This document shows, piece after piece, positions 1-64,000 of a DNA stretch of 64,000 nt. Below the pieces are notes generated by a model. The model made no database searches. It saw only the letters and a program-made list of their open reading frames with translations, and was not told the DNA's origin. This DNA comes from Roseburia sp. CAG:303 (GTDB lineage: Bacteria > Bacillota > Clostridia > Lachnospirales > Lachnospiraceae), in contig FR900145.1 in the NCBI GenBank assembly GCA_000437755.1, forward strand, positions 50,242 to 114,241, read 5' to 3'. Numbering within the stretch: the stretch's first letter is position 1; the number at the start of each line of letters is the position of its first letter. The position numbers were made by a program, and so were the translations under genes.

Positions 1-293
1 TAGCACTTACCGTACTTGATGTACTCGGTTATCTGGATGAGATTCCGGTATGTACCGCATATGAAATCGACGGAGAGATCACAAAGGACTTCCCTGTAAC
101 TACAAAGCTTAAGAAAGCAAAACCTGTATTTACAAAGCTTCCGGGATGGAAATGCGATATCCGGGGAATTAAGAAGTACGAAGAACTTCCGGAAAACTGC
201 AGAAAATACATTGAATTTGTAGAGAAAGAAATCGGAGTAAAGATCACTCTGGTATCCAATGGTCCGGAAAGACATGATATTATTCACAGATAA
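1..293 (+). CDS. purA: adenylosuccinate synthetase, C-terminal fragment (5' end outside window)
   Basis: Frame 3 translation ends ...KLPGWKCDIRGIKKYEELPENCRKYIEFVEKEIGVKITLVSNGPERHDIIHR*, which is the conserved PurA C-terminus; stop TAA at 291-293. Confidence 0.85.
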   Translation, partial: ALTVLDVLGYLDEIPVCTAYEIDGEITKDFPVTTKLKKAKPVFTKLPGWKCDIRGIKKYEELPENCRKYIEFVEKEIGVKITLVSNGPERHDIIHR

Positions 294-303
294 CAGGTGA
301 AAC

Positions 304-582
304 ATGAAAAAAATGAAACAGATAGCAGCTATTATTGCGATTATACTACTGCTTGGTCTGTATGTGTGGTCCTTTATAGCTGCACTGCTTGCAAGACCGG
401 AGTCAAACCAGGTATTCTGGGCAGCAGTGTTCTGTACCATATTTGTACCAATTATACTGTTTCTCTTCATCCGGATGAATGAATACAGAAAAGAAGGTAC
501 AACCATGGCAGACATACGCAGACAGAAAAAACAGATGAAAGCTGCAGAAAAAGCAAAAAATAAGAAAAAGAAAGAAGATTAA
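304..582 (+). CDS. small membrane protein with Lys-rich tail, unknown function
   Basis: 92-aa ORF with two hydrophobic helices then [18 protein letters not shown] tail; weak RBS aggtga. Confidence 0.4.
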
Positions 583-592
583 GGAGAATAAA

Positions 593-1120
593 ATGGCAGA
601 TCAGGAAAACAGAGAATACACATTACTGGAGATTTGGAGAGGTAATGCTTATTCCGCACAGAAGACACAGAAAGAAGCAAATGAATTCTGGGCAAAATAT
701 TTCACAATCGAAAAAGGAATCTATGAGAAGATTCTTGCTGAGCCGGACGTAGTTGTAGAAGGTACGGTAAAGGAACTTGCAGAAAAATATGGTGTTGATC
801 CGCTTGTTATGGTAGGATTCCTTGACGGAATCAATGACAGTCTGAAGAATCCGAATCCAATTGAGACAATGACAGAAGATACGGTTGTAAATCTTGGATA
901 TGATACAGAACTGTTATACAAGAACATGGTAGAAGCCAAAGCAGAATGGCTGTACACACTTGATGCATGGAACACACTGATTCCGAGCGAAGAAAGAAGA
1001 AAAGAACTGTATAAAGAACAGAAGAGTTCTCATACAATTGTAAAAGATAAAAAAGTAGGAAGAAATGATCCGTGTCCTTGCGGCAGTGGAAAGAAATATA
1101 AATATTGCTGCGGCAGATAG
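593..1120 (+). CDS. SEC-C motif domain protein
   Basis: C-terminal [19 protein letters not shown] is a SEC-C metal-binding motif; RBS aaggaga. Confidence 0.6.
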
Positions 1121-1149
1121 GAACACAGGAAATATCTGGAGGAACGCCT

Positions 1150-2100
1150 ATGAAGAAGCTGTTATTTGTATATAATGCGAGGTCTGGGAAAGCAAGAATT
1201 AAAAGATATCTGTCAGATATCATAAATATATTTATCCAGTCAGGATATTATGTTGAGAGTTATCAGACACAGTCTGTCTGCGATGCGAAGAAACAGATTG
1301 CAGGAAGAGGACAGCATTTTGACCTGATCGTTGTAGCAGGAGGCGATGGCACATTGAATGAGGGTATCTCCGGAATGATGCATCTGGGAAGACGAATTCC
1401 GATTGGCTATATTCCGTCCGGTTCAACGAATGATTTTGCAACAAGTCTCAAACTTCCAAAGGATATGCTGCAGGCAGCGAAGCTAGCGGTGGATGGAAAT
1501 CCGGCCTATGTTGATATAGGCGGATTTAACCGCAGTAATTTTGTTTATATTGCTGCATTTGGTGCATTTACGGATGTATCCTACAGTACGCCACAGGATT
1601 TGAAAAATCTTCTGGGACATTCTGCTTATATTATCGAGGCCCTGAAACAGTTTGGAAATATCATGACAAGTTACCATTTCAGAATTGAACGGGAAAATGG
1701 GCAGATTATAGAGGATGATTTTATTTATGGCATGGTGACTAACTCGGTTTCGGCAGGTGGGTTCAAAGGAATTACCGGAAGAAACATTATTCTAGATGAT
1801 GGACTGTTTGAAGTCACATTACTTAAGAAGCCGAAGAATCCGCTGGAATTGCAGGATATGATTAGCAGCATTATTACGCAGAAGAAATGCAAGAATATCA
1901 TCTCTTTTAAAGCATCGAAGCTGAAATTTTATTCTGAAGAAAAAGTAAAATGGGTTCTGGATGGAGAATATGGCGGATGCCTCAAAAAAGTAATTATCCG
2001 GAATTATAAATGTGCGGTAAAAGTGATGACCGGACTGGATATCAGTAGAAAAGATAAAGTCATTGATAAAGTGAAAATGACTCTAAATTTAGACAAATAG
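1150..2100 (+). CDS. diacylglycerol kinase family lipid kinase (YegS/DagK/BmrU-like)
   Basis: N-terminal LLFVYNARSGK...DLIVVAGGDGTLNE is the DAGK_cat signature; GGAGG RBS 8 nt upstream of ATG 1150 (ORF track begins 1105). Confidence 0.8.
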   Translation: MKKLLFVYNARSGKARIKRYLSDIINIFIQSGYYVESYQTQSVCDAKKQIAGRGQHFDLIVVAGGDGTLNEGISGMMHLGRRIPIGYIPSGSTNDFATSLKLPKDMLQAAKLAVDGNPAYVDIGGFNRSNFVYIAAFGAFTDVSYSTPQDLKNLLGHSAYIIEALKQFGNIMTSYHFRIERENGQIIEDDFIYGMVTNSVSAGGFKGITGRNIILDDGLFEVTLLKKPKNPLELQDMISSIITQKKCKNIISFKASKLKFYSEEKVKWVLDGEYGGCLKKVIIRNYKCAVKVMTGLDISRKDKVIDKVKMTLNLDK

Positions 2101-2154
2101 CACAGATAATGAAGCAATAATTTAATAGTTTTTCACAAAAATAGATTTTTTTCG

Positions 2155-2183
2155 ACAGCCATGTTTACATGGCTGTTGTTTTC
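2155..2183 (+). terminator. rho-independent terminator after dagK-like gene
   Basis: acagccatg-ttta-catggctgt hairpin followed by tgttttc. Confidence 0.6.
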
Positions 2184-2239
2184 GGTTATAATAACAAAGA
2201 TACATATAATAGCCTTACTATCGAAATGGGAGATACACT

Positions 2240-3385
2240 ATGAATGATATAGCAATGAACGAAGAGAAAATATTTTTGGAAAGCCTGGAACAACTGGTAG
2301 AACTTGCGAAATCAAAAAAGAATATGCTTGAAATTTCGGACATTGACAAATTTTTAAAAGATAAAAGTATTAGTGCGGAACATATAGATTTGATCTATCA
2401 GTATCTGGAGGAGAAAAAGATAGATGTAGTTCCGAATACGGAAGAAGCTTTTTTGGAAGAAGATGATCTTCTTTTAGAGCCTACCGATGATGATTTTGAA
2501 GATGAAGAGAATATTGATTTAGATGCTATAAATCTTCTGGAAGGGATCGGAACGGAAGATCCGGTCAGAATGTATTTGAAAGAAATTGGTACTGTACCTC
2601 TTTTATCTGCGGATGAAGAGTTACGTCTTGCCAGAGAAAAAGCAGAAGGCGGACCAAGAGGACAGAGAGCGAAAGAAAAACTCATAGAGGCCAATTTACG
2701 ACTGGTAGTAAGTATTGCAAAGCGTTATACAGGAAGAGGTATGAGTTTTCTGGATCTTGTCCAGGAAGGAAACCTGGGACTGATCAAAGGGGTTGAGAAA
2801 TTTGATCCGGATAAGGGATTCAAACTCAGTACTTATGCAACATGGTGGATTCGCCAGTCCGTTACAAGGGCACTTGCCGATCAGGCACGTACGATCCGTG
2901 TACCGGTGCATATGGTGGAAACCATCAACAGAATGTCCAAGATGCAGAGAAAGCTGACATTGGAGCTGGGATACGAACCGTCCACGGCAGAACTGGCCAA
3001 TGCACTGGATATGCCGGAAGAAAAAGTACTTGAGATTATGCAGATTGCAAGAGAACCAGCTTCTCTGGAAACACCTATCGGTGAAGAGGATGATTCCAAT
3101 CTGGGAGATTTTGTTGCAGATAACAATACAGTCACACCGGAACAGAATGTGGAATCCGTTATGCTGAGAGAACATATAGATATCCTGCTGCAGGATTTAA
3201 AAGACAGGGAAAAACAGGTTATTGTACTGCGGTTCGGACTGGAAGACGGGCATCCGAGAACATTGGAAGAAGTAGGTAAGGAATTCAATGTTACAAGAGA
3301 AAGAATACGCCAGATTGAAGCAAAGGCATTGCGGAAATTAAGAAATCCGGTTAGAAGTAAAAAGATTAAGGACTTCCTCATGTAG
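2240..3385 (+). CDS. sigA: RNA polymerase sigma-70 factor SigA/RpoD
   Basis: Regions 1.1 to 4 recognisable: acidic N-terminus, ...[16 protein letters not shown]..., [14 protein letters not shown], and [27 protein letters not shown] at the C-terminus. Confidence 0.95.
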
Positions 3386-3407
3386 GAGGTCCTTTTCCAG
3401 TTTATTA

Positions 3408-3610
3408 GGTAATTGCGAAACACTTAAATTTTTGTAAATGCATATGCAAATGAAACATTACCACGAAGGCACGCTCTCGCTACATTCGGCTGGTAGCGGT
3501 ACTAAGATGCTAAAATACAGCATCTAAGTGCCGACCGCCTCATAGTACCTTCTTAGTAATTGTTTGATTTGCATATACAATAAAGATAAACTATGAGTTT
3601 CGCAATTACC
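3408..3610. repeat. structured intergenic element bounded by 14-bp inverted repeats (ggtaattgcgaaac / gtttcgcaattacc) with inner 18-bp IRs and a three-hairpin core; flanked by about 48-bp direct repeats (3391-3438 and 3609-3665)
   Basis: Direct reading of sequence; see findings. Confidence 0.5.
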
Positions 3611-3685
3611 TTTTCCAGTTTATAATAAAAAGGAGTAATTGCAAAACACTTAAATATTTATAAAAGACTGCAAAAGGAGATTAAA

Positions 3686-6385
3686 ATGAAAGAATACAGC
3701 ATAAAGTTCCATGATAACCGTCTGGTGGATACGGATGGTCTGAATGTGGAGCAGATAAGTGACCATTCATACCGCATCAGCATTGCTGACGGAAGATATA
3801 ATGTCAGGGTTCTGGATGGGGATTTGAATGACAGAGGGGATGTGAATGTGTATACAACCTTAAACCACGTCCGTCAGAATCCGATCTGGGCGGGGGATAA
3901 GGTGATACGTTCCGGGTGTTATAAGACCGAAGTAAAAAACGGATGCATGGAAATCAGTTTCTCCGGAAAATATGTATGTATACAGGGGATTGATATTGCG
4001 GCAGAGATTGAGGACGAGATCGAATCGCTTTCTGCCGGGGTTCATGCATCGGAAGAAAAATCCTCGGTCAGATTATTCATCCGGAGAAACACGCAGTATG
4101 AAAAGGTTCATTTATACAGGAAAAAGTGTGGAAGCGGAATGGATCCGGAGATGATTGAACTGTGCGGGGAAGAATATGTGGATGAAGATGTCCTGCTGTG
4201 TGAAAGCTACGAATATTATGCCTGCATTGTGGACAACCTTGGATTCGAGGGAAAGATTTCGGATAAAATAACCGTAGAGATAGCAGATAAAACGGCCGCA
4301 AAACCGGAGATAAAAAACTATACGGTAAAAACAGTGAATGAGCATACCACGAAGCTGACCTGGGAGGGAAAAGCATGGAAATACCGCATTTACCGGAAAA
4401 CAGCAGTCAGTAACTACAAATTTCTGGGAGAAACAGAGAACTGTAGTTTTACAGATGAAACCATGATTACCGATCGGAGTTATATTTATGCGGTACAGGC
4501 TCTTTCAACCGGCGGAAAAAGCAGACGGAAAGAAGCAGAGTCACAGATTTTTGCGCCACTTCGCAGGCGGCAGATGGAACAGCTTGACAGAGGTGCTGTG
4601 GCGATACGCACAAGGCGGGGAATGTATCTGACCTTCCGGCTCGCCGCCTGGGAATATGAAACGGCGGAGTTTCATATTTATGCGGACGGAAAACGGATTG
4701 CACAGATTGGAAAACACGATGCAACGAATTATCTGGATAAAAAAGGCGATCTCCATACCCGGTATGAGATAAAGAAGGTTACGAACGGAAAAGAAGAAGA
4801 ACATGGATACATTGCAAAGAATCTGGCACATAACTATTTCGATTTGCCGATAAACAAACCGGCGGATTACAAAGCTCCGGATGGAGCGATCTATTCCTAT
4901 ACGGCAAATGATGCAAGTGTCGCAGATCTTGACGGAGATGGCGAGTACGAACTGATTTTGAAGTGGGACTGTGCAGGACGGGATAATTCCCATGCGGGAT
5001 ATTCCGGGCCGGTATTTCTCGATGCCTATAAACTGGATGGACGTATGCTGTGGAGAATCGATCTTGGAAGAAATATCCGGGCAGGAGCACATTATACCCA
5101 GTTCATGGTATATGATTTTGATGGGGACGGATATGCGGAAATGATCGTAAAGACGGCAGACGGAACCAGAGATGCCGCTGGAAATTATGTCGGGGACAAG
5201 ACAAAAGATTACCGCAACCGGGAAGGATTCATTATCGAAGGACCAGAGTATCTGTCTTTGTTTGATGGAAGATACGGAACCCTGCTGGACACCATTCCAT
5301 ACGACCCGCCGCGTGGCAATATTGCCGATTGGGGTGACTCCTGGGGCAATCGTGTGGATCGCTTCCTCGCCTGCGTGGCATATCTTGACGGCATACATCC
5401 GAGCGCGGTTATGTGCCGCGGTTACTACGATCACGGCAGACCGGCACATCTGGCAGCCTGGGATGTAAAAGATAAAAAATTAGTAAAACGCTGGAAATTT
5501 GAGGCAAATCACAAGCAGAACATCGAGTATACCAACCAGGGCTTCCATAACCTGGCGGTGGCCGATGTGGACGATGACGGCTGTGACGAGATTATCTACG
5601 GAGCATGTGTCATTGACCATGACGGAACCGGGCTGTATTCGACCGATCTGGGACACGGAGATGCCATGCATGTGGGTAAATTCACGAAAGACTCACCGGG
5701 ATTCGATTACTTTGGAATCCATGAAGATGCGGACTGCCCGTGGGGCATCGAGGCACACGATGCAGGAACCGGAAAACACCGGTTTGGGATTCGTACCGGA
5801 AAAGATACCGCAAGAGGGCTGACTGCCAAAATTGATCCGAGGTATGATGGAAACCAGATGTGGGCATACTATGGCGGTGGGTTATATAATTATGCGGACG
5901 GAAAGAAAATCACGGATACATTTCCGGAGCAGGTGAATTTTGCCATCTGGTGGGACGGCGATCTGCTGAGGGAACTTCTGGATCATGACTGGTATGGCTA
6001 TGAAACGGGAGTTGGAATTCCGAAGATTTACAAGTGGAACTGGAGAACGGAGGAAACAGAAATCCTGCTTTCCACCGATCAGGTGCTATCCAATAACGGA
6101 ACAAAAGGAAACCCGTGTATTCAGGCATGTCTGTTCGGGGATTGGCGGGAAGAAGCTGTATTCCGTGGAAAAAACAGTGAATTTCTGAGGATTTATACCA
6201 CAACCGAACCGACAAAGTGCAGAATCTATACCCTGATGCATGATGCGGTTTACCGCATGGGGATTGCATGGCAGAATACGGCATACAACCAGCCGCCGCA
6301 GACAGGTTTCTATATCGGCCCGGATATGAAAGGAATCAAAGTTCCGCCGCAGGATTATATCAGCCCGGCAAAAATGGGAGAATAA
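3686..6385 (+). CDS. polysaccharide lyase family 11 (rhamnogalacturonan endolyase YesW/YesX-like) with N-terminal FN3-like region; no signal peptide
   Basis: Beta-propeller Ca-site motifs VADLDGDGEYELILKWD, VYDFDGDGYAEMIVKTADG, VADVDDDGCDEIIYGACVIDHDG; DWGDSWGNRVDRFLACVAYLDG; LFGDWREEAVFR. Confidence 0.6.
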   Translation: MKEYSIKFHDNRLVDTDGLNVEQISDHSYRISIADGRYNVRVLDGDLNDRGDVNVYTTLNHVRQNPIWAGDKVIRSGCYKTEVKNGCMEISFSGKYVCIQGIDIAAEIEDEIESLSAGVHASEEKSSVRLFIRRNTQYEKVHLYRKKCGSGMDPEMIELCGEEYVDEDVLLCESYEYYACIVDNLGFEGKISDKITVEIADKTAAKPEIKNYTVKTVNEHTTKLTWEGKAWKYRIYRKTAVSNYKFLGETENCSFTDETMITDRSYIYAVQALSTGGKSRRKEAESQIFAPLRRRQMEQLDRGAVAIRTRRGMYLTFRLAAWEYETAEFHIYADGKRIAQIGKHDATNYLDKKGDLHTRYEIKKVTNGKEEEHGYIAKNLAHNYFDLPINKPADYKAPDGAIYSYTANDASVADLDGDGEYELILKWDCAGRDNSHAGYSGPVFLDAYKLDGRMLWRIDLGRNIRAGAHYTQFMVYDFDGDGYAEMIVKTADGTRDAAGNYVGDKTKDYRNREGFIIEGPEYLSLFDGRYGTLLDTIPYDPPRGNIADWGDSWGNRVDRFLACVAYLDGIHPSAVMCRGYYDHGRPAHLAAWDVKDKKLVKRWKFEANHKQNIEYTNQGFHNLAVADVDDDGCDEIIYGACVIDHDGTGLYSTDLGHGDAMHVGKFTKDSPGFDYFGIHEDADCPWGIEAHDAGTGKHRFGIRTGKDTARGLTAKIDPRYDGNQMWAYYGGGLYNYADGKKITDTFPEQVNFAIWWDGDLLRELLDHDWYGYETGVGIPKIYKWNWRTEETEILLSTDQVLSNNGTKGNPCIQACLFGDWREEAVFRGKNSEFLRIYTTTEPTKCRIYTLMHDAVYRMGIAWQNTAYNQPPQTGFYIGPDMKGIKVPPQDYISPAKMGE

Positions 6386-6388
6386 GTG

Positions 6389-7189
6389 ATGCAGTTATAT
6401 TTTGAAATCATGGGACTAAGGATACCGGCATATTCTACGATGGCTTTGGCAGGCTTTCTCTGTGCGTTGGTTGTGGCGCGGAAACTGGCAAAGAATATCA
6501 TGACATACGATTTCTGGTGTGCCATTAGTTATGGGGGAATCGCAATGATTGCGGGGGCAAAATTATTCTATGCCATTCCATTTCTTATACAGGGAAATAC
6601 AGGGAATCTCCGGGAATTATTTGCCGGCTATGTGTTTTACGGCGGTATGCTTGGCATGACAGCGGGCATTGCCTTCTATGCCCGCATGAGAAAACAACCC
6701 GTCACGATGTATCTCGATATTCTGGCGGTTGTTATTCCTTTGTTTCACGGGTTTGGAAGGCTGGGCTGTTTTTTTGCCGGCTGCTGTTATGGCAGGGAAT
6801 ATCACGGTATCTTTGCCGTCCATTTTCCGGCGAATCCATACGAACCGGGCATAGAACTTGTACCGAGAGTTCCAGTTCAGATCATGGAAAGCCTGTGCAA
6901 TTTCCTGCTGTTCTTTTTTCTGCTATGGTACAGGAAGAAGAAGCCGGCACCGGGAAGGATAATGGGACTGTATCTAACCATCTATCCGGCGGTTCGGTTT
7001 CTGCTGGAAATGCTGCGTGGAGATATGGTTCGTGGAGTATATCAGATCGCCGGCATAGCATTTTCCACGTCCCAGCTGATCAGTGTGGTATTATTTACAA
7101 CTGGAATTGTTCTGATTCAACATAAAATTCCGGAAAATGACATGGAAAATAAAAAAAGTGAAAAAAAGTTTCAAAAAAATAGAAGGTAA
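6389..7189 (+). CDS. lgt: prolipoprotein diacylglyceryl transferase (Lgt)-like membrane protein
   Basis: Multi-TM protein with FGRLGCFFAGCCYGREY, which matches the Lgt G-R-x-G-x-F signature; start overlaps the PL11 stop (GTGATG). Confidence 0.55.
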   Translation: MQLYFEIMGLRIPAYSTMALAGFLCALVVARKLAKNIMTYDFWCAISYGGIAMIAGAKLFYAIPFLIQGNTGNLRELFAGYVFYGGMLGMTAGIAFYARMRKQPVTMYLDILAVVIPLFHGFGRLGCFFAGCCYGREYHGIFAVHFPANPYEPGIELVPRVPVQIMESLCNFLLFFFLLWYRKKKPAPGRIMGLYLTIYPAVRFLLEMLRGDMVRGVYQIAGIAFSTSQLISVVLFTTGIVLIQHKIPENDMENKKSEKKFQKNRR

Positions 7190-7201
7190 ATTGTTTCTAA
7201 A

Positions 7202-7238
7202 ACGTGGAGTTCCAGATGAGAATTCCACGTTTTACTTT
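7202..7238 (+). terminator. rho-independent terminator after lgt
   Basis: acgtggagttc...gaattccacgt 11-bp stem followed by ttttac. Confidence 0.65.
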
Positions 7239-7417
7239 TAAATAAACAGACAATAAATAAATAAAAAAATAAATAGTCAAATTATCAGACAATACAACTA
7301 AAAAAACATATTTACAAATGAAAAAGATAGTAGTATATTATATACAGCTTAAGGAAAAAGACAAATGTCCTTGCGGTAAAGACACACAATAACTCAAGGG
7401 ATAGATGGAGGATAAAG

Positions 7418-10400
7418 ATGCAGCAGAAAGCGAATGGATTATACGATCCGAGATTTGAACATGATAACTGTGGTATCGGAGCAATTGTTAATATCAAAGG
7501 AAATAAAGATCACGAGGCAGTAGAAGGTGCGCTTGGTATCGTAGAGCATCTCGAACACAGAGCAGGAAAAGATGCGGAAGGAAAGACCGGTGATGGTGTC
7601 GGAATCCTTTTACAGATTTCCCATAAGTTTTTTAAGAAGGTGGCAGATTCCCTCGGCATTTCACTGGGAAATGAGAGAGAATACGGTGTCGGAATGTTTT
7701 TCTTCCCACAGGATGAATTACAGAGAAAACAGGCAATGAAGATGTTTGAAATCATTGTCAAGAAAGAAGGACTTGAGTTCCTCGGCTGGAGACAGGTTCC
7801 AACACATCCGGATGTACTGGGACATAAGGCAGTCGAAGTTATGCCGTGTATCATCCAGGCATTCATCCGCAAGCCGGCAAAAGTAAATGCAGGTATTGAT
7901 TTTGACCGCAAACTGTATGTGGCAAGACGTGTATTTGAACAGTCTAACGAAGATACCTATGTTGTATCACTTTCGAGCAGAACGATTGTATACAAGGGTA
8001 TGTTCCTGGTTGGACAGCTCCGTACCTTCTTCAGTGACTTACAGGATCCGGATTATGAATCAGCCATCGCCATTGTACATTCCAGATTCAGTACGAATAC
8101 ACAGCCGAGCTGGATGAGGGCACATCCGAACAGACTGCTGGTACATAACGGTGAGATTAACACCATCCGCGGAAATGTGGATAAGATGATTGCAAGGGAA
8201 GAAACCATGCATACTTCATGTCTTGCAGATGAGATTAACAAGGTAATACCGGTTATCAATGCAGAGGGTTCTGATTCCGCAAGACTGGATAATATGCTTG
8301 AATTCATGGTAATGAGTGGAATGGATCTCCCGCTTGCCGTAATGATAGCCATTCCGGAACCGTGGGACAATAACTTAAATATCAGCCAGGCAAAGAGAGA
8401 TTTCTATCAGTATTATGCAACCATGATGGAACCATGGGACGGACCGGCATCCATTCTGTTTTCCGATGGTGATGTGATGGGTGCGGTACTTGACCGTAAC
8501 GGATTAAGACCTTCCAGATATATGATTACCACGGACGATAAGCTCATTCTTTCTTCCGAAGTCGGAGTGCTTGACATTGATCCGGCAAAGATTGTTGTCA
8601 AAGAAAGATTAAGACCGGGCAAGATGCTCCTGGTAGATACCGTACAGGGCAGAGTCATCGATGATGAAGAATTAAAAGAAAAATATGCAAAAAGACAGCC
8701 ATATGGTGAGTGGCTCGATGCAAATATCGTAAAACTTCAGGATTTGAAGATTCCGAATAAGAGAGTGGAAGAATATTCCAAGGAAGAACTCCAGAAACTG
8801 CAGAAATCTTTTGGTTATACTTATGAAGATGTAAAGACCAGCATTCTTCCGATGGCACTGACCGGAACAGAACAGATTTCAGCCATGGGAAATGATACCC
8901 CGTTAGCAGTTCTTTCCGACCGCAACCAGCCGCTGTTCAATTATTTCAAACAGTTGTTTGCACAGGTTACCAATCCGCCGATTGATGCGATCCGTGAGGA
9001 AGTCGTAACATCCACAACCGTTTATGTCGGCTCAGAAGGCAATATCCTCGAGGAATCACCGGAAAACTGCAAGGTATTGAGAGTTAATAACCCGATTCTT
9101 ACCAGCACAGACCTGTTAAAGATTAAAAATATGAAGGTGGACGGCTTTAAAGTAGCAGTCATTCCGATTATTTATTATAAAAATACATCCTTAAAGAAAG
9201 CGATTGACCATGTATTCCTGGAAGCAGACAGGGCACACAAGGACGGTGCCAATATCCTGATTCTGTCAGACAGGGGTGTGGATGAAAATCATGTAGCCAT
9301 TCCGTCACTGCTTGCGGTATCCGCACTGCATCAGCATCTGGTAGTGACAAAGAAGAGAACCTCACTTGCCATCATTCTGGAAAGCGGCGAACCGAGAGAA
9401 GTACATCACTTCGCAACATTGCTCGGCTATGGTGCATGTGCCATCAATCCATATCTGGCACAGGATTCCATCCGCGAACTGATTGATGAAAACTTATTGG
9501 ATAAAGATTATTATGCAGCAGTCAATGATTATAACTCAGCGATTCTGCATGGTATCGTAAAGATTGCTTCCAAGATGGGAATTTCCACGATCCAGTCCTA
9601 TCAGGGTTCACAGATTTTTGAAGCCATCGGTATTAATAAAGAAGTAATAGATACATATTTTACCAATACAGTCAGCAGAATCGGCGGTATTTCCTTAAAG
9701 GATATTGAGAGTGATGTTAATAAGCTTCATTCCAAAGCATTTGACCCGTTAGATCTCGGTGTGGACTATACCCTCGACAGCGAAGGAACACACAAGTTCC
9801 GGAGCGGAAAAACCGAACATTTATACAATCCAAAGACCATACATCTTCTTCAGGAGTCTACGAGAACAGGAAACTATGATCTGTTTAAGGAATATACGAA
9901 AGAAGTCGATGCGGAAGGCCAGGATGTAAACCTGAGAGGACTCATGGACTTCAATTATCCGAAGAAATCCATTCCGCTTGACCAGGTAGAAAGCATTGAT
10001 TCCATCGTGCGCAGATTTAAGACAGGTGCAATGTCCTATGGTTCTATTTCAAAAGAAGCACATGAAACCCTTGCAATTGCCATGAATACCCTGCATGGAC
10101 GTTCCAACAGTGGTGAAGGTGGCGAGGACCTCGAAAGACTGACCGTAGGACCGGATGGACTGAACAGATGTTCTGCCATCAAACAGGTAGCATCCGGAAG
10201 ATTTGGTGTTACATCCAGATATCTTGTCAGCGCAAATGAAATCCAGATTAAGATGGCACAGGGAGCAAAACCGGGTGAAGGCGGTCATCTGCCAGGCAAG
10301 AAAGTTTATCCGTGGATTGCAAAGACCAGACATTCAACACCGGGTGTAAGCCTTATCTCCCCACCACCGCATCATGATATTTATTCGATCGAAGATTTGG

Positions 10401-11941
10401 CCCAGTTAATCTATGACTTGAAGAATGCCAATACTGCTGCCAGAATTTCTGTAAAACTGGTTTCGGAAGCTGGTGTCGGTACGGTAGCAGCCGGTGTTGC
10501 AAAAGCAGGTGCACAGGTTATCCTTATCTCCGGATATGATGGCGGTACGGGTGCTGCACCAAGAAACTCCATCTACAATGCAGGACTTCCATGGGAACTC
10601 GGACTTGCAGAAGCACACCAGACCCTGATTATGAATGATCTGAGAAATAAAGTCGTGCTTGAGACAGACGGAAAGCTGATGAGCGGTCGTGACGTTGTGA
10701 TTGCGGCTATGCTCGGAGCAGAAGAATTCGGTTTTGCAACTGCTCCGCTTGTAACCATGGGATGTGTCATGATGAGAGTATGTAACCTGGATACCTGTCC
10801 GGTCGGCGTGGCAACACAGAATCCGGAGCTGCGTAAGAGATTCCGGGGAAAACCAGAGTATGTCATCAACTTTATGAAGTTTATCGCAGAAGAAGTAAGA
10901 GAATACATGGCAAAACTGGGTGTTAAGACCGTGGATGAACTGGTAGGACGTGCGGATCTCTTAAAGAGAAGGGATAATATTACCGGACGTGCTGCAAATG
11001 TAGATTTATCCAATATCTTAAATACCGATTTCTGTAAAGAAAAGATTTGCTATCATGAGAAGAATCTGTATAACTTTGAACTCGAGAAGACACTGGATGA
11101 AAAGGTACTGGTAAAGAAATTTGCGAAGGCACTGGACGACAGACAGAAGCGCAGTATAGAAGTGGATGTAACCAATACGGATCGTTCCTTCGGAACAATC
11201 TTTGGTTCAGAGATTACAAAGAAATATCCGGAAGGACTCGAAGAAGATACCTTTACCATTAAGGGTAATGGTGCCGGCGGACAGAGTTTCGGTGCATTTA
11301 TCCCGAAAGGACTTACTCTGGAACTGGTCGGGGACAGCAACGATTACTTCGGAAAAGGACTTTCTGGCGGAAAACTGATTGTATATCCGCCAAAGGGCTC
11401 CACCTTCAAAGAAAGTGAGAATATCATTATCGGCAACGTGGCATTGTATGGTGCAACCAGCGGTAAAGCATTTATCAATGGTGTGGCAGGAGAGAGATTC
11501 TGTGTGCGTAACTCCGGTGCAACTGCGGTTGTAGAAGGGGTGGGTGAACACGGATGCGAGTACATGACAGGCGGATGTGTTGTAATCCTGGGTACAGTAG
11601 GAAAGAACTTTGCAGCCGGAATGAGCGGCGGTATCGCTTATGTGCTGGATGAACAGAGCGACCTGTATACAAAGATGAATAAAGAACTGGTATTTATGAG
11701 AGAAGTAACAGATAAATACGATGTATTAGAATTAAAGACCATGATTCAGGAACATGTGGCATATACCAATTCTGCAAGAGGAAAAGAAGTCCTTGATAAT
11801 TTTGGGGAATATCTTCCAAAATTCAAGAAGATTATGTCTTACGATTATGCAACCATGTTAAAGAAGATTGTCCAGATGGAAGAAAAAGGACTCAGCAGTG
11901 AACAGGCAAAGATAGAAGCATTCTATGCAATCGCGAAATAA
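7418..11941 (+). CDS. gltB: glutamate synthase large subunit
   Basis: N-terminal ...HDNCGIGAI (Ntn amidotransferase Cys1); FMN/FeS central domain; C-terminal GXGXG-repeat domain; 1507 aa. Confidence 0.97.
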   Translation: MQQKANGLYDPRFEHDNCGIGAIVNIKGNKDHEAVEGALGIVEHLEHRAGKDAEGKTGDGVGILLQISHKFFKKVADSLGISLGNEREYGVGMFFFPQDELQRKQAMKMFEIIVKKEGLEFLGWRQVPTHPDVLGHKAVEVMPCIIQAFIRKPAKVNAGIDFDRKLYVARRVFEQSNEDTYVVSLSSRTIVYKGMFLVGQLRTFFSDLQDPDYESAIAIVHSRFSTNTQPSWMRAHPNRLLVHNGEINTIRGNVDKMIAREETMHTSCLADEINKVIPVINAEGSDSARLDNMLEFMVMSGMDLPLAVMIAIPEPWDNNLNISQAKRDFYQYYATMMEPWDGPASILFSDGDVMGAVLDRNGLRPSRYMITTDDKLILSSEVGVLDIDPAKIVVKERLRPGKMLLVDTVQGRVIDDEELKEKYAKRQPYGEWLDANIVKLQDLKIPNKRVEEYSKEELQKLQKSFGYTYEDVKTSILPMALTGTEQISAMGNDTPLAVLSDRNQPLFNYFKQLFAQVTNPPIDAIREEVVTSTTVYVGSEGNILEESPENCKVLRVNNPILTSTDLLKIKNMKVDGFKVAVIPIIYYKNTSLKKAIDHVFLEADRAHKDGANILILSDRGVDENHVAIPSLLAVSALHQHLVVTKKRTSLAIILESGEPREVHHFATLLGYGACAINPYLAQDSIRELIDENLLDKDYYAAVNDYNSAILHGIVKIASKMGISTIQSYQGSQIFEAIGINKEVIDTYFTNTVSRIGGISLKDIESDVNKLHSKAFDPLDLGVDYTLDSEGTHKFRSGKTEHLYNPKTIHLLQESTRTGNYDLFKEYTKEVDAEGQDVNLRGLMDFNYPKKSIPLDQVESIDSIVRRFKTGAMSYGSISKEAHETLAIAMNTLHGRSNSGEGGEDLERLTVGPDGLNRCSAIKQVASGRFGVTSRYLVSANEIQIKMAQGAKPGEGGHLPGKKVYPWIAKTRHSTPGVSLISPPPHHDIYSIEDLAQLIYDLKNANTAARISVKLVSEAGVGTVAAGVAKAGAQVILISGYDGGTGAAPRNSIYNAGLPWELGLAEAHQTLIMNDLRNKVVLETDGKLMSGRDVVIAAMLGAEEFGFATAPLVTMGCVMMRVCNLDTCPVGVATQNPELRKRFRGKPEYVINFMKFIAEEVREYMAKLGVKTVDELVGRADLLKRRDNITGRAANVDLSNILNTDFCKEKICYHEKNLYNFELEKTLDEKVLVKKFAKALDDRQKRSIEVDVTNTDRSFGTIFGSEITKKYPEGLEEDTFTIKGNGAGGQSFGAFIPKGLTLELVGDSNDYFGKGLSGGKLIVYPPKGSTFKESENIIIGNVALYGATSGKAFINGVAGERFCVRNSGATAVVEGVGEHGCEYMTGGCVVILGTVGKNFAAGMSGGIAYVLDEQSDLYTKMNKELVFMREVTDKYDVLELKTMIQEHVAYTNSARGKEVLDNFGEYLPKFKKIMSYDYATMLKKIVQMEEKGLSSEQAKIEAFYAIAK

Positions 11942-11953
11942 GGAGGAACTAAG

Positions 11954-13441
11954 ATGGGAAAGCCAACCGGATTTTTAGAATATGAGCGTGAAACAAGTAC
12001 AGCTGTTTCGCCATTAGAAAGAATTAAAAACTTTAACGAGTTCCATACTCCTTTATCACAGGAAGAACAGCAGATACAGGCTGCCAGATGTATGGAATGT
12101 GGGGTACCGTTCTGTCAGGCAGGTATGATGCTGCCGGGTGGTGCATCCGGATGTCCGCTGAACAACCTGGTGCCGGAATGGAATGACTTAATCTACAATG
12201 GAAACTGGGAAGAAGCCTACTACCGTCTGAAAAAGACGAATAACTTCCCGGAGTTTACTTCCAGAGTGTGTCCGGCGCTTTGCGAAGCAGCCTGCACCTG
12301 CGGGCTGAACGGACAATCCGTCACGACAAAGGAAAATGAACACGGCATTATTGAAAATGCTTATGAAAAAGGATATGCACGTGCCAAAGTGCCAGCAGTC
12401 AGAACCGGAAAGAAGATAGCGGTCATAGGTTCCGGTCCTTCCGGACTGGCGGCTGCAGATACTCTGAACCAGAGAGGACACAGTGTAACGGTATATGAGC
12501 GTTCCGACAGGATTGGCGGACTGCTTATGTATGGAATTCCGAATATGAAGCTGGAAAAATGGGTGATAGACCGTAAGGTTGCCATTATGAAAGAAGAAGG
12601 TGTGGAATTTGTCACGGGTGTTAATGTCGGAGAGGATAGGAAAGCAACAGAACTGCTGAAAAACTACGACCGTATTATCCTTGCCTGCGGTGCATCAAAT
12701 CCGAGAGATATCAAAGCTCCGGGCAGAGAGGCAAAAGGAATTTATTTCGCTGTAGACTTCCTGAAATCCACAACCAAGGCATTGCTGGACAATGGTCTGA
12801 AAGATGGCACTTATATTTCTGCAAAGGGAAAGAAAGTCATGGTAATCGGCGGCGGTGATACCGGAAATGACTGTGTCGGAACATCCATCCGCCATGGCTG
12901 CACCAGTGTGGTACAGGTAGAAATGATGCCAAAACTTCCGACGGAGCGTGCAGAGAGCAATCCGTGGCCGCAGTGGCCGCGTGTCTTAAAGACCGATTAT
13001 GGCCAGGAAGAAGCCATTGCAAAATTCGGCCATGACCCGAGAATTTACCAGACAACGGTCAAAGAGTTTATCGCAGACAAGAAGGGGAATCTGACCAAGG
13101 TAAAACTGGTAAAATTAGAGTCCAAAAAGGATGAAGCAACCGGAAGAATGACGATGGCAGAAGTTGCCGGAAGCGAATATGTGGTGGACTGCGACCTTGT
13201 CCTGATAGCAGCAGGATTTTTAGGAAGCCAGGATTATGTCACAAAGGCATTTAAAGTAGAAACAAATGAGCGTTCCAATGTAAAGACAGAGGCAGGAAAA
13301 TACGAGACAAACGTAAAGAATGTATTTACTGCAGGCGATATGCACAGAGGACAGTCTCTTGTGGTATGGGCAATCAAAGAGGGCAGGGAAGCTGCAAAGG
13401 CAGTGGATATCAGTCTGATGGGTTATACCAATATCAATTAG
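11954..13441 (+). CDS. gltD: glutamate synthase small subunit (NADPH)
   Basis: MGKPTGFLEYERE... N-terminus with Cys cluster; KIAVIGSGPSGLAAA dinucleotide fold; sits directly after gltB. Confidence 0.95.
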   Translation: MGKPTGFLEYERETSTAVSPLERIKNFNEFHTPLSQEEQQIQAARCMECGVPFCQAGMMLPGGASGCPLNNLVPEWNDLIYNGNWEEAYYRLKKTNNFPEFTSRVCPALCEAACTCGLNGQSVTTKENEHGIIENAYEKGYARAKVPAVRTGKKIAVIGSGPSGLAAADTLNQRGHSVTVYERSDRIGGLLMYGIPNMKLEKWVIDRKVAIMKEEGVEFVTGVNVGEDRKATELLKNYDRIILACGASNPRDIKAPGREAKGIYFAVDFLKSTTKALLDNGLKDGTYISAKGKKVMVIGGGDTGNDCVGTSIRHGCTSVVQVEMMPKLPTERAESNPWPQWPRVLKTDYGQEEAIAKFGHDPRIYQTTVKEFIADKKGNLTKVKLVKLESKKDEATGRMTMAEVAGSEYVVDCDLVLIAAGFLGSQDYVTKAFKVETNERSNVKTEAGKYETNVKNVFTAGDMHRGQSLVVWAIKEGREAAKAVDISLMGYTNIN

Positions 13442-13450
13442 AAAAACTGC

Positions 13451-13490
13451 GGGCAGATGGCGGAAAAAATCCGGCTGTCTGCCTTTTTCT
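13451..13490 (+). terminator. rho-independent terminator after gltD
   Basis: gggcagatggcgg...ccggctgtctgcc stem followed by tttttc. Confidence 0.6.
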
Positions 13491-13658
13491 ATTATTATAA
13501 TAGGAACAAAAATTCGCAGTTTAATTCATTATACGAAGAAAACAGTGCTATTATGGGAAAATTCTGCTGAAACTATAAGAGAGTTATTGACAGAACTACA
13601 AAGTTATATTATGATGATATAGTTAGAAAATAATAATAAGATGGGATGATTTTAGAAA

Positions 13659-15080
13659 ATGTACAAGAGAGAATCAGGAAGCTGGTTAAAGCATGGTGAT
13701 TTTATTATACTGGATATTCTGTGTATACAGATCGCCCTGCTGGTGGCATATATGTTCCGGAATGGATTTGAATTTCCGTGGAAAAATGACACCTATCAGC
13801 AGATGGCATTTATTTTGACCATTATGGATATTGTGGTCGTTTTTTTTATGCAAAGTTATAAAGGAATTCTGAGAAGGGGATATTTCCGGGAATTTAAAGA
13901 AACTTTACTTCATGTATCAGCAACCATCACGGGTTTTATATTGTTCAATTTTATAACAAAGTCGGGACAGCAGTATTCCAGAATGGTGGTTGTACTGATG
14001 TGGGAAATAGCCATTATCCTGTGTTATATGATAAGGGTATGGAGAAAGAAAGTTTTAAAAAGCCGGGCGGCTCTGACACAGAAGGGAAAAAAGGCTCTGG
14101 TAATTCTTTCAGACTATGCCATGGCGGAAACCTTTGCGGGCAGAATCAGTAAGAATAATTACAGTGACAGGAAGCTTGCAGGTATCATAGTAACGGACAG
14201 AGATTTGACAGGACAGACGATAAAGGGGATTCCTGTTGTAGCGGATCGGAAAAATGCCGTGAATTACCTCTGTCAGAACTGGGTGGATGAGGTCATTACC
14301 TGTTATAATAACAACGAAGATGTGATCAATCCGATTCTTGAGGATTGCAGGGAAATGGGAATTACCGTCCACATTGCACTGACAAAATGTGGAATAGAAG
14401 GTGCAAAGAGGAGAATAGAAAACGTGGGCGGATATACAGTGGTAACGAATTATATTACCTCGGCAAGCAACAGGCAGATCTTCCTCAAACGGCTGATGGA
14501 TATCTGCGGTGGTATCGTCGGATGTCTTATTACCCTGATACTATTCCTGTTTGTTGCACCTGCAATCTACATCAAATCTCCCGGACCGATCTTCTTTTCC
14601 CAGATTCGTGTAGGAAAAAACGGAAAGAAATTCCGGATTTATAAATTCCGTAGTATGTATATGGATGCTGAAGAGCGCAAAAAAGAGCTGATGAAGCAGA
14701 ACAAAGTAAAAGACGGTATGATGTTTAAAATGGATCATGACCCGCGCATTATCAAGGGAGTGGGGAATTTTATCCGGAAAACCTCGATCGATGAATTTCC
14801 ACAGTTCTTCAATGTTTTAAAAGGTGATATGAGCCTTGTGGGAACAAGACCGCCGACGGTGGACGAATGGGAGAAATACAATAAGCATCACAGAAGAAGA
14901 ATGGCGATTAAGCCGGGACTGACCGGTATGTGGCAGATCAGTGGCAGGAGCAGCATTACGGACTTTGATGAGGTTGTTGCACTGGATACAAAATACATAG
15001 CAGAATGGAATATCGGACTCGACATTAAGATCTTATTTAAGACGGTCGGAGTTATATTTACAGGAAAAGGATCGCAGTAA
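13659..15080 (+). CDS. exopolysaccharide/capsule priming polyprenyl-phosphate sugar phosphotransferase (WbaP/CpsE family)
   Basis: Five N-terminal TM segments; C-terminal bacterial sugar transferase domain ...DEFPQFFNVLKGDMSLVGTRPP... Confidence 0.85.
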   Translation: MYKRESGSWLKHGDFIILDILCIQIALLVAYMFRNGFEFPWKNDTYQQMAFILTIMDIVVVFFMQSYKGILRRGYFREFKETLLHVSATITGFILFNFITKSGQQYSRMVVVLMWEIAIILCYMIRVWRKKVLKSRAALTQKGKKALVILSDYAMAETFAGRISKNNYSDRKLAGIIVTDRDLTGQTIKGIPVVADRKNAVNYLCQNWVDEVITCYNNNEDVINPILEDCREMGITVHIALTKCGIEGAKRRIENVGGYTVVTNYITSASNRQIFLKRLMDICGGIVGCLITLILFLFVAPAIYIKSPGPIFFSQIRVGKNGKKFRIYKFRSMYMDAEERKKELMKQNKVKDGMMFKMDHDPRIIKGVGNFIRKTSIDEFPQFFNVLKGDMSLVGTRPPTVDEWEKYNKHHRRRMAIKPGLTGMWQISGRSSITDFDEVVALDTKYIAEWNIGLDIKILFKTVGVIFTGKGSQ

Positions 15081-15334
15081 TGCGGTCCTTTTGATATTGC
15101 AGACGATGTGAGGAGAGTATACAAGTCCAATGGCAGAATGTAAAAATGGAGTTTTGATGAAAAAATAGTAAGGCAGTGTGAAAAAATAATAAAATTACAG
15201 AAGAAAACCACCTGGAAACTTCCTGAAAGTGTAAGGATGGGTGACTGAAAATGCCACAAATACGGCATTTATACAAAGTGAACAAAAGAATATAAAAAAA
15301 TGGCTGATATATGAAAAAAATGTGAATAAAAAGG

Positions 15335-15363
15335 TTGACAAAATTATCATTGAGAGTTATTAT
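15335..15363 (+). promoter_or_regulatory. sigma-A promoter candidate (TTGACA, 17 nt spacer, TATTAT)
   Basis: ggTTGACAaaattatcattgagagtTATTATaatg upstream of surface protein 1. Confidence 0.45.
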
Positions 15364-15430
15364 AATGCTTGTAAAAAATAAAGGTTACCCAAAAGGGGAA
15401 CGAATATTTAAAATGGAGGTATTTCTTATT

Positions 15431-16273
15431 ATGAAGAAGAAATTTTTTGCAGTAGCAATGGCTACAACAATGGCACTTTCAACAGCTATGTCAGCTTCAG
15501 CTGCAACAGTAGAAGGTGCTTGGTGGGCACAGTGGACAGAAGGATATGAGTTAGCTGATGGTGCAACTCTTGAATTTGATGTTACTGTTAAAGGTGGAGA
15601 TGCAGTATGGAACAACGTTGCAGCTGTATTTGCAAATGCTAAGACAACAGGTACAAAGGCACCAGCTGATGAAGTTGGAAGCTCATACAAAGAATATGCT
15701 GTAGTCCGTGGTGATAACTGGGGCTGGGGCGGCGGAGATAACAAGTCCGTTGATGGTTCTGATATCACATACGAAGGCGGTATCGCTGATGAAGCTTTAG
15801 GCGGAGATGCTGGATTTGTCGCAATGATGAAAGATGCTAAGCTTGCTGTAACTATCACAAGAAGTGGTAATGATGTAACTTATACATATAAGGCAACAGG
15901 TGCAAACGGAAGTGCAACAACAAGAACAGCTAAATTCTCAGCAAATATGGGTAATGGATGCTATGTATTCTTTGTTCCTGATACATCAACAGTAACAGTT
16001 GACAAGAAGGCAGCAGCTGATGCAGGAACAACAGCAGCAGCTGATACAAAGAAAGATAATAATGCAACAACAGCAGCTGCACCAGCAGATAAGAAAGATA
16101 ATGCAGCAACAACAGCTGCAGCAGCAGATAAGAAAGATAACACAGCTACAACAAAGGCAGCAACAAAGACATCTCCTAAGACAGGTGATGTAGCTCCTAT
16201 CGCAGCATTAGGTGCAGTAGCAGTAGTAGCTTGCGCTGGTGTAGTAGTTTCTAGAAAGAAAGTTACAGAATAA
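15431..16273 (+). CDS. cell-wall-anchored surface protein 1 (unknown N-terminal domain, Ala/Thr/Lys repeat linker, SPKTG sorting signal)
   Basis: Signal peptide MKKKFFAVAMATTMALSTAMSASA; C-terminal SPKTGD then hydrophobic stretch then SRKKVTE. (S/P)PXTG is the class B sortase motif; GGAGG RBS. Confidence 0.75.
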   Translation: MKKKFFAVAMATTMALSTAMSASAATVEGAWWAQWTEGYELADGATLEFDVTVKGGDAVWNNVAAVFANAKTTGTKAPADEVGSSYKEYAVVRGDNWGWGGGDNKSVDGSDITYEGGIADEALGGDAGFVAMMKDAKLAVTITRSGNDVTYTYKATGANGSATTRTAKFSANMGNGCYVFFVPDTSTVTVDKKAAADAGTTAAADTKKDNNATTAAAPADKKDNAATTAAAADKKDNTATTKAATKTSPKTGDVAPIAALGAVAVVACAGVVVSRKKVTE

Positions 16274-16314
16274 TTTAACATAGTATAGAAACAATACTTA
16301 AGCAATGATAATTG

Positions 16315-16345
16315 AAGAGAAGTACGCACTGTACTTCTCTTTAAT
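16315..16345 (+). terminator. terminator hairpin after surface protein 1
   Basis: agagaagtac-gcac-tgtacttctct followed by ttaatt. Confidence 0.5.
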
Positions 16346-16458
16346 TGCATATTGGAGAAAATTGGAAGATATTTTCACAATTCAGGAAAACCCGGGAGGT
16401 TTTTATATTAGAGTCATCAATATGGTGAAATATACATTGATTTTAGGAGGAAAGTTAA

Positions 16459-17748
16459 ATGATGAAGAAGAAATTTTTTGCAGTAGCATTAGCTACAACA
16501 ATGGCAGTTTCAACTGTTATGACAGCTTCAGCTGAAACTATTTCAGGTGCATGGTGGACATCATGGAGCCAGGGCTATGAAGTGGCAGATGGAGAAACTG
16601 TTGAGTTTGATATGGAACTCAAAGGTGGAGATGCAGTGTGGAACAATGTTGCGGCTGTATTTGTAAATGGTAAGACAACCGGTACAACAGCACCGGCAGA
16701 TGAAGTAGCAGGATATAAGGAATACGCAGTAGTCCGTGGTGATAACTGGGGCTGGGGCGGTGGAGATAACAAAACCGTTGACGGCAATGACATTTCTTAT
16801 CAGGGTGGAATCGCAGATTTAGGAGATGCAGATTTTATTGCAACAATGAAAGATGCACATCTTGAGGTAAGCGTTACCAGAGAAGGAAATGATATCGAAT
16901 ATACATACACAGCAATAGGTGCAAATGGAATTGAAACAACTAGAACAGTAAACTTTACATCAGATCTGAGTGAAGGATGCTATGTATTCTTTGTTTCTGA
17001 TGGTTCAACTGTAGATATTTCTCTTGTTGAAGAAGATCCTTCAGAAGATCCAACAGATGATACAAAGAAGGATGATACAACAGAAGCAACCACAAAGAAA
17101 GATGATGCTGCAAAGGAAACAACTACAAAGAAGGAAGAATCTACCACAAAGAAGGAAGAATCTACTACAGCTGCAACAAGTGTAAAGACTGAAGCTACAG
17201 CTACAGATGCTGCTAAGGCTGGTGCAACTGTAACAGGAACAAATGTACCAACAGGTGCAACTGTAACAGTAAACACTGTAACAGACAAAGATACACTTGC
17301 TAAAGTAGACAAGGCTGTAAAAGATACTTTAAGCAGCAAAGTAGGCAAGTATGCAGTATTAGACATTACTATGCTGGATGCAGCAGGTGCAAAGATTCAG
17401 CCTTTAAACAATGGCAATGTTCTTGTAACTATCGATGTTCCTTCAACATTAGATGCAAACAAAGGACTTGTTGTATATCGTATGGAAGATAACGGAACTT
17501 TAACAGAGTTAAAGACATCTGTTGAAAATGGTAAAGTTTCTTTTGAAACAAATCATTTCAGCACATACATCGTAGCAGAGAAAGCAGCCGTAGCAGAAGA
17601 AACAACTACAGCAGCTGCTGCAAAAGAAACAACTACAGCAAAGACAAATTCACCAAAGACAGGTGATACAGCTCCAGTTGCAGCTCTTATGGTTGTAGCA
17701 TTAGGTGCTTGCGGTGCAGTTATCGCATCTAAGAAAAAGAATGCTTAA
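16459..17748 (+). CDS. cell-wall-anchored surface protein 2 (paralog of protein 1 with an extra Ig-like domain and SPKTG sorting signal)
   Basis: N-terminal ~190 aa about 70 % identical to protein 1 (GAWW..W..GYE, GGDAVWNNVAAVF, VVRGDNWGWGGGDNK, TRxGND); C-terminal NSPKTGD then TM then SKKKNA. Confidence 0.8.
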   Translation: MMKKKFFAVALATTMAVSTVMTASAETISGAWWTSWSQGYEVADGETVEFDMELKGGDAVWNNVAAVFVNGKTTGTTAPADEVAGYKEYAVVRGDNWGWGGGDNKTVDGNDISYQGGIADLGDADFIATMKDAHLEVSVTREGNDIEYTYTAIGANGIETTRTVNFTSDLSEGCYVFFVSDGSTVDISLVEEDPSEDPTDDTKKDDTTEATTKKDDAAKETTTKKEESTTKKEESTTAATSVKTEATATDAAKAGATVTGTNVPTGATVTVNTVTDKDTLAKVDKAVKDTLSSKVGKYAVLDITMLDAAGAKIQPLNNGNVLVTIDVPSTLDANKGLVVYRMEDNGTLTELKTSVENGKVSFETNHFSTYIVAEKAAVAEETTTAAAAKETTTAKTNSPKTGDTAPVAALMVVALGACGAVIASKKKNA

Positions 17749-17791
17749 TCAGCAGGAATTCTGATTCTGAAAAAGATAAAGGATAAATAGA

Positions 17792-17835
17792 AGCGGGAGA
17801 GAATTGCAGGATTCTCTCCTGCTTATATGTTTGGG
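17792..17835 (+). terminator. terminator after surface protein 2
   Basis: 13-bp stem agcgggagagaat / attctctcctgct with loop tgcagg. Confidence 0.6.
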
Positions 17836-17861
17836 AAGTTCACAGAACTTTTTCTATCTTG

Positions 17862-17890
17862 TTGACGTTGCATAAAAAATGTGGTAGAAT
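17862..17890 (+). promoter_or_regulatory. sigma-A promoter (TTGACG, 17 nt spacer, TGgTAGAAT extended -10)
   Basis: gTTGACGttgcataaaaaatgtggTAGAATaaatg. Confidence 0.5.
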
Positions 17891-17962
17891 AAATGCAAAT
17901 TTATGAAAGGTTACATAAATTTATCATATTTCAATAATATGTGAAAGGGAGGCTTTTTTATC

Positions 17963-18787
17963 ATGAAGAAAAGATTATTAACAGTAGCAGGAGCTACAGT
18001 ATTAGCACTCAGCATGAGTGTATCTGCATTCGCAGCAGATGTTGTAACAGAAGATAAGGATTATGGTACAGCTGGTAATGCAGTTGAAAACAAGACTGGC
18101 TGGGGTTCTAATCTGAACGGACAGTTTGCAATCGAAGATAATCAGAAGATTACATTTACTTTTGATTCCCAGAGCGCAGATACATCAAATGCAGTATTTG
18201 GATGGGTTGCAGAAATTACAGATAATGCAAGCTACTTTACAATTACACAGGGAGCTACCTGCTGGTTTGCACCGGACGGTTCACCTTGGAAGACGGGATA
18301 TGATGCTGGTGATAATGGCTGGGATATTCAGAAGAGCTGGGCTGATGACGAAGCAAATGCATATGCAGAAGCTATGGCGGATGCAAAAGTAACTCTTGAT
18401 GTTACAAGATCAGGAAACCAGATCATCTTTGAATCAAAAGCTACAGGATCTGATGGAAAAGAATATACACAGACAATTAAAGGAATCTTTAAGGAAGCGC
18501 CTACAGGAACATTATATCTTCAGGTTGGTTGTGACCATGGTTCCATGACATTATACAGTGCTAAATATTCAGAAGCCGGTAAGGTAGAACAGGCAACTGT
18601 AAAAGAAAAAGTAACCTTAAAACCAAACATGAATGCAAACAAAGGTGTTGCAGGAAGCAATGACAGCACAAGCGAATCAAATGACAGCGATTCAAGCACA
18701 ACAGTTATCGTTGTAGTTGTAGCGGTAGTATTGGTTGTAGCTGTAGTAGCAGGTGTACTGGTAGCAACAAAGAAAAAGAATAACTAA
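17963..18787 (+). CDS. membrane-anchored surface protein 3 (distant paralog of 1 and 2; C-terminal TM anchor, no sortase motif)
   Basis: Signal peptide; shares ITFTFD / TRSGN..ATG..G..T.T pattern with proteins 1 and 2; Ser/Asp linker; VIVVVVAVVLVVAVVAGVLVATKKKNN. Confidence 0.65.
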   Translation: MKKRLLTVAGATVLALSMSVSAFAADVVTEDKDYGTAGNAVENKTGWGSNLNGQFAIEDNQKITFTFDSQSADTSNAVFGWVAEITDNASYFTITQGATCWFAPDGSPWKTGYDAGDNGWDIQKSWADDEANAYAEAMADAKVTLDVTRSGNQIIFESKATGSDGKEYTQTIKGIFKEAPTGTLYLQVGCDHGSMTLYSAKYSEAGKVEQATVKEKVTLKPNMNANKGVAGSNDSTSESNDSDSSTTVIVVVVAVVLVVAVVAGVLVATKKKNN

Positions 18788-18826
18788 CTAGAATATAAGA
18801 CAGAATTATTATTGAATTATGATAAG

Positions 18827-18855
18827 AAAAGAGGCAGGTGATGCCTCTTTTCTGG
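18827..18855 (+). terminator. rho-independent terminator after surface protein 3
   Basis: aaaagaggca-ggtga-tgcctctttt. Confidence 0.65.
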
Positions 18856-19169
18856 TTCTATGAGAAAATTAAAATATGAACAGATTTTGAATTTGTCTGG
18901 TTTTAATAGCATGGAAAATTTTCTATAGTAAAATTGCACAAAAACGGAAGCCTGATAAGAAAATGAGAAAAATGCAGAAAAAAGTAAAAAACGGGCTTTG
19001 ATTATTGCGTGAAAGAACTGAAAAAAACATGAGAATTGAGGAAAAACAGAAGAATAGGGAGAAAAGTAAATGATAAATTGTGTCGCTATTTGGCAAAAAG
19101 TATCATTATTTTGCAAAAATTCAAAATAAGATAGTTGTAATATTTCAACAAAAAATAGAACATATCAGA

Positions 19170-19198
19170 TTGACATATATGGCGAAATTGTATATAAT
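19170..19198 (+). promoter_or_regulatory. perfect consensus sigma-70 promoter (TTGACA, 17 nt spacer, TATAAT)
   Basis: aTTGACAtatatggcgaaattgtaTATAATat, about 100 nt upstream of the 19302 operon. Confidence 0.65.
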
Positions 19199-19301
19199 AT
19201 TAACATAGTATAAGTGCGACCAGGCCTGCCTTCTTGTGTAAAATGACTAGAGAAGAGGGGTTTATTGTGCTTAAATATCAAATTAAGAGGAGGCATGTTT
19301 T

Positions 19302-22300
19302 ATGAAACGTCGAGGCCTGACAAGGGTTGTGGCATTAGCAACAGTTGTTACCATGATGTCTGCGGAATTATCTGCATATGCGACAGAGAACGTAGACACA
19401 GCTGCAGGTACATCAACTGAAGCCACAGCGGAATCAGACGAGGCAGTGACTACCGATTTATCGGATGGCGATGCGAAAGCAGTCACCGATGAAACAACGG
19501 GAACTGTCGAAAATGAAAGGCTTGAACACAATTATGAAATAGTCAGCAAGAGTTATAAGAATCCTGTCTATACTGGCGAATCGATTGTGTATTCTGCAGA
19601 AGATGTTTTTGATGCAGAATCAAGTTCAGCCTTATTGGTAACTGATAAAAAAGAAACACATGACTATGGTGCATCAGCCGTAGAATTGGGTTTGAATGAT
19701 GAGGGAGCTGTTGATGAAAGTGGAAATGCGCTTCCGGGTAAAGTTGCTAAGTTAAAATTAAATGTAGAAAAAGCAGGTGTATATGCAGTCGCTTTTGATT
19801 ATATTACAAATGACGAAGATTCCATACTTGTCCCGGAACTTTCATTATCATTAAATGGCGAGGTTCCATTTTATGAGTGTAACAGATTAATATATGAGAA
19901 TTACTGGGCACCGGCAATTGATGAAGATACCGGAAAGGCGGTTAAGGAAACTGACCGTTATGGAAATCAGATCGTTGCAAGCCCGGAAAAAGTAATGAAA
20001 TGGCAGAAGAAATATATTATGGATGCCAGCTACAGATACTCAACTCCATTAATGCTTGAGTTAAAACAGGGAGAGAATGAGATTGGACTTACCCTGACAG
20101 AAGGCTCACTTATGATTGGAAATGTTTATCTGGAAGCAGAACCGGAACTGAATGAAGTTAAGACAGGAACTTCAGCAGAAGGAAGTAACATAATTACAGC
20201 ACAGGCCGCAGAACCAGATTACAAGAATGATTCTGCAATCAGAGCTACCTGTGAGTATGACCCTGACCTGGATCCTTATGATGCAAAGACAAAGGTGCTC
20301 AATATTATTGACAGTGCTTCATTCTCAGGAGCAGGACAGAGTCTTACATACAAGTTTAATGTAGAAAAAGAAGGATATTATTATCTTGCATATCATTACC
20401 GTCAGGCAGATAAGACCGATATGCCGGTATTTGCCAACATTGTTATAGATCAGCAGCTGTTTATAACAGACGATGATAATGCAGCAACAAATGATGCTTT
20501 AACATCTTATGCATTTGATTACACAAAGTCTTTCCAGAATGAAACCATTACGGACAAGGATGGAAAGAAGATGGCAATCTACTTCTCGGCAGGAGAACAT
20601 ACTATTACAACTACGATTTCAAATGACGTTCTTCGTCAGACACTTCAGGTTGTAGATCAGATTTCCAGCGAAGTAAGTGATTTGTCACTGGAAGTATCAA
20701 AAGTGTCAAGTACAACAGATAAGTACAGAAGTATTAAGATTACAGACTATGTACCGGATATCAATGACAGACTTGACAGATGGATGAAAGAACTGACTGA
20801 AGAATATGACAGACTTGCTGCTTATTCTCCGGAAGAGAATGTCGGAGCACTTTCTTCACTGAATCTTGCGATTGAGAAACTTAAGAGTCTTGCAGAAGAA
20901 CCAAACAAGATTCCTTACCGTGTGAAAGAACTTAGTACAAGCTCCAGTTCAGTAAATCAGTATATTGCAAACTTTATTACAGATATTACAAAGAATGCGA
21001 TTTCATTAGACAGAGTTTATCTCTATCAGGATGATACAGAACTTCCGGGTAAAGCAAGCATCTTTACCAAGATCTGGGGTTCTATTTTAAGATTCCTGGC
21101 ATCTTTTGACAGTCAGGCATACTCGGTTGATAATTCAGATGATACCCATTTACAGGTATGGATTAACAGACCAAGACAGTATCTGGAAATTATTCAGAGA
21201 ATGATTGATAATGAATTTACAGCAAAGACAGGTATTAAGGTAGACTTATCCATTATGCCTGATGCACAGAAACTGATTCTGTCAAATGCGGCGGGAAATG
21301 CGCCGGATGTGGCACAGGCAGTTGATTATGCACTCCCGATTGAATTTGCAATGAGAGATGCAGCAGTAGATTTAACACAGTTTGACGGAGCAAAAGAAGT
21401 TCTGGAACAGTTTTCACCAGGTTTATTCGTTCCTTCCACAATGAACGGAGGAATTTATTCATTGCCGGAAACATTCTACTTCTGGGTACTCTTCTACAGA
21501 ACAGATATTTTAAACAAACTTGACATTGAAGTACCGGAGACAATCGAAGAAGTAGAAGAATTACTTCCGGAATTAAAGAACAGAGGTCTTGATTTCTTCT
21601 ATCCGACAGCAGGTACAACAGGTACAAGAACATTTGCGATGACCACACCATTGATTTATCAGAATGGCGGTGCTTTATATGACAAGACAGCCGGTGATAC
21701 AACACTTGACAGTGAGGCATCCATTAACGGATTTACAACATTAACAGAATTATTTACAATTTATGATATTCCACAGGAAATCACAAGTTTCTATCAGCAT
21801 TTCAGAAACGGAGATATTCCGATTGGTGTTTCAGATTACTTCATGTACAGTACTTTGATTACAGCAGCTCCTGATATTGAAAACTCATGGCAGATTTCAC
21901 TTGTTCCTGGTGTAAAAGATGAGGATGGAAACATTCAGCGTCAGACAGCCGGTGCAGCACAGTCATCCATGGTTCTTAAGAACTCAAGAAAAGCAAAAGT
22001 TGCATGTACAGAAGGTTATGGAAACAGCCAGAATGGTGAGATGGACAGACAGGAAGCTGCATGGGAGTACTTAAAGTGGTGGATGGATACAGATACTCAG
22101 GTTGAGTTCGGTACAACACTTCAGACAACATACGGTGAATCCTATATCTGGAACTCAGCAAATACAGAAGCATTCTCAAAACTTCCATGGAAGAGCCGTG
22201 ATAAGCAGATTATTCTTGAACAGATGGATAATATTCAGGAAACACCGCGTATCCCTGGTACTTATATGTTAGAGAGAGAATTAAGTAATGCATATGTAGC

Positions 22301-22481
22301 AGTTGTAACAAATGGTGGTATACTTAGAACAGAGCTTGACTCCGCAATTAAGCGAATCGACAGAGAAACTGAGAGAAAACTGAAAGAATTTGGTTATCTT
22401 GATTCGGAAGGCAATGTAATCAAAGAGTACACCGTACCGGATGTGGACTATGTAAAAGACATTATTAGTAAATTGGATTAA
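19302..22481 (+). CDS. secreted 1059-aa protein: N-terminal ~550 aa with two repeated beta-sandwich-like modules, fused to a C-terminal family-1 extracellular solute-binding (ABC SBP) domain
   Basis: Signal peptide VALATVVTMMSAELSAYA; internal repeats LKLNVEKAGVYAVAFDYITNDED / YKFNVEKEGYYYLAYHYRQADKTD; C-terminal ~470 aa SBP-like (WINRPRQY...KTGIKVDLSIMPDAQ...); RBS GAGGAGG. Confidence 0.6.
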   Translation: MKRRGLTRVVALATVVTMMSAELSAYATENVDTAAGTSTEATAESDEAVTTDLSDGDAKAVTDETTGTVENERLEHNYEIVSKSYKNPVYTGESIVYSAEDVFDAESSSALLVTDKKETHDYGASAVELGLNDEGAVDESGNALPGKVAKLKLNVEKAGVYAVAFDYITNDEDSILVPELSLSLNGEVPFYECNRLIYENYWAPAIDEDTGKAVKETDRYGNQIVASPEKVMKWQKKYIMDASYRYSTPLMLELKQGENEIGLTLTEGSLMIGNVYLEAEPELNEVKTGTSAEGSNIITAQAAEPDYKNDSAIRATCEYDPDLDPYDAKTKVLNIIDSASFSGAGQSLTYKFNVEKEGYYYLAYHYRQADKTDMPVFANIVIDQQLFITDDDNAATNDALTSYAFDYTKSFQNETITDKDGKKMAIYFSAGEHTITTTISNDVLRQTLQVVDQISSEVSDLSLEVSKVSSTTDKYRSIKITDYVPDINDRLDRWMKELTEEYDRLAAYSPEENVGALSSLNLAIEKLKSLAEEPNKIPYRVKELSTSSSSVNQYIANFITDITKNAISLDRVYLYQDDTELPGKASIFTKIWGSILRFLASFDSQAYSVDNSDDTHLQVWINRPRQYLEIIQRMIDNEFTAKTGIKVDLSIMPDAQKLILSNAAGNAPDVAQAVDYALPIEFAMRDAAVDLTQFDGAKEVLEQFSPGLFVPSTMNGGIYSLPETFYFWVLFYRTDILNKLDIEVPETIEEVEELLPELKNRGLDFFYPTAGTTGTRTFAMTTPLIYQNGGALYDKTAGDTTLDSEASINGFTTLTELFTIYDIPQEITSFYQHFRNGDIPIGVSDYFMYSTLITAAPDIENSWQISLVPGVKDEDGNIQRQTAGAAQSSMVLKNSRKAKVACTEGYGNSQNGEMDRQEAAWEYLKWWMDTDTQVEFGTTLQTTYGESYIWNSANTEAFSKLPWKSRDKQIILEQMDNIQETPRIPGTYMLERELSNAYVAVVTNGGILRTELDSAIKRIDRETERKLKEFGYLDSEGNVIKEYTVPDVDYVKDIISKLD

Positions 22482-22502
22482 GGATAGGAGGAAATTTATA
22501 AA

Positions 22503-23381
22503 ATGAAAACTGGTAAAAAATATCCCTTTTTGTTCCTGCTTCCATATCTGTTAGTCTTTACGGTATTCATTATCCTGCCGATTTGCGTAGCAGTAGTATT
22601 ATCATTTACGGACTTTAATACCGTACAGATGCCTAATTTTGTAGGCTTTAACAACTATATTAATCTGGCAACACAGGACTCCATCTTCATGCAGTATGTA
22701 TTACCGAATACGGTTACATTTGCACTGATTGTAGGACCTGGCGGATATTGCTTGTCATTCCTGCTTGCATGGGCAATTGCACAGCTGACAAGAGTACCGA
22801 GAACAATATTAGCACTTATTTTCTATTCACCTTCACTGACAACTGGTGTTGCCATGAACGTACTTTGGAAAATCATTTTCTCAGGTGATGCAACAGGTTA
22901 TTTAAATGCTATCTGTATTAATCTGGGAATTCTGAATGAGCCGAGAACATGGCTGATTTCAGACCTCCTTCCGATTATGATTATCATCGGACTGTGGAGT
23001 AGTGCGGGTGTTGGATTCCTTGCCATGTTAGCAGGTATTATGAATGCAGATGAGGAATTATATGAAGCGGGTGCAATCGATGGAATTAAGAACAGATTCC
23101 AGCAGATGATTTACATCACAATCCCGACAATGAAAGCACAGATGTTATTCGGTGCCGTTATGGCAATCGTAAATACATTTAATAACGGTGCAATCGGTGT
23201 TACCCTTTCAGGTACAAACCCGACGCCTGGATATGCAGGACAGTTAATTGTAAACCATATTGATGACTACGGATTTATCCGTTATGAAATGGGTTATGCA
23301 GCAGCAGTATCAGTTGTACTTCTTCTGATTATTACACTGTTCTCAAAGGTTGCAAGTTCATTATTCACAGAGAAAGAATAG
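22503..23381 (+). CDS. carbohydrate ABC transporter permease (MalF/UgpA-type)
   Basis: 6 TM; EAA loop [21 protein letters not shown]. Confidence 0.85.
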
Positions 23382-23397
23382 AAAGGAGAGCGAAAAA

Positions 23398-24270
23398 ATG
23401 GCCGGATATAAAGGAAATGGTATCAATCCATCAAAGTTTGACCGCAGTCAGATTAAAATCTATATAATTTTATTACCATTGGCAGTGTTTATGCTCTTCC
23501 CAATTGTATTTATTTTCTGTCATGCGTTTAAGCCACCAGCTGAGTTGTTTGCGTTCCCACCGAGATTCTATGTTGTAAACCCAACATTGGATAACTTTTC
23601 GGAACTGTTGAAATCAGCTCGTAATGCGGGTGTTCCATTGAGCCGATATGTAATGAACAGTGTGTTTGTTACAGCGGTTGTCTGCGTTGCAAATATTATT
23701 ATGTCAACAATGGCAGCGTTTGCATTATCAAAGATGAAGTTTAAAACAAGAGGACTTATTTTCAATATCAATCAGAAGGCAATGATGTTCGTGCCTGCAG
23801 CAGTATTGATTCCTAGATACTTAATCATGAATGGTATGGGTATCCTGAATACATACTGGGCACATATCCTTCCACTGATTGCAATGCCTGTCAGCCTGTT
23901 CCTGATTAAACAGTTCGTTGACGGTGTACCGGATGCATTGATTGAAGCTGCATCCATTGATGGTGCTTCACCATTCAGAATTTACTGGTCGGTTATCCTT
24001 CCACTGGTAAAACCTGCGATTGCAACAGGTGTCATCCTTGCATTTAACCAGGCTTGGCCATATGTGGAAAGTTCAAACAACTTTGTAAATACAGATAGTA
24101 TGAAGACACTTTCATTCTACATGACAACCCTTGCCAATGCAAACAATGTTGTACAGGGCCAGGGTGTTGCAGCAGCAGCCTCCTTAATCATGTTTGTACC
24201 TCAGTTAATTTTATTCATCTTCTGTCAGAGAGACGTTATGAATACAATGGCAAGTTCAGGTATCAAATAA
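23398..24270 (+). CDS. carbohydrate ABC transporter permease (MalG/UgpE-type)
   Basis: EAA loop EAASIDGASPFRIYWSVILP; RBS aaaggagag; ORF track begins 23350 but ATG 23398 has an RBS. Confidence 0.85.
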   Translation: MAGYKGNGINPSKFDRSQIKIYIILLPLAVFMLFPIVFIFCHAFKPPAELFAFPPRFYVVNPTLDNFSELLKSARNAGVPLSRYVMNSVFVTAVVCVANIIMSTMAAFALSKMKFKTRGLIFNINQKAMMFVPAAVLIPRYLIMNGMGILNTYWAHILPLIAMPVSLFLIKQFVDGVPDALIEAASIDGASPFRIYWSVILPLVKPAIATGVILAFNQAWPYVESSNNFVNTDSMKTLSFYMTTLANANNVVQGQGVAAAASLIMFVPQLILFIFCQRDVMNTMASSGIK

Positions 24271-24307
24271 TAATATAAAGTTATTTAGAATATTGAAGGA
24301 GGTCAAT

Positions 24308-26413
24308 ATGAAGAAAATTTATAAAAGAGCCATAGCATTTCTGTTTGCTGTTTTATTTATTGCTTTTGAAGTGGCACAGCCGGTTATATCTTTTGCAAAA
24401 GTACCATATAAGACATATACGCAGAATGGATATGGAGAATTAGTGGAAACGCAGACAGCGTACACACCATATTCCACAATTACAAAGATTCAGTCCAATA
24501 TCGAAGGGGAAGATGACTTTGAGTTAAAGAAACCGGAAGATATTAAGATTGACTCAAAAGGTAACTTATTTATCGCAGATACAGGCAACCACCGCGTGGT
24601 TGTCTGCGATTCAACCGGTACACTGATTACCATTATCGGTGAAGAGGATTTAACAGCTCCTACCGGAATCTTTGTCCGTGAAGAAGAAGACGGAACAGAA
24701 CTCGTCTATGTAGCAGATCAGCAGTATGTTGGCAAAAAAGAAGGTGCTGTTGTTGTATACGATATGGACGGTAATCTGAAAGCAACTTATAAGAAACCGG
24801 ATGATGTTCTGTACGGTAGCAGTACAAAGTATCAGCCACAGAAACTGGTTGTAGATAAAGGTGGAAATATGTATATTTCTGCAAAGGGTAATACAAATGG
24901 TGTTATCCAGATCTCTCCAAAGAACGGAGGAACTTTCCTCGGATACTTTGCAACAAATACAGCATCCGTAAATATTACAACAATCTTCTTAAACCTGATA
25001 TTATCAGATGAACAGAAGGCAAGAAGATCCATCACACCGTCTTCCGTTACAAACATCGGAATTGATGAGAAAGGTCTTATCTATACAGTAACATCTTCTG
25101 ACAGTGTGGCAACACCGGTAAAGAAGTTAAACATTGCAGGTGGTAACCTTTTACAGTGTGATGTATATCCAAGCAACAGCCTTGCAATATGCGTAGGAAA
25201 GCATGGAAGTATCTTTGTTGGTACAAAGAATGGTTATATTTATGAATATACCAGTGAAGGTTCACTGCTCTTTGCCTTAGGTGCAAAAGATGACGGTTCA
25301 CAGTACAGAATTGGTCTTTTCCAGAGCCTTTCAGCAGTAGAAGTAGATCAGAATGATAATATGTATGTACTTGATACCGAAGTAAGTACGATTCATATCT
25401 TTAAGCCAACCGAATTTACAACTCTCGTACATGATTCCCTCGACTATTTTGAAGAAGGAAAGTACGAAGAAAGTAAAGCTCCATTGGAGCAGGTAATCCA
25501 GATGAACGGTCTGTTCGATTATGCAAACATGGCTATGGGACGTGCTTTATATAATGAAGAGAATTATTCAGATGCATTATCCTACTATCGTCTGGCAAAG
25601 AATAAAGACGGTTATTCTGACTCTTTCTGGGAACTCAGAAATATCTGGCTTAACAAGTACGTTATGCATATGATTATTGCAATCGTAGCAGTTGTAATTG
25701 TTGTTAAGATTTTAAAGAAACTTGACAGAAGCAAGGGAATCTTTAATCCAATCAGAAAAGCAACAGAAAGCTTCAGAAGCAAGCAGCTTGTAAAACAGAT
25801 TTTCTACGGATTTAAGTATATGCGTCATCCGTTTGATGGTACCTATGGTGTTAAGAGAGAAGGAATGTGTTCTTATCTCGCAACATTCATTGTCGGTGTC
25901 ATTGGCATACTGGTATTTGTAATCAATAAATACTTCTGCGGATTCCTTGTAAAATATGTCAGGGACGGAAGATACAACATTGCAACAGATATTATTGAAA
26001 TCGTAGTAGTTATGCTGTTCGCAGCACTTGTAACATACTTGATTTGTACAATTAATGATGGTGAAGCAAGATTTAAGGAAATATTAGTTGGTTATGTATA
26101 TTCATTCATGCCATACATTGTACTCCAGCCATTCATCTACTTATTCGGAATGGTAGTTACCTACAATGAAATGTTTGTTATTGAATTTGCAAATATCATC
26201 ATGTTTACATGGATTGTCATACTTATTTTCCTGACAATCAAAGAAATTAACAACTATTCAGTCAAAGAAACGTTTAAGGTAATTGGTCTTACAATATTTG
26301 CAGCATTTGTGTTTGTATTAATGGCATTTGTTATTTACATTCTCTTTGCTCAGATTATCGGATTCTTTACCTCATTCGGCGGAGAGGTGGTGCATCGAAT
26401 TGGCGGCAGGTAA
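24308..26413 (+). CDS. NHL-repeat beta-propeller / TPR / Yip1-domain polytopic membrane protein
   Basis: Signal/TM at N-terminus; NHL-like repeats (DIKIDSKGNLFIADTGNHRVVVCDSTG, VYVADQQY..., MYVLDTEVSTIHIF); TPR-like EEGKYEESKAPLEQ...YYRLAKNKDG; C-terminal ~230 aa with 5-6 TM resembling Yip1. Confidence 0.55.
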   Translation: MKKIYKRAIAFLFAVLFIAFEVAQPVISFAKVPYKTYTQNGYGELVETQTAYTPYSTITKIQSNIEGEDDFELKKPEDIKIDSKGNLFIADTGNHRVVVCDSTGTLITIIGEEDLTAPTGIFVREEEDGTELVYVADQQYVGKKEGAVVVYDMDGNLKATYKKPDDVLYGSSTKYQPQKLVVDKGGNMYISAKGNTNGVIQISPKNGGTFLGYFATNTASVNITTIFLNLILSDEQKARRSITPSSVTNIGIDEKGLIYTVTSSDSVATPVKKLNIAGGNLLQCDVYPSNSLAICVGKHGSIFVGTKNGYIYEYTSEGSLLFALGAKDDGSQYRIGLFQSLSAVEVDQNDNMYVLDTEVSTIHIFKPTEFTTLVHDSLDYFEEGKYEESKAPLEQVIQMNGLFDYANMAMGRALYNEENYSDALSYYRLAKNKDGYSDSFWELRNIWLNKYVMHMIIAIVAVVIVVKILKKLDRSKGIFNPIRKATESFRSKQLVKQIFYGFKYMRHPFDGTYGVKREGMCSYLATFIVGVIGILVFVINKYFCGFLVKYVRDGRYNIATDIIEIVVVMLFAALVTYLICTINDGEARFKEILVGYVYSFMPYIVLQPFIYLFGMVVTYNEMFVIEFANIIMFTWIVILIFLTIKEINNYSVKETFKVIGLTIFAAFVFVLMAFVIYILFAQIIGFFTSFGGEVVHRIGGR

Positions 26414-29015
26414 ACTTAAAAGATTGCTCAGCATGGGACTCGTGTGTTTAATGCTGACTCCGATTGTATCATTTGCAACAAATGATACAGCAGGAGATAC
26501 CCAGGCAGAAGAAACAAATGCAGACGACACAGCTGCAAGTGATAATAAGACAACTGCAAATACAGCTGCAGCACCGGTTGAAAAGAATGGTGTTGTAAAG
26601 CAGACAACAGGGGTCAGCTTTATTGACAAGATCAATTCAGCCTCTATCACAGTGGGTGGAGAATTATCACAGGAAAAAGTGGATCAGGCATTAAATAACC
26701 TGATTGCTTCTTCCGCAGACAGACGGAAAGCTGCTTATAAATTAGTAACAAAGCAGCCGGAAGCAGATTCCACACAGACAGAGAAAGCATTTGATTCCAG
26801 CAAGGTCATTGATGGACATATGTATGTCTGCGAATCAGAAGATTATGAATTATATGTAAAACCGTCAAACTTATCAATCTTATTGAGAGATAAGAAGACA
26901 GGAACATTATTAAGATCAACGCTTGAAGATGAAGAAGCATATGTAAGAAGCAGCCAGACTCCTGCATTTAACCGAATTACTTCAGGAGTAACCATTATGC
27001 CGATTAAGTACGATCCGAAATCAGAATCACGTTCCGGTATGTACGATAAGACAAACAGCCAGGTTTCTTCCAGAGATGCAGAGATTACCTATGATAAGAC
27101 AACAAATGGATTTACTGCACATCTGAACTTTAACAATAAGCAGAATGATGTATCATTAAAAGGACTTAATATTCAGTTTGATGTTGTAGTAACCCTGGAT
27201 GATATGGGACTCCATGTATCTATTCCGGATGATACCATCAAAGAAAATCTGGAAGATGGTAAACTTGGTTACATGATGGGGGATGTATATCTTTTCCCAT
27301 TATTAGGATATACCGATCGTGGTGACACAGACGGATATATGATTTTACCGGATGGAAATGGTATTATCGTAAATTTCCAGGATTTCTATCAGGATGGTAC
27401 TGCAAAATATAAGAGCGGATATTCTGCAAGAGTTTACGGTGCAGATGTCAGCCTCGATACGATCACAACAGATGATTCCAGTAAGGAAAGAGAAGACTTT
27501 AACGATTCCGAAGATGTCATTGCTCCATATTTCGGTATGGTACATGATTATTCTGCATTCAATGACGGAAGTCATGAAAAGGATATCGCAGTACTCGGTT
27601 TTGTAACAAGCGGTGAATATGCATGCACAATCAAAGGTAACTTCAATGGTGTAAACTCATCCTTTGAAAACTATGTATTTGCCAATGCTACTTACAGAGA
27701 AGTATATCAGCAGCCGGTTGATAATGCTTCCAACAATGCCATGACAGAAGTAACGGATATTGCCCTTCAGAATTTACAGATTGATTTCCTGCTTGCAAGT
27801 GGCGACGAAGCAAATTATTCCGGGCTTGCCAATAAGACAAGGGAACTTCTGAAAGATAAGGGTATTATCACAGAGGCAAAAGATCTGGATTATGATGTAA
27901 GAATCGATTTCCTGGGTGTTGATAAAGAAAACTTCCTTCTTTTCAGAAGAAATGTTGTAGCAACAACCATTGAAAATATCGAAACAATTATATCAAAACT
28001 CCAGGAAAACGGTGTTGAAGATATCGCAGCTTATTATGACGGCTGGCAGAAAGATGGAATGTACAATCTGCCGAATACAGACTTCAAAGTAGACAGTGAT
28101 CTCGGTGGAAACAGTGCATTAAAGAAGCTGGCAGATAAGTATGATGGTACATCCGTAAGCCTCTCCCTGATTCAGGATATGCTTACAATTAATGATACCA
28201 CTTCAAATTCAACCTTTACAGCAATGAAGCTGATTAATAAGAGAACATACTCTTATACCGACAGATTCTTAAACGTGTATAAGACATTTAAGTATCTGAC
28301 ACCTTCCAAGACAAATGAATATCTTAAGACATTTGCAGATAATGTACAGAAGGGTGGAATTAGTAATATTTCCTTATCCGGATTTACAGATACTTTATCA
28401 AGTTATTCATTAAACAGCAAAAAGTATACAAGAAAAGATGCAATGGATTATTACACCAGTGCAATGGATGAAGTAATTGGCAAAGGAATGAATGTATCCA
28501 TGGAAGAACCGTCCATGTATTTCTGGAAATATACAGATGAATATCTGGATATGCCAATCAGCTCATCCATGTATGTGTACACTTCCAGTGAAATTCCTTT
28601 CCTTACATCAGTACTCAAAGGAAGTATGAAGGTTTATTCCGAATATGTGAACTTTGAAGCTAATCAGACAGAATTCTTCTTGAAGTTAATTGAAACAGGT
28701 GTTTACCCATCTTTCTTATTAACTTATGAGAGTCCTACAGTCCTTCAGTATACAAACTCAAGCTGGGATTATTCCTCAGATTATGAGCAGTATATCAGTG
28801 TTATTTCAGAGTTCAACCAGGATTTGAAAGCAGTAAATGAGAAGACAGAAGGAGCCTCTATTGTAAAACACCAGATGAATTACGATGGTAATAACAATCT
28901 GACAAAGGTAACTTACAGTAACGGTACGGTTGTTTATGTGAACTACTCAGAAGACGCTGTTTCAGCTGATGGAGAAACTATCGATGGATTATCATATAAG
29001 GTAGGTGAAGAATAA
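26400..29015 (+). CDS. large secreted protein of unknown function (~870 aa; possibly DUF5696-like)
   Basis: Proposed TTG start at 26400 gives signal peptide (M)AAGKLKRLLSMGLVCLMLTPIVSFA, preceded by GGAGAGGTGG; overlaps upstream stop by 14 nt; alternative ATG 26433 lacks an RBS. Confidence 0.5.
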   Translation: MAAGKLKRLLSMGLVCLMLTPIVSFATNDTAGDTQAEETNADDTAASDNKTTANTAAAPVEKNGVVKQTTGVSFIDKINSASITVGGELSQEKVDQALNNLIASSADRRKAAYKLVTKQPEADSTQTEKAFDSSKVIDGHMYVCESEDYELYVKPSNLSILLRDKKTGTLLRSTLEDEEAYVRSSQTPAFNRITSGVTIMPIKYDPKSESRSGMYDKTNSQVSSRDAEITYDKTTNGFTAHLNFNNKQNDVSLKGLNIQFDVVVTLDDMGLHVSIPDDTIKENLEDGKLGYMMGDVYLFPLLGYTDRGDTDGYMILPDGNGIIVNFQDFYQDGTAKYKSGYSARVYGADVSLDTITTDDSSKEREDFNDSEDVIAPYFGMVHDYSAFNDGSHEKDIAVLGFVTSGEYACTIKGNFNGVNSSFENYVFANATYREVYQQPVDNASNNAMTEVTDIALQNLQIDFLLASGDEANYSGLANKTRELLKDKGIITEAKDLDYDVRIDFLGVDKENFLLFRRNVVATTIENIETIISKLQENGVEDIAAYYDGWQKDGMYNLPNTDFKVDSDLGGNSALKKLADKYDGTSVSLSLIQDMLTINDTTSNSTFTAMKLINKRTYSYTDRFLNVYKTFKYLTPSKTNEYLKTFADNVQKGGISNISLSGFTDTLSSYSLNSKKYTRKDAMDYYTSAMDEVIGKGMNVSMEEPSMYFWKYTDEYLDMPISSSMYVYTSSEIPFLTSVLKGSMKVYSEYVNFEANQTEFFLKLIETGVYPSFLLTYESPTVLQYTNSSWDYSSDYEQYISVISEFNQDLKAVNEKTEGASIVKHQMNYDGNNNLTKVTYSNGTVVYVNYSEDAVSADGETIDGLSYKVGEE

Positions 29016-30223
29016 TGTCAACTAAAACAGAAGAAATTAAAGAAGAAATCAAAGAGCAGCCGAAAAAGGAAAAGGCTCCGAAGGAAGAAAAGAAAGATAC
29101 AAAGAAGAAAAAGAAAACCTATACCGTAGACGAACTCTTGAGCCAGAATGAGAGAATGGAATTATTCGACGAGTATGGCAGAAGGAAGAAAATCAAGGTA
29201 AAGGTAAAAGAAGGCAAGTTAAAGAAGCGTGAAAACAGAATGGGTTATGTGTTCATGATTCCATATGTTGCCGGTGCATTAATCTGTCTGCTGTATCCGT
29301 TAATCATAGCGATTATCTACGCATTCAGTAATGTAGTTGTAAAAACAAATACCGTTACCTTTAATGGTATCCAGAACTTTGCAAGTGTACTTGATAAGAA
29401 CCCTGAGCTGATTACCCAGCTCGGTACACTGGCATTCAAGATGCTTCTTGGTGTACCACTTATCGTAGTATTTGCACTGCTTATGGCAATGATGCTGAAT
29501 ATGAAACTGCCGGGAAAAGGTGTTTACAGAACGATCTTCTTCCTGCCGGTTATCGTAGTCAGCGGTCCGGTTATGACCATGATCAATTCCGAAAACAGTA
29601 GTATTCAGGCAGTTGATATGACAGTCATTGAATCGGTAATACAGAGTTTACTTCCAGCCTGGATTTCAGATTCTGTATTGTGGATTTTTAGCAATATCAT
29701 CATGTTATTATGGTATTCCGGTGTACAGATCCTGATTTTCCTTGCAGCATTGCAGAAGATTGATACTTCACTTTATGAAGCTGCAAAGATCGACGGTGGT
29801 TCTAACTGGGAATGTTTCTGGAAGATTACACTTCCAACCATTAAGCCAATGCTTCTGTTAAATGCGATTTATACCGTTGTATTCCTGTCACAGGATGCAA
29901 TCATCAGCCCGCTGATTGATACAATCAAGGCAGCATTACAGAGTGTCATGGGTTATGGATATGCCGCAGCATTTGCATGGATGTATGCAATCGTGGTACT
30001 GCTCTTCGTTGGTATTGTTGCTTTATGTTTCCTTCCAAAGAAGGATTTGTATGAGAAGCAGATCAAGAAGAACAAGCAGCTTGAAAAGAAGACTAGAAAG
30101 AAACTTGCAAAACATCAGAAGCAGTTAATCAAGAACCAGATTAAGCTTCAGAAAGCAATTCAGAAGGAAGAAAAGATGAAACTTGCAGGAAAAGACCTGG
30201 GAGGAGGTAATTACGATGGCTGA
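29015..30223 (+). CDS. ABC transporter permease (MalF-type) with Lys/Glu-rich N-terminal and coiled-coil C-terminal cytoplasmic extensions
   Basis: EAA loop EAAKIDGGSNWECFWKITLP; N-terminal KEEIKEQPKKEKAPKEEKKDTKKKKK; C-terminal KQIKKNKQLEKKTRKKLAKHQKQLIKNQIKLQKAIQKEEK; ATGA overlap with upstream stop. Confidence 0.75.
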   Translation: MSTKTEEIKEEIKEQPKKEKAPKEEKKDTKKKKKTYTVDELLSQNERMELFDEYGRRKKIKVKVKEGKLKKRENRMGYVFMIPYVAGALICLLYPLIIAIIYAFSNVVVKTNTVTFNGIQNFASVLDKNPELITQLGTLAFKMLLGVPLIVVFALLMAMMLNMKLPGKGVYRTIFFLPVIVVSGPVMTMINSENSSIQAVDMTVIESVIQSLLPAWISDSVLWIFSNIIMLLWYSGVQILIFLAALQKIDTSLYEAAKIDGGSNWECFWKITLPTIKPMLLLNAIYTVVFLSQDAIISPLIDTIKAALQSVMGYGYAAAFAWMYAIVVLLFVGIVALCFLPKKDLYEKQIKKNKQLEKKTRKKLAKHQKQLIKNQIKLQKAIQKEEKMKLAGKDLGGGNYDG

Positions 30224-31241
30224 TGCAGTAAAAGAAGTTAAACCAAAGAAGGAAAAAGCAGAAAAAGTTAAAGTAAAAAAAGCCAAGACTCCTATGTCGA
30301 AGGAAAAGCTTCACAAGATAATGTTTGGTACGAAAGATGACATGGGCCTCTTGAAAAAAATTGTGGTTTATGTTATACTTACCTGTGTTGGATTTGTGTT
30401 TGTATATCCATTATTAAAGGTATTAAGTACAAGTTTCATGTCATTGTCAGATTTGTTTGACTCATCCATCAACTGGATTCCGTCAAAGCTCAGATTTGAG
30501 AACTACAGGACAACCATGAAAGCCATGAATTACTGGAAATCATTAAAAGACAGCTTTATTATATCCGGTCTTCCTACTTTATGTCAGGTAGTTTCCTGTT
30601 CCATCGTAGGATACGGACTTGCAAGATATAATTTTAAAGGAAAGAACTTTATCATGGGATTGATTATCTTCTCATTTGTTCTTCCTAGTTCACTTTTAAT
30701 GACAACACAGTATCAGATGTATACATCTTTTGGATGGACAGGTAAACTGATGACATTTATTTTCCCTGCTATTCTGGCAAATGGATTTAAGTCACAGTTG
30801 TTTATCCTGATCTGCTGGTCATTCTTCAAGCAGATTCCGCCGGTATTAAATGAAGCGGCTGCTATTGATGGTGCCGGACATTTTAAATCATTCTTTAAGA
30901 TTGCACTTCCATCAGCAGCAGGAGCATTAATCGTAGTATTAATCTTCTCCTTCGTATGGTACTGGAATGAACAGTATTTATCACAGCTTTACTTATACAG
31001 TAAGGTTAAGGAAAACAATATTTATACACCGTTGATTAATCAGCTGTCAATCTTTGATTCGGCGTTCGACAGTGCATATAACAGTAATACTGGTTCTGGT
31101 TCGTCAAATTCAGCGACGATCAATGATGCTTACCGAATGGCAGCAACGATATTAACTATTTTACCGTTATTAATTATTTATGCAGTTTTACAGAAGCAGT
31201 TCGTAGAAAGTGTGGACAGAGCTGGTATCACTGGTGAATAA
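30216..31241 (+). CDS. ABC transporter permease (MalG-type) with Lys-rich N-terminal extension
   Basis: EAA loop EAAAIDGAGHFKSFFKIALP; GGGAGGAGG RBS before ATG 30216; N-terminal KEVKPKKEKAEKVKVKKAK. Confidence 0.75.
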   Translation: MADAVKEVKPKKEKAEKVKVKKAKTPMSKEKLHKIMFGTKDDMGLLKKIVVYVILTCVGFVFVYPLLKVLSTSFMSLSDLFDSSINWIPSKLRFENYRTTMKAMNYWKSLKDSFIISGLPTLCQVVSCSIVGYGLARYNFKGKNFIMGLIIFSFVLPSSLLMTTQYQMYTSFGWTGKLMTFIFPAILANGFKSQLFILICWSFFKQIPPVLNEAAAIDGAGHFKSFFKIALPSAAGALIVVLIFSFVWYWNEQYLSQLYLYSKVKENNIYTPLINQLSIFDSAFDSAYNSNTGSGSSNSATINDAYRMAATILTILPLLIIYAVLQKQFVESVDRAGITGE

Positions 31242-31372
31242 TACCAATATATTATGCAGGAAATTCTCCGGAATTTCCTGTATGATTTGAATTTATCATA
31301 TGGGTTTAAGTATGCCTGGCATACTGCCAATAAATAAAAAAAGGGAAAAATTAATAAAAAGGAGGATGTCTT

Positions 31373-32875
31373 ATGTCAAAGAACATAAAGAAAGTGCTTT
31401 GCTTAACTCTTGCAGTAGCTATGACAGGAAGCCTGTTTACAGCATGTGGTAAGAAAGAAGAGAAGAAGCAGGTTGCAACTCTGTCACCAATGACCGAGGA
31501 TGAAATCACTCTTACTTACCAGTTCTGGGAAGATGGTCCTATTGTAGACTCTCTGAATAAAGAATGGGCAAAGAAATACCCTAACATCACAGTAAAACCA
31601 AGTGAGGTACTTGTTACAGACAACAATACAAACTTAACGAACTATCTGGGAACAGATAACATGCCGGACGTATTCTGGGTACTTGGTACACCGGATTTCG
31701 CAATCACAAATGGTATGTTAACTAACATGGATGGTATGTGGAGTGCAGACCCTGATACAAAGAATGTTATCGGTGGTATCAATGAATTCCAGCTTGGATA
31801 TCTTGGAACAGACGGCAAGTGGACAACACCTGTTAAGTTCTTCCCAACAGAAGCATGGTTAAACATGAACTACTTCACAACACATAATGCAGATATGCCA
31901 TCTACAGACTGGACATTTGAAGATATGGAATCTTTAGCAGAAAGCCTTACAACTGGTGATGGCCAGGGATGGGGTGTATCTGAAGCTGTTACAGTTATCA
32001 CATGGTATCCTATCGCATCTGATGCAGATTGTATCGGTGAGTTCGGTTGGAATGGTAAAGAATTTGACCTGACTAACTGGGCTGACGGTGTGGAAATTGA
32101 AAAAGGATGGATCGACAAAGGTTACAAAGCTCCTGCTGTTATCGAAGGAACAGACAACCAGTTTCCTCAGGATTTAGGTATGGTTGCTATGCGTCTTGAT
32201 AACTGGTGGTGCTGGGAAAGATATTGGGACAAAGATGAAATGTATACACGTCATGTATACTGGGTTCCATATGTACTCCCTCATACCGAAGACAATTCAA
32301 GCAGTGATACATATCTTGCTACCATGGACTTTGGTGGTATTTATGCTGACTGTGCTTATCCTCGTGAAGCATACGAAGTTCTTAAATACTTTACATGGGG
32401 TCCGGAAGGATGGACATACAAACTTTCCAAATATGATGAAATCGTTGCTGTTGGTGCAGAAGGTGACGGAGCTTCCGTATCAGGTTTAGTTCCTGGACCT
32501 ATCAATAACTGCCCAATCACAACAGATGATACTATCTGGGAAGAATACCAGAAGAAACATCCAACAACTCTTGCTGGTGGTGATACAGAAGGTAAAGATC
32601 AGTATGGTATTGATAGAGCTCCTTACTTTGATGCATTCTTTGAAACCGTTAAGAATTCTAAGTGGACATGCTATGGTTCCGCTCAGATTCCTGGATTCGA
32701 TACATGGTTAGCTAACAACTACAACTCAGCTACTATGTACGATGGTTTCGAAGGTGTAGAAAAATGGGTATTTGAAGGTGGCGGAGATCCTGCAGATAAA
32801 GTTGCAGACTTAACAGAATCAGCTAACCAGACAAATCAGGACTACATCAACCAGATTAAGTCAGTATTAGAGTAA
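31373..32875 (+). CDS. extracellular solute-binding lipoprotein (ABC transporter SBP, family 1)
   Basis: Lipobox LFTAC at residues 21-25; Trp-rich SBP fold; AAGGAGGA RBS. Confidence 0.75.
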   Translation: MSKNIKKVLCLTLAVAMTGSLFTACGKKEEKKQVATLSPMTEDEITLTYQFWEDGPIVDSLNKEWAKKYPNITVKPSEVLVTDNNTNLTNYLGTDNMPDVFWVLGTPDFAITNGMLTNMDGMWSADPDTKNVIGGINEFQLGYLGTDGKWTTPVKFFPTEAWLNMNYFTTHNADMPSTDWTFEDMESLAESLTTGDGQGWGVSEAVTVITWYPIASDADCIGEFGWNGKEFDLTNWADGVEIEKGWIDKGYKAPAVIEGTDNQFPQDLGMVAMRLDNWWCWERYWDKDEMYTRHVYWVPYVLPHTEDNSSSDTYLATMDFGGIYADCAYPREAYEVLKYFTWGPEGWTYKLSKYDEIVAVGAEGDGASVSGLVPGPINNCPITTDDTIWEEYQKKHPTTLAGGDTEGKDQYGIDRAPYFDAFFETVKNSKWTCYGSAQIPGFDTWLANNYNSATMYDGFEGVEKWVFEGGGDPADKVADLTESANQTNQDYINQIKSVLE

Positions 32876-32901
32876 TAAAAACAGATATAATGTAATCCCT
32901 T

Positions 32902-32934
32902 CCTCCCGCAGGTTTTCCGGCGGGAGGTTTTCTA
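32902..32934 (+). terminator. rho-independent terminator closing the 19302-32875 operon
   Basis: cctcccgc-aggttttccg-gcgggagg followed by ttttc. Confidence 0.7.
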
Positions 32935-33045
32935 TATTATGGGAAATTCCTACATAAAAGGATAGATAAAAAGAAAAAAATATGATATACTGGACTCATG
33001 GAAAGCAGGCCGTACTGGATGGGAAACGGCAGAAAGTGAGGAAAT

Positions 33046-36000
33046 ATGGCAATAGAAGAAATATCACGGATTCCTGTCGGAGATATGATATTACGATATG
33101 AACAGGAAACCGATTATGCTACGGCTGGTTTTTCTGTTATTCCGGCAGATATGGATGGCCAAGACAATGCAGAGAAATTCTACAGAATCAATTCACTTGT
33201 GCAGATGAAACTGGTGGGTGATATGTATCCGAACTGTTACGGACACGGTTCGTCCATGCGTAACAGCGAATCTGCCAACAGGCTGGATTATAAGAGTCAG
33301 GTAGTGGAAGAAACAGAAGATGCCACCATCGTTAAGACATTCTTAGAAGATGCGAGAGGATACCGTGTCACGCATATTGTGACTTATTATCAGGGTGATG
33401 AAAGCTTTGAGATGAAGAACATCGTGGAAAATGTGTCCGGACAGGATATCACGATGGAGATGCTCTCCAGCTTTGAACTGGGGAATATATCCCCATTCTT
33501 AACAGGGGACGGACCAGAAAAACTGCTGGTGCATCGTCTGAGAAGTAAATGGAGCCATGAAGGAAGATTATCGACGGAAACTGTGGAAGATCTGCAATTA
33601 GAACCGTCCTGGTCCACATGGTCCGTGTCCAGTGAAAGATTTGGACAGACAGGTTCGATGCCGGTGAAGAAGTTCTTTCCTTTTGTAGCGATAGAAGATA
33701 CCGAGAATGAAGTTCTCTGGGGTGTGCAGCTTGCGCACGAGGCATCCTGGCAGATGGAAGTGTACCGTCAGGACGATGCATTGCATATTTCCGGCGGCAT
33801 CGCAGACCGTGAATTTGGACACTGGATGAAGGTGCTTCATCCTGGAGAATCATTTGAAACTCCGACTGCCATTGTCAGTGTATGCCATGGCGGCGGGATT
33901 GACAGAATCTGTCACAGACTGACACAGGCGGCAGAGAAATATCTGGATGATATTCCGGAGAGCGAACAACATCTTCCAATCATCTTTAATGAATATTGTA
34001 CGACCTGGGGCTGCCCTTCCCATGAGAATATATCAGGAATTATAAATGCCATCAAGGATAGGGATTTTGAATATTTTGTCATCGACTGTGGCTGGTTCAA
34101 AGAGGACGGTGTGCCGTGGGATATCAGCATGGGAGATTATAATATATCCCCAACCCTGTTCCCGGAAGGTCTGAAGAAAACAGTGGATATGATAAAAGCT
34201 GCCGGTATGAAGCCGGGTATCTGGTTTGAGATTGATAATATCGGAAGTGCCGCAAAAGCTTATCATAATACGGAACATCAGTTAAAGAGGGATGGGTATC
34301 CGATTACAACATACAGCAGAAGATTCTGGGATATGACCGATCCGTGGGTAACTGAATATCTGACAGAGAAAGTAATCAAAACATTAAACACTTACGGATT
34401 TGAATATATGAAGATGGATTACAATGATACCATCGGCATCGGATGTGACGGAAGTGAGTCGTTAGGTGAAGGATTGCGTAAGAATATGGAAGCATCCGTT
34501 GATTTTGTGCGGAAAGTTCTTGCAGAAGTACCTGGAATCATTCTGGAGAATTGTGCATCCGGCGGACATAAGCTGGAGCCGCTGATGATGAGCTTATGCT
34601 CGATGGCATCATTTTCCGATGCACATGAATGTGAGGAGATCCCGGTAATTGCAGCAAATCTTCACCGGGCAATCCTGCCACGTCAGAGCCAGATCTGGGC
34701 TGTTATCAGAAAGACGGATAGTGTAAAGAGAATTGCCTATTCCATTGCAAATACCTTCCTTGGAAGAATGTGTCTGTCCGGCGATGTAACGGAACTGACG
34801 GAGGCACAGTGGAAAGCGATCGATGATGGTATGGCATTTTATAAGAAAATCGTCCCGATTATCAGGAAGGGATATACTTACCATGTAAGTCCGAAGATTG
34901 GCAGCGAACGTCATCTGAAGGGCTGGCAGGGTATTGTAAGAACCGGAGAGAATGGACAGGCATATGTCCTTATCCATACCTTCCACGGCGGCTATCCGGA
35001 AGTCATAGAGATACCGCTTCCGGATGACTGCCCGGATCAGATCATTGCACAGTATTCGGATGAAACGGCAGATGTGATCGTGGAAAACCGGGTATTAAAA
35101 TTAAAGACGGCGGAAGATATGCGTGCAGTGGCAGTATTATTAGCTCCGCAGGAAAGGAAAGATAAAAGAAACATGAACAAGACAGGATTTTATATCAGAC
35201 CATATACCGTAAACTGGAATAACGAAGAGTCAGACAGTTTACATCTGGAATACAGTTACGATAAGGAAGACTGGTATGCATTTAACGGAGATAACGGTAT
35301 TCTCTTTGCACAGTCAGGATCTAAGAGAATGGCAAAGCCGCAGATCGTAAAGGACGGAGATTCCTTCCGTATCTATGCCATGGATGCAGTGGACAACGAT
35401 AAGGTATTCTGCTATGAATCAAAGGATCTGATTACCTTCGGGGAAGAAAAAGTGGCTGAAAGAGCAGAAACACCGGAATATACGGCAGAATCAGCGATTG
35501 TAGAGATTACACAGGCACAGCTTGAAAACTTGCAGAAGAGATTCGGAAAGCCGGAAGAAGTGGTGATCGATCAGATCGAGGAAATCTGTGTGGAAGTAAA
35601 ACAGGGAGAAACTCCGGAATTACCGGAAACCGTGCAGATTGTATATTCCAATGGTGAAAAAGATACAAAGAAGGTTACCTGGGGAGAAGTTGATACAGAA
35701 TCCGCAGGAGAAAAGACAGTAACAGGAACAATTTACGAACATCAGTATACAAACCCGATCATTTATCACAGAGCCGATCCGTTTATCTATAAACATACGG
35801 ACGGATATTACTATTTCACCGGTTCCCATACCGATATGGAGCATAATCTGGTCGGAAAATATCAGTACCGCAATATTACGCTCCGTCGTGCAAAGACACT
35901 CGAAGGACTGGCAGATAATTCCGGACTTTATGAGGAGAGAGTGGTATATCAGAGAGAGCCGCTTCCGGGCGATAACAGCCCTCATATCTGGGCACCTGAG

Positions 36001-36792
36001 ATTCACTTCGTGCGGGGAAAATGGTACATCTACTTTACAACCGTAATCGATGAAAATGAGATGTGGTCCATCCGTCCACACGTTCTGGAATGTGCTGATG
36101 CCGATCCGTTTAAGGGAGAATGGGTAAATCTTGGAAGAGTACAGACAACCACGAATGACAGCATTGCATTTACTGATTTCTCACTTGACCATACCGTATT
36201 TGAGCATAACGGTGAATTATATATGTTCTGGCCGGAGAAACATCCTGCTGATTCCGTTATCTATGTAGCAAAGATGGTAAATCCGTGGACGATTGACTCT
36301 GACAGAATCTGTGCCGTAGTAGCACCGGAATACAACTGGGAAAGACATGGATTCCCGGTATGTGAAGGTCCGGCAGTATTGCAAAGAAATGGAAAAATCT
36401 TCCTGGTATATTCAGCAGCAGGAACGGATGCATTATACTGCCTGGGAATGTGTACCGCCGATGAGAATGCCGATTTACTGGATCCGGCATCCTGGACGAA
36501 ATCAGAACATCCGGTATTCCAGAGTTCCAGAAAGAACGGACAGTTCGGACCGGGACACAACAGCTTCACAAAAGATGAAGAAGGTCATGATGTTATGGTA
36601 TACCATGCACGTCAGGAAGAGAGATACCTTGTGGACGAAGGCTATCAGCCATTATATGATGCAGGAAGAAATGCAACACTTATGAGAATTTACTGGAATG
36701 AAGACGGTACACCGAACTTCTCCGTACCGATTCCGAGCGGAAAGGGTCACGACATTCCGACCGAATTCACAGCAAAAGTAATTGTAAAATAA
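33046..36792 (+). CDS. multidomain glycoside hydrolase: GH36-like (alpha-galactosidase fold) + Ig-like (Big_2) + GH43-like C-terminal domain; no signal peptide
   Basis: FVIDCGWFKEDG, YMKMDYND and ENCASGGHKLEP match GH36 D-G-W / KxD / SGGG motifs; Big_2-like VQIVYSNGEKDTKKVTWGEV; GH43-like YHRADPFIYKHTDGYYYFTGS...WAPEIHFVRGKWYIYFT. Confidence 0.55.
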   Translation: MAIEEISRIPVGDMILRYEQETDYATAGFSVIPADMDGQDNAEKFYRINSLVQMKLVGDMYPNCYGHGSSMRNSESANRLDYKSQVVEETEDATIVKTFLEDARGYRVTHIVTYYQGDESFEMKNIVENVSGQDITMEMLSSFELGNISPFLTGDGPEKLLVHRLRSKWSHEGRLSTETVEDLQLEPSWSTWSVSSERFGQTGSMPVKKFFPFVAIEDTENEVLWGVQLAHEASWQMEVYRQDDALHISGGIADREFGHWMKVLHPGESFETPTAIVSVCHGGGIDRICHRLTQAAEKYLDDIPESEQHLPIIFNEYCTTWGCPSHENISGIINAIKDRDFEYFVIDCGWFKEDGVPWDISMGDYNISPTLFPEGLKKTVDMIKAAGMKPGIWFEIDNIGSAAKAYHNTEHQLKRDGYPITTYSRRFWDMTDPWVTEYLTEKVIKTLNTYGFEYMKMDYNDTIGIGCDGSESLGEGLRKNMEASVDFVRKVLAEVPGIILENCASGGHKLEPLMMSLCSMASFSDAHECEEIPVIAANLHRAILPRQSQIWAVIRKTDSVKRIAYSIANTFLGRMCLSGDVTELTEAQWKAIDDGMAFYKKIVPIIRKGYTYHVSPKIGSERHLKGWQGIVRTGENGQAYVLIHTFHGGYPEVIEIPLPDDCPDQIIAQYSDETADVIVENRVLKLKTAEDMRAVAVLLAPQERKDKRNMNKTGFYIRPYTVNWNNEESDSLHLEYSYDKEDWYAFNGDNGILFAQSGSKRMAKPQIVKDGDSFRIYAMDAVDNDKVFCYESKDLITFGEEKVAERAETPEYTAESAIVEITQAQLENLQKRFGKPEEVVIDQIEEICVEVKQGETPELPETVQIVYSNGEKDTKKVTWGEVDTESAGEKTVTGTIYEHQYTNPIIYHRADPFIYKHTDGYYYFTGSHTDMEHNLVGKYQYRNITLRRAKTLEGLADNSGLYEERVVYQREPLPGDNSPHIWAPEIHFVRGKWYIYFTTVIDENEMWSIRPHVLECADADPFKGEWVNLGRVQTTTNDSIAFTDFSLDHTVFEHNGELYMFWPEKHPADSVIYVAKMVNPWTIDSDRICAVVAPEYNWERHGFPVCEGPAVLQRNGKIFLVYSAAGTDALYCLGMCTADENADLLDPASWTKSEHPVFQSSRKNGQFGPGHNSFTKDEEGHDVMVYHARQEERYLVDEGYQPLYDAGRNATLMRIYWNEDGTPNFSVPIPSGKGHDIPTEFTAKVIVK

Positions 36793-36910
36793 ACAAAAAC
36801 TAACAAAAAGCAATAAAAAGTAATAAAAAGCAACAAGAAACAACAGAAAGTAACAAAAAGCAACAAGAAACAACAGAAAGTAACAAAAAGCAATAAAAAG
36901 CAACAGATAA
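36793..36910. repeat. about 12 tandem degenerate 10-bp units (consensus yAAyAAAAAG) giving phased A-tracts
   Basis: aaacaaaaac taacaaaaag caataaaaag taataaaaag caacaagaaa caacagaaag taacaaaaag ... read directly; includes a 30-bp unit repeated twice. Confidence 0.8.
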
Positions 36911-36911
36911 A

Positions 36912-36956
36912 ATGCCGGGGAACAGCTTCATACAGCCTGCTCTCCGGCATTTTGCC
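36912..36956. terminator. bidirectional terminator hairpin between convergent GH gene and spoVA operon
   Basis: gccgggg...ctccggc stem; T/A runs on both sides. Confidence 0.55.
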
Positions 36957-36962
36957 GTAAAA

Positions 36963-37319
36963 TTACTGTTTCATTTTCGGTTTAAAAACCAGGGAAGCCA
37001 GATAACCGAAAATCAATGCACCGGATATTCCGACCGCACCCGCCTGAAAACCACCGGTAAAGACACCAATAAAGCCATTTTCATCTACCGCATCCTTTAC
37101 CCCTTTCCAGAGAGAATTTCCAAAGCTGCAAAGCGGAACTCCGGCCCCGGCACCGGAAAAGTCAATCAGGGATTCATACCAGCCGAGTGCCCCCAGCAAT
37201 GTGCCTATGACAACCAGTCCGACCATGATCCGTCCCGGCATCAGCTTTGTTTTATCAATAAAAATCTGTGTAAGTGCACAGATGACTCCGCCGACCAGAA
37301 ATGCTTTCAGATAAATCAT
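36963..37319 (-). CDS. spoVAE: stage V sporulation protein AE (SpoVAEB)
   Basis: 118-aa membrane protein; FLVGGVICALTQ...GAGAGVPLCSFGNSL...IFGYLASLVFKPK matches the SpoVAEB family pattern. Confidence 0.8.
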   Translation of the reverse strand: MIYLKAFLVGGVICALTQIFIDKTKLMPGRIMVGLVVIGTLLGALGWYESLIDFSGAGAGVPLCSFGNSLWKGVKDAVDENGFIGVFTGGFQAGAVGISGALIFGYLASLVFKPKMKQ

Positions 37320-38335
37320 AAATCACTACCTCCTGTGGATTCAAGAACGATGGCATGTGCAATTCCCGGAATGGACTGTCCTTCATTTGTGGAAACCGGG
37401 GAAAATAATGCACCCGTAGGAACAAACAGTACACGGTTCCAGACTTTTGTGCTGATGTTTTTCAGAATCAGGCTGCACAGCACGGAAGCGGAACAGCCGC
37501 ATCCGCTTGCCCCGGCATGGGTGTCCTGACGTTCGCAGTCGAAGATTTCCAGACCGCAGTCCATATGTTTTTCCGTGATATCAATGCCTTTTTCTTTTAA
37601 GAGATCCAGAAGAATCGTCTGACCGATATAGCCGAGATCTCCTGTAATAATTTTGTCATAATTCTGTGGGCTGCGTTCAAAATCCGTAAGGTGGGTATAG
37701 ATGGTGTCTGCGGCGGCAGGTGCCATGCATGCCCCCATATTTTCCTTATCTTTACATCCAAAGTCCGTGATTTTGCCCGTGGTAACAGCGGAGATCTTTG
37801 CAACACCGCTATGCTTCCCTAATATGACACCGCCCCCTCCGGTGACAGTCCATGTTGCAGAAAATTTCCGCTGTGTACCATATCCGAGCGGGAAACGGAA
37901 CGATTTCTCAGCACTTGCGAAATGGCTGGAAGTCAGACATAATATATGTTCCGCATATCCGGCTGCGATGAATGCAGAGCCGAGGGAAAGGGATTCGCCC
38001 ATGGTTGAACATGCACCGTACAATCCAAATAACGGAATGTTTAATTCCTTTAGACCGAAAGAAGTTGCAATGAGCTGTCCTAACAGATCACCGGCAAAGA
38101 TATACCGGATATCCTCCGGTTCCAGACCGGCATTTTTTATGGCAGTCTGTGCCGTCCGGAGCTGGAGCCTGCCTTCGGCATCTTCCCAGTTTTCCCCGCC
38201 AAACATAGGATCTTCCACGATTTCATCAAAAAGATCCGCAAGAGGTCCTTCCCCCTCTTTCTTCCCAACGACCGATGCATATCCCTGGATATATACCGGT
38301 TCTTCGTATGATAAACTTGCTTTTCCCAGATACAT
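37316..38335 (-). CDS. spoVAD: stage V sporulation protein AD (SpoVAD)
   Basis: 339 aa; thiolase/KAS-III-like fold with GLYGACSTMGESL; position in spoVA operon. Confidence 0.85.
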   Translation of the reverse strand: MYLGKASLSYEEPVYIQGYASVVGKKEGEGPLADLFDEIVEDPMFGGENWEDAEGRLQLRTAQTAIKNAGLEPEDIRYIFAGDLLGQLIATSFGLKELNIPLFGLYGACSTMGESLSLGSAFIAAGYAEHILCLTSSHFASAEKSFRFPLGYGTQRKFSATWTVTGGGGVILGKHSGVAKISAVTTGKITDFGCKDKENMGACMAPAAADTIYTHLTDFERSPQNYDKIITGDLGYIGQTILLDLLKEKGIDITEKHMDCGLEIFDCERQDTHAGASGCGCSASVLCSLILKNISTKVWNRVLFVPTGALFSPVSTNEGQSIPGIAHAIVLESTGGSDL

Positions 38336-38354
38336 AATAACTCCTTCCTGTCAT

Positions 38355-38810
38355 TTATTTTTCAAAAAATGTCTGAAAAATCCAGTAAATAATCCCAAGG
38401 ATCCAGCTGGACAGAATGCCGTAGAGAACGACCGGGCCGGCGATGGAAAAGATACGGCAACCGACGCCGAATACCTGGCCTTCTTTCTGGAATTCGATGG
38501 CCGGAGATGCTACGGAATTGGCAAAACCCGTAATCGGAACAAGAGTTCCTGCACCCGCATATTTTGCCAGTTTGGAATATAGTCCGAGACCGGTCAGAAT
38601 GACGGATAGAAGAATCAATACGAGCATTTCATAGTAACCCGCCGTTTCTTTCTTAAATCCCATGTTCTGGAAGAAATCCAGAAGAAACTGCCCAAGCAGA
38701 CAGATCAGCCCGCCGATCCAGAAAGCGTTGAAAATATTTTTCCAGACATTCGTGACTGGTGTTACATTTTTTACATAGTTGTCATAATTATCCTTGATTT
38801 TTTTAGCCAT
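38355..38810 (-). CDS. spoVAC: stage V sporulation protein AC (SpoVAC)
   Basis: 151-aa membrane protein; ...YAGAGTLVPITGFANSV... typical of SpoVAC. Confidence 0.85.
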   Translation of the reverse strand: MAKKIKDNYDNYVKNVTPVTNVWKNIFNAFWIGGLICLLGQFLLDFFQNMGFKKETAGYYEMLVLILLSVILTGLGLYSKLAKYAGAGTLVPITGFANSVASPAIEFQKEGQVFGVGCRIFSIAGPVVLYGILSSWILGIIYWIFQTFFEK

Positions 38811-38831
38811 TGTCAGTGTCCTTTCCTGAAA

Positions 38832-39263
38832 TTAAAACCAGTGTTTATAGAAGAAGAGAAGTGAACCGAGTGCTTTTCCGACTGCAAAACAGAGAATCAG
38901 GACTCCAAGTCCGTAATGAAGTCTTGCCCTTCGTCCAAGAACGGCTGTGACATTAAGACTTTCCGCAATCGAAACGGCGAGGGTACCTATGGCTATTCCG
39001 GTAAAACTTCCGAATAATATCAGGGGAAGCGGGTAAAAGGAGCGAAAGGAAAGAGAGACATCATACTGTTGGAAAAAATAGATACTATTTCCAAACATTC
39101 CGCCCCAGAATACCCAGGTTTCATAGGTTCTCATGGCATAACCGGTATGTGTTTTGTCCGCCATTCGCGGAAGAAGGCTTAAAGATGTAACCAGGGCAAA
39201 TACACCCGCAGATACACCGAATCCTGCACCGATCCCCGTAATAACCGATAATAAGAATGTCAT
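38832..39263 (-). CDS. spoVAB: stage V sporulation protein AB (SpoVAB)-like membrane protein
   Basis: 143-aa polytopic protein in operon position between AA and AC. Confidence 0.55.
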   Translation of the reverse strand: MTFLLSVITGIGAGFGVSAGVFALVTSLSLLPRMADKTHTGYAMRTYETWVFWGGMFGNSIYFFQQYDVSLSFRSFYPLPLILFGSFTGIAIGTLAVSIAESLNVTAVLGRRARLHYGLGVLILCFAVGKALGSLLFFYKHWF

Positions 39264-39272
39264 ACCTGCCTC

Positions 39273-39908
39273 CTACTGAACATCGATATGTTTGTTATTT
39301 CTTTTTACACCATCGATGAATGTGGTTTTAATATCATTTTCATATAAACGCATTTCAATTTCCAGAGGAGTCGGATCTCTCGACAGCTTCTTTTTTCCGA
39401 AATGATTGTAGAAGATGAGAATACCGCCGCCAAGACCAATCGAATAGCTGAATTCAAGCACGGTAAAGCCACTGCTCTCCTTTCCGGAGAAAAAGGTATA
39501 AATCTGTGAAAATACATTATGCACCTGGACATCATTATTAAATGCCATAATGGTGAAGGCAGAGCCGAAAAATGTAATCAGGCAGATCAGGACAGTTTTT
39601 ACCCGGATCATAGCCATCGAAGGTTTCTTTGCATTCTTTTCGATGATAAAGTCACAGCTGCCGAGATGAATCAGATTCGTCTCCGGATATTCAGCGGATA
39701 TAATTTCAAATACCTTCAGTGCAGTGAAAATAACCCGCTCATCTCTGTTTTTGCCGATATTTTTCCCCTTGAAAGAATATATTTTCAGGGCATTTATCTT
39801 ACTCTGCAGGGTTTTATCCCGACACAGTACGGTTGCGACATCGCTGATAATAACCTTATCACTTTCCACTTTGGTACTGTCATCAAAAAAGAGATATACA
39901 TTTTCCAT
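39273..39908 (-). CDS. spoVAA: stage V sporulation protein AA (SpoVAA)-like
   Basis: 211 aa with central TM pair; first gene of spoVA operon. Confidence 0.55.
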   Translation of the reverse strand: MENVYLFFDDSTKVESDKVIISDVATVLCRDKTLQSKINALKIYSFKGKNIGKNRDERVIFTALKVFEIISAEYPETNLIHLGSCDFIIEKNAKKPSMAMIRVKTVLICLITFFGSAFTIMAFNNDVQVHNVFSQIYTFFSGKESSGFTVLEFSYSIGLGGGILIFYNHFGKKKLSRDPTPLEIEMRLYENDIKTTFIDGVKRNNKHIDVQ

Positions 39909-40033
39909 GGTGTAAAATCCTTTCTCAAAATAAAATGTAAAAACCTTTCAAAACTATTATTTTCCAATCTTAAAATTTTATACAAAAATCGTATAAGAAA
40001 AAAAATATGAACCATAATTTAAAAGACCATGGA

Positions 40034-40089
40034 TAATTGCGAAATGCTTAATTTATAAATATATATGCAAATTATGAATTTCGCAATTA
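40034..40089. promoter_or_regulatory. 12-bp perfect inverted repeat TAATTGCGAAAT / ATTTCGCAATTA with 32-bp spacer in the spoVA/PBP divergent region
   Basis: Read directly. Related copies GAATTGCgaaGCAATTC (40182-40198) and AATTGCGAAAA (40224-40234). The same half-site occurs at 3409-3421, 3597-3609 and 3637-3647. Confidence 0.5.
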
Positions 40090-40252
40090 TTAAAGATTAT
40101 GGTGCAGAAGCCAAAAAATAGAATTAATGCTTTAAAAACCGCGATGAATTTGGTATAATAATATGATGCCAGATGTTTGCGGAATTGCGAAGCAATTCGT
40201 AATTGTTCTGGGTTAAATGACAGAATTGCGAAAAGCAGGAAAGGATATAAAC

Positions 40253-42790
40253 ATGGATTACAGTAAGAATGGCATTGTAAAGAAACATAAATTACTGGTA
40301 TCATCCGGCAGGAGAATTTCGACGAAGCTGGTCATCAATATTTTTCGGATTTTTATGCTTTTTCTGCTGCTGATAGGTGCAGCAGGAGTTTCTCTGGGGC
40401 TGGGTGTTGTCAGTGGAATACTGGAAGAGACGCCGGAAGTAGAACAGATAAGTATTGCACCGTCCGGTGTATCGACTACGGTATACGACAGTGAAGGAAA
40501 TGAGATTGAGAAGCTTGTAGCGAGCGGTTCCAACCGAATTCCGGTTACATTGGATAAAGTACCGGACTGTCTGCAGAAAGCATTCGTCAGCATAGAGGAC
40601 GAACGTTTTTATGAACATAACGGTATTGATACCAAAGGTATTTTAAGAGCGGGAGCTTCTTTCTTTATGAATGGGGATATGCAGGGTGCAAGTACCATTA
40701 CCCAGCAGCTCTTAAAGAATAATGTATTTGCAAACGGAGGAAGCGAATCTTCCTTTGGCGAACTGGTTAAGCGAAAGGTGCAGGAGCAGTATCTTGCGGT
40801 GGAACTGGAGAAGAACCAGTCCAAAGCGGTTATTCTGGAAAATTACCTGAATACCATCAACCTCGGAGCAGGCTGTTATGGTGTACAGGCTGCTTCAAAG
40901 AGATACTTTAATAAAGATGTGTCAGAGCTGACGATTTCCGAAAGTGCGGTTATTGCGGCGATTACACAGAATCCGACCAAATATAATCCGATTAACCACC
41001 CGGAGGAGAATGTAAAGAGACGGGAAAAAGTACTTAATAATATGAAGAAAAACGGATATATCACGGAAGAGGAGTATCAGGAAGCAATAGCCGATGCGGT
41101 GTATGACAGAATACAGACTGTCAGTGTAGAGAGTGAACAGGACAGCACACCGTATTCCTATTTTGTAGATGAACTGATTTCACAGCTCCTTACGGATTTA
41201 CAGAAGCAGAAAGGATATACTTACGAACAGGCATCCAACCTTTTATACAGTGGTGGGTTAAGTATTTATTCCACGCAGGATCCGCAGATTCAGGAGATCT
41301 GTGACAGGGAAACATCCGATCCGGACAATTATCCGGGAAATGTATATTATTCCTTCGACTGGAAATGGTCCGTACAGCGGGCAGACGGAACAACGGAGAA
41401 CTATTCCAATGTGGATTTGACCTATTATTATAAGAATCTTCTGGGACAGTCGGATTTCAAGCTGATTTACTCGGAGAAAGAAGATATTCAGAACTGTATT
41501 GACGGCTTTAAGGCTGCGTACACAAAGGACGGCGATGTGAGTCTGGGAGAAACCATCATGTATTCCCTTCAGCCGCAGGTATCCTTTACGGTGATGGATC
41601 AGAAGACGGGATATATCAAAGCGATCGTAGGAGGAAGAGGTGAGAAGGAAACGAGTCTTTCCCTGAACCGTGCGACACATTCCCCAAGACAGCCGGGTTC
41701 CTGTTTCAAGGTGCTGGCAGCTTTTGCACCGGCACTGGATGCGTGTGATATGTCACTGGCGACTGTATACAACGATGCCCCGTTTAATTATTCCAACGGA
41801 AGACCGGTACAGAACTGGTACAAATCTTACTGGGGATTAAATACCATCAGGCATGCTATCGAGCAGTCCATGAACATCGTAGCGGTAAGAGCCATTACGG
41901 ATGTGACACCGGAACTTGCCTATGAATATCTGCTGAATTTCGGATTTACCACACTGGTAGGTGAGGATGATGCGGACAATTACGGTGGTGCAAATGATGT
42001 GACACAGGCAACGGCACTCGGCGGTCTGACCAAAGGTGTATACAATGAAGAACTGACTGCCGCATATGCAGCCATTGCAAACGGTGGAACTTATATTGAG
42101 CCGGTGTACTATACCAAAGTAACGGACAGCAACGGAAGAGTAATTTTAGAGGCAAATCCGCAGACACGTCAGGTTCTTGACGAAGATACGGCATATCTTT
42201 TAACCAATGCCATGCATGATGTAGTAACCGAAGGTACTGGTAAACTGGCAAATATTGACAATCAGTATGTGTCAGGAAAGACAGGTACATCTTCCGACGA
42301 TTATGATATCTGGTTCTCCGGATATACGAATTATCTGACGGCAAGTATCTGGTCAGGATTTGATGAGAATACGGATATTACAAAATATTGTGGAAATACA
42401 AGTTACCATAACAGACTCTGGAGTAAAATCATGAAGGAAATCCATGATGTTAAGGGATATACCTATGAAGAGCCGGAGAAACCGGATACGGTTGTGCAGG
42501 CGAATGTATGTACTTCCTGCGGATATCTGGCGATCGACGGTGTGTGCGATTCCGTAAAGACGGAATACTTCAGTTCAAAGACCATACCGACGGAAAGCTG
42601 TAAGTGCCATATTAAATACACGATCTGTACGGTATCCGGAAAGCTGGCAGGAGAGCATTGCCCACAGGATGTTCTGGAAACAAGAATTTATCAGACGACC
42701 TTCCAGGGTAAAAACAGTTATGACAAAGATGCGGTATACGCATTGCCGTCAGAAATTCAGAATGGAATTTGTATTATTCATACACAGTGA
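40253..42790 (+). CDS. class A penicillin-binding protein (PBP1A; transglycosylase + transpeptidase) with Cys-rich C-terminal tail
   Basis: N-terminal TM; GT51 motifs (FVSIEDERFYEHNGID, ASTITQQL); TP motifs (SCFK, SxN, KTGT); RBS aggaaagga before ATG 40253. Confidence 0.9.
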   Translation: MDYSKNGIVKKHKLLVSSGRRISTKLVINIFRIFMLFLLLIGAAGVSLGLGVVSGILEETPEVEQISIAPSGVSTTVYDSEGNEIEKLVASGSNRIPVTLDKVPDCLQKAFVSIEDERFYEHNGIDTKGILRAGASFFMNGDMQGASTITQQLLKNNVFANGGSESSFGELVKRKVQEQYLAVELEKNQSKAVILENYLNTINLGAGCYGVQAASKRYFNKDVSELTISESAVIAAITQNPTKYNPINHPEENVKRREKVLNNMKKNGYITEEEYQEAIADAVYDRIQTVSVESEQDSTPYSYFVDELISQLLTDLQKQKGYTYEQASNLLYSGGLSIYSTQDPQIQEICDRETSDPDNYPGNVYYSFDWKWSVQRADGTTENYSNVDLTYYYKNLLGQSDFKLIYSEKEDIQNCIDGFKAAYTKDGDVSLGETIMYSLQPQVSFTVMDQKTGYIKAIVGGRGEKETSLSLNRATHSPRQPGSCFKVLAAFAPALDACDMSLATVYNDAPFNYSNGRPVQNWYKSYWGLNTIRHAIEQSMNIVAVRAITDVTPELAYEYLLNFGFTTLVGEDDADNYGGANDVTQATALGGLTKGVYNEELTAAYAAIANGGTYIEPVYYTKVTDSNGRVILEANPQTRQVLDEDTAYLLTNAMHDVVTEGTGKLANIDNQYVSGKTGTSSDDYDIWFSGYTNYLTASIWSGFDENTDITKYCGNTSYHNRLWSKIMKEIHDVKGYTYEEPEKPDTVVQANVCTSCGYLAIDGVCDSVKTEYFSSKTIPTESCKCHIKYTICTVSGKLAGEHCPQDVLETRIYQTTFQGKNSYDKDAVYALPSEIQNGICIIHTQ

Positions 42791-42802
42791 TGAGGATAAA
42801 AA

Positions 42803-43441
42803 ATGTACAGGATTTTATATGAAGAAACACAGGCTGAAATAGTGGAGAAAAAGTCCCGGTTCATTGCATATCTGAAACCGGTACATTCCGAAGAGGAAGC
42901 AGCTTCCTTTATTGAGGGCGTAAAGAAAAAGCACTGGGATGCCAGGCATAACTGTTCGGCGATCGTCATAGGACGTAATAATGAATTTACCAGATGCAGT
43001 GATGATGGCGAACCGGCCGGAACCGCCGGCAAGCCGATGCTCGATGTGCTGCTTAATGAGCAGGTGCATGACATGGCAGTGGTGGTTACGAGATATTTCG
43101 GCGGTGTCCTGCTCGGAACGGGTGGACTGGTCAGAGCCTACCAGGGAGCGGTCAAGGCAGCATTGGAACAGGCGAAAATACTGGAAAAATATGCTGGTTA
43201 TCTACTGGTCATACGCACTGATTATAACGGACTCGGGAAGATCCAGTATCTTGCCGCAAAACAGGGAGCATTTATTCTGGATACAAGATATAGTGAAGAT
43301 GTCATAATGCGAATTGTGGCAAAATCCGAGGATACGGATGGATTCTTAAAGAAGATACAGGAGGCGACTGGCGGCCAGGCATCGGTCGGAAAGTCGGAAG
43401 AACTGTTTTTTGGACTTCTCGACGGGGAAGTCATTATGTAA
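42803..43441 (+). CDS. YigZ/IMPACT family protein (UPF0029)
   Basis: KSRFIAYL...DDGEPAGTAGKPML...VVVTRYFGGVLLGTGGLVRAY. Confidence 0.8.
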   Translation: MYRILYEETQAEIVEKKSRFIAYLKPVHSEEEAASFIEGVKKKHWDARHNCSAIVIGRNNEFTRCSDDGEPAGTAGKPMLDVLLNEQVHDMAVVVTRYFGGVLLGTGGLVRAYQGAVKAALEQAKILEKYAGYLLVIRTDYNGLGKIQYLAAKQGAFILDTRYSEDVIMRIVAKSEDTDGFLKKIQEATGGQASVGKSEELFFGLLDGEVIM

Positions 43442-43574
43442 ATTTGGTTATATTGTAGCTGAATGAAAAAATATTTTTTTCTGATTTGTGGAAAAAAAAT
43501 ATTGTAATTAAGTGAAAATGTGGTAAACTTGTCACGTTGACCTGAAGATTAAATTAGAATTAGAGGAAATCAAG

Positions 43575-45422
43575 ATGAAGACAAAGAGAGAAGACATTAG
43601 AAATATTGCAATTATTGCCCATGTTGATCACGGTAAGACAACTCTGGTAGATGAATTGTTAAAACAGAGCGGTGTATTCAGAGAAAATCAGGAAGTGGCA
43701 GAACGAGTAATGGATTCCAATGACATTGAACGTGAAAGAGGAATTACAATTCTGTCAAAGAATACAGCAGTTCATTATAAGGGAACCAAGATTAATATTA
43801 TCGACACACCGGGACATGCGGACTTCGGCGGAGAAGTAGAGCGTGTACTTAAGATGGTAAATGGTGTAGTACTTGTAGTAGATGCATTTGAAGGTGCAAT
43901 GCCTCAGACAAAATTCGTGTTAAAGAAAGCCCTTGAATTAGATCTGCCGGTTATTGTCTGCATCAATAAAATCGATCGTCCGGAAGCAAGACCGACAGAA
44001 GTAATAGATGAAGTTCTTGAGTTATTCCTGGAACTTGATGCATCTGAAGAACAGTTAGATTGTCCGTTCGTATATGCATCCGCAAAATCAGGATATGCCA
44101 TGGTAGAACTTGATGACGAGCATAAGGATATGCAGCCGTTATTTGAAACAATCGTAAATTATATCCCGGCACCGGAAGGAGATCCGGATGCAGATATACA
44201 GTTATTAATCAGTACCATTGATTATAACGAATATGTAGGACGTATCGGTATCGGTAAGATTGATAACGGTACACTCAAGGTAAACCAGGAAGTCATGATG
44301 GTAAATGCACATGATCCTGAGAAACAGAAGAGAGTAAAGATCAATAAGCTGTACGAATTTGACGGACTGGCAAAGGTAGAAGTAAACGAGGCAACCATCG
44401 GTGCAATCGTTGCGGTTTCCGGTATTGCAGATATTCATATTGGTGATACCATCTGTTCCGTGGACAATCCGGTTGCAATTCCGTTCCAGAAGATTTCAGA
44501 GCCGACCATTGCCATGCAGTTCATGGTAAATGACAGTCCGCTGGCAGGGCAGGAAGGTAAATTTGTTACTTCCAGACATCTGCGTGACCGTCTGTTCCGT
44601 GAATTAAATACGGATGTCAGCCTTCGTGTGGAAGAAACAGAGAATGCGGACAGCTTTAAGGTATCTGGAAGAGGAGAACTTCACTTATCCGTATTAATCG
44701 AGAACATGCGAAGAGAAGGATTTGAATTTGCAGTCAGCAAGGCAGAGGTTCTTTACAAGACAGATGAGAGAGGGGCAAAATTAGAGCCTATGGAACTGGC
44801 TTATATTGATGTGCCGGAAGAATTCTCAGGAAATGTTATCCAGAAGTTAACTCAGAGAAAGGGCGAACTCCAGGGGATGTCTATGTCAAATGGCGGATAT
44901 ACAAGACTTGAGTTTTCTATTCCATCCAGGGGATTAATCGGATACCGTGGTGAATTCATGACAGATACAAAGGGAAATGGTATCATCAATACTATTTTTG
45001 ATGGATATGGTCCGTTCAAGGGAGAGATCCAGTACAGAAAACAGGGTTCCATCATTGCATTCGAGTCAGGCGAAAGTATTACTTACGGTCTGTTTAATGC
45101 ACAGGAAAGAGGAACACTCTTTATCGGACCTGGCGAGAAGGTATATTCTGGAATGGTAATCGGACAGACAGGTAAGGCAGAAGACGTGGAAGTAAATGTA
45201 TGTAAGAAGAAACAGCTTACCAATACAAGAGCATCCGGTTCGGATGATGCATTAAAGCTTGTTCCGCCTAAGGTAATGAGTCTGGAACAGTGCCTTGAAT
45301 TTATCGACACAGATGAGCTTCTTGAGATTACACCAAAGACACTCAGAATCCGTAAGAAGATTCTTGATCCGACCATGAGAAAGAGAGCATTCATCAGAAA
45401 ACAGCAGATGGCAAATAATTAA
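43575..45422 (+). CDS. typA: translational GTPase TypA/BipA
   Basis: [19 protein letters not shown] (G1), DTPGHADF; 615 aa. Confidence 0.95.
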
Positions 45423-45431
45423 TTTATATAA

Positions 45432-45456
45432 GGGCAGAGAGATCTGCCCTGTTTTA
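45432..45456 (+). terminator. terminator after typA
   Basis: gggcagagagatctgccc followed by tgtttt. Confidence 0.6.
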
Positions 45457-45479
45457 ATATCAGAAAAGGAGATTTTATT

Positions 45480-46391
45480 ATGAAATATCAGGCATATTTA
45501 TTTGTACATTTTATTGGAGAAGGAGAAAACGGGGAACAGATTTATTTTTCAGTCAGCAGGGACGGACTGCACTGGAAGGATCTGAATAACGGAAAGCCGG
45601 TAATTGTAAGTCAGGTTGGGGAGAAAGGGCTGAGAGATCCTTTCATACTGAGAAACCGCCTGGACGGAAAATTCTATATCATAGCAACCGACCTTTGTAT
45701 ACACGCAGGCAAGGGATGGGGAATTGCACAGTACGAAGGCAGCAGAAATCTTATGGTCATGTCATCGGAGAACCTGACGGACTGGAGCAGTCCGGAAGCC
45801 GTAGAACTTGCGATTCCACAGGCGGGATGTCTGTGGGCACCGGAAGCTGTCTATGATGAAAAGACAGGAGATTATCTCACTTACTGGGCATCCATGGTAA
45901 AATGCGAAGGTGAGGAAGAGGCAAAGCAGAGAATCTATGCGGCAAGAACAAAGGATTTTAAGCAGTTTACAGAACCTTTTGTATATCTGGAGCGTAAAAA
46001 CCATGTCATCGATACGACCATGATCGAAAATGACGGAGTTTATTACCGTTTTTCCAAAGATGAAACTACTAAAAACATCATAGCGGATAAGAGCCGGGAT
46101 GTGGGAAGTCTCGATTTTGAAGAATTGCCTGTGCCGGAAGTGAATAAATTAAAAGGAGTGGAAGGACCGCTCTGCTTCCCGTTCAATGACAGGGAAGAAT
46201 ACTGCCTGATGGTGGATCAGTTTGCAACGGACGCAGGATATCTGCCGATCGTAACAAGTGATATGGCATCCGGAGTGTTCCGTGTGCTGGACAAATCCGA
46301 GTATGATATGGGACAGACAAAGAAAAGACATGGAAGTGTCCTGAATATCACGGAAGAAGAATACCAGAAGCTTTGTGAAAAATTTTTATAA
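45480..46391 (+). CDS. intracellular beta-propeller glycoside hydrolase (GH43/GH32/GH130-like)
   Basis: RDPFILRNRLDGKFYIIATD and WAPEAVYDEKTGDYLTYW resemble 5-bladed propeller GH motifs; no signal peptide. Confidence 0.4.
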   Translation: MKYQAYLFVHFIGEGENGEQIYFSVSRDGLHWKDLNNGKPVIVSQVGEKGLRDPFILRNRLDGKFYIIATDLCIHAGKGWGIAQYEGSRNLMVMSSENLTDWSSPEAVELAIPQAGCLWAPEAVYDEKTGDYLTYWASMVKCEGEEEAKQRIYAARTKDFKQFTEPFVYLERKNHVIDTTMIENDGVYYRFSKDETTKNIIADKSRDVGSLDFEELPVPEVNKLKGVEGPLCFPFNDREEYCLMVDQFATDAGYLPIVTSDMASGVFRVLDKSEYDMGQTKKRHGSVLNITEEEYQKLCEKFL

Positions 46392-46558
46392 AAATTTGAA
46401 AAAAGTTGTTCTAAAATTCATTTTTTATGCATATGATTATAAAGAGAAATAATTAAAACACCGGCCTGCTTAAACATTGATTGCAGAATTATGGTGAGAG
46501 AGTCAGGAAACCTGATATCCTGATGATAAGGGTCATATTAAGAAGGGAGAAAATACCA

Positions 46559-47185
46559 ATGGTAGATAAGGTAATTGAGAACAACAGGGTCAGTATTGTA
46601 GGTGAGATTGTATCGGATTTCAGATATAGCCACCAGGTTTATGGAGAGGGTTTCTACATAGTAGATGTGGCAGTCAGCAGACTGAGCGAGTTATCCGATG
46701 TGATACCGCTTATGGTTTCTGAACGTCTGGTAGATGTGACGGAAAGCTGCATCGGCCGTCTGGTGGAAACATCCGGACAGTTCCGTTCCTATAACCGGCA
46801 TGAGGGATTGAAGAATAAGCTTGTGCTGTCCGTATTCGTGCGGGAGTGGGAATTCGTCGATGAGAATCCGGAGGCTGGAAAGACGAACCAGATCTATCTG
46901 GACGGCTTCATCTGCAAAGAGCCTGTTTACAGGAAAACACCGCTTGGAAGGGAGATTGCCGATTTGCTGATCGCAGTCAACCGTCCATATGGAAAGAGTG
47001 ATTATATTCCATGCATTGCATGGGGCAGAAATGCAAGATTTGCCTCCACCTTTGAAGTCGGCGGAAAGATTCAGGTGTGGGGACGGGTGCAGAGCCGGGA
47101 ATATGTGAAAAAAATCAGCGAGGAAGAGATAGAAAAGCATATCGCATATGAAGTATCTGTGTCAAAGCTGGAATATGATATATAA
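46559..47185 (+). CDS. OB-fold (SSB-like) protein of unknown function
   Basis: RVSIVGEIVSDFRY...GKIQVWGRVQSREY pattern; lacks acidic SSB tail; RBS aagaagggag. Confidence 0.35.
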   Translation: MVDKVIENNRVSIVGEIVSDFRYSHQVYGEGFYIVDVAVSRLSELSDVIPLMVSERLVDVTESCIGRLVETSGQFRSYNRHEGLKNKLVLSVFVREWEFVDENPEAGKTNQIYLDGFICKEPVYRKTPLGREIADLLIAVNRPYGKSDYIPCIAWGRNARFASTFEVGGKIQVWGRVQSREYVKKISEEEIEKHIAYEVSVSKLEYDI

Positions 47186-47257
47186 TTCCGGAAATCCGGT
47201 ATAAAGTCTTGACAAAGGTATCTAATAGTGCTAACATAAATTTAATTAAAGAATAGA

Positions 47258-47440
47258 AATAGAGGTTGCATTTTTTAAGAGTAATATCCCGGATGTGGGC
47301 AGTGCAGAAGAAAGGATAAGAAAGGGAAAAATGCCGAAGGGATCAGATTTTCCTGCCGTTTTGTATCCCTGGGCATGCAGTGAAGAACTGTATGACTGTC
47401 ATCTGATGGGAAATCCCTGGATGGAGAGCTATGAACATTT
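47258..47440 (+). promoter_or_regulatory. lysine riboswitch (L-box) leader of dapA-dapB
   Basis: atAGAGGTTGCa..., GAAAGGG, TGCCGAAGGG, aACTGTatgACTGTCA, TGGAGAGCTAT in canonical order. Confidence 0.7.
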
Positions 47441-47468
47441 TATGAAATGCTGTTAGTATGTAATAAAA

Positions 47469-47500
47469 GGGCTGACCATCTGGTCAGCCTTTATGTTTTT
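47469..47500 (+). terminator. riboswitch expression-platform terminator
   Basis: ggctgacc-atct-ggtcagcc followed by tttatgttttt. Confidence 0.7.
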
Positions 47501-47552
47501 ATAGAAAATTCTTAAAAAGCAGCCAACAGCCAAAGGCAAAAAGGAGGATATC

Positions 47553-48437
47553 ATGTCAATATTTACAGGAGCAGGTGTAGCGATTATTACACCAATGAAG
47601 GAAAATGGGGATGTAAACTTTGAAAAATTCGGAGAAATCGTAGAAGAGCAGATTGCCGGAAACACGGATGCCATCATTGTCTGCGGAACAACAGGAGAAG
47701 CTTCCACATTGACACACGAAGAACATTTAGCATGTATTAAGTTCGTGGTTGAGAAGGTAAATAAGAGAATCCCGGTCATTGCAGGAACCGGTTCAAACTG
47801 CACAAAGACAGCAGTATATTTATCACAGGAAGCTGAGAAATTAGGTGCGGACGGAGTCCTTCTGGTATCTCCATATTATAATAAAGCAACACAGAACGGA
47901 CTGAAGAATCATTTTGTGACTATTGCAAAATCCATTCATATCCCTGTTATTTTATATAATATCCAGGGAAGAACCGGTGTAAATATTCTTCCGTCTACCA
48001 TCGCAGCGATTGCAGAAGAAGCAGAGAATGTAGTAGCAGTAAAAGAAGCAAGCGGTAATATTTCCCAGGTAGCAGAGATTGCAAAACAGACAAAAGGAAA
48101 GCTCGATATTTATTCTGGAAATGATGATCAGATTATTCCGATCCTTTCCCTGGGTGGAAAAGGTGTTATCTCCGTATTATCCAATGTTGCACCAAAGCAG
48201 ACACATCAGATGTGCGAGGAATACTTTAACGGAAATGTTGAAAAGGCAAAGGATATGCAGTTAGAGGCACTGGATTTAATCCATGCACTGTTCTGCGAGG
48301 TAAATCCGATTCCAGTTAAGGCTGCCATGAACCTTATGGGAAAAGAAGTTGGTTCTCTCCGTGCACCGCTTACCGAGATGGAAGATGCAAATAAGGAAAG
48401 ATTAAGAAAAGCCATGCAGGAATATGGTATTCTTTAA
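47553..48437 (+). CDS. dapA: 4-hydroxy-tetrahydrodipicolinate synthase
   Basis: GVAIITPM...IIVCGTTGEASTLTHEEH...; 294 aa. Confidence 0.95.
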   Translation: MSIFTGAGVAIITPMKENGDVNFEKFGEIVEEQIAGNTDAIIVCGTTGEASTLTHEEHLACIKFVVEKVNKRIPVIAGTGSNCTKTAVYLSQEAEKLGADGVLLVSPYYNKATQNGLKNHFVTIAKSIHIPVILYNIQGRTGVNILPSTIAAIAEEAENVVAVKEASGNISQVAEIAKQTKGKLDIYSGNDDQIIPILSLGGKGVISVLSNVAPKQTHQMCEEYFNGNVEKAKDMQLEALDLIHALFCEVNPIPVKAAMNLMGKEVGSLRAPLTEMEDANKERLRKAMQEYGIL

Positions 48438-48471
48438 GGATAAGCACACAGATTAGAAAAAGAGGTATAAG

Positions 48472-49224
48472 ATGACAAGAATTATTATGGTCGGCTGCGG
48501 TGGAAAGATGGGTCAGGTTATTTCCGGCATTGTAGAAGCCGATGAAGATGCACAGATTGTAGCCGGGGTAGATATTGCAAAGGCAGAGTGCGGATATCCG
48601 GTATATCCGTCCATCGCAGAAGTAAAAGAAGAAGCAGATGCGATTATCGATTTCTCACATCCGTCACTCTTAGACGGAATCCTTTCCTATGCAGTGGAGA
48701 AGCAGGTTCCGGCGGTACTCTGTACGACAGGCTACAGCAATGAGGATATTGAGAAAATCAATCAGGCAGCAGAAAAAGTGGCTCTGCTCCGTTCTGCGAA
48801 TATGTCACTGGGAATCAACACCATGATGAAGGTGCTTGAAACTGTGACAAAGACACTGGCAGATGCGGGATTCGATATTGAGATCGTGGAGAAGCATCAC
48901 AACCAGAAGCTGGATGCACCGAGCGGAACAGCACTTGCACTGGCAGATACGATGAACAATGAACTGAATCAGGAATATGATTATAAATATGACAGAAGCA
49001 CACTCAGAGAGAAACGCCCGAAGAAAGAGATTGGAATCAGTGCCGTAAGAGGTGGAACGATTGTCGGAGAACACGAGATTATCTTTGCAGGTACGGATGA
49101 AGTGATTGAATTTAAGCACACGGCTTATTCAAAAGCAATTTTTGGAAAAGGAGCAGTTTCCGCAGCAAAATTCCTCAAAGGGAAAGCGGCAGGACTCTAT
49201 AATATGAAGCATGTAATCGGCTAG
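48472..49224 (+). CDS. dapB: 4-hydroxy-tetrahydrodipicolinate reductase
   Basis: MTRIIMVGCGGKMGQ...; EIVEKHHNQKLDAPSGTA. Confidence 0.92.
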   Translation: MTRIIMVGCGGKMGQVISGIVEADEDAQIVAGVDIAKAECGYPVYPSIAEVKEEADAIIDFSHPSLLDGILSYAVEKQVPAVLCTTGYSNEDIEKINQAAEKVALLRSANMSLGINTMMKVLETVTKTLADAGFDIEIVEKHHNQKLDAPSGTALALADTMNNELNQEYDYKYDRSTLREKRPKKEIGISAVRGGTIVGEHEIIFAGTDEVIEFKHTAYSKAIFGKGAVSAAKFLKGKAAGLYNMKHVIG

Positions 49225-49241
49225 ATTACAAAGAAGTGTGG

Positions 49242-49276
49242 AATCCCGGACATTTGCTCCGGGATTTTGTGATTTT
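49242..49276 (+). terminator. terminator after dapB
   Basis: atcccgg-acatttgct-ccgggat followed by tttgtgatttt. Confidence 0.65.
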
Positions 49277-49399
49277 ATTGTGAAATACATGAAAAAAACA
49301 TGGAAATGTGTAAAACTTTATGTTAGAATGTACAAGTTAGGCATAAAAGGTGTAATAAAGAATGGAGTATGACTTCATGGAATAAAGGAGGAAGTACCG

Positions 49400-50350
49400 T
49401 TGATAGAGGTAAAAAACTTAGTTAAGAAATATGGCGATCATCTTGCCGTAAATGATCTTAGCTTCACAATTGAACCGGGTAAGATCTATGGATTTCTTGG
49501 CCCGAATGGTGCAGGAAAATCAACCACGATGAATATTATAACAGGGTATCTTGCAGCGACAGAAGGACAGGTGCTGATTAATGGACATGATATCACCGAA
49601 GAGCCGGAAGAAGCAAAGAAATGCATCGGATACCTTCCGGAGATACCGCCATTGTATATGGATATGACGCCAAAGGAATATCTTGAGTTTGCATCCGATT
49701 TAAAAGGCATTCCGAAGGCGAAGAGGAAGGAAAGCATTGACCAGGTTGTAAAGATGGCAGGCATTGAAGATGTGTTCCTGCGTCTGATCAAGAACCTTTC
49801 CAAAGGTTATAAGCAGAGAGTCGGTCTTGCCCAGGCAATTCTCGGATTTCCGGAGATTATTATTCTCGACGAACCGACTGTCGGACTGGATCCGAAGCAG
49901 ATCGTGGAAATCAGGGAAGTGATTAAGAAACTCGGAAAGCATCACACGGTTATCCTGAGTACCCATATCATGCAGGAGGTCAGTGCTGTCTGTGACGAAG
50001 TTCTGATTATTTCAAAGGGACAGTTAGTGGCGAAGGACACACCGGATAATCTCGGAAAACATGTGGAAGGTTCTAATAATCTCGAAGTGCTGGTTGCTGC
50101 ACCGGATTACAAGGTAAAGGCGATCTTAAACAAGCTGGATAAGATTCATAAATTTGAAGTATTAAATGCAACCGAACAGGGCTGTACGCGTGCACTTATC
50201 ACAACCGGAATGGAATATGACGTGCGCCAGGATTTGTTCTATGCGTGTGCAGCGGCAAAATGTCCGATTGTAGGAATGCAGAATTCCAATATGTCACTGG
50301 AAGATGTATTTATTAAAGTTACAGGAAATGACGGAAAGAAGAGCCGTTAA
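49400..50350 (+). CDS. ABC transporter ATP-binding protein (ABC-2 subfamily)
   Basis: Walker A GPNGAGKST, signature LSKGYKQRVGLA, Walker B IIILDEPTVGLD; TTG start after AAGGAGGA. Confidence 0.9.
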   Translation: MIEVKNLVKKYGDHLAVNDLSFTIEPGKIYGFLGPNGAGKSTTMNIITGYLAATEGQVLINGHDITEEPEEAKKCIGYLPEIPPLYMDMTPKEYLEFASDLKGIPKAKRKESIDQVVKMAGIEDVFLRLIKNLSKGYKQRVGLAQAILGFPEIIILDEPTVGLDPKQIVEIREVIKKLGKHHTVILSTHIMQEVSAVCDEVLIISKGQLVAKDTPDNLGKHVEGSNNLEVLVAAPDYKVKAILNKLDKIHKFEVLNATEQGCTRALITTGMEYDVRQDLFYACAAAKCPIVGMQNSNMSLEDVFIKVTGNDGKKSR

Positions 50351-50371
50351 TGGTGGGAAAGGAAAAAGAAG

Positions 50372-51259
50372 ATGTTAGCGATTTATAAAAAAGAAGTAAA
50401 ATCCTACTTTACGACAATGACAGGATATGTCTTTATAGCATTCCTTGCACTGGTCGTTGGGTATGTATTTTATATGATTAATGTAAAGAGCAGTTATGCA
50501 TGGATCGGTAAAACATTGGAGTACTCCTATGTATCCATTGTCTTTATGATCCTCGTACCTGTTATGACAATGAAAGTATTTGCGGATGAAAGGCATACAA
50601 AGACAGACCAGATGCTGTTTACCGCACCGGTTACGGTCGGACAGATCGTGTGGGGCAAATATCTTGCCATACTTACTGTATTTCTGGTAAATGTCCTGAT
50701 TATCTGCATGTATCCGCTGTTTATGGCAGATTATGGTGAGATTCCGTTCCTGGCATCCTACAGTGCCATTGGCGGATTCTTCCTGATGGGTGCGGTATAT
50801 TTTGCCGTAGGACTATTCATATCATCCATTACAGAGAACCAGATTATCTCTGCAGTCGTTACATTTGCGGTAATCCTGCTGTCATTCATGATGCAGTATA
50901 TGACCGGAATTGTGCCGAGCAAGCCTATGCCGACCGCAGTTGTGACCGCCGTATTTTTTGTTATTCTGGCAGTTCTCTACTATATATTGTTCCGAAACAA
51001 TGTTCACAATGCATTGCTGATTTCTGGAATTATCGGAGTTATTGGAATAATTGGAGTTATTATAGCATATTTAATCAATTCATCCATGTTTGAAGGATTT
51101 TTAGAGCAGGTAATGCTTCATTTATCCGTCAGCTATATGTACAGCTATTTCTTTGAAACAGAAGTGCTGGATTTGAATGGAATTGTATATTTCGTGTCAC
51201 TGATTGGATTATTCGTATTCCTTACTGTACAGTCAGTACAGAAGAGACGCTGGAGCTAA
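50372..51259 (+). CDS. ABC-2 type transporter permease
   Basis: 6 TM hydrophobic protein immediately downstream of the ATPase. Confidence 0.7.
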   Translation: MLAIYKKEVKSYFTTMTGYVFIAFLALVVGYVFYMINVKSSYAWIGKTLEYSYVSIVFMILVPVMTMKVFADERHTKTDQMLFTAPVTVGQIVWGKYLAILTVFLVNVLIICMYPLFMADYGEIPFLASYSAIGGFFLMGAVYFAVGLFISSITENQIISAVVTFAVILLSFMMQYMTGIVPSKPMPTAVVTAVFFVILAVLYYILFRNNVHNALLISGIIGVIGIIGVIIAYLINSSMFEGFLEQVMLHLSVSYMYSYFFETEVLDLNGIVYFVSLIGLFVFLTVQSVQKRRWS

Positions 51260-51271
51260 GGAGGTGTTACT

Positions 51272-52813
51272 GTGAGCGAAAAGGATAATAAAAAAGAAAA
51301 GAAAGCAAAGAAAAAAGCCAGAAGCCAGGCAAGCATGAGAAAAGCATCCAATGCAAATTACATGGCAGGAGTTACCGTACTTGCAGTAGTATTTGTCATT
51401 ATCATCAACCTGATATCAAATGCACTCAGCACCAATATCACACAGATTGATTTAAGCAGAAAAGATATCTTTACCCTCACTGATACTTCAGTGAATTACC
51501 TGAAGAATCTGGATCAGGATATTACGATTATTACACTGGCAAGCTCAGGTTCCGAATATGCGGACTTGCAGCGGCTGCTGAACGACTATGCTGCACACAG
51601 CAGCCATATCAAGCTGGAAACAAAAGATCCTGCAAAAAGCCCTGACATTGTATCAAAGTACAATGCAAACATGACACAGGGAAGTATCGTCGTGGTATGT
51701 GGGGATAGATATAAGGCAATCGACCTGACAGACATGGTTATATCAACCTCTGTGGACAGTGAAGATACTTCATCGTCATCGTCATCCTCATCGTCATCGT
51801 CATCCTCATCCTCATCTTCCAGCGGATATGTATATTATCAGTACGACATGGAAGGTCAGATTACCAATGCCATCGATTATGTAACATCCGAGAAAACCAT
51901 GAAAGCATATGTATTGACCGGTTCCGGAAAATCAGTGCTTGGAACGGTGGAATCCGATATTCAGAAACAGAACATCGACGTCGAGGATCTGAACCTGGAG
52001 AACGAAGGGGCAATTCCGGAAGATGCGGATTTCCTCATCATCAACAGCATGACCGGTGATTTTACCGACAAGGAATACCAGTGTATCTCCGATTATCTGG
52101 ATAACGGCGGTTCTCTCTTTATAGCAGAAGAATATAAGATGGTAAAGACCGATGCGGTTCTTCCGAACTTTGATGCGATTCTGGAAAGATACGGGCTCAG
52201 TGTAAACCATGTGACCGTACTGGAACAGAACAATGCTTATTATTATACCAGTGATAATGGTGATTATAACTTTATGGTAAAACCGGTTTTGAGAAGCCAT
52301 GAAATCACACAGGATCTTATTGATGCAGGGGCAAGTCTTCTGCTGATCGCTTCTGACAAAGTGGATATCGAAGAGAAAGATGGCGTTACGGTTGTACCAT
52401 TGTTAGAATCATCCGGAACAGCATATTATAAATCAAAATCGGACAGCTCCTATGCGAAGTTAAATACAGATCCGTCCGGTACTTATACCTATGCGGTTGC
52501 AGCCACACAGACACTGGATGATGGAAAAGAATCAAAACTGGTTTACAGTGGTTCCTATTCCGTACTGGCAAGGGAAGGTGTCGCAAATATCAACGATACA
52601 CTTGCCGAAGCAAATACAAAATTTGTAATCAACAGTATGAAGTGGATAACCGGACAGGAAGATACCGTATATGTGGATAAGAAGTCAAAATCTTATAATC
52701 GTCTGGTTTATGTGCATGATGTAGATGTAAAGATTGGTTATCTGACCGTAGGCATACCGGCAGCAATTCTGATTGTCGGAGGCATTATCTGGTACAGGAG
52801 AAGAAAGAAGTAA
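51272..52813 (+). CDS. GldG-family ABC-transporter auxiliary protein with poly-Ser tract
   Basis: N- and C-terminal TM; ITQIDLSRKDIFTLTDTSVNYLKNLDQDITII typical of GldG; 18-Ser run. Confidence 0.6.
   Translation: MSEKDNKKEKKAKKKARSQASMRKASNANYMAGVTVLAVVFVIIINLISNALSTNITQIDLSRKDIFTLTDTSVNYLKNLDQDITIITLASSGSEYADLQRLLNDYAAHSSHIKLETKDPAKSPDIVSKYNANMTQGSIVVVCGDRYKAIDLTDMVISTSVDSEDTSSSSSSSSSSSSSSSSSSGYVYYQYDMEGQITNAIDYVTSEKTMKAYVLTGSGKSVLGTVESDIQKQNIDVEDLNLENEGAIPEDADFLIINSMTGDFTDKEYQCISDYLDNGGSLFIAEEYKMVKTDAVLPNFDAILERYGLSVNHVTVLEQNNAYYYTSDNGDYNFMVKPVLRSHEITQDLIDAGASLLLIASDKVDIEEKDGVTVVPLLESSGTAYYKSKSDSSYAKLNTDPSGTYTYAVAATQTLDDGKESKLVYSGSYSVLAREGVANINDTLAEANTKFVINSMKWITGQEDTVYVDKKSKSYNRLVYVHDVDVKIGYLTVGIPAAILIVGGIIWYRRRKK
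51770..51820 (+). repeat. (TCATCG/TCATCC)n hexanucleotide microsatellite encoding poly-Ser
   Basis: tcatcgtcatcgtcatcctcatcgtcatcgtcatcctcatcctcatcttcc. Confidence 0.9.
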
Positions 52814-52816
52814 TAT

Positions 52817-54340
52817 ATGAAAGCAAAGAGAACAAGAAATTTAATCATAATGGGTGTTGTACTGGTATTGCTCATCGGTGTTCTGGTTCTGATTCAGATT
52901 GGAAATAAAAAGGACAAAAAAGATGACGGTACGGATACCGTTACCTATACCGAAGCACTGACCTCGTTTAAGGAAAGTGAGATTTCAAAAGTATCTTATC
53001 AGTACCGTGATGGGGAAAAGCTGAATTATAAGCTGATTAAGGATATCTGGTATAATGCGGATGATGAAGATTTTCCATTATCCTCCACAGCTTTCTCCAA
53101 TAATTTTGTAACAAAATTTGTGGCAGCCCGGACAAGCCGTGAAGTAGAAGATGCGGATAGTGATGACAAATACGGATTAGACGATCCTTACCTCACCCTC
53201 GAAGTAGAGAATCTTGGCGGTATAAAAGAAACTTTCTATATTGGTGATTATAATTCCATGCTTCAGGAATACTATCTGAAGATAGAAGGAAAAGATAAGA
53301 TTTATACTGTGAACACGGATTTGCTCTACGTCTGCCGTGAAGATATGTACGATTATGCAAATGTGGAATCATTCCCGGCTTTTGCGACCGATACCCTCAA
53401 CGATATCACCATCAATAATGATGGTCTTACCGTAAAAATGGTATACATGGAAAACGGATCGGAAACCGACCTGATCGGTACCTGTAAATGGTTCTTCAGT
53501 ACCCCGTTTTTAACCTACCGTTCCGCAGAAACAAACAAGATTGATGATTTACAATCGGATACCCTTGATAAATTACAATTTTCAAAGCTGGTAAATTATA
53601 AGGCGACAAAGGAAGACCTCGATGCTTATGGACTGACGGATTCCAAGCGTCAGTATATCATCAATTACCGTGATACCGATGCCGATACCGGCGTGACCCA
53701 GAATGCGTCTAAAACCGTTGATTTCGGTGCATATGACGAAGCTACCGGCTGTTACTATGCACGAATCACAAAGACGGTGGGAAATGCCAAAGAAGTATCA
53801 GGGAATGTTTATCTGATTTCCAAAGCATCTGCCGAAGCAGTGCTGGGTATCGATCCGCTCGACTATATTTACAAACAGGTGATCTATATCAAACTTTCCG
53901 ATATTGCTGCAAAACCTGCAACTTCCACCGAAGAAGCACATGATGCCGGAAGCATTGTATTTACCACTCCGGACGGCGAATATACCCTGTTAAACAAGAC
54001 CACCTATGCTTCTGATGGAAAGACGGAGCAGAACCTGTATGAAATCAATGGAAAAGAAGTCGATGAAGAGGCTCTGGAAGATTTTTATTTTGATATTCTT
54101 TCCAAATGCGGTGTGGAGCGTATTATCTACGATCAGTCCACGGTTGTAACGGATCAGGATCCTGTATACACCATCGTTTATAACAGACAGCTCGATGATT
54201 ACTATGGAAACGTAACTGTACAATATACAACCTACGATTCCAACTATTATCAGGCAACCGTCAATGGTAAAACAGATATTCTTGTGAATAAGCGTATTAT
54301 GGATGAAACCATGGCACAGCTTGCTGAAATGACAAAATAA
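52817..54340 (+). CDS. DUF4340-like protein (partner of GldG module)
   Basis: N-terminal TM then ~480-aa extracytoplasmic domain; gene order ABC-2/GldG/DUF4340. Confidence 0.45.
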   Translation: MKAKRTRNLIIMGVVLVLLIGVLVLIQIGNKKDKKDDGTDTVTYTEALTSFKESEISKVSYQYRDGEKLNYKLIKDIWYNADDEDFPLSSTAFSNNFVTKFVAARTSREVEDADSDDKYGLDDPYLTLEVENLGGIKETFYIGDYNSMLQEYYLKIEGKDKIYTVNTDLLYVCREDMYDYANVESFPAFATDTLNDITINNDGLTVKMVYMENGSETDLIGTCKWFFSTPFLTYRSAETNKIDDLQSDTLDKLQFSKLVNYKATKEDLDAYGLTDSKRQYIINYRDTDADTGVTQNASKTVDFGAYDEATGCYYARITKTVGNAKEVSGNVYLISKASAEAVLGIDPLDYIYKQVIYIKLSDIAAKPATSTEEAHDAGSIVFTTPDGEYTLLNKTTYASDGKTEQNLYEINGKEVDEEALEDFYFDILSKCGVERIIYDQSTVVTDQDPVYTIVYNRQLDDYYGNVTVQYTTYDSNYYQATVNGKTDILVNKRIMDETMAQLAEMTK

Positions 54341-54357
54341 AATAAATGAATAAAATC

Positions 54358-54412
54358 AAATCTCCCGGTCATACTAAGAGGGAAACAACTTTTAGTATGA
54401 AGGGAGATTTTT
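54358..54412 (+). terminator. long imperfect hairpin followed by a T-run, overlapping the RBS of the next gene
   Basis: atctccc...catactaa...ttagtatg...gggagat followed by tttttta. Confidence 0.4.
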
Positions 54413-54413
54413 T

Positions 54414-54725
54414 ATGTGTAAAATGAGAAAAATCGCAATCTGTATGGTAACTCTTATGATGATGACAGGACTCGCAGCCTGCTCTGCCGATAATAACACG
54501 GACAGCAATGTAAACAGTGTGACCGATGAGAGCGGAAACAGCAGTAACAGTGATAACGGCAAAAACACGGATAACAGTCTGGAAAAAGATATGGATCATA
54601 TTGGGGATGACATCAAAGACGGTGTGGAAGATGTCGGGGACGATATCAAAGACGGTGTGGATGATCTGGGCGGAAATGAGAAAAATGCCACAGGTTCATC
54701 AAATACTTCCGGCACGGCAAGATAA
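54414..54725 (+). CDS. small lipoprotein with tandem GDDIKDGVxD repeats
   Basis: Lipobox LAAC; HIGDDIKDGVEDVGDDIKDGVDDLGG; Asn/Ser/Asp-rich. Confidence 0.5.
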   Translation: MCKMRKIAICMVTLMMMTGLAACSADNNTDSNVNSVTDESGNSSNSDNGKNTDNSLEKDMDHIGDDIKDGVEDVGDDIKDGVDDLGGNEKNATGSSNTSGTAR

Positions 54726-54803
54726 TATGTCACACACCCGGGCGATGTTCATATAATAAATAAAACGCATTTTATCCTGTGACAGGATAGAAACGGGGAT
54801 TAT

Positions 54804-55565
54804 ATGGCATACAGGATTGTGATCGATCCCGGTCATGGCGGAAGTGACTGGGGAGCAAGTTATGAGGGACGGAAGGAGAAGGATGATAATCTGAACCTTG
54901 CACTGGCAGTCGGACGGATTCTTCAGAATAATGGTGTGGATATTGAATACACAAGGACAGACGATGTATACAATACACCATTGGAGAAAGCAATGATGGG
55001 AAATAATGCCGATGCGGATTTCTTTATTTCTTTTCACAGAAATGCAACGGGTGTGCCTGAAAAATCAACCGGGATAGAAACACTGGTATTTCAGGACAGC
55101 GGAATAAAAGCGGAAATGGCACGCAACATAAACAGAGAGCTGGCAAATCTTGGTTTTGAAGACCGCGGAGTAATCGAACGACCGAATCTTGTGGTGCTGA
55201 AAAGGACCAAAATGCCGGCATTACTTATAGAGGCAGGATTTATTGATAATGAAAAGGACAACGCTAAATTTGATGCAGAATTTGATCAGATTGCAGAGGC
55301 TATCGCACAGGGCATACTCGAAACCCTTGACATGGGAACACTTACTGAGATGCCTCTGTATAAAGTTCAGGTCGGGGCTTATGAGGATAAAAATGATGCT
55401 GACCAATTGGTAAGCACCCTGCAGAACCGGGGATTTGATCCGTATGTCATTTTCCAGAACGGATTATATAAAGTACAAATAGGAGCATTTTCCAGACTGT
55501 CCAATGCGGCGGCGATGGAGAACAGGATAAGGGATGAGGGATTCCCGACCTTCATTACCACCTAA
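54804..55565 (+). CDS. N-acetylmuramoyl-L-alanine amidase (Amidase_3) with C-terminal SPOR domain
   Basis: IVIDPGHGGSDWGA...FISFHRNA...LIEAGFIDNEKD; C-terminal YKVQVGAY...YKVQIGAF SPOR repeats. Confidence 0.85.
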   Translation: MAYRIVIDPGHGGSDWGASYEGRKEKDDNLNLALAVGRILQNNGVDIEYTRTDDVYNTPLEKAMMGNNADADFFISFHRNATGVPEKSTGIETLVFQDSGIKAEMARNINRELANLGFEDRGVIERPNLVVLKRTKMPALLIEAGFIDNEKDNAKFDAEFDQIAEAIAQGILETLDMGTLTEMPLYKVQVGAYEDKNDADQLVSTLQNRGFDPYVIFQNGLYKVQIGAFSRLSNAAAMENRIRDEGFPTFITT

Positions 55566-55600
55566 GAAAAAAAACAGCCTCGGCATGAGGCTGTTTTTTG
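55566..55600. terminator. bidirectional terminator between amidase (+) and argS (-)
   Basis: aaaaaaaacagcctcggcatgaggctgttttttg. Confidence 0.75.
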
Positions 55601-55602
55601 AA

Positions 55603-57378
55603 TTACATACGTTCCGGTGCACTGAATCCCAGTAAATCAATGCAAGTTTCCAGGGTATGCCTGGTCAGCTTCAGGAGAGCAATAAATCCTGACTGACGTA
55701 CGGCATCACTTTCTCCCATGATATTATTCTCGTGGTAGAATTTGTTAAATGCATCGGATAAGTTGTAGATATAAGCACAAATCTTATGCGGGGCAAGTTC
55801 ACAGTAAGCGGATTCAAATACGGAATTGAATCTGACTAATTCCGTCATAAGCTGTTTTTCTGTAGCACTCTGTGTCCGGTTCATCTCATTGCAGTTCTCA
55901 CAGGAACCGAACTCCTGTGCGTATCTGGCAAGAATGGATTTGATGCGGACGATCGTGTACAGGATATATGGACCGGTATTTCCTTCAAAAGAGGAGAAAC
56001 GGTCAATATCAAAGACATAGTCCTTGGATGCCTGGTTGGACAGATCACCATATTTTAAGGCGGAGAGTCCTACGATGGAAGCAACCTGTCTTGCCTCATC
56101 TTCTGGTAAAGTACGGTTGTCCATGATTTTTGCGTAGACCGCATCATTGATGGAAGCAATCAGGTTTTCCAGACGCATGACACCGCCTTCACGGGTTTTA
56201 AACGGTCGTCCGTCTTTTCCGTTCATCGTACCGAAGCCCTGGAAAGTAAGCTCTGTCTGCTCACAGAGTCCGGCCTTCTTTGCGGCACGGAATACCTGGG
56301 TAAAATGCATGGACTGACGGTTATCCGCAACATAGAGTATCTGATCCGGGTGGTAATCCTGCTCTCTCTGGATGATTGTGGCAAGATCGGAGGTCGCATA
56401 CAATGCAGCACCATCTGATTTGCGGACAATACATGGAGGGATCTCTTTGGTATCCTCTTCGGTTGCAACGTCGATGACCAAAGCTCCCTGACTTTCGTGG
56501 GCAAGTCCTTTTTCCAGAAAACCATTAATCATATCCGGAATATAAGGATCGGCATCGCTTTCCCCTTTCCATACATCAAAAGAAACATTCAGGTTCTCAT
56601 AATTTTTCTTTAAATCGGCAACAGAAACATTTAAGATATGGTGCCATAAAGCACGATATGCAGGATAACCTTCCTGCAGCTTTAAGGTAGCGGTGTGTGC
56701 CTGGTCCTTAAATGCCTCGTCCTTTTTGGATTTCTCACTGGCAGCCGGATAAATCTTCTCAAGCTCTGATATGGTAAATGGTGCTTCCGAAGGATATTCT
56801 CCCTGATAATTCTCATCAAAGTATACAAGATCCGGTTTTTCACAGCGGAGCTGTTCGATGATAAGTCCCATCTGAAGTCCCCAGTCACCGAGATGTACAT
56901 CTGCAGTTACGGTATCGCCTGCAAAACGGAAAATCCGCTTCAGGCTTTCGCCGATAACGGCAGAACGGAGATGACCGACATGAAGCGGTTTTGCAACATT
57001 CGGTCCGCCATAATCAATGACAATGCGTTTTGTGGCATCGCTGCGTTCGTATCCGAGTTTTGCGTCCGCTGCCATCTGCTCTGCATAACCGGCAAGAAAG
57101 GCAGGACTAAGCACCAGATTGATAAATCCCGGTTTGACCATCTCAATCATGGAAAACATCTCTGTATTGCCGGATTCCTTTATATAACTGACAATCTCAT
57201 CTGCAATCATGAAAGGAGCTTTTTTATACTCCTTTGCAGCTGCCATTGCACCATTACACTGGTATTCACACAGATCCGGGCGGTTCGATATGGAAACCTT
57301 TGCATATTTTCCGTCATATCCGCAGGATGCAAAAGCTTTTGCAAATTCTTCGGACATTAAATCAAGTAATTTTTTCAT
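55603..57378 (-). CDS. argS: arginine--tRNA ligase
   Basis: 591 aa; HVGHLRSAVIGESL (HIGH-like) motif; class I aaRS with DALR anticodon-binding C-terminus. Confidence 0.95.
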   Translation of the reverse strand: MKKLLDLMSEEFAKAFASCGYDGKYAKVSISNRPDLCEYQCNGAMAAAKEYKKAPFMIADEIVSYIKESGNTEMFSMIEMVKPGFINLVLSPAFLAGYAEQMAADAKLGYERSDATKRIVIDYGGPNVAKPLHVGHLRSAVIGESLKRIFRFAGDTVTADVHLGDWGLQMGLIIEQLRCEKPDLVYFDENYQGEYPSEAPFTISELEKIYPAASEKSKKDEAFKDQAHTATLKLQEGYPAYRALWHHILNVSVADLKKNYENLNVSFDVWKGESDADPYIPDMINGFLEKGLAHESQGALVIDVATEEDTKEIPPCIVRKSDGAALYATSDLATIIQREQDYHPDQILYVADNRQSMHFTQVFRAAKKAGLCEQTELTFQGFGTMNGKDGRPFKTREGGVMRLENLIASINDAVYAKIMDNRTLPEDEARQVASIVGLSALKYGDLSNQASKDYVFDIDRFSSFEGNTGPYILYTIVRIKSILARYAQEFGSCENCNEMNRTQSATEKQLMTELVRFNSVFESAYCELAPHKICAYIYNLSDAFNKFYHENNIMGESDAVRQSGFIALLKLTRHTLETCIDLLGFSAPERM

Positions 57379-57399
57379 GTTAAAATCCCTTCCTGGTAA

Positions 57400-57747
57400 T
57401 TATTCTGCACTTTCCGCAGTGGTTTCTTCTTCAGTCTGGTCTGCACCTTCGGCAGCAGTTGTGTCAGCAGAAGCATCGGAACTGCCGTCCGCTGAAGATG
57501 AAGCCTGGTTCAGAAGAGAAGAGAGCTGTTCAGCACTGAGTGTGATTGTGTTGGCAGAGGTTTCAGAAGATTTGCTTCCCAGTCTGCCGCTTAAGCTTGC
57601 TGCAGCAAGGCATACCACTGCAATAAAAGCAACGGTTACAAGTACAGAAAGAAAAATGTTAATAATTCTTTTCTGTTTTTTCTTTGCAAGCTGTTTTTTT
57701 CGGTTCGCTTTTTCTGCTTTTCTTTTATCAATTTTTTCCTGACTCAT
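57400..57747 (-). CDS. small membrane-anchored protein with Lys-rich N-terminus, unknown function
   Basis: 115 aa; KRKAEKANRKKQLAKKKQKR then TM then Ser/Ala/Thr/Glu-rich tail; 22 nt upstream of argS. Confidence 0.4.
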   Translation of the reverse strand: MSQEKIDKRKAEKANRKKQLAKKKQKRIINIFLSVLVTVAFIAVVCLAAASLSGRLGSKSSETSANTITLSAEQLSSLLNQASSSADGSSDASADTTAAEGADQTEEETTAESAE

Positions 57748-57929
57748 TCTTAAGTACCTTCCTCATAAAAATATATAACGATCCCATTATATACTATATT
57801 TCTATAGAAATAAAGCAGTTTTTACGAAAAATTAATCTAATTTCCTTGTAGTTTCATTCCGGATATGTTAAAATTATTTCTAATTATGTCATCAGAAAAG
57901 AAGACAAATACAACAAGGATGTGAAAGTG

Positions 57930-58952
57930 ATGGAAACAGGAGATATTCAGATAAAAAACGCAATCGTGCATATCATGGACACCAGTCTTGGAATGGCCGT
58001 ATATTCGGATGTGGAACTGGATTACGGTTCTGATTTTTCGGACTTTATGAAAAACCATATTGCCAGGGTGTACAATAGCGATGACCTGAAGAAGTGTCGG
58101 TTTGAGGAAGGCTCAGAGGTGGCAGAACTGATACAGGAGGTCATCGAGGAAAAGCGGGATTTCATTTCCATGAGCAGGGAGATGAGCGGAAAATTGTATG
58201 AAATTATGCAGGCGAATCCGGATATTCCGTCCGCAGATTTGCTGATTGCATATTTTGAAATTGGGACAAATCCGAATCTTGCTATATTGAAGATGAATTA
58301 TAAAGAGAGTTACACACATTCCACGGCGGCGGGGGAGAATGGCAATGTAAACACCATTATCAGATACCGTTCCACACTGCCGGGAGGCACGCAGAAACTT
58401 ACGGAAGCTGCGATTATCAATCTGTCGGATTTCGGAATCCGTCTGCTTGAGAAGAAATACGAGGTCAATGGGGCGAAGGAGAATTACTTCTCCGGAAGAT
58501 ATTTGCAATGTACCACGAAGATGTCACAGAAAGCAAAACTGGCGGTCGTAGAGAAGGCAGTCGAAGCGGTTCAGAGGGAATTCCTGAATGAATCTGAACA
58601 GTTTGAAGAACATATGAAGGCAAAGAGCATCATTCACCAGGAGATAGAAGAGCAGGGCAGTATCAGCATACCGGAAGTCACGGCAAAGGTATTCGGAAAT
58701 CAGGAAGCCATGCAGGAAAAATTCCGTGAGAAGATTGAGAAATATAATATCTCGGAAGAAGAAGTGATCGAACCGAAGAATGAAACGACCGTAAAGAAGT
58801 TTGCAAAGCAGCATCTTACCACGGATACGGGAATCGAAATCAAGATACCGATGGAACAGTATAACAGTACCGATAACATTGAATTTATGACGAATGAGGA
58901 CGGAACGATCTCCGTACTGATTAAAAATATCGGACATATTACATCAAAGTAA
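57930..58952 (+). CDS. nucleoid-associated protein NdpA/YejK-like (PF04245-like), tentative
   Basis: N-terminal IQIKNAIVHIMD resembles the NdpA N-terminus; ~340 aa; AAGGA RBS before ATG 57930. Confidence 0.35.
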   Translation: METGDIQIKNAIVHIMDTSLGMAVYSDVELDYGSDFSDFMKNHIARVYNSDDLKKCRFEEGSEVAELIQEVIEEKRDFISMSREMSGKLYEIMQANPDIPSADLLIAYFEIGTNPNLAILKMNYKESYTHSTAAGENGNVNTIIRYRSTLPGGTQKLTEAAIINLSDFGIRLLEKKYEVNGAKENYFSGRYLQCTTKMSQKAKLAVVEKAVEAVQREFLNESEQFEEHMKAKSIIHQEIEEQGSISIPEVTAKVFGNQEAMQEKFREKIEKYNISEEEVIEPKNETTVKKFAKQHLTTDTGIEIKIPMEQYNSTDNIEFMTNEDGTISVLIKNIGHITSK

Positions 58953-58961
58953 GGATAAAAT

Positions 58962-59819
58962 ATGAGAACACAGGACAGCTTTGAACTGAAAGTGCTGCGG
59001 GCACTATTGCCATTAATTATCTATTACGGAGTGCAGCTTGTCGTACAGGCAATATTTGGAATCTATGCCATGTGGTATAAATTCGTGGATATCGGGCAGA
59101 GTGATACCAGACATTATCTGCTTGGCTATCAGTATTTTGATAATATCCAGGAATATCTCCAGCAGCATAGTCTGGTCATTCTGTTCCTTGCGGCGGTGAT
59201 TACCTGTCCGATCCTGCTTCTCATCAGCCGCAGAAGCAGTGAGGCGGATATGCACTGGGAGCCGGCGGGAATCCGTGCTTCGGGAATCATCCTGTTTTTC
59301 GGGATATTTACAAGCGGCGCACTGGGAAAAGCAGTAACACTTCTTCCGCTTGGCAGGGCTGGGGAAGAATACAGCACTGTATCAGAGAATTTTTTAAGCA
59401 ATCCATTGCTTTTCCAGATTCTGACATTATGCATCGTGGCACCGGTCATCGAAGAAATCGTTTTTCGCGGCATGATGTACGACCGGCTGTGCGAATATAC
59501 CAAAGAAGAAAATGCAATACTGCTCTCATCCCTGCTCTTTGGGATTTACCACGGAAATCTGACGCAGGGCATTTATGCGGGACTGCTTGGCATCTTCCTC
59601 TGCATAGCCAGAGAGCGCTGTCATACCATGACAGCACCGGTTCTGTTGCACATGAGCTGCAACACAACGGCATTCATTATGATGTATCTGCCGGTTTGTG
59701 AAAAAATAAACAATGTATTGCTGTCAAAAATTATTATTATGTTGCTGGAATTCATAGGAATGGGAGTGTTTGCATTTCTATTTATGCGTAATACGGACAA
59801 GGAACAGGAGGAAACGTAG
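58962..59819 (+). CDS. CPBP family intramembrane glutamic endopeptidase (CAAX protease/Abi)
   Basis: EEIVFRGMMYDRL and FGIYHGN motifs; polytopic. Confidence 0.8.
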   Translation: MRTQDSFELKVLRALLPLIIYYGVQLVVQAIFGIYAMWYKFVDIGQSDTRHYLLGYQYFDNIQEYLQQHSLVILFLAAVITCPILLLISRRSSEADMHWEPAGIRASGIILFFGIFTSGALGKAVTLLPLGRAGEEYSTVSENFLSNPLLFQILTLCIVAPVIEEIVFRGMMYDRLCEYTKEENAILLSSLLFGIYHGNLTQGIYAGLLGIFLCIARERCHTMTAPVLLHMSCNTTAFIMMYLPVCEKINNVLLSKIIIMLLEFIGMGVFAFLFMRNTDKEQEET

Positions 59820-59820
59820 G

Positions 59821-60966
59821 ATGTACGACTGTATTATTATAGGAAGCGGATGTGCCGGGGCTGTAACAGCCAATATACTGGCACAGAAAGGAAAGAAAGT
59901 ATTAGTAATTGAGAAACGTTCCCACATTGGCGGGAACTGTTATGATGAAAAAGAAGAGCACGGGATTCTGGTGCATAAATACGGCCCACATATTTTTCAT
60001 ACAAACAGCAGAAAAGTATATGATTATTTATCCAGGTATACCAGCTGGTATGATTATCGGCATGAAGTGGAAGGATATATACATGGACAGTATATACCGG
60101 TTCCGTTTAATCTGAATTCCCTGAAACTGGTATACGGGGAAGAAAAAGCAGCTGCTCTTACGGAGAAGCTGATCCGGGAATACGGGGAAGGAACGAAAGT
60201 ACCGATCTTAAAACTGCGGGAAAATGAAGATCCGGATATCCGGGCGATTGCGGAATATGTTTATCAGAATATTTTCCTTAAATATACCATGAAACAGTGG
60301 GGACAGAAGCCGGAAGAGATCGATCCGGCGGTAACGGGAAGAGTCCCGGTTCTGATTTCTTATGATAACCGTTATTTCCAGGATGCATACCAGGGAATGC
60401 CGGCGGATGGTTATACCCCGATGTTTGAGCATATGCTGGCGGATGAGAATATCGATGTCCTTACCGGAACCGATGCACTCGGGCTGTTGGACTTTACAGG
60501 AGAAAAAATTCTGTATCAGGGAAAGGAATTTGAAGGCCCGGTTATTTATACCGGTCCGATCGATGAATTATTCGGATGCTGTTTTGGAAGACTTCCATAC
60601 CGAAGTCTTAGATTTGCATCGGAATACTACGAAATAGACAGCTGGCAGCCGAAGGCGGTCATCAATTACACCGTAAGCGAGGAATACACCAGAATTACGG
60701 AATTTAAGAAACTCACGGGGCAGCAGTGCGATGGAACCGTGATTATGAGAGAATATCCGATGTCATATATGGCACAGCCGGGACAGATTCCGTATTATGC
60801 AATTATCAATGAAGAGAATAACCGGCTGTATGAGAAATACAGGCAGCAGGCAGGAAAGTATTCAAACCTTTACCTGCTGGGAAGATTGGCGGAATACAAA
60901 TATTACAATATTGATGCAATCGTGGAAAAAGCACTGGAAATGGCAGAACGCATCGGAGAGGAATAG
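59821..60966 (+). CDS. glf: UDP-galactopyranose mutase
   Basis: MYDCIIIGSGCAGAV... FAD fold; GPHIFHTN; 381 aa; ATG 59821 follows CPBP stop 59819. Confidence 0.9.
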   Translation: MYDCIIIGSGCAGAVTANILAQKGKKVLVIEKRSHIGGNCYDEKEEHGILVHKYGPHIFHTNSRKVYDYLSRYTSWYDYRHEVEGYIHGQYIPVPFNLNSLKLVYGEEKAAALTEKLIREYGEGTKVPILKLRENEDPDIRAIAEYVYQNIFLKYTMKQWGQKPEEIDPAVTGRVPVLISYDNRYFQDAYQGMPADGYTPMFEHMLADENIDVLTGTDALGLLDFTGEKILYQGKEFEGPVIYTGPIDELFGCCFGRLPYRSLRFASEYYEIDSWQPKAVINYTVSEEYTRITEFKKLTGQQCDGTVIMREYPMSYMAQPGQIPYYAIINEENNRLYEKYRQQAGKYSNLYLLGRLAEYKYYNIDAIVEKALEMAERIGEE

Positions 60967-60968
60967 AT

Positions 60969-61985
60969 ATGAAGTTATTAAGTGTAGCAGTACCATGTTA
61001 TAATTCACAGGACTATATGGAACATTGTGTGGAAACACTTGTCAGCGGCGGGGAAGAAGTGGAAGTGATCATTGTAAATGACGGATCAAAAGACGGAACG
61101 CATGATCTGGTAGTGAAATTAAGCGAAAAATATCCGTCCATCGTTACTTTCGTAGATCAGGAAAATGGCGGACATGGCGAAGCTGTCAATACCGGGCTTG
61201 CACATGCCAATGGTGTATTCTTTAAAGTGGTGGACAGCGATGACTGGGTGGATGAAGACGCATTGAAGAAAGTCTTAAATACCCTGCGCTATATGGTGGA
61301 ACATGAAAAGAACCTGGATATGCTTCTGGCAAATTTTGTGTATGACAAGCAGGGGGCAAAGCATAAGAAAGTTATGAAGTATAAGAATATATTTCCAGTG
61401 AAGCACATTACCCACTGGGAAGGATATGTGCATTTTCGTAAATCGCAGTATATTTTGATGCATTCCGTGATTTACCGCACACAGATGCTCCGGGAATGTG
61501 GATTAACACTGCCCGCACATACATTCTATGTGGATAACATCTTTGTATTTCATCCACTGCCATATGTAAAAAAGATTTGTTATATCGATGTGGATCTGTA
61601 TCATTATTTTATCGGCAGGGAAGATCAGTCCGTTAATGAGAGTGTAATGATATCAAGAATCGATCAGCATATCCGGGTTGCAAAAATCATGATACAGGAT
61701 TATCTTGGCATGGAAGTGGAAAGCAGGAATCTGGACCGCTATATGCTTCAGTATCTTGATATGATGATGTGCATTGCATCCATTATGCTTATCCGGGATG
61801 GAAGTGAGGAAGCACTTAGGAAAAAGGAAGCACTCTGGAAATGGTTGGAAGATACGGATCAGAAACTTTATCACAGGCTGCGCCATTCCGTATTCGGTGT
61901 GTGGATGAATCTTCCGGGAAAGGTTGGAAGAGGACTTTCCGTGGCTGGTTACAAGGCTGCACAGAAGATATTCGGATTTAACTAG
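60969..61985 (+). CDS. family 2 glycosyltransferase (probable galactofuranosyltransferase)
   Basis: LSVAVPCYNSQDYMEHCVETL...VIIVNDGSKDGT (GT-A DxD region); adjacent to glf. Confidence 0.75.
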   Translation: MKLLSVAVPCYNSQDYMEHCVETLVSGGEEVEVIIVNDGSKDGTHDLVVKLSEKYPSIVTFVDQENGGHGEAVNTGLAHANGVFFKVVDSDDWVDEDALKKVLNTLRYMVEHEKNLDMLLANFVYDKQGAKHKKVMKYKNIFPVKHITHWEGYVHFRKSQYILMHSVIYRTQMLRECGLTLPAHTFYVDNIFVFHPLPYVKKICYIDVDLYHYFIGREDQSVNESVMISRIDQHIRVAKIMIQDYLGMEVESRNLDRYMLQYLDMMMCIASIMLIRDGSEEALRKKEALWKWLEDTDQKLYHRLRHSVFGVWMNLPGKVGRGLSVAGYKAAQKIFGFN

Positions 61986-62049
61986 AATCGTCAAAAATGG
62001 GGATAAAAAAGATAAAATAAAAAAAATTGAAAAAATTGAAAAAAAGTTG

Positions 62050-62078
62050 TTGACAAATCCGGATTAAGAGTGTATACT
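62050..62078 (+). promoter_or_regulatory. consensus sigma-A promoter (TTGACA, 17 nt spacer, TATACT) with A-rich UP element driving tRNA genes
   Basis: aaaaaaaattgaaaaaattgaaaaaaagttgTTGACAaatccggattaagagtgTATACTac. Confidence 0.7.
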
Positions 62079-62112
62079 ACCAAAGTAGTCTGATGGAGGC
62101 GAACAAAGATGT

Positions 62113-62185
62113 GGGATCTTAGCTCAGCTGGGAGAGCATCTGCCTTACAAGCAGAGGGTCATAGGTTCGAGCCCTATAGGTCCCA
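62113..62185 (+). tRNA. tRNA-Val (anticodon TAC)
   Basis: Cloverleaf gggatct...agctcagctgggagagc...ctgccTTACAaggcag...ggttcgagccc...aggtccca; no encoded CCA. Confidence 0.85.
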
Positions 62186-62214
62186 TCCTTTTAAGTTTTG
62201 ATTAGGCGATATAT

Positions 62215-62288
62215 GGCTAAGTAGCTCAGTTGGCTAGAGCACGCGGTTCATACCCGCGGTGTCAGGGGTTCGAATCCCTTCTTAGCCA
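62215..62288 (+). tRNA. tRNA-Met (anticodon CAT; elongator Met or tRNA-Ile2 lysidine type)
   Basis: ggctaag tagctcagttggctagagc acgcggTTCATAcccgcg...ggttcgaatccc cttagcc a. Confidence 0.85.
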
Positions 62289-62301
62289 TTACGACATGGG
62301 A

Positions 62302-62336
62302 AGCTCCGGAACAGGGAATGTTCTGGAGCTTTTTGG
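62302..62336 (+). terminator. terminator after tRNA pair
   Basis: agctccggaac-aggga-gttctggagct followed by ttttt. Confidence 0.7.
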
Positions 62337-62393
62337 TGTAATGGAAAAAATCCGTTACAGAAGAACTCTGATGATGGAAGAAAAGAGGTATAT

Positions 62394-62942
62394 ATGAGAA
62401 TTGGAATGGGATATGATGTTCACAGACTGGAAGAGGGAAGAAAGCTGATACTTGGCGGTGTGGAAATTCCATATGAAAAAGGCCTGCTGGGACATTCTGA
62501 TGCGGATGTCCTGGTGCATGCCATCATGGATGCACTGCTCGGTGCGGCTGCACTGGGCGATATCGGAAAACATTTTCCGGATACCGATCCAAAATACAAG
62601 GGAATTTCGAGTATTCTCCTTCTGGAGCATGTGGGGAAATTACTGGAAGAACACTGCTATATCATTGGCAATATTGATGCGACCATTATCGCACAGCATC
62701 CGAAACTTGCTCCTTACCGGGAAGAAATGACGGAGAACATTGCAAAGGCACTTAAAATCAGAAAAGACCAGATTTGTGTGAAAGCAACCACAGAAGAGGG
62801 TCTTGGTTTTACCGGGCGGGGAGAAGGCATTGCATCGCAGGCGATCGCGCTGATCGAAACTGTTGAAAATTATATCTATGGGGATGGAATAACAGCAGGA
62901 AATACAGGCGGGTGTGCCAGCTGCGGCGGCTGCATGAGATAG
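62394..62942 (+). CDS. ispF: 2-C-methyl-D-erythritol 2,4-cyclodiphosphate synthase with ~22-aa Gly/Cys-rich C-terminal extension
   Basis: [12 protein letters not shown]...[33 protein letters not shown] is the IspF signature; tail ...[20 protein letters not shown]. Confidence 0.9.
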
Positions 62943-62962
62943 GTGAGAACAGGAGATTTTTC

Positions 62963-63892
62963 ATGAGTAACTATGAATTAAAGGAAATGAAATATGAGGA
63001 TTACTGGGAATTAAGAGCATTATTTTCTTTAAGATATGCGCAGACCTGTGAGAATATTATCACAAATAGTTATATCTGGAAGGATTATTACAAAGCGAGA
63101 TACGTTACGGATGGAAAGGGGCTGTTCTGGATCTACAGGCTTCAGGACGAATACTTTACAGCTTCCCCGGTGTGTGCGGACAAAGATGTAAAAAAATACT
63201 TTGAAATGGCACAGGATTATTTTCATACAGAACGAAAGTGTAAGCTGGTGATGTATACCGTTGATGAAAAACTGATCCGGCAGCTTGAACTACTGATCCG
63301 GCAGCTTGACCTGCCGCAGGATCGCTATACGGTCGAAGAAGACAGAAGATATTTTGACTATGTCTACGATGCGGACGCATTAAGGCGGCTGGCAGGAAAG
63401 AAATACCATAAAAAGAAAAATCATGTAAATGCATTTTATAAAGAATATGAAGGCAGATATGAGTGCAGGGTAATGATGGCGGAGGATGCGGATATTATCA
63501 GTGAATACCTTGACAAATGGCATGCCATGAGAAATATTGAAGATGAGTATCACAGGGATGATTACGAACTGAAAGGAATAAAAGAGCTGATCCGGCATAG
63601 TAATGATATGAACCTTGATATGTTTGGAGTGTTTATTGATGGAAAATTAGAAGCATTTACACTGGGAACTTATCTGAAAAGAGAGGAAACAGCATATATT
63701 CATGTCGAGAAAGCAAATCCGGAGATCCGGGGGCTGTATCCGTTTATCAACCAGCAGTTTCTTATACACTGTTTCCCGACTGCAAAATGGGTTAACAGAG
63801 AAGATGATATGGGACTGGAAGGTCTGCGGAAAGCGAAAATGTCATACAACCCTGCATTTATGGCGAAAAAATATAATGTTTATGAAAAATAA
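62963..63892 (+). CDS. DUF2156 / lysyl-PG-synthase C-terminal domain-like protein (tentative)
   Basis: ~310 aa; GKKYHKKKNHVNAFYKEYEG pattern similar to the FemAB/MprF-C fold; RBS aggtgagaacaggag. Confidence 0.35.
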   Translation: MSNYELKEMKYEDYWELRALFSLRYAQTCENIITNSYIWKDYYKARYVTDGKGLFWIYRLQDEYFTASPVCADKDVKKYFEMAQDYFHTERKCKLVMYTVDEKLIRQLELLIRQLDLPQDRYTVEEDRRYFDYVYDADALRRLAGKKYHKKKNHVNAFYKEYEGRYECRVMMAEDADIISEYLDKWHAMRNIEDEYHRDDYELKGIKELIRHSNDMNLDMFGVFIDGKLEAFTLGTYLKREETAYIHVEKANPEIRGLYPFINQQFLIHCFPTAKWVNREDDMGLEGLRKAKMSYNPAFMAKKYNVYEK

Positions 63893-63912
63893 TACCGGAA
63901 AGTGAGGGCAGC

Positions 63913-64000
63913 ATGAGAATAGAACAACTGGAAGGAAAAGAACTGTATCGTACCAGACCACTATATCAGAGTATTTTTCGTGATACAGAATTATTTACGG
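63913..64000 (+). CDS. 5' fragment of an ORF (MRIEQLEGKELYRTRPLYQSIFRDTELFT...), unknown
   Basis: ATG 63913 with GAGGG RBS; runs off the window end. Confidence 0.3.
   Translation, partial: MRIEQLEGKELYRTRPLYQSIFRDTELFT

What the first reader, a model, noticed from the sequence alone, without database searches (positions are those of the whole stretch)
3386..3685. About 200-bp structured element with nested direct and inverted repeats between sigA and the PL11 gene
A 48-bp segment (3391-3438, ccttttccagtttattaggtaattgcgaaacacttaaatttttgtaaa) recurs at 3609-3665 with an 11-bp insertion. Between the copies lie outer 14-bp IRs (ggtaattgcgaaac 3408-3421 / gtttcgcaattacc 3597-3610), inner 18-bp IRs (tgcatatgcaaatgaaac 3439-3456 / gtttgatttgcatataca 3562-3579) and a GC-richer core (3469-3535). 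The core folds into a three-way junction (ggcac[cgctac-attcggctg-gtagcg]gtacta[agatgc-taaaataca-gcatct]aagtgcc). This fits either a small RNA with duplicated promoter-like flanks, a MITE-like insertion, or a complex operator. None of the classic riboswitch cores is recognisable.
Basis: seen in the sequence. Interest (0 to 1): 0.6.

Follow-up and report, generated by a model that had tools for sequence, protein, structure and literature searches.

The report
Mobile repeat that homes to ribosome-binding sites
The "structured element" between sigA and the pectin-lyase gene is a 207-bp non-coding jumping element (a MITE). It is present in tens of near-identical copies in this gut Roseburia, and its family lands almost always about 20 bases upstream of a ribosome-binding site.

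Summary
The repeats are real.

- **The element.** Window 3406-3612 is a 207-bp foldback MITE. Its ends are TAGGTAATTGCGAAAC ... GTTTCGCAATTACCT(T), and an 11-12-bp target-site duplication (TTCCAGTTTAT) flanks it.
- **Mobility.** One strain with an identical sigA has the intact 82-bp empty site. Human-gut metagenomes hold at least 70 distinct insertion sites. Copies are 94-100% identical, and many contigs break inside the element.
- **Partner.** A 1.75-kb insertion sequence has the same 16-bp end. It encodes a 485-aa DUF772/DDE transposase, distantly IS1182-like.
- **Targeting.** The family is strongly site- and orientation-selective. In 49 of 70 right-end flanks a start codon lies 26-37 nt away, against about 1.6% for random positions. 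The GGAG of the ribosome-binding site starts about 20 nt from the element end. The window copy used a decoy AAAAAGGAG.
- **The 48-bp direct repeat.** It consists of the duplication plus an older arm-like relic that is also present in the empty allele.
- **The GC-rich core.** G-U and A-C mismatch counts are equal, so RNA-level and DNA-level function cannot be separated.
- **Prior knowledge.** There is no Rfam family and no literature match.

The parts
3370..3398 (+). Terminator-like hairpin of sigA. The stem is 3370-3378 / 3384-3392, the stop codon TAG (3383-3385) straddles the loop and the 3' arm, and TTTT follows. It is not part of the mobile element.
   Evidence: Read from the sequence. The consensus scan did not call it because the T-run has only four T. 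Inferred.
3395..3405 (.). Left copy of the target-site duplication, TTCCAGTTTAT. It is 11 bp, or 12 bp if 3394 is counted. The identity runs to 15 bp (3391-3405) because the element's own CCT(T) end matches the target.
   Evidence: Filled allele compared with the empty allele L009. Duplications of 10-12 bp occur at 31 other insertion sites.
3406..3612 (+). The MITE, 207 bp: TAGGTAATTGCGAAAC ... GTTTCGCAATTACCTT. It has no coding capacity (longest ORF 29 aa).
   Evidence: It is 95-98% identical to copies at 24 other sites.
3406..3421 (+). Left terminal inverted repeat, TAGGTAATTGCGAAAC. It is identical to the right end (IRR) of the partner IS.
   Evidence: 16/16 identity to IS ends in L207, L208, L216, L226.
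3407..3457 (+). Left arm of the foldback. It contains the sub-terminal TATGCAAAT box (3443-3451).
   Evidence: repeat I1, 51 nt, 78% complementary. The box is conserved across subfamilies.
3465..3552 (+). Conserved core, a long irregular hairpin. P1 is 3465-3469,3471-3472 / 3545-3546,3548-3552. The conserved asymmetric loop GCTCTCGCTACATTC is 3473-3487. P4 is 3488-3490,3492-3494 / 3534-3539. An AG bulge is at 3495-3496. P3 is 3497-3503,3505-3511 / 3519-3525,3527-3533, with an A.A mismatch (3504/3526) and the loop AAAATAC (3512-3518).
   Evidence: Minimum-free-energy fold. Covariation on 39 distinct copies. The alternative P2 hairpin is not supported.
3561..3611 (+). Right arm of the foldback. 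It contains the ATTTGCATA box (3567-3575).
3597..3612 (+). Right terminal inverted repeat, GTTTCGCAATTACCTT. Canonical copies end in (A/C)CTA.
3613..3623 (.). Right copy of the target-site duplication, TTCCAGTTTAT.
3627..3635 (+). AAAAAGGAG, a Shine-Dalgarno-like motif. Its GGAG starts 20 nt after the element end, the family's preferred spacing. It is a decoy: only a 4-codon TTG frame follows it.
3599..3626 (+). Promoter-like site, TTCGCA-16-TATAAT. The -35 lies in the MITE end and the -10 spans the duplication and the flank. It is a prediction for this locus only and is not a family-wide feature.
   Evidence: 10/12 match. No such site is called in the empty allele. There is no -10 peak at that position across the family.
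3632..3680 (+). Older, degenerate sequence that resembles the left arm (GGAGTAATTGCAAAACACTTAAATATTTATAAAAGACTGCAAAAGG...). It is also present in the empty allele.
   Evidence: D1 27/30, D2; L009.
40030..40092 (.). Second, miniature and older family member (about 63 bp): (G)GATAATTGCGAAAT - TATGCAAAT box - ATTTCGCAATTAT. It lacks the core and is flanked by a decayed 11-bp duplication, AAAGA(CC/TT)ATGG. It lies between spoVAA and a class A PBP gene.
   Evidence: The same locus appears in L152. Similar mini copies are L053 and L059.

Best explanation
Window 3406-3612 is a non-autonomous transposable element, a foldback MITE of 207 bp. It inserted into the 82-bp spacer between the sigA terminator and the rhamnogalacturonan-lyase (PL11) gene of Roseburia sp. 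CAG:303.

**Shown.**
- The element has 16-bp terminal inverted repeats and duplicated 11-12 bp of target.
- It is absent from an otherwise identical allele.
- It occurs at many unrelated sites as 94-100% identical copies.
- It shares its terminal 16-17 bp, and nothing else, with a 1.75-kb IS that encodes a 485-aa DUF772/DDE transposase.

**Inferred.**
- That transposase mobilises the MITE in trans by staggered cuts 11 bp apart.
- The transposition complex reads an asymmetric target: an A/T-rich 11-mer whose edge lies about 9 bp upstream of a GGAG. Insertions therefore land about 20 nt upstream of ribosome-binding sites, with the MITE's right arm (the IS's left end) facing the gene.

**The window copy.** It used a GGAG-containing decoy (AAAAAGGAG, 3627-3635) that is not the PL11 ribosome-binding site.

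- The direct repeats are the target duplication plus a pre-existing arm-like relic.
- The inverted repeats are the two arms of the foldback.
- The GC-richer core is a passenger module unrelated to the IS. It is conserved in Lachnospiraceae as an irregular hairpin (P1-P4-P3) with a conserved asymmetric loop.

**Not established.** What the core does. The most likely roles are at the transcript level: a leader hairpin or processing site that keeps the downstream gene expressible. Alternatively it is a DNA palindrome kept symmetrical by repair.
For: - **Empty versus filled alleles, and variants with a nested insert.** (L009 is empty; L001-L006 are filled; L007 and L010 carry an extra 49 nt).
- **Copy number.** The capped metagenome scan returned 120 loci. 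They hold 37 complete copies at 31 sites and 87 solo arms, about 60 of them within 130 nt of a contig end. Several contigs carry more than one copy.
- **Target duplications.** 10-12 bp and different at each site.
- **Copy identity.** 94-100%, median 97%.
- **Partner IS.** A degenerate copy lies next to a MITE in L094. Intact copies are L207, L208, L216 and L226, with 11-12-bp duplications. The ends are identical to the MITE over 16-17 nt and the interior is unrelated.
- **Targeting.** 55/70 right-end flanks against 8/44 left-end flanks have a ribosome-binding site plus start codon. In 49 of the 70 the start codon lies at 26-37 nt. The ribosome-binding-site peak is at flank positions 17-20. The null is 1.5-1.7%, p about 1e-70. 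In 7/7 IS copies a GGAG starts 20-21 nt from the left end.
- **Repeated use of one target.** Tandem arrays share one 11-mer.
- **Core conservation.** 92% of cells paired and 12 pairs changed on both sides, reached by 0-2 of 500 shuffles on four of the five measures and by none on the rest. All six P4 pairs covary although the alignment was not fitted to P4.
- **No known RNA family.**
- **Unrelated neighbours.** Neighbour genes differ between loci.
Against: - No transposition event was observed directly. No transposase gene lies in the 64-kb window.
- The IS's left end (TAGGCGTTTGCGAAAC) differs from the MITE's left end, so both MITE ends are of the IS right-end type.
- Three of the IS copies examined (L094, L207, L208) lack a clean duplication.
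- The window copy ends in CCTT rather than the canonical CCTA. Its duplication can be read as 11, 12 or 15 bp.
- The conserved, covarying core with invariant unpaired nucleotides is more than a plain MITE needs. That leaves room for a function that this explanation does not specify.
- Copy number per genome is extrapolated from metagenome contigs, not counted on a closed genome.
Confidence: 0.9

Rival explanations
1. The element is first of all a functional structured RNA, either a leader or small RNA or a riboswitch-like switch. The MITE merely carries it. After insertion just upstream of a ribosome-binding site in sense orientation, the core becomes the 5' leader and controls or protects the downstream mRNA.
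For: - The core is conserved across distant Lachnospiraceae subfamilies with compensatory changes and with invariant unpaired nucleotides: GCUCUCGCUAC, GYAGCGG, CUAAG, the loop AAAAUAC and CCGAC.
- The conserved CGCUAC could pair with GUAGCG (P2) in competition with P4, which would make a possible two-state switch.
- There is a strong sense-orientation bias relative to the downstream gene and a fixed distance to the ribosome-binding site.
- The interior is unrelated to the IS.
Against: - G-U (25) and A-C (22) mismatch counts are equal, so there is no strand signature of RNA selection.
- Core-less copies also persist: the 148-bp type and the mini copies.
- In other species the core faces the gene in either orientation.
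- Downstream genes are functionally unrelated.
- The window copy sits at a decoy ribosome-binding site.
- The IS itself shows the same targeting without the core.
- No Rfam match. No transcript data.
Confidence: 0.2
2. It is a phase-variable invertible DNA switch (an inverton). A recombinase flips the segment between the inverted repeats to turn PL11 on or off.
For: - Perfect 14-bp inverted repeats flank about 175 bp just upstream of a gene.
- Contigs break inside the element.
- Core orientation differs between species.
Against: - All 9 assemblies of this locus with PL11 downstream have the same orientation or an empty site, never an inverted allele. L008, with a different right flank, also has it.
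- Target duplications, dozens of copies at unrelated sites and a transposase-bearing partner explain the repeats and the contig breaks.
Confidence: 0.01
3. It is a composite operator. TAATTGCGAAAC and ATGCAAAT are binding sites of a transcription factor that regulates PL11 and other genes.
For: - The motif is enriched in the window (6 AATTGCGAA against 1.2 expected).
- It recurs upstream of the PBP gene at 40183 and 40224.
- Its sequence is invariant across genera.
Against: - The motif is the terminus of a mobile element with duplications and an empty site.
- The same 16-mer ends a transposase-encoding IS.
- The half-sites are 35-190 bp apart.
- Neighbouring genes are unrelated.
Confidence: 0.03

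Closest known systems
Bacterial MITEs derived from DDE insertion sequences, for example MIC231/IS231 of Bacillus cereus (from my own knowledge of the IS literature)
   Same: Short and non-coding, with terminal inverted repeats shared with an autonomous IS. Target duplications of 10-12 bp, as in the IS231 group. Multiple copies, an interior unrelated to the parent IS, and a pronounced target preference.
   Different: The ends bear no resemblance to IS231 ends. The partner transposase has a DUF772 N-terminal domain and is closest to IS1182, not IS4. The target is defined by distance to a GGAG ribosome-binding-site motif, not by the GGG(N)5CCC-type site reported for IS231A.
Correia repeat-enclosed elements of Neisseria, and ERIC/IRU, RUP and BOX repeats (from my own knowledge)
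   Same: Foldback MITE-like repeats of about 100-200 bp in intergenic, often transcribed regions. Size variants arise by internal insertion or deletion. They can alter expression of neighbouring genes and mediate rearrangements.
   Different: Correia elements duplicate TA and have no known active partner. None of these families is reported to home to a fixed distance from the ribosome-binding site. The sequences are unrelated, and no Rfam family matches.
IS1182 family (IS1182, IS1272)
   Same: Best NCBIfam match of the partner transposase. It has the DUF772 N-terminal domain and a weak DDE_Tnp_1 / DDE_Tnp_1_6 C-terminal region, and a similar length of about 1.7 kb and 485 aa.
   Different: The score is far below the family cut-off (81.7 against 270 bits). 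IS1272 is reported to insert into inverted repeats without target duplication (PMC5678879). This IS makes 11-12-bp duplications next to ribosome-binding sites.
Tn7 at attTn7 (from my own knowledge)
   Same: Orientation-specific insertion at a fixed distance from a recognised sequence, so the recognised motif itself is not disrupted.
   Different: Tn7 uses a dedicated target selector (TnsD) for one site per genome and makes a 5-bp duplication. Here a single-ORF IS uses a short motif that precedes most genes.

Membership tests
MITE (non-autonomous derivative of a DDE insertion sequence) | Short, with no coding capacity | tested here: met
   207 bp. The longest internal ORFs are 29 and 21 aa.
MITE (non-autonomous derivative of a DDE insertion sequence) | Terminal inverted repeats | tested here: met
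   TAGGTAATTGCGAAAC at both ends.
MITE (non-autonomous derivative of a DDE insertion sequence) | Target-site duplication, verified against an empty site | tested here: met
   L009 has the uninterrupted 82-bp spacer. The window has TTCCAGTTTAT on both sides. Duplications of 10-12 bp occur at 31 other sites.
MITE (non-autonomous derivative of a DDE insertion sequence) | Many copies at unrelated loci in one genome | tested here: met
   At least 70 distinct right-end flanks. There are several copies per contig and about 60 contig ends inside the element. A count on a closed genome was not possible.
MITE (non-autonomous derivative of a DDE insertion sequence) | Ends shared with an autonomous element that encodes a transposase | tested here: met
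   1.75-kb IS in L207, L208, L216 and L226. Its ends are identical over 16-17 nt. A degenerate copy lies 11 bp from a MITE in L094.
MITE (non-autonomous derivative of a DDE insertion sequence) | Mobilisation in trans by that transposase | not testable with these tools
   Needs a transposition assay.
IS1182 family (partner IS) | Transposase scores above the NCBIfam NF033551 cut-off | tested here: not met
   81.7 bits against a cut-off of 270. It is only a distant relative and is not filed as a member.
IS1182 family (partner IS) | DUF772 N-terminal domain plus a DDE catalytic domain | tested here: inconclusive
   PF05598 is clear (E = 1e-14). PF01609 and PF13751 score below their cut-offs.
Any described RNA family (Rfam 15), including riboswitches | Match to a covariance model | tested here: not met
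   Nothing at gathering scores. Only chance-level hits in a permissive scan of the window region (max E 10) and of seven divergent copies (max E 5).
Invertible promoter (inverton) | Both orientations of the segment found at the same locus | tested here: not met
   9 assemblies of the locus with PL11 downstream: one orientation or empty.
Correia-type elements | TA target duplication and the Correia consensus ends | tested here: not met
   Duplications are 10-12 bp and the ends are unrelated.

The most novel reading that the evidence does not exclude
The IS and its MITE form a transposon family that homes to Shine-Dalgarno sites. The MITE carries a conserved structured module that becomes the 5' leader of whatever gene it lands in front of. 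That would make it a portable cis-acting RNA device (switch, processing site or insulator). It would rewire expression of dozens of genes and differ between strains of an abundant human-gut Lachnospiraceae.
Probability: 0.2. Interest if true: 0.8.

Novelty: new variant of a known kind. Interest (0 to 1): 0.55.

Why it matters
- **Assembly and synteny.** The repeat family explains why assemblies of a very common gut bacterium break at these sites, and why one scaffold shows a different right flank. The repeat can mislead synteny analysis.
- **Target choice.** I am not aware of any IS reported to place itself, in a preferred orientation, about 20 bp upstream of ribosome-binding sites, and four of the five completed literature searches found none. 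The choice puts a 207-nt hairpin between promoter and coding sequence of many genes without destroying them.
- **Strain variation.** Presence and absence differ between strains, as at the PL11 pectin-lyase locus. The family is therefore a plausible source of strain-level expression differences.
- **Tool potential.** A single-protein transposase with a simple, short, asymmetric target rule would be of interest as a genetic tool.
- **Open question.** The covarying core is an uncharacterised conserved structure.

Tried and rejected
- **Rfam.** Gathering and permissive scans of the window and of seven divergent copies gave nothing.
- **Other collections.** The BLAST against the phage collection gave only three partial core matches, in unverified human-faecal "Bacteriophage sp." contigs that carry bacterial genes. 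The plasmid search gave nothing. Two IMG/VR pattern scans gave only coding-sequence coincidences.
- **Literature.** Searches for the terminal sequence, for MITEs in Lachnospiraceae and for targeting of ribosome-binding sites gave nothing relevant.
- **Riboswitch of a gene class.** Rejected, because neighbour genes are unrelated.
- **Small peptide gene.** The 29-aa ORF at 3438-3527 has no ribosome-binding site and is not conserved. Dropped.
- **Known operator consensus.** I considered KdgR, CodY, Fur, Cheo box, Spo0A and sigma-54/ECF-type readings of the motifs. None fits. This was by eye against remembered consensus sequences and was not tested further.
- **General hybrid promoter.** The idea was a -35 TTCGCA in the end plus a -10 in the target. 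It is predicted at this locus, but there is no -10 peak at the required position across 72 flanks.
- **The P2 hairpin (cgctac/gtagcg).** It shows no covariation and is replaced by P4.
- **MAFFT plus RNAalifold on raw sequences.** This failed because the hairpins vary in length.
- **First covariance model (R1).** It was built with a mistyped structure and discarded.
- **Autonomous copy among the MITE loci.** A search by pairing ends 0.6-5 kb apart found only the degenerate L094 copy.

Full report
**1. The observation**

The region was read directly and scanned for repeats.

- CCTTTTCCAGTTTAT occurs at 3391-3405 and again at 3609-3623 (15/15).
- GTAATTGCGAAACACTTAAATTTTTGTAAA (3409-3438) recurs at 3635-3664 (27/30). 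Eleven extra bases lie between the two parts in the right-hand copy.
- The outer 14-bp inverted repeat is exact. It belongs to 51-nt arms (3407-3457 / 3561-3611) that are 78% complementary.
- The inner repeat is 16/18.
- The motif counts were not reached in any of 100 shuffles.
- The 300-nt stretch folds far better than its shuffles on either strand (z = -8.7 and -9.7).
- Rfam finds nothing here, at gathering scores or in a permissive scan (max E 10).

**2. Allelic variation shows an insertion**

The sigA protein (2240-3385) is carried on thousands of human-gut contigs. I compared ten places that encode the identical protein.

- Six have the same roughly 300-bp spacer as the window.
- One (L009) has only 82 bp: GAGGTCCTTTTCCAGTTTAT|AATAAAAAGGAGTAATTGCAAAAC... 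This is the window sequence with 3406-3623 removed and a single copy of TTCCAGTTTAT.
- Two (L007, L010) carry an extra 49-nt hairpin inside the core.
- One (L008) has the element followed by a different right flank.
- Three contigs that encode the identical PL11 protein end inside the element.

So the feature is an insertion of about 207 bp with an 11-12-bp target duplication. The identity extends to 15 bp because the element's CCT(T) end happens to match the target.

**3. It is a multi-copy family**

- **In the window.** A second, miniature member lies at 40030-40092.
- **In reference genomes.** A scan of one genome per species with TAATTGCGAAA-N15-30-TATGCAAAT gave genuine relatives only in Lachnospiraceae. 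Some are full-size with a homologous core (L014, L021/L061, L036, L039, L046, L057). Others are mini versions (L053, L059, L049).
- **In metagenomes.** These contain 37 complete copies at 31 different sites and 87 solo arms. About 60 of the solo arms lie within 130 nt of a contig end, the signature of a repeat that breaks assemblies. Several contigs hold two or three copies.
- **Similarity.** Copies at 25 sites are 94-100% identical, median 97%.
- **Ends and duplications.** Every complete copy ends TAGG-TAATTGCGAAAC ... GTTTCGCAATTA-(A/C)CTA. Each is flanked by a different A/T-rich direct repeat of 10-12 bp.
- **The L008 flank.** Its foreign right flank is the flank of another copy, the one in L162. 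This is either recombination between copies or a chimeric scaffold.
- **Host.** The host is Roseburia sp. CAG:303, from the names attached to the identical sigA and PL11 proteins (CDE52728.1, CDE52729.1).

**4. The autonomous partner**

- In L094 a MITE is followed after 11 bp by a 1448-bp element. Its ends are TAGGTGTTTGCGAAAC ... GTTTCGCAATTACCTA and it holds a truncated ORF with a DUF772 transposase domain.
- More than 5000 homologues exist. Intact ones are 485 aa and sit mostly on 2-kb contigs, as expected for a collapsed multi-copy IS.
- Intact elements of about 1.75 kb were recovered with their flanks (L207, L208, L216, L226). The left end is TAGGCGTTTGCGAAAC and the right end is TAGGTAATTGCGAAAC. 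L216 and L226 have clean duplications of 11 and 12 bp.
- The MITE shares only the terminal 16-17 nt with the IS, and both of its ends are of the IS right-end type. The interior is unrelated.
- The transposase is closest to IS1182 but far below the family threshold (81.7 against 270 bits). It has a clear DUF772 domain and only weak DDE_Tnp_1 / DDE_Tnp_1_6 matches. I therefore call it IS1182-like and do not file it as a member.
- IS1272, a studied IS1182-family element, is reported to insert into inverted repeats without duplication (PMC5678879). That is different behaviour.

**5. Target choice**

I oriented every copy by its core and examined distinct flanks.

| Measure | Result |
|---|---|
| Right-arm flanks with a ribosome-binding site, a start codon and an ORF of at least 60 codons reading away, within 150 nt | 55 of 70 |
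| Of the 70, start codon 26-37 nt from the element end | 49 |
| Left-arm flanks with the same signal | 8 of 44 |
| Random positions in the same contigs that pass the 26-37 nt test | 1.5-1.7% (binomial p about 1e-70) |
| Sharp peak of ribosome-binding-site pentamers | flank positions 17-20 |
| IS copies with flanks in which a GGAG starts 20-21 nt from the left end | 7 of 7 |

- The same spacing is seen in divergent subfamilies of other species: L039, L053, L057, L059 and L066 (read).
- Successive insertions into the same 11-mer produce tandem arrays. L218 is MITE-IS-IS, all separated by TTATTTTATTT. L221 is IS-IS.
- In the window the GGAG of AAAAAGGAG (3627-3635) starts exactly 20 nt after the element end. 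This motif is not the PL11 ribosome-binding site, which is GGAG at 3675-3678 with ATG at 3686. Only a 4-codon frame follows it.
- A decoy being used argues that the DNA sequence is read, not that selection on the gene produced the pattern.
- How the complex reads GGAG is unknown. Recognition by the transposase is my inference.

**6.

- The first 15 bp of the "48-bp direct repeat" are the target duplication plus the overlap with the element end.
- The remaining 30 bp reflect similarity between the MITE's left arm and a degenerate arm-like sequence (3632-3680). That sequence is also present in the empty allele, so it pre-dates this insertion. It is most simply a relic of an older copy.
- L136 shows another case of insertion into an older copy.
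- The L007 allele has AATAAAAAGGA in the left copy too. It looks like gene conversion between the two direct repeats. That is an inference.

**7. The core**

- **Model and alignment.** I built a covariance model from five divergent copies (a first model with a mistyped structure was discarded). It aligned 58 hits, 39 of them distinct.
- **Overall covariation.** For the model's structure, 92% of cells pair, against 24-42% when partners are slid. Twelve pairs change on both sides. On four of the five measures no shuffle reached the observed value, and on the fifth 2 of 500 did.
cgctac/gtagcg (P2) is conserved in sequence but shows no covariation.
- **The alternative helix.** P4 (3488-3494 / 3534-3539) is mutually exclusive with P2 and appears in the single-sequence fold. 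All six of its pairs have compensatory changes, although the alignment was not fitted to it.
- **Resulting fold.** The core is a long irregular hairpin, P1-P4-P3. It has a conserved 15-nt asymmetric loop (GCTCTCGCTACATTC), an AG bulge, a conserved A.A mismatch inside CUAAG/CUAAG, and a frequently conserved loop AAAAUAC. The whole MITE is thus one extended foldback.
- **Variants.** Some copies have a 49-nt hairpin at the P4 bulge. In others P3 is replaced by a related hairpin, GTACTAAGGAATCTTCCC...GGGTCCCTCCTTAGTAC. L166 has a different P3, and one 148-bp type has lost the core.
- **Strand.** G-U and A-C mismatches are equally frequent (25 against 22). The data therefore do not say whether the structure matters in RNA of one strand, RNA of the other strand, or DNA. 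Arms of a DNA palindrome kept alike by repair would also give this pattern.
- **Rfam.** No family matches seven divergent copies.

**8. Consequences at this locus**

The only sigma-70-like site called between 3200 and 3800 is TTCGCA-16-TATAAT (3599-3626). It joins the element end to the target, and none is called in the empty allele. This could give PL11 an extra promoter. It is a consensus match only, and the family as a whole shows no -10 signal at that position.

**9. Verdict**

The element is an undescribed MITE of an IS1182-like IS in Roseburia sp. CAG:303 and relatives.

Two features go beyond an ordinary MITE:
- orientation-specific insertion about 20 nt upstream of ribosome-binding-site motifs;
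- a passenger core conserved with compensatory changes.

The function of the core and the mechanism of target recognition remain open.

Noticed in passing
window 40183-40191 and 40224-40232: Two further AATTGCGAA motifs lie upstream of the class A PBP gene. One is inside a perfect palindrome, GAATTGC-GAA-GCAATTC. The other is 12 nt before the ribosome-binding site (GAATTGCGAAAAGCAGGAAAGGA). They may be solo-end relics of older insertions. AATTGCGAA occurs 6 times in the window against 1.2 expected.
   Followed up: partly
L007 4249-4297 and L010; also L105, L120, L123, L136, L142 and L185: A 49-nt hairpin, ATGGCACTAGGGAATCTTCCCGGTTTACCGGGTCCCTCCCTAGTGCGTG, is inserted at the bulge of helix P4 in some MITE copies. 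A related hairpin replaces P3 in the 221-bp type. One strand carries CCUCCUUAG-like sequence that resembles the anti-Shine-Dalgarno sequence. In the loci held, it occurs only inside MITE copies.
   Followed up: partly
L218 244-2190+, L221 332-2088+, L094 1-1518: Tandem arrays of elements (MITE-IS-IS, IS-IS, MITE-IS) are separated by exactly one 11-bp target copy. The same target was hit repeatedly.
   Followed up: partly
L008 4146-4500 versus L162 about 1466: One metagenome scaffold joins the sigA-side MITE to the flank of a different MITE copy (ABC-F ATPase and NusG-like genes). This is either a recombination between copies or a chimeric scaffold.
   Followed up: partly
window 3686-6385: The source record names the 899-aa protein 'lipolytic protein G-D-S-L family' (CDE52729.1). 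Its precomputed Pfam domains are RGI_lyase and RGL11_C, that is, rhamnogalacturonan lyase PL11. The public name looks wrong.
   Followed up: no
window 47252-47439; 62113-62185; 62215-62288: A lysine riboswitch (107 bits) and two tRNA genes were found by the Rfam scan of the whole window.
   Followed up: no
L065 1499-1635 (+) and 1879-2015 (-): Two diverged core-containing copies in opposite orientation lie 240 bp apart on a contig deposited as 'Bacteriophage sp.' from human faeces. P3 is much longer there (about 25 bp). The sister contigs L066 and L067 carry ordinary bacterial gene starts next to their copies, so the phage label is doubtful.
   Followed up: partly
window 3446-3461 versus 3681-3697: The MITE's GCAAATGAAACATTAC resembles TAAAATGAAAGAATAC around the PL11 start codon (repeat D2, 72% over 29 nt). 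It may be part of the older arm relic, or chance.
   Followed up: no

Follow-up and report, generated by a model that had tools for sequence, protein, structure and literature searches.

The locus raises the question why an operon with two complete sugar-type permease pairs and two solute-binding proteins (SBPs) should also encode an NHL-TPR-Yip1 membrane protein and a large secreted protein, and what these components could do together at the surface of Roseburia sp. CAG:303. In the window, i.e. the whole 64-kb stretch of DNA that was analysed, ORF calling delineates eight plus-strand genes (19302-32875) as one operon, which lies among the following features:

15335-16273, 16459-17748 and 17963-18787, plus strand: upstream surface-protein genes, each product with a signal peptide
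19170-19198, plus strand: promoter-like TTGACA-17-TATAAT, 12/12 consensus match, about 100 nt upstream of g1
19302-22481, plus strand: g1, giant SBP, 1059 aa
22503-23381, plus strand: g2, MalF/UgpA-like permease, pair 1
23398-24270, plus strand: g3, MalG/UgpE-like permease, pair 1 (the ORF opens at 23350)
24308-26413, plus strand: g4, NHL-TPR-Yip1 membrane protein
26400-29015, plus strand: g5, secreted DUF5696 protein, 871 aa counted from TTG 26400
29015-30223, plus strand: g6, MalF-like permease, pair 2
30216-31241, plus strand: g7, MalG-like permease, pair 2
31251-31349, plus strand: structured g7/g8 intergenic region with two hairpins
31373-32875, plus strand: g8, lipoprotein SBP, 500 aa, second importer
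32902-32933, plus strand: intrinsic terminator, 8-bp GC-rich stem followed by TTTTCT
33046-36792, plus strand: adjacent, separately transcribed glycosidase gene, 1248 aa, with a GH36-like domain, Big_4 and GH43

An earlier note on this DNA had described eight packed same-strand genes between a perfect promoter and a strong terminator, and inspection of ORFs, junctions and both ends agrees with this. The gaps g1/g2, g2/g3 and g3/g4 amount to 21, 16 and 37 nt, with the g3 start (ATG 23398) preceded by a GGAG ribosome-binding site; g4 and g5 overlap by 14 nt, provided that g5 starts at TTG 26400, g5 and g6 by 1 nt, and g6 and g7 by 8 nt at 30216, and a 131-nt gap precedes the last gene. The overlap at 29015 thus stands, but the junction reads TAATG and not ATGA as had been stated. 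The TTGACA-17-TATAAT site at 19170 is the sole perfect sigma-70 consensus in the 64 kb (0.02 expected by chance) and presumably acts as the promoter; the operon leader has no Rfam family match. At the other end, the terminator hairpin (32902-32927) folds with -19.7 kcal/mol (z -3.7) and has UUUUCU directly 3' of it. The g7/g8 gap consists, in this order, of a hairpin at 31251-31286 (-21.4 kcal/mol, z -5.85), GGGTTTAAG, a second hairpin at 31310-31324 and TGCCAATAAATAAAAAAAGGGAAAA. The sequences on either side of the second hairpin are conserved, and compensatory substitutions change the stem in loci L001-L008 and L013; the region has no Rfam match.

All domains that had been named for a Pfam check (SBP_bac_1, BPD_transp_1, Yip1, NHL and DUF5696) were matched in the operon products, and the two complete permease pairs are borne out by BPD_transp_1 in g2, g3, g6 and g7. 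For g2 the match lies just under the cut-off (24.8 versus 26.4 bits), accompanied by a GlcT-like NCBIfam match (2e-13) and 65-97% identity among related loci; g3 (6.5e-13; UgpE-like 2.4e-27), g6 (4.3e-10) and g7 (6.1e-14) are clearer. As expected of MalF/MalG-type subunits of CUT1 importers, all four carry an EAA-type coupling loop, which is canonical (EAA-x-DG) in g3 (EAASIDG at aa 183), g6 (aa 255) and g7 (aa 213) and a YEAGAIDG variant in g2. The two pairs are distant from each other, with 25% identity between g6 and g2 and 20% between g7 and g3, and g6 has Lys-rich cytoplasmic extensions at both its N- and C-terminus. NCBIfam matches among these permeases are UgpA/UgpE/MalF/MalG-like, with no equivalog-level match to any named transporter.

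The SBP_bac_1/MalE-like extracytoplasmic binding protein that belongs to a CUT1 importer is present as well. As had been proposed for the 1059-aa secreted protein, the C-terminal part of g1 (615-1059) is a CUT1-type SBP, matched by SBP_bac_1 at aa 630-933. It is preceded by a signal peptide, a disordered acidic linker of about 50 aa, two beta-sandwich domains (~90-280, ~295-440) and a helical bundle (445-563). The beta-sandwiches are CBM35-like, and CBM_35 matches are present in g1 orthologues. The last gene had been called a lipoprotein SBP, and g8, which lacks a Pfam match, indeed carries an FTAC lipobox and matches the cycloalternan SBP Lmo0181 (phmmer, 1.2e-10); 68 related loci have an orthologue behind the second permease pair. 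Neither g1 nor g8 has a close relative among SBPs of known arabino-oligosaccharide specificity; among solved structures, the best relatives are binding proteins for beta-1,2-glucooligosaccharides and cycloalternan.

The earlier note was also right that the operon encodes no ATPase: it contains no nucleotide-binding domain, a MalK-type subunit is absent throughout the 64-kb window, and the window's sole ABC ATPase (49400-50350) is part of an ABC-2/ABC_transp_aux system. This absence is not the anomaly that had been implied, since Firmicute sugar ABC importers commonly share an MsmX/MsmK-type ATPase whose gene lies in another place (PMC5730181, PMC7658222). Of 81 distant loci, 18 have a MalK-like ATPase hit inside the locus, e.g. 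L081, and flank ORFs scanned with Pfam carry ABC_tran + OB_MalK + TOBE_2. With no such gene in the window, we infer that both channels draw on a MalK/MsmK-type ATPase from another part of the genome. With an SBP, a MalF/MalG-like pair and an ATPase gene outside the operon, the system resembles the CUT1 importers served by B. subtilis MsmX (AraNPQ), S. pneumoniae MsmK and Streptomyces MsiK; AraNPQ imports alpha-1,5-arabino-oligosaccharides with the help of a multitask ATPase that several sugar importers share (PMC5730181, PMC7658222). It differs from AraNPQ-MsmX-type importers in combining two permease pairs and two unrelated SBPs in one operon, in the ~550 extra N-terminal residues of the g1 SBP, and in the constant presence of the extracytoplasmic g4 and g5.

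The description of g4 as an NHL-TPR-Yip1 membrane protein is confirmed by Pfam, albeit with a weak TPR match (TPR_16, 0.0019). NHL is detected at 3.8e-10 with a single repeat over threshold (39.7 bits) and weak TEN_NHL and SSL_N matches, and Yip1 (PF04893) at 7.6e-7 over aa 527-678, above the family cut-off (29.6 versus 28.6 bits). An N-terminal signal/anchor is followed by an NHL beta-propeller-like region and TPR-like helices (aa ~30-450); according to a hydropathy scan, there then come a TM helix (451-469), a loop rich in Lys/Arg and a Yip1 domain with five TM segments (521-681). The predicted topology, with 13 K/R versus 4 D/E in loop 470-520, places NHL/TPR outside the membrane. Among 551 full-length homologues found, 120 are listed, most of them with a precomputed Yip1 assignment; in about 25 distant loci the NHL+TPR part and the Yip1 part of g4 are separate genes. 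Likened by its description, the Yip1-family membrane protein YknW is also encoded and working with an ABC transporter, YknWXYZ of Bacillus (PMC4887032), but YknYZ is an exporter of the MacB type and confers protection from a peptide toxin, and YknW has no NHL/TPR ectodomain.

In contrast to the earlier statement that the ~870-aa protein has no recognisable domain, g5 matches DUF5696 (PF18952) over model positions 3-612 of 612 (E 3.6e-148, 495 bits versus a cut-off of 25.6), a large family with 5533 representatives of 50%-identity clusters. It is composed of a signal peptide, a disordered linker of ~40 aa, an N-terminal beta-sandwich, a (beta/alpha)8 barrel and a C-terminal beta-sandwich, and its three-domain fold is that of GH129/GH101 alpha-glycosidases. 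Like g1, it combines a signal peptide and a long disordered linker, with neither lipobox nor sortase motif. Its identity to GH129 NagBb (5wzn, alpha-N-acetylgalactosaminidase) and GH129-like DagB (5opq, 3,6-anhydro-D-galactosidase) is 10-14%, and DUF5696 differs from these enzymes in being secreted and in its genetic linkage to a transporter.

The claim that the eight genes form one conserved unit had been made dependent on synteny, and this turned out strongly positive. The order bigSBP-F-G-NHL/TPR/Yip1-DUF5696-F-G occurs in 62/62 related genome loci (those long enough to show the whole order) and in 37/44 distant metagenome loci. Yip1 stands immediately before DUF5696 in 134/134 loci (74/74 related, 60/60 distant), and a permease pair follows DUF5696 in 138/138 (74/74 related, 64/64 distant). 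Among the loci examined, DUF5696 always occurred together with Yip1 and the permease pair, and fusions between operon components were absent from 161 loci. The module is not special to Lachnospiraceae/Ruminococcaceae; its core gene order recurs in many bacteria, beside many different CAZymes. That the neighbourhood is undescribed is supported by a full-text search of a paper library, which returned no paper mentioning DUF5696 or this gene set.

The glycosidase gene begins 171 nt downstream of the operon, and its counterparts, fused or split, follow the operon in L001-L015 and L067. Its product matches Melibiase (1e-27) and Glyco_hydro_43 (1e-62) in Pfam, the GH43 domain matching 9nxj (6.5e-91) and the exo-1,5-alpha-L-arabinofuranosidase 3akf (1.3e-88); it has no signal peptide or TM segment, and we propose that it is a cytoplasmic glycosidase finishing imported oligosaccharides. 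Upstream, an SPKTG sortase signal is present in two of the three surface proteins, and a C-terminal TM segment in one. The 15335-16273 product matches the C-terminal part of a Laminin_G_3 lipoprotein encoded beside the module in 42 loci, and the 17963-18787 gene is conserved upstream of g1 in L001, L003 and L005; all three genes may belong to the operon's locus. Glycosyltransferase genes are present elsewhere in the window. Related loci contain GH43 (49 loci), GH51 (41), secreted GH43+GH43_C (26), FGGY kinase (8), class II aldolase, AraD-like (7), and GH27 (8), and distant modules adjoin GH26, GH10, GH18, GH13, GH16, GH3, GH32, GH38, GH53, PF10091 and sulfatase genes. Gram-positive polysaccharide utilisation loci (gpPULs) are known from Roseburia and Eubacterium rectale. 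Like these, the present locus places a transporter beside glycan-degrading enzymes in a member of the Lachnospiraceae, and a genome contains several paralogous loci that differ in their CAZymes. The gpPUL concept, however, has no fixed Yip1-DUF5696 pair, and a transcriptional regulator adjoining the operon is missing in the window; among related loci, 35 have an ArsR-type regulator, and distant loci have regulators of the LacI, GntR, AraC and IclR types.

How these components work together can be read in different ways. It is a serious possibility, though an unlikely one, that DUF5696 hydrolyses glycosides outside the cell and represents a new family related to GH129/GH101, serving as a surface depolymerase or debrancher (here of arabinan/arabinogalactan), with an active site that diverges between subfamilies and g4 as a mere anchor. 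The barrel acids D593, D713, E753, E758 and E777 are well conserved in g5's own subfamily, where D593, D713 and E753 are kept in 25-27 of 27 sequences, and g5 could therefore be an active enzyme in the Roseburia sp. CAG:303 operon. The N-domain of DUF5696 also contains a near-invariant PDGxG loop (D318, 96%), and N751, where a barrel strand ends, is invariant; catalytic residues differ even between NagBb and DagB, which uses an Asp from its N-terminal domain (PMC5698469). However, the catalytic Asp/Glu pair of these enzymes (NagBb D435/E478; DagB D486/E517) is not recognisably conserved in DUF5696, no barrel-face carboxylate pair is common to 269 family members (D593 61%, with Asn in 21%; D713 61%; E753 26%), and D664, at the GH129/GH36 nucleophile spacing, is D, N, E or S even in close orthologues. 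Even with a threshold of E 10, Pfam gives no match to GH129 or GH101, and the profile reaches NagBb with an E of only 1.5, which does not place it in GH129 by sequence. An alpha-glycosidase-clan fold moreover sits oddly with modules that adjoin beta-mannanase, xylanase and chitinase genes, and one would not usually expect a free-standing glycosidase to be linked invariably to Yip1 and a permease pair. As the g4-g5-permease core occurs beside such different CAZymes, g4 and g5 are more likely general accessory subunits.

Improbable, from our point of view, is that g4 and g5 together act as an extracellular sensor or gate that detects a surface polymer and regulates importer activity or assembly without handling substrate. 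NHL propellers are extracellular sensor domains in other bacterial membrane proteins, e.g. PknD, and the conserved DUF5696 pocket residues do not change with the neighbouring CAZymes; YknW, the sole studied bacterial Yip1 protein, is an ABC transporter accessory subunit (PMC4887032). Yet Pfam detects no signalling output domain (kinase, cyclase or HTH) in g4, and many loci have the ordinary regulators listed above instead. We give hardly any credence to the readings that the module exports or assembles a surface polymer, which the earlier note had considered, or that the eight genes are unrelated transporters side by side. A Bac_transf sugar transferase gene 4 kb upstream and the glycosyltransferase genes of the window might speak for export, but the former is not conserved beside the module. 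Export is unlikely, and import indicated, because type I importer TMDs with EAA-type loops are partnered by two SBPs, as in binding-protein-dependent importers, and because the genes conserved nearby encode catabolic glycosidases and proteins of sugar catabolism rather than glycosyltransferases. The synteny excludes that the eight genes are adjacent by chance.

One could go further and speculate, with considerable doubt, that g4 and g5 are obligate structural subunits of an unrecognised class of ABC glycan importers, in which two permease pairs and two SBPs would form one surface machine, a Gram-positive counterpart of Sus, and DUF5696 would be a glycosidase-derived, largely non-catalytic chain-handling protein, comparable to CD98hc for LAT1. 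CD98hc (4F2hc) likewise is a glycosidase-fold ectodomain acting as non-catalytic ancillary transporter subunit, but it is eukaryotic, disulfide-linked and partners an SLC7 transporter, and evidence of homology to DUF5696 does not extend beyond the shared barrel fold. The likeness to Bacteroidetes Sus-like systems concerns functional logic only, namely surface glycan binding, a surface GH-fold protein (SusG being a GH13 member), a dedicated import channel and a system copied many times with different CAZymes. Here, there is no outer membrane, ABC permeases do the import, and Pfam scans of the window and the loci found no TonB-dependent transporter (SusC) or SusD family.

Overall, we consider it probable, if only just, that the operon encodes a conserved, substrate-adaptable glycan-uptake module, with g4 and g5 more likely accessory than a substrate-specific depolymerase. 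It would comprise two type I (CUT1, MalFG-like) import channels with one binding protein each (g1; g8); g4 and g5 would be their obligate partners at the outer side of the membrane, and gene linkage hints at a physical association of both with the permeases. The CBM-bearing SBP g1 would capture glycan chains at the cell surface, g4 would keep the anchorless secreted g1 and g5 at the channels, and g5 would bind or trim the chain and pass it to the SBPs. Oligosaccharides would then enter via the two channels, and their degradation would be completed by cytoplasmic glycosidases. The capture or processing of glycans that the earlier note had envisaged fits this arrangement because of the CBM35-like modules on g1 and the GH fold of DUF5696. 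Given the GH43 exo-arabinofuranosidase-like, GH51 and AraB/AraD-like neighbours, the substrate in Roseburia sp. CAG:303 is, as far as sequence can tell, most likely a plant glycan rich in arabinose, for instance arabinan or arabinogalactan side chains.

The eight genes of the operon, g1 to g8, are the following.

g1, + strand, large protein with a solute-binding protein (SBP) part
g2 and g3, + strand, first pair of MalF- and MalG-like permeases
g4, + strand, NHL-TPR-Yip1 membrane protein
g5, + strand, DUF5696 protein
g6 and g7, + strand, second pair of MalF- and MalG-like permeases
g8, + strand, lipoprotein SBP

The earlier note had described them as closely packed genes on one strand between a perfect promoter and a strong terminator, and this layout was recovered: eight + strand open reading frames fill 19302-32875, with gaps of 21, 16 and 37 nt and a single one of 131 nt before g8. 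If TTG 26400 is taken as the start of g5, it overlaps g4 by 14 nt; TAATG at 29015 represents a 1-nt overlap of g5 and g6, and g6 and g7 overlap by 8 nt at 30216. The TTGACA-17-TATAAT site at 19170 is the sole perfect consensus in the 64-kb window (0.02 expected by chance), and a GC-rich hairpin 3' of g8 (-19.7 kcal/mol, z -3.7) followed by a U tract represents the terminator. No Rfam family matched the leader and intergenic regions. Two hairpins are found between g7 and g8 (31242-31372), as at the same junction in the homologous loci L001-L008 and L013-L015. The flanks of the second one (31310-31324), GGGTTTAA and TGCCAATAAA..AAAAAAAGGGAAAA, are kept in relatives, and its stem varies among them via compensatory substitutions. 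This hairpin has neither a U tract nor an Rfam match and possibly serves to process or stabilise the mRNA ahead of the second SBP gene.

Pfam and NCBIfam searches mostly agreed with the domains that had been read from the sequence: SBP_bac_1 lies in the C-terminal 40% of g1, BPD_transp_1 in g2, g3, g6 and g7, and NHL, a weak TPR and Yip1 in g4, while g8, without a match in the Pfam search, has the lipobox FTAC and is related to the Listeria SBP Lmo0181. The exception is g5, the ~870-aa product said to have no recognisable domain, which matches DUF5696 at full length (E 3.6e-148). In the model of g1 (pLDDT 80.8), a signal peptide and a disordered acidic linker precede two beta-sandwiches, a helical bundle and the SBP; a CBM_35 match was found in 8/31 g1 orthologues (best E 2.9e-8), and the best solved relative of this SBP is a beta-1,2-glucooligosaccharide binding protein. 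The SBPs of g1 and g8 are unrelated in sequence, and the two permease pairs, with only 20-25% identity, are old paralogues. The permeases of pair 2 have long Lys-rich cytoplasmic extensions (29015-29260, 30040-30223 and 30216-30340; 27 K/R within the first 80 aa and 19 within the last 60 aa of g6) and those of pair 1 have none. In the g4 product, a signal or anchor is followed by an extracytoplasmic part of ~420 residues with the NHL and TPR-like regions, and then by a TM helix, a loop rich in Lys/Arg and the five helices of Yip1. Since neither a lipobox nor a sortase signal was found in g1 and g5, both of which have a long linker after the signal peptide, some other component must keep them at the membrane, and we infer g4 as the obvious candidate for this role.

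That the eight genes represent one conserved system is supported by the recurrence of their order across related and distant loci. When one genome per species was scanned, 344 stretches were found to encode a relative of DUF5696; the window's proteins were mapped onto the best 80 of these (the related loci). Among these, the g1-g8 order was found on one strand wherever the contig reached far enough, down to 35% g5 identity, in Lachnospiraceae and Clostridiaceae as well as in MAGs that bear the label Oscillospiraceae. Culturable carriers of the module include Clostridium sp. KNHs205 (L022), Lachnoclostridium phytofermentans KNHs2131 (L054), Lachnospiraceae bacterium 48-33 (L005) and Anaeromicropila populeti. 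The arrangement is also unchanged around P0046, a far more distant DUF5696 protein (25% identical). Loci of other DUF5696 subfamilies (the distant loci) were collected by scanning metagenome contigs with a profile built around distant members, and all 161 loci were annotated with HMMs that represent the window's proteins together with their homologues.

Conservation of gene order in the window subfamily (best 80 of 344 stretches) and in the distant loci (F and G, MalF- and MalG-like permeases)
Big SBP-F-G-NHL/TPR/Yip1-DUF5696-F-G, loci with room: window subfamily 62/62, distant 37/44
Yip1 directly before DUF5696: window subfamily 74/74, distant 60/60
Permease pair after DUF5696: window subfamily 74/74, distant 64/64

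The other distant loci deviate in that the two halves have changed places (two or three loci) or the first cassette is absent (a few). DUF5696 was part of the module in every locus sampled. The NHL+TPR and Yip1 parts are separate adjacent genes in ~25 loci, and no fusions joining DUF5696, Yip1, permeases or SBPs occur in the 161 loci. In the related locus L016, a second copy begins directly downstream of the module (18753-22056), and assembly PJTO01 holds two module loci (L092 and L094). Multiple copies per genome are what one would expect if utilisation loci occur as paralogues.

With regard to the direction of transport, the earlier note had considered the lack of an ATPase as non-canonical and surface-polymer export as conceivable. 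Indeed, neither motif searches nor tblastn found a nucleotide-binding gene within the eight genes in the 80 related loci (best 80 of 344), and the 64-kb window holds no MalK-type gene. Such an absence is normal for Firmicutes, in which shared ATPases such as MsmX of B. subtilis and its relatives power several importers of sugars, among them AraNPQ, which takes up arabino-oligosaccharides (PMC5730181, PMC7658222). Moreover, 18/81 distant loci have a MalK-like ATPase match, often directly upstream of the big SBP (ABC_tran, OB_MalK and TOBE_2 in the Pfam-scanned flank ORFs), and the EAA coupling loop is canonical in three permeases and a variant in g2. The module is therefore a binding-protein-dependent importer, and surface-polymer export is unlikely. 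A separate ABC system at 49400-54340 (ATPase, ABC-2 permease, ABC_transp_aux/DUF7088 and DUF4340) is unrelated to the operon.

As to the substrate, the gene after the operon encodes a cytoplasmic GH36-like/Big_4/GH43 fusion, whose GH43 domain is closest to exo-1,5-alpha-L-arabinofuranosidases (3akf, 5m8b). In the window this is a single 1248-aa protein (33046-36792), which is split into two adjacent genes in several close relatives (among L001, L002, L006, L007, L010 and L013).

Families flanking the module, number of related loci (best 80 of 344)
Cytoplasmic GH43: 49
Laminin_G_3 lipoprotein: 42
GH51 alpha-L-arabinofuranosidase: 41
ArsR-type regulator: 35
Secreted GH43+GH43_C: 26
FGGY kinase: 8
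GH27: 8
Class II aldolase (AraD-like): 7

Judged from the arabinofuranosidase-like next gene together with these conserved flanks, plant glycans rich in arabinose are the most likely substrates of the window subfamily. Distant modules adjoin GH26, GH10, GH18, GH13, GH16, GH3, GH32, GH38, GH53, PF10091 and a sulfatase, and the core is thus substrate-agnostic. At the distant locus L081 (12815-15406), two genes of PF10091 ('Glycoamylase'), the GH144 beta-1,2-glucanase family, and a MalK-type ATPase come after the module. Three paralogues encoded shortly before the operon (15335-18787), all of them secreted surface proteins (two with an SPKTG sortase signal, one with a C-terminal TM anchor), have a common ~190-aa domain (GAWW..YKEYAVVRGDNWGWGG..). 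This could be an undescribed glycan-binding domain, because the first protein resembles the C-terminal part of the Laminin_G_3 lipoprotein flanking the module in 42 related loci. A gene for a PL11 rhamnogalacturonan lyase (3686-6385), 13 kb upstream of the operon amid housekeeping genes (sigma-70, Lgt, glutamate synthase), fits a pectin-foraging lifestyle but shows no linkage to the operon among related loci.

The question arises whether g5 is itself an enzyme. Its AF2 model is confident (pLDDT 84, pTM 0.85) and shows a (beta/alpha)8 barrel between an N-terminal and a C-terminal beta-sandwich; this is a GH129-like fold, and further fold matches were, in order, GH101, GH36, GH31 and GH13. In a profile search of the PDB, NagBb (GH129) matched marginally at the DGW strand, and this E of 1.5 backs the fold match without being standalone evidence. 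Over 269 diverse members of DUF5696, a family of 5533 representatives of 50%-identity clusters (E <= 1e-3), the PDGxG loop in the N-domain (D318, 96%), R678, P733-F734 and G741 are universally conserved, N751 and L761 are each 100%, and the E765 position is 98% acidic; the barrel-face acids are not kept family-wide (D593 61%, D713 61%, E753 26%). The GH129/GH36-like nucleophile position was ruled out, as it is D, N, E or S even among close orthologues. In DagB, an Asp contributed by the N-terminal domain is needed for catalysis, and the acid/base of NagBb is not conserved (PMC5698469). It is therefore possible that g5 is catalytically active. Since the core is substrate-agnostic and DUF5696 is linked without exception to both Yip1 and a pair of permeases, a general accessory role of g4 and g5 is modestly favoured over that of a substrate-specific depolymerase.

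In line with the earlier statement that no characterisation of this neighbourhood is known, our literature searches found no paper on DUF5696 or on the module (Yip1, ABC transporter, Lachnospiraceae, arabinan), and no description of the fixed pairing of two permease pairs, of its CBM-bearing giant SBP, or of an ectodomain protein with a Yip1 anchor that is accompanied by a protein of the GH129 fold. The RNA-seq supplements of Clostridium phytofermentans ISDg contain no NHL or Yip1 annotation, and no such operon lies beside its only GH51 gene, Cphy1169 (PMC4230839); the module carrier (locus L054) is strain KNHs2131, whereas the public data are from ISDg. The closest precedents, all of them partial, are YknW, which is a Yip1 protein and an accessory subunit in an ABC exporter (PMC4887032), the transporter subunit CD98hc, which has a GH fold and is non-catalytic, and the logic of the Bacteroidetes Sus. 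The transport part is that of an ordinary CUT1-type importer, and the locus agrees with the concept of a Gram-positive PUL. Of the proposed undescribed multi-component envelope system, a conserved glycan-import system hence stands, while the missing ATPase is not unusual and export unlikely. What is surprising is not the transporter itself, but that two uncharacterised partners are conserved strictly and very widely.

Gram-positive bacteria of gut and soil take up glycans mainly through binding-protein-dependent ABC importers, which are usually viewed as composed of an SBP with two permeases and one ATPase. To this, the module adds a fixed extra protein pair and a second permease pair. If g4 and g5 are needed for uptake, they would represent a missing part of polymer capture without an outer membrane in Firmicutes, and DUF5696 would represent a new family of glycosidases or else a pseudo-enzyme bound to the transporter. 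The module could further mark glycan-uptake loci in the genomes of Lachnospiraceae, butyrate producers relevant to dietary fibre.

What the first reader, a model, noticed from the sequence alone, without database searches (positions are those of the whole stretch)
40030..40240. Recurrent TAATTGCGAAA(T/C) palindromic motif in two distant intergenic regions
The spoVA/PBP1A divergent region holds three copies. One is a perfect 12-bp IR TAATTGCGAAAT-32 bp-ATTTCGCAATTA (40034-40089). One is a compact palindrome GAATTGCgaaGCAATTC (40182-40198). One is cagAATTGCGAAAAgc (40224-40234). The same half-site, with the same downstream cttaaat...tatgcaaat context, flanks the structured element at 3409-3421, 3597-3609 and 3637-3647. 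Shared half-sites plus an extended ~45-nt similarity (TAATTGCGAAAcacttaaatttttgtaaatgcatatgcaaat vs TAATTGCGAAAtgcttaatttataaatatatatgcaaat) suggest a common DNA-binding regulator or a dispersed repeat family. The half-site also resembles a TTGCGA -35 box.
Basis: seen in the sequence. Interest (0 to 1): 0.55.

Follow-up and report, generated by a model that had tools for sequence, protein, structure and literature searches.

The report
Terminal repeats of a gut-bacterial MITE
The recurring TAATTGCGAAA motif is not a regulator's binding site: it is the end sequence of a small non-coding mobile element, and of its decayed relics, that has multiplied in a human-gut Lachnospiraceae genome, shares its ends with an IS1182-like insertion sequence, and lands mostly just upstream of ribosome-binding sites.

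Summary
AATTGCGAAA occurs 5 times exactly in the window, all in two intergenic regions.

The motif is the terminal inverted repeat, TAG(G/T)TAATTGCGAAAC, of a miniature inverted-repeat transposable element (MITE).
- **Full copy:** window 3406-3612 is a 207-bp copy flanked by an 11-bp target-site duplication. One strain with an identical RpoD protein has the precise empty site.
- **Short derivative:** 40033-40090 is a 58-bp derivative, present or absent among strains and missing from five sister species.
- **Relic:** 3632-3667 is a solo-arm relic.
- **Family size:** human-gut metagenomes gave at least 45 distinct insertion sites. The 206-bp copies are about 96% identical. 33 of 45 sites carry 9-13-bp duplications, and 37% of matches are cut by contig ends.
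- **Likely parent:** the same 17 terminal bases end a ~1745-bp insertion sequence that encodes a 485-aa DUF772/DDE transposase, distantly IS1182-like.

The regulator reading is not supported, because no sister species has the motif at the orthologous promoters.

One feature was unexpected. In 32 of 40 sites a Shine-Dalgarno motif lies 14-27 nt beyond one particular arm, against 4% in controls. Tandem element arrays share one 11-bp spacer.

The two 5'UTR motif copies at 40182-40234 remain unresolved and are probably relics.

The parts
3406..3612 (-). Full-length MITE copy of 207 bp. The ends are TAGGTAATTGCGAAAC ... GTTTCGCAATTACCTT. Arm B is at the left and arm A at the right on the + strand. 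The structured core hairpins lie at about 3458-3560.
   Evidence: The arms are 51 nt and 78% complementary. The fold is -78 kcal/mol on the + strand and -88 on the - strand, z -8 and -10. nhmmer gives E 9e-74 against a profile of 28 copies from other loci. The element is absent from strain L042. There is no Rfam match.
3395..3405 (.). Left copy of the 11-bp target-site duplication, TTCCAGTTTAT.
   Evidence: The same 11-mer lies at 3613-3623. Empty-site strain L042 has it once. The indel is 218 bp, equal to 207 + 11.
3613..3623 (.). Right copy of the target-site duplication, TTCCAGTTTAT. It is followed by AATA and AAAAAGGAG.
3632..3667 (+). Solo relic of an arm-B end, GAGTAATTGCAAAACACTTAAATATTTATAAAAG. 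It is older than the full copy.
   Evidence: It is 90% identical over 30 nt to 3409-3438. nhmmer gives E 0.04. It is also present in the empty-site strain L042.
40033..40090 (.). Short 58-bp hairpin derivative of the family. It has the same 12-bp tips and the internal TATGCAAAT box. It lacks the outer TAGG/CCTA and has no 11-bp duplication.
   Evidence: The arms are 29 nt, 83% complementary, with no loop. nhmmer gives E 0.03 to arm B. Strain L044 lacks 70 bp that contain it. Five sister species lack it together with about 25 bp of flank.
40182..40198 (+). Small palindrome GAATTGCgaaGCAATTC in the PBP1A 5'UTR. It is a probable decayed arm relic, and its status is unresolved.
   Evidence: It lies in a ~50-nt segment that all five sister species lack. 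A local alignment to the short element's arm extends to AATTGCGA..AATTC(G/A)TAATT, and 0 of 200 shuffles reach that score. It is not significant by nhmmer, E 65-80. It is present in L044, so it is independent of the 58-bp hairpin.
40221..40236 (+). Isolated motif copy cAGAATTGCGAAAAGC, directly upstream of the PBP1A ribosome-binding site AGGAAAGGA. It is a probable relic, and its status is unresolved.
   Evidence: It lies in the same species-specific 5'UTR segment. Its 12-mer CAGAATTGCGAA is identical to the subterminal inverted copy in the right end of insertion sequence L170, and 1 of 200 shuffles reaches that score.

Best explanation
TAATTGCGAAA(C/T) is the core of the terminal inverted repeat, TAG(G/T)TAATTGCGAAAC, of a family of miniature inverted-repeat transposable elements in Lachnospiraceae. 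The window comes from a human-gut member, probably Roseburia.

**What the window holds**
- One intact 207-bp copy lies between rpoD and a rhamnogalacturonan-lyase gene.
- One solo-arm relic lies next to it.
- One 58-bp short derivative lies between the divergent spoVA and PBP1A promoters.
- Two isolated motif copies, probably decayed relics, lie in the PBP1A 5'UTR.

**How it works**
- Shown by sequence: the elements encode no protein.
- Shown by sequence: integration duplicates about 11 bp of target.
- Inferred: a DDE transposase supplied in trans binds the terminal repeat and cuts and pastes, or copies, the element. The source is a ~1745-bp insertion sequence. Its right end carries the identical 17 terminal bases, and its left end differs at 3 of 16.

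**Target choice**
- Shown as a pattern: insertion falls a few bases upstream of Shine-Dalgarno sequences, usually with arm A facing the gene.
- Inferred: this reflects target recognition rather than selection.

**The core**
The internal core is a set of modular hairpins whose pairing is kept by compensatory changes between subfamilies. The elements are therefore folded as single strands, DNA or RNA, at some stage.
For: **Empty sites**
- Strain L042 has the same RpoD protein but lacks exactly the element plus one copy of the 11-bp duplication, 218 bp in all.
- Strain L044 lacks the 58-bp hairpin.

**Copy number and spread**
- The genome scan found members in at least 10 Lachnospiraceae genomes, with several copies in one 8-kb stretch of L027.
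- 45 distinct flanks passed the flank filter (47 before it).
- 28 copies at different loci average 95.8% identity.
- 59 of 158 matches are cut off by a contig end.

**Target-site duplications**
- 33 of 45 sites carry 9-13-bp direct repeats, with a mode of 11.
- Fewer than 1% do so when flanks are paired at random.

**Partner insertion sequence**
- L056 carries a window-type MITE end next to a degenerate copy.
- Intact copies (L170, L173, L179) are bounded by TAGGCGTTTGCGAAAC ... GAGTTTCGCAATTACCTA and encode a 485-aa protein with DUF772 plus a weak DDE_Tnp_1 match. The best NCBIfam model is IS1182.
- L171 reads [MITE]-TTATTTTATTT-[IS]-TTATTTTATTT-[IS].
- The same insertion sequence occurs in Roseburia sp. 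831b and Butyrivibrio proteoclasticus B316.

**Recombination between copies**
L040 is a rearrangement that joins the rpoD-locus copy to the flank of another copy, the L127 locus.

**Target preference**
- An SD-like motif lies at offset 14-27 on the arm-A side in 32 of 40 sites and on the arm-B side in 7 of 40.
- The control frequency is 4%.
- All four independent insertion-sequence left ends show the same geometry.

**Structure**
14 of 35 predicted pairs show compensatory changes.
Against: - The MITE shares only its terminal 16-17 bp with the insertion sequence. Mobilisation by that transposase is therefore inferred, not shown.
- The window has no transposase gene (tblastn).
- Several full-length insertion-sequence copies show no target duplication (L170, L179, L194).
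- The 58-bp element in the window lacks the outer TAGG/CCTA and an 11-bp duplication. The L044 allele is not identical to the sister-species state, so it may be a secondary deletion rather than a clean empty site.
- The two 5'UTR copies match the family only over 10-13 nt, plus a weak extension.
- Most related loci are metagenome assemblies, in which repeats can be joined wrongly.
Confidence: 0.88

Rival explanations
1. The motif is the operator half-site of a transcription factor that co-regulates the flanking genes (sporulation, envelope, polysaccharide use).
For: The sites are palindromic and intergenic. GAATTGCgaaGCAATTC looks like a classic dimer operator. The motif overlaps weak promoter-like matches.
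Against: - Half-site spacing varies: 3, 32 and 177 nt.
- The sites are insertion polymorphisms among strains with identical flanking proteins.
- Five sister species keep the true promoter blocks but have no such motif.
- The same ends flank 45 or more unrelated insertion sites with target duplications and also end a transposase gene.
Confidence: 0.03
2. The ~200-nt element is primarily a structured non-coding RNA gene family. The conserved closing helix would be a protein- or RNA-recognition feature, and mobility would be secondary.
For: - The folds are very stable, z -8 to -10.
- The central hairpins show compensatory changes in 14 of 35 pairs.
- G.U pairs favour one strand, -88 against -78 kcal/mol.
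- A 49-nt hairpin module is added or lost inside a loop, as in variable RNA stems.
Against: - There is no Rfam match.
- No promoter or terminator is conserved.
- The ends are conserved in sequence rather than covarying.
- Target duplications, empty sites and 96% identity between copies are signatures of transposition.
- Palindromic DNA elements can keep their pairing without any RNA function.

This reading does not exclude the MITE explanation; it would add a layer to it.
Confidence: 0.1
3. The two motif copies in the PBP1A 5'UTR (40182-40198, 40223-40234) are unrelated to the mobile element. They would be a chance match or an independent small RNA hairpin in the leader.
For: nhmmer with the full MITE profile is not significant there, E 65-80. 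The two copies are direct, not inverted. The terminator-like scan scores the first one as a small stem followed by a T-rich tail.
Against: - About 0.014 hits are expected in 100 bp (rate), yet two occur within 50 bp, next to a third family member.
- They lie in a ~50-nt segment that all five sister species lack, at the family's preferred position just upstream of an SD.
- Local alignments extend beyond the core: 0 of 200 and 1 of 200 shuffles reach the observed scores.
Confidence: 0.3
4. The repeats are REP/BIME-type palindromes moved by a RAYT (Y1) transposase, or recombination sites such as integron attC or dif-like sites.
For: They are small intergenic palindromes that fold as hairpins.
Against: - 11-bp target duplications are not made by those systems.
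- There is no GTAG-type REP head and no R''/R' attC consensus (read directly from the sequence).
- They are not arranged in arrays.
- The matching ends belong to a DDE-type insertion sequence.
Confidence: 0.02

Closest known systems
Bacterial MITEs such as Correia/NEMIS elements of Neisseria, RUP of Streptococcus pneumoniae, bcr1 of the Bacillus cereus group, and MIC231 (own knowledge of these families)
   Same: All are small non-coding elements of about 60-270 bp with terminal inverted repeats. They show target-site duplications, many near-identical intergenic copies and strain-to-strain presence/absence. They fold into long hairpins, and their ends are shared with an insertion sequence that can supply the transposase.
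   Different: - The duplication is about 11 bp. Correia uses TA, RUP uses TA-type sites and bcr1 uses TTTAT.
- Only 16-17 terminal bases are shared with the partner insertion sequence.
- The core consists of modular, covarying hairpins.
- Insertion is strongly biased to a fixed distance upstream of Shine-Dalgarno motifs, with an orientation bias.
- I found no description of this family in the searchable literature.
IS1182 family insertion sequences (IS5/IS1182 group of DDE transposons)
   Same: There is a single transposase ORF of about 485 aa with an N-terminal DUF772 domain and a C-terminal DDE_Tnp_1-like region. The element is about 1.7 kb and has terminal inverted repeats. IS1182 is the best NCBIfam model.
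   Different: - The score is far below the family cut-off, 80 against 270 bits.
- RefSeq labels the region of the Roseburia sp. 831b copy 'hypothetical protein'.
- The right end carries a conserved subterminal inverted copy of the terminal repeat.
- Duplications of 11-14 bp appear only for some copies.
Target-directed transposons that insert at a fixed distance from a recognised sequence (for example Tn7 at attTn7, or IS elements that insert into REP or attC sites; own knowledge)
   Same: Insertion has a fixed geometry relative to a short sequence feature, and there is an orientation bias. Repeated use of the same site produces tandem arrays separated by one duplication.
   Different: The apparent landmark is the generic Shine-Dalgarno motif, present upstream of most genes, rather than a unique site. 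No target-selecting protein or guide has been identified. Selection after insertion is not excluded.

Membership tests
Bacterial MITE | Small size with no coding capacity | tested here: met
   The elements are 207 bp and 58 bp. The size classes, measured from TAATTG to CAATTA, are 56-311 nt, mostly 198. The list of ORFs of 80 aa or more shows none contained within either element.
Bacterial MITE | Terminal inverted repeats | tested here: met
   The window copy has 51-nt imperfect arms. The terminal 16 nt, TAG(G/T)TAATTGCGAAAC, are conserved across 45 or more copies.
Bacterial MITE | Target-site duplication of constant length | tested here: met
   33 of 45 sites have 9-13-bp repeats, mode 11, against fewer than 1% in randomly paired flanks. 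The window copy has TTCCAGTTTAT. This is NOT met for the 58-bp element at 40033-40090, which has only a 5-bp YAYGG repeat.
Bacterial MITE | Many dispersed, similar copies in one genome | tested here: met
   Several copies lie on single contigs and in single samples. Copies at distinct loci average 95.8% identity, and 37% of matches are cut by contig ends. The total copy number in the source genome was not measured.
Bacterial MITE | Presence/absence polymorphism with a precise empty site | tested here: met
   L042 lacks the element plus one duplication, 218 bp. L044 lacks the short element, but imprecisely.
Bacterial MITE | Ends shared with an autonomous element that encodes a transposase | tested here: met
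   The insertion sequence's right end is identical over 17 nt, and its left end matches 13 of 16. The two occur on the same contigs (L056, L171). Actual mobilisation cannot be tested here.
IS1182 family (for the partner insertion sequence) | Transposase passes the family model NF033551 | tested here: not met
   The score is 80.5 bits against a cut-off of 270. It is the best-scoring family but far below threshold.
IS1182 family (for the partner insertion sequence) | DUF772 N-terminal domain plus a DDE catalytic domain | tested here: inconclusive
   DUF772 is clear, at 51 bits. DDE_Tnp_1 scores 22.2 bits against a cut-off of 23. The catalytic residues were not mapped.
   Five sister species keep the promoter blocks of the spoVA/PBP1A region but have no AATTGCGAA-like sequence, allowing up to 1 mismatch.
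   The spacings are 3, 32 and 177 nt.
   Genes next to the 45 sites were not annotated. In the window they are rpoD, a rhamnogalacturonan lyase, spoVAA and PBP1A.
Known RNA family (Rfam 15) | Match to a covariance model | tested here: not met
   There was no hit at gathering threshold in the window and none better than E 0.17 in 3350-3700.
REP/BIME (RAYT-mobilised) | Palindromes of about 35 bp with a conserved GTAG head, no target duplication, linked RAYT gene | tested here: not met
   11-bp duplications are present. The ends start with TAGG. The linked gene is DDE-type.

The most novel reading that the evidence does not exclude
This insertion-sequence and MITE family selects its target by reading the Shine-Dalgarno region. 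It would integrate with an 11-bp stagger ending 3-7 bp upstream of AAAGGAG, in a preferred orientation, and could re-use the same site to build tandem arrays separated by one duplication. It would then be a DDE transposon with a generic, translation-signal-directed target. It would place a 200-nt folded module into the 5' leaders of many genes of abundant gut Lachnospiraceae, possibly as a functional RNA, since the core hairpins covary and one strand folds better.
Probability: 0.4. Interest if true: 0.6.

Novelty: new member of a known kind. Interest (0 to 1): 0.4.

Why it matters
- **Annotation:** the motif should be masked as a repeat, not fed into regulon inference. It also explains contig breaks and at least one rearrangement (L040) in assemblies of a common human-gut Lachnospiraceae.
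- **Strain variation:** the element sits between promoters and ribosome-binding sites of many genes and differs between strains. It is therefore a ready source of strain-level expression differences, for example in the rhamnogalacturonan lyase next to rpoD.
- **Transposon biology:** if the Shine-Dalgarno-proximal placement reflects target choice rather than selection, it would be an unusual targeting rule for a DDE transposon and could be tested directly.
- **Gene naming:** the Roseburia sp. 831b copy lies under a 'hypothetical protein' annotation in RefSeq, so the family is under-annotated.

Tried and rejected
- **Rfam.** I searched the whole window at gathering threshold and 3350-3700 at E up to 10. 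Nothing relevant came up.
- **Sigma-70 promoter reading.** I aligned family members by eye. No -10 box is conserved at a proper distance from TTGCGA or from TTGCAT on either strand. The scans gave only consensus-level hits.
- **Known operator consensus sequences.** I compared the motif from memory with the Spo0A box, Rex, CcpA cre, LexA and CIRCE. None fits. This is recollection, not a test.
- **Viral contigs.** The arm pattern had no match.
- **Origin of the MITE core.** I looked for an internal deletion of the insertion sequence. blastn finds only the 16-17 terminal bases in common.
- **Transposase in the window.** tblastn found none.
- **Long-range pairs of ends in fetched loci.** All but L056 were adjacent MITEs or weak, mismatched matches (L027, L109) that I did not examine.
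- **Chance hits in the genome scan.** L005, L007, L013, L020 and L023 are a conserved coding sequence. About 15 hits in non-Lachnospiraceae taxa look random.
- **Literature.** Searches for the motif and for MITE or IS terms with Lachnospiraceae, Roseburia, IS1182 and Shine-Dalgarno found no description. ISfinder could not be consulted.
- **The 49-nt hairpin module.** I tested whether it is an independent repeat. All 30 occurrences are inside MITE copies; one of them lies at a contig end.

Full report
**1. The observation**

- AATTGCGAAA occurs five times exactly: 3411+, 3598-, 40035+, 40079- and 40224+.
- With one mismatch allowed there are 15 hits against 8.8 +/- 3.4 expected, and only 1 of 100 shuffles reaches 15.
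- The 8-mer ATTGCGAA occurs seven times in 64 kb, six of them inside two ~230-bp intergenic stretches.

The clustering is therefore not chance.

**2. Anatomy in the window**

Region 1 lies between rpoD (2240-3385) and a rhamnogalacturonan-lyase gene (3686-6385).
- The two sites at 3410 and 3608 are the tips of one element, 3406-3612, with 51-nt imperfect inverted arms.
- As a single strand it folds at -78 kcal/mol on the + strand and -88 kcal/mol on the - strand, z -8 and -10.
- It matches no Rfam family.
- It is flanked by the direct repeat TTCCAGTTTAT at 3395-3405 and 3613-3623.
- A third, solo arm at 3632-3667 is 90% identical to the left arm over 30 nt.

Region 2 lies between the divergent spoVAA (39273-39908, minus strand) and a class A PBP gene (start 40254).
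- 40033-40090 is a 58-nt hairpin with 29-nt arms, the same 12-nt tips and the same internal TATGCAAAT box.
- Two further motif copies lie at 40182-40198 and 40223-40234, downstream of a strong TTTAAA-17-TGgTATAAT promoter at 40131-40159. They are therefore in the PBP1A leader.

**3. The elements are insertions**

I looked up contigs that encode exactly the same RpoD protein.
- Most carry the element.
- L042 lacks precisely 218 bp, which is the 207-bp element plus one copy of the 11-bp repeat. It still has the solo arm.
- L039 and L041 carry an extra 49-nt hairpin inside a loop of the core.
- In L040 the sequence to the right of ...CGCAATTA switches to the flank of a different copy of the element, the L127 locus. 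That indicates recombination between copies.

Contigs that encode the same SpoVAA protein mostly carry the 58-nt hairpin. L044 lacks 70 bp that contain it but keeps the two leader motifs.

**4. A dispersed family**

I scanned 185,579 representative genomes for TAATTGCGAAA-N17-25-TATGCAAAT and got 33 loci.
- About a dozen are real family members, all in Lachnospiraceae. They include a Roseburia MAG copy almost identical to the window element but in a different flank (L001).
- Other long forms have diverged cores (L002/L030, L012, L014, L019, L027).
- Short forms are 70-80 nt (L024, L028).
- Five hits are a conserved coding sequence, and the rest look random.
- L027 holds two long copies within 8 kb.

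- After removing duplicates there are 45-47 distinct flanks.
- The size classes are 198 (most), 247, 270, 221, 244, 148, 70 and 56 nt.
- 28 copies of the main form at different loci average 95.8% identity.
- 59 of 158 matches are cut by a contig end, as expected for a repeat that breaks short-read assemblies.

The full ends are TAG(G/T)TAATTGCGAAAC ... GTTTCGCAATTA(C/A)CTA. 33 of 45 sites carry flanking direct repeats of 9-13 bp, mode 11, against fewer than 1% when left and right flanks are paired at random.

**5. The partner insertion sequence**

In L056 a window-type MITE end lies next to a 1448-bp unit bounded by TAGGTGTTTGCGAAAC and GAGTTTCGCAATTACCTA. That unit has a broken ORF carrying a DUF772 transposase domain.

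Homologues number in the thousands. Full-length ones are 485 aa, mostly on 1.5-3-kb contigs.

Intact copies (L170, L173, L179) are ~1745 bp.
- The left end is TAGGCGTTTGCGAAAC.
- The right end is identical to the MITE ends over 17 nt.

The protein has DUF772 and a borderline DDE_Tnp_1 match. Its best NCBIfam model is IS1182, at 80 bits against a cut-off of 270. I therefore call it IS1182-like, not a member.

The MITE and the insertion sequence share nothing but the tips, and the window has no transposase gene.

The right end of the insertion sequence always carries a subterminal inverted copy of the repeat, (A)ATTGCGAAC-N2-11-GTTTCGCAATTACCTA. This is a natural template for elements with two right-end-like tips.

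The same insertion sequence is present in cultured strains, Roseburia sp. 831b and Butyrivibrio proteoclasticus B316. In Roseburia sp. 831b the match lies under a CDS annotated 'hypothetical protein'; the B316 match has no annotated feature.

**6. Where the elements land**

I oriented the copies by their two distinguishable arms. Arm A reads ...GAAACTCATAATTTA and arm B reads ...GAAACACTTAAATTT.
- The flank beyond arm A reads duplication (11 nt), then 3-7 nt, then AAAGGAG, then 5-9 nt, then ATG in most sites.
- A gene start lies 24-35 nt from the arm-A end in 26 of 40 sites (30 of 40 within 120 nt).
- An SD-like motif at offset 14-27 is present on the arm-A side in 32 of 40 sites, on the arm-B side in 7 of 40, and at 4% of control positions.
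- Four independent insertion-sequence copies, and the Roseburia 831b copy, have the same geometry at their left end.

Tandem arrays share one spacer.
- L171 reads [MITE]-TTATTTTATTT-[IS]-TTATTTTATTT-[IS].
- B316 has tandem insertion sequences with CATTTATTTATAAA on both sides.

That is what repeated insertion into the same recognised site would produce. I take this as evidence for target choice, but selection after insertion is not excluded.

**7. The regulator idea**

Five sister species (SpoVAA 65-76% identical; L189, L190, L193, L196, L199) keep conserved blocks in the spoVA/PBP1A intergenic region. These are GTATAAGAAAAAA..., AATAGAATTAATGCTTTAAAA-N-TGGTATAAT and the AGGAAAGGA ribosome-binding site.

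None of them has an AATTGCGAA-like sequence. Both the hairpin with about 25 bp of flank and a ~50-nt leader segment holding the other two motif copies are specific to the window's species.

A conserved operator is therefore ruled out at this locus.

**8. The leader copies**

The leader segment sits at the family's preferred place, directly upstream of the SD.
- Its first copy aligns with the arm of the short element beyond the core motif, and 0 of 200 shuffles reach that score.
- Its second copy shares the 12-mer CAGAATTGCGAA with the subterminal repeat of insertion sequence L170, and 1 of 200 shuffles reaches that score.
- The full-profile search is not significant there.

I rate 'decayed relics' at about 0.6-0.7 and leave the question open.

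**9. Structure of the core**

An alignment of eight diverged members gives a consensus in which 14 of 35 pairs show compensatory changes, mainly in the central hairpin. G.U pairs favour the arm A to arm B strand, which is the window's minus strand.

The 49-nt module occurs only inside MITE copies.

The folded state therefore matters, but these data cannot say whether it matters as DNA during transposition or as RNA.

**10. Verdict**

The motif is the terminal inverted repeat of a MITE family and of its parent-like IS1182-like insertion sequence (confidence 0.88). As a kind of thing it is ordinary. As a family it appears undescribed in the literature I could search; ISfinder could not be checked.

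The Shine-Dalgarno-proximal, oriented placement is the one feature a specialist might find surprising.

Limits of this work:
- The species was not identified beyond Lachnospiraceae, probably Roseburia.
- The genome-wide copy number was not measured.
- Most comparative loci are metagenome assemblies.
- There are no experimental data.

Noticed in passing
window 47252-47439 (+): A lysine riboswitch (Rfam RF00168, 107 bits) lies upstream of the ORF at 47553-48437.
   Followed up: no
window 62112-62289 (+): tRNA-Val(TAC) and tRNA-Met(CAT) genes lie in tandem.
   Followed up: no
L039 and L041 (rpoD locus); also the 247- and 270-nt size classes, e.g. L067 9526-9772 and L084 334-603: A 49-nt hairpin module (CACTAGGGAATCTTCCCGGTTTACCGGGTCCCTCCCTAGTG) is inserted in a loop of the MITE core in some strains. 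All 30 occurrences found are inside MITE copies, and there are none in the window.
   Followed up: partly
L040 (rpoD locus of another strain): Downstream of the MITE's right tip the sequence switches to the flank of a different MITE locus (as in L127), next to an ABC-transporter gene. This is a rearrangement whose breakpoint is the repeat.
   Followed up: partly
L171 244-2205; L174/L175; L195 (Butyrivibrio proteoclasticus B316 pCY360): Tandem arrays of the insertion sequence, and of MITE plus insertion sequence, are separated by a spacer of 11-14 bp. In L171 and B316 that spacer is identical to a flanking repeat, as if the same target were hit repeatedly.
   Followed up: partly
L196 (sister species), upstream of spoVAA: A relic resembling the insertion sequence's left end, TAGGCATTTGCAAAACCGCC, lies 15 nt upstream of the spoVAA Shine-Dalgarno sequence. 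The geometry is the same as at the other insertion sites.
   Followed up: no
L194 (Roseburia sp. 831b, NZ_CP135163.1 111702-113156): At the Roseburia sp. 831b copy of the 485-aa transposase family (75% identical), the only annotated feature under the match is a 'hypothetical protein'. NCBIfam's IS1182 model scores far below its cut-off, so the family is under-annotated.
   Followed up: partly
window 3599-3626 (+): A hybrid promoter-like site matches 10 of 12. The -35-like TTCGCA comes from the MITE tip and TATAAT comes from the flanking DNA, pointing at the lyase gene. This is a consensus match only.
   Followed up: no
window 39950-40160 and the sister loci L189, L190, L193, L196, L199: The sister species conserve blocks in the spoVA/PBP1A intergenic region (GTATAAGAAAAAA...CAATAATTT and AATAGAATTAATGCTTTAAAA-N17-TGGTATAAT). 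These are the likely real promoter and control elements of the two operons.
   Followed up: no
L100 3878-4188: One MITE is inserted inside the arm of another (a nested copy), with its own 10-bp duplication.
   Followed up: no
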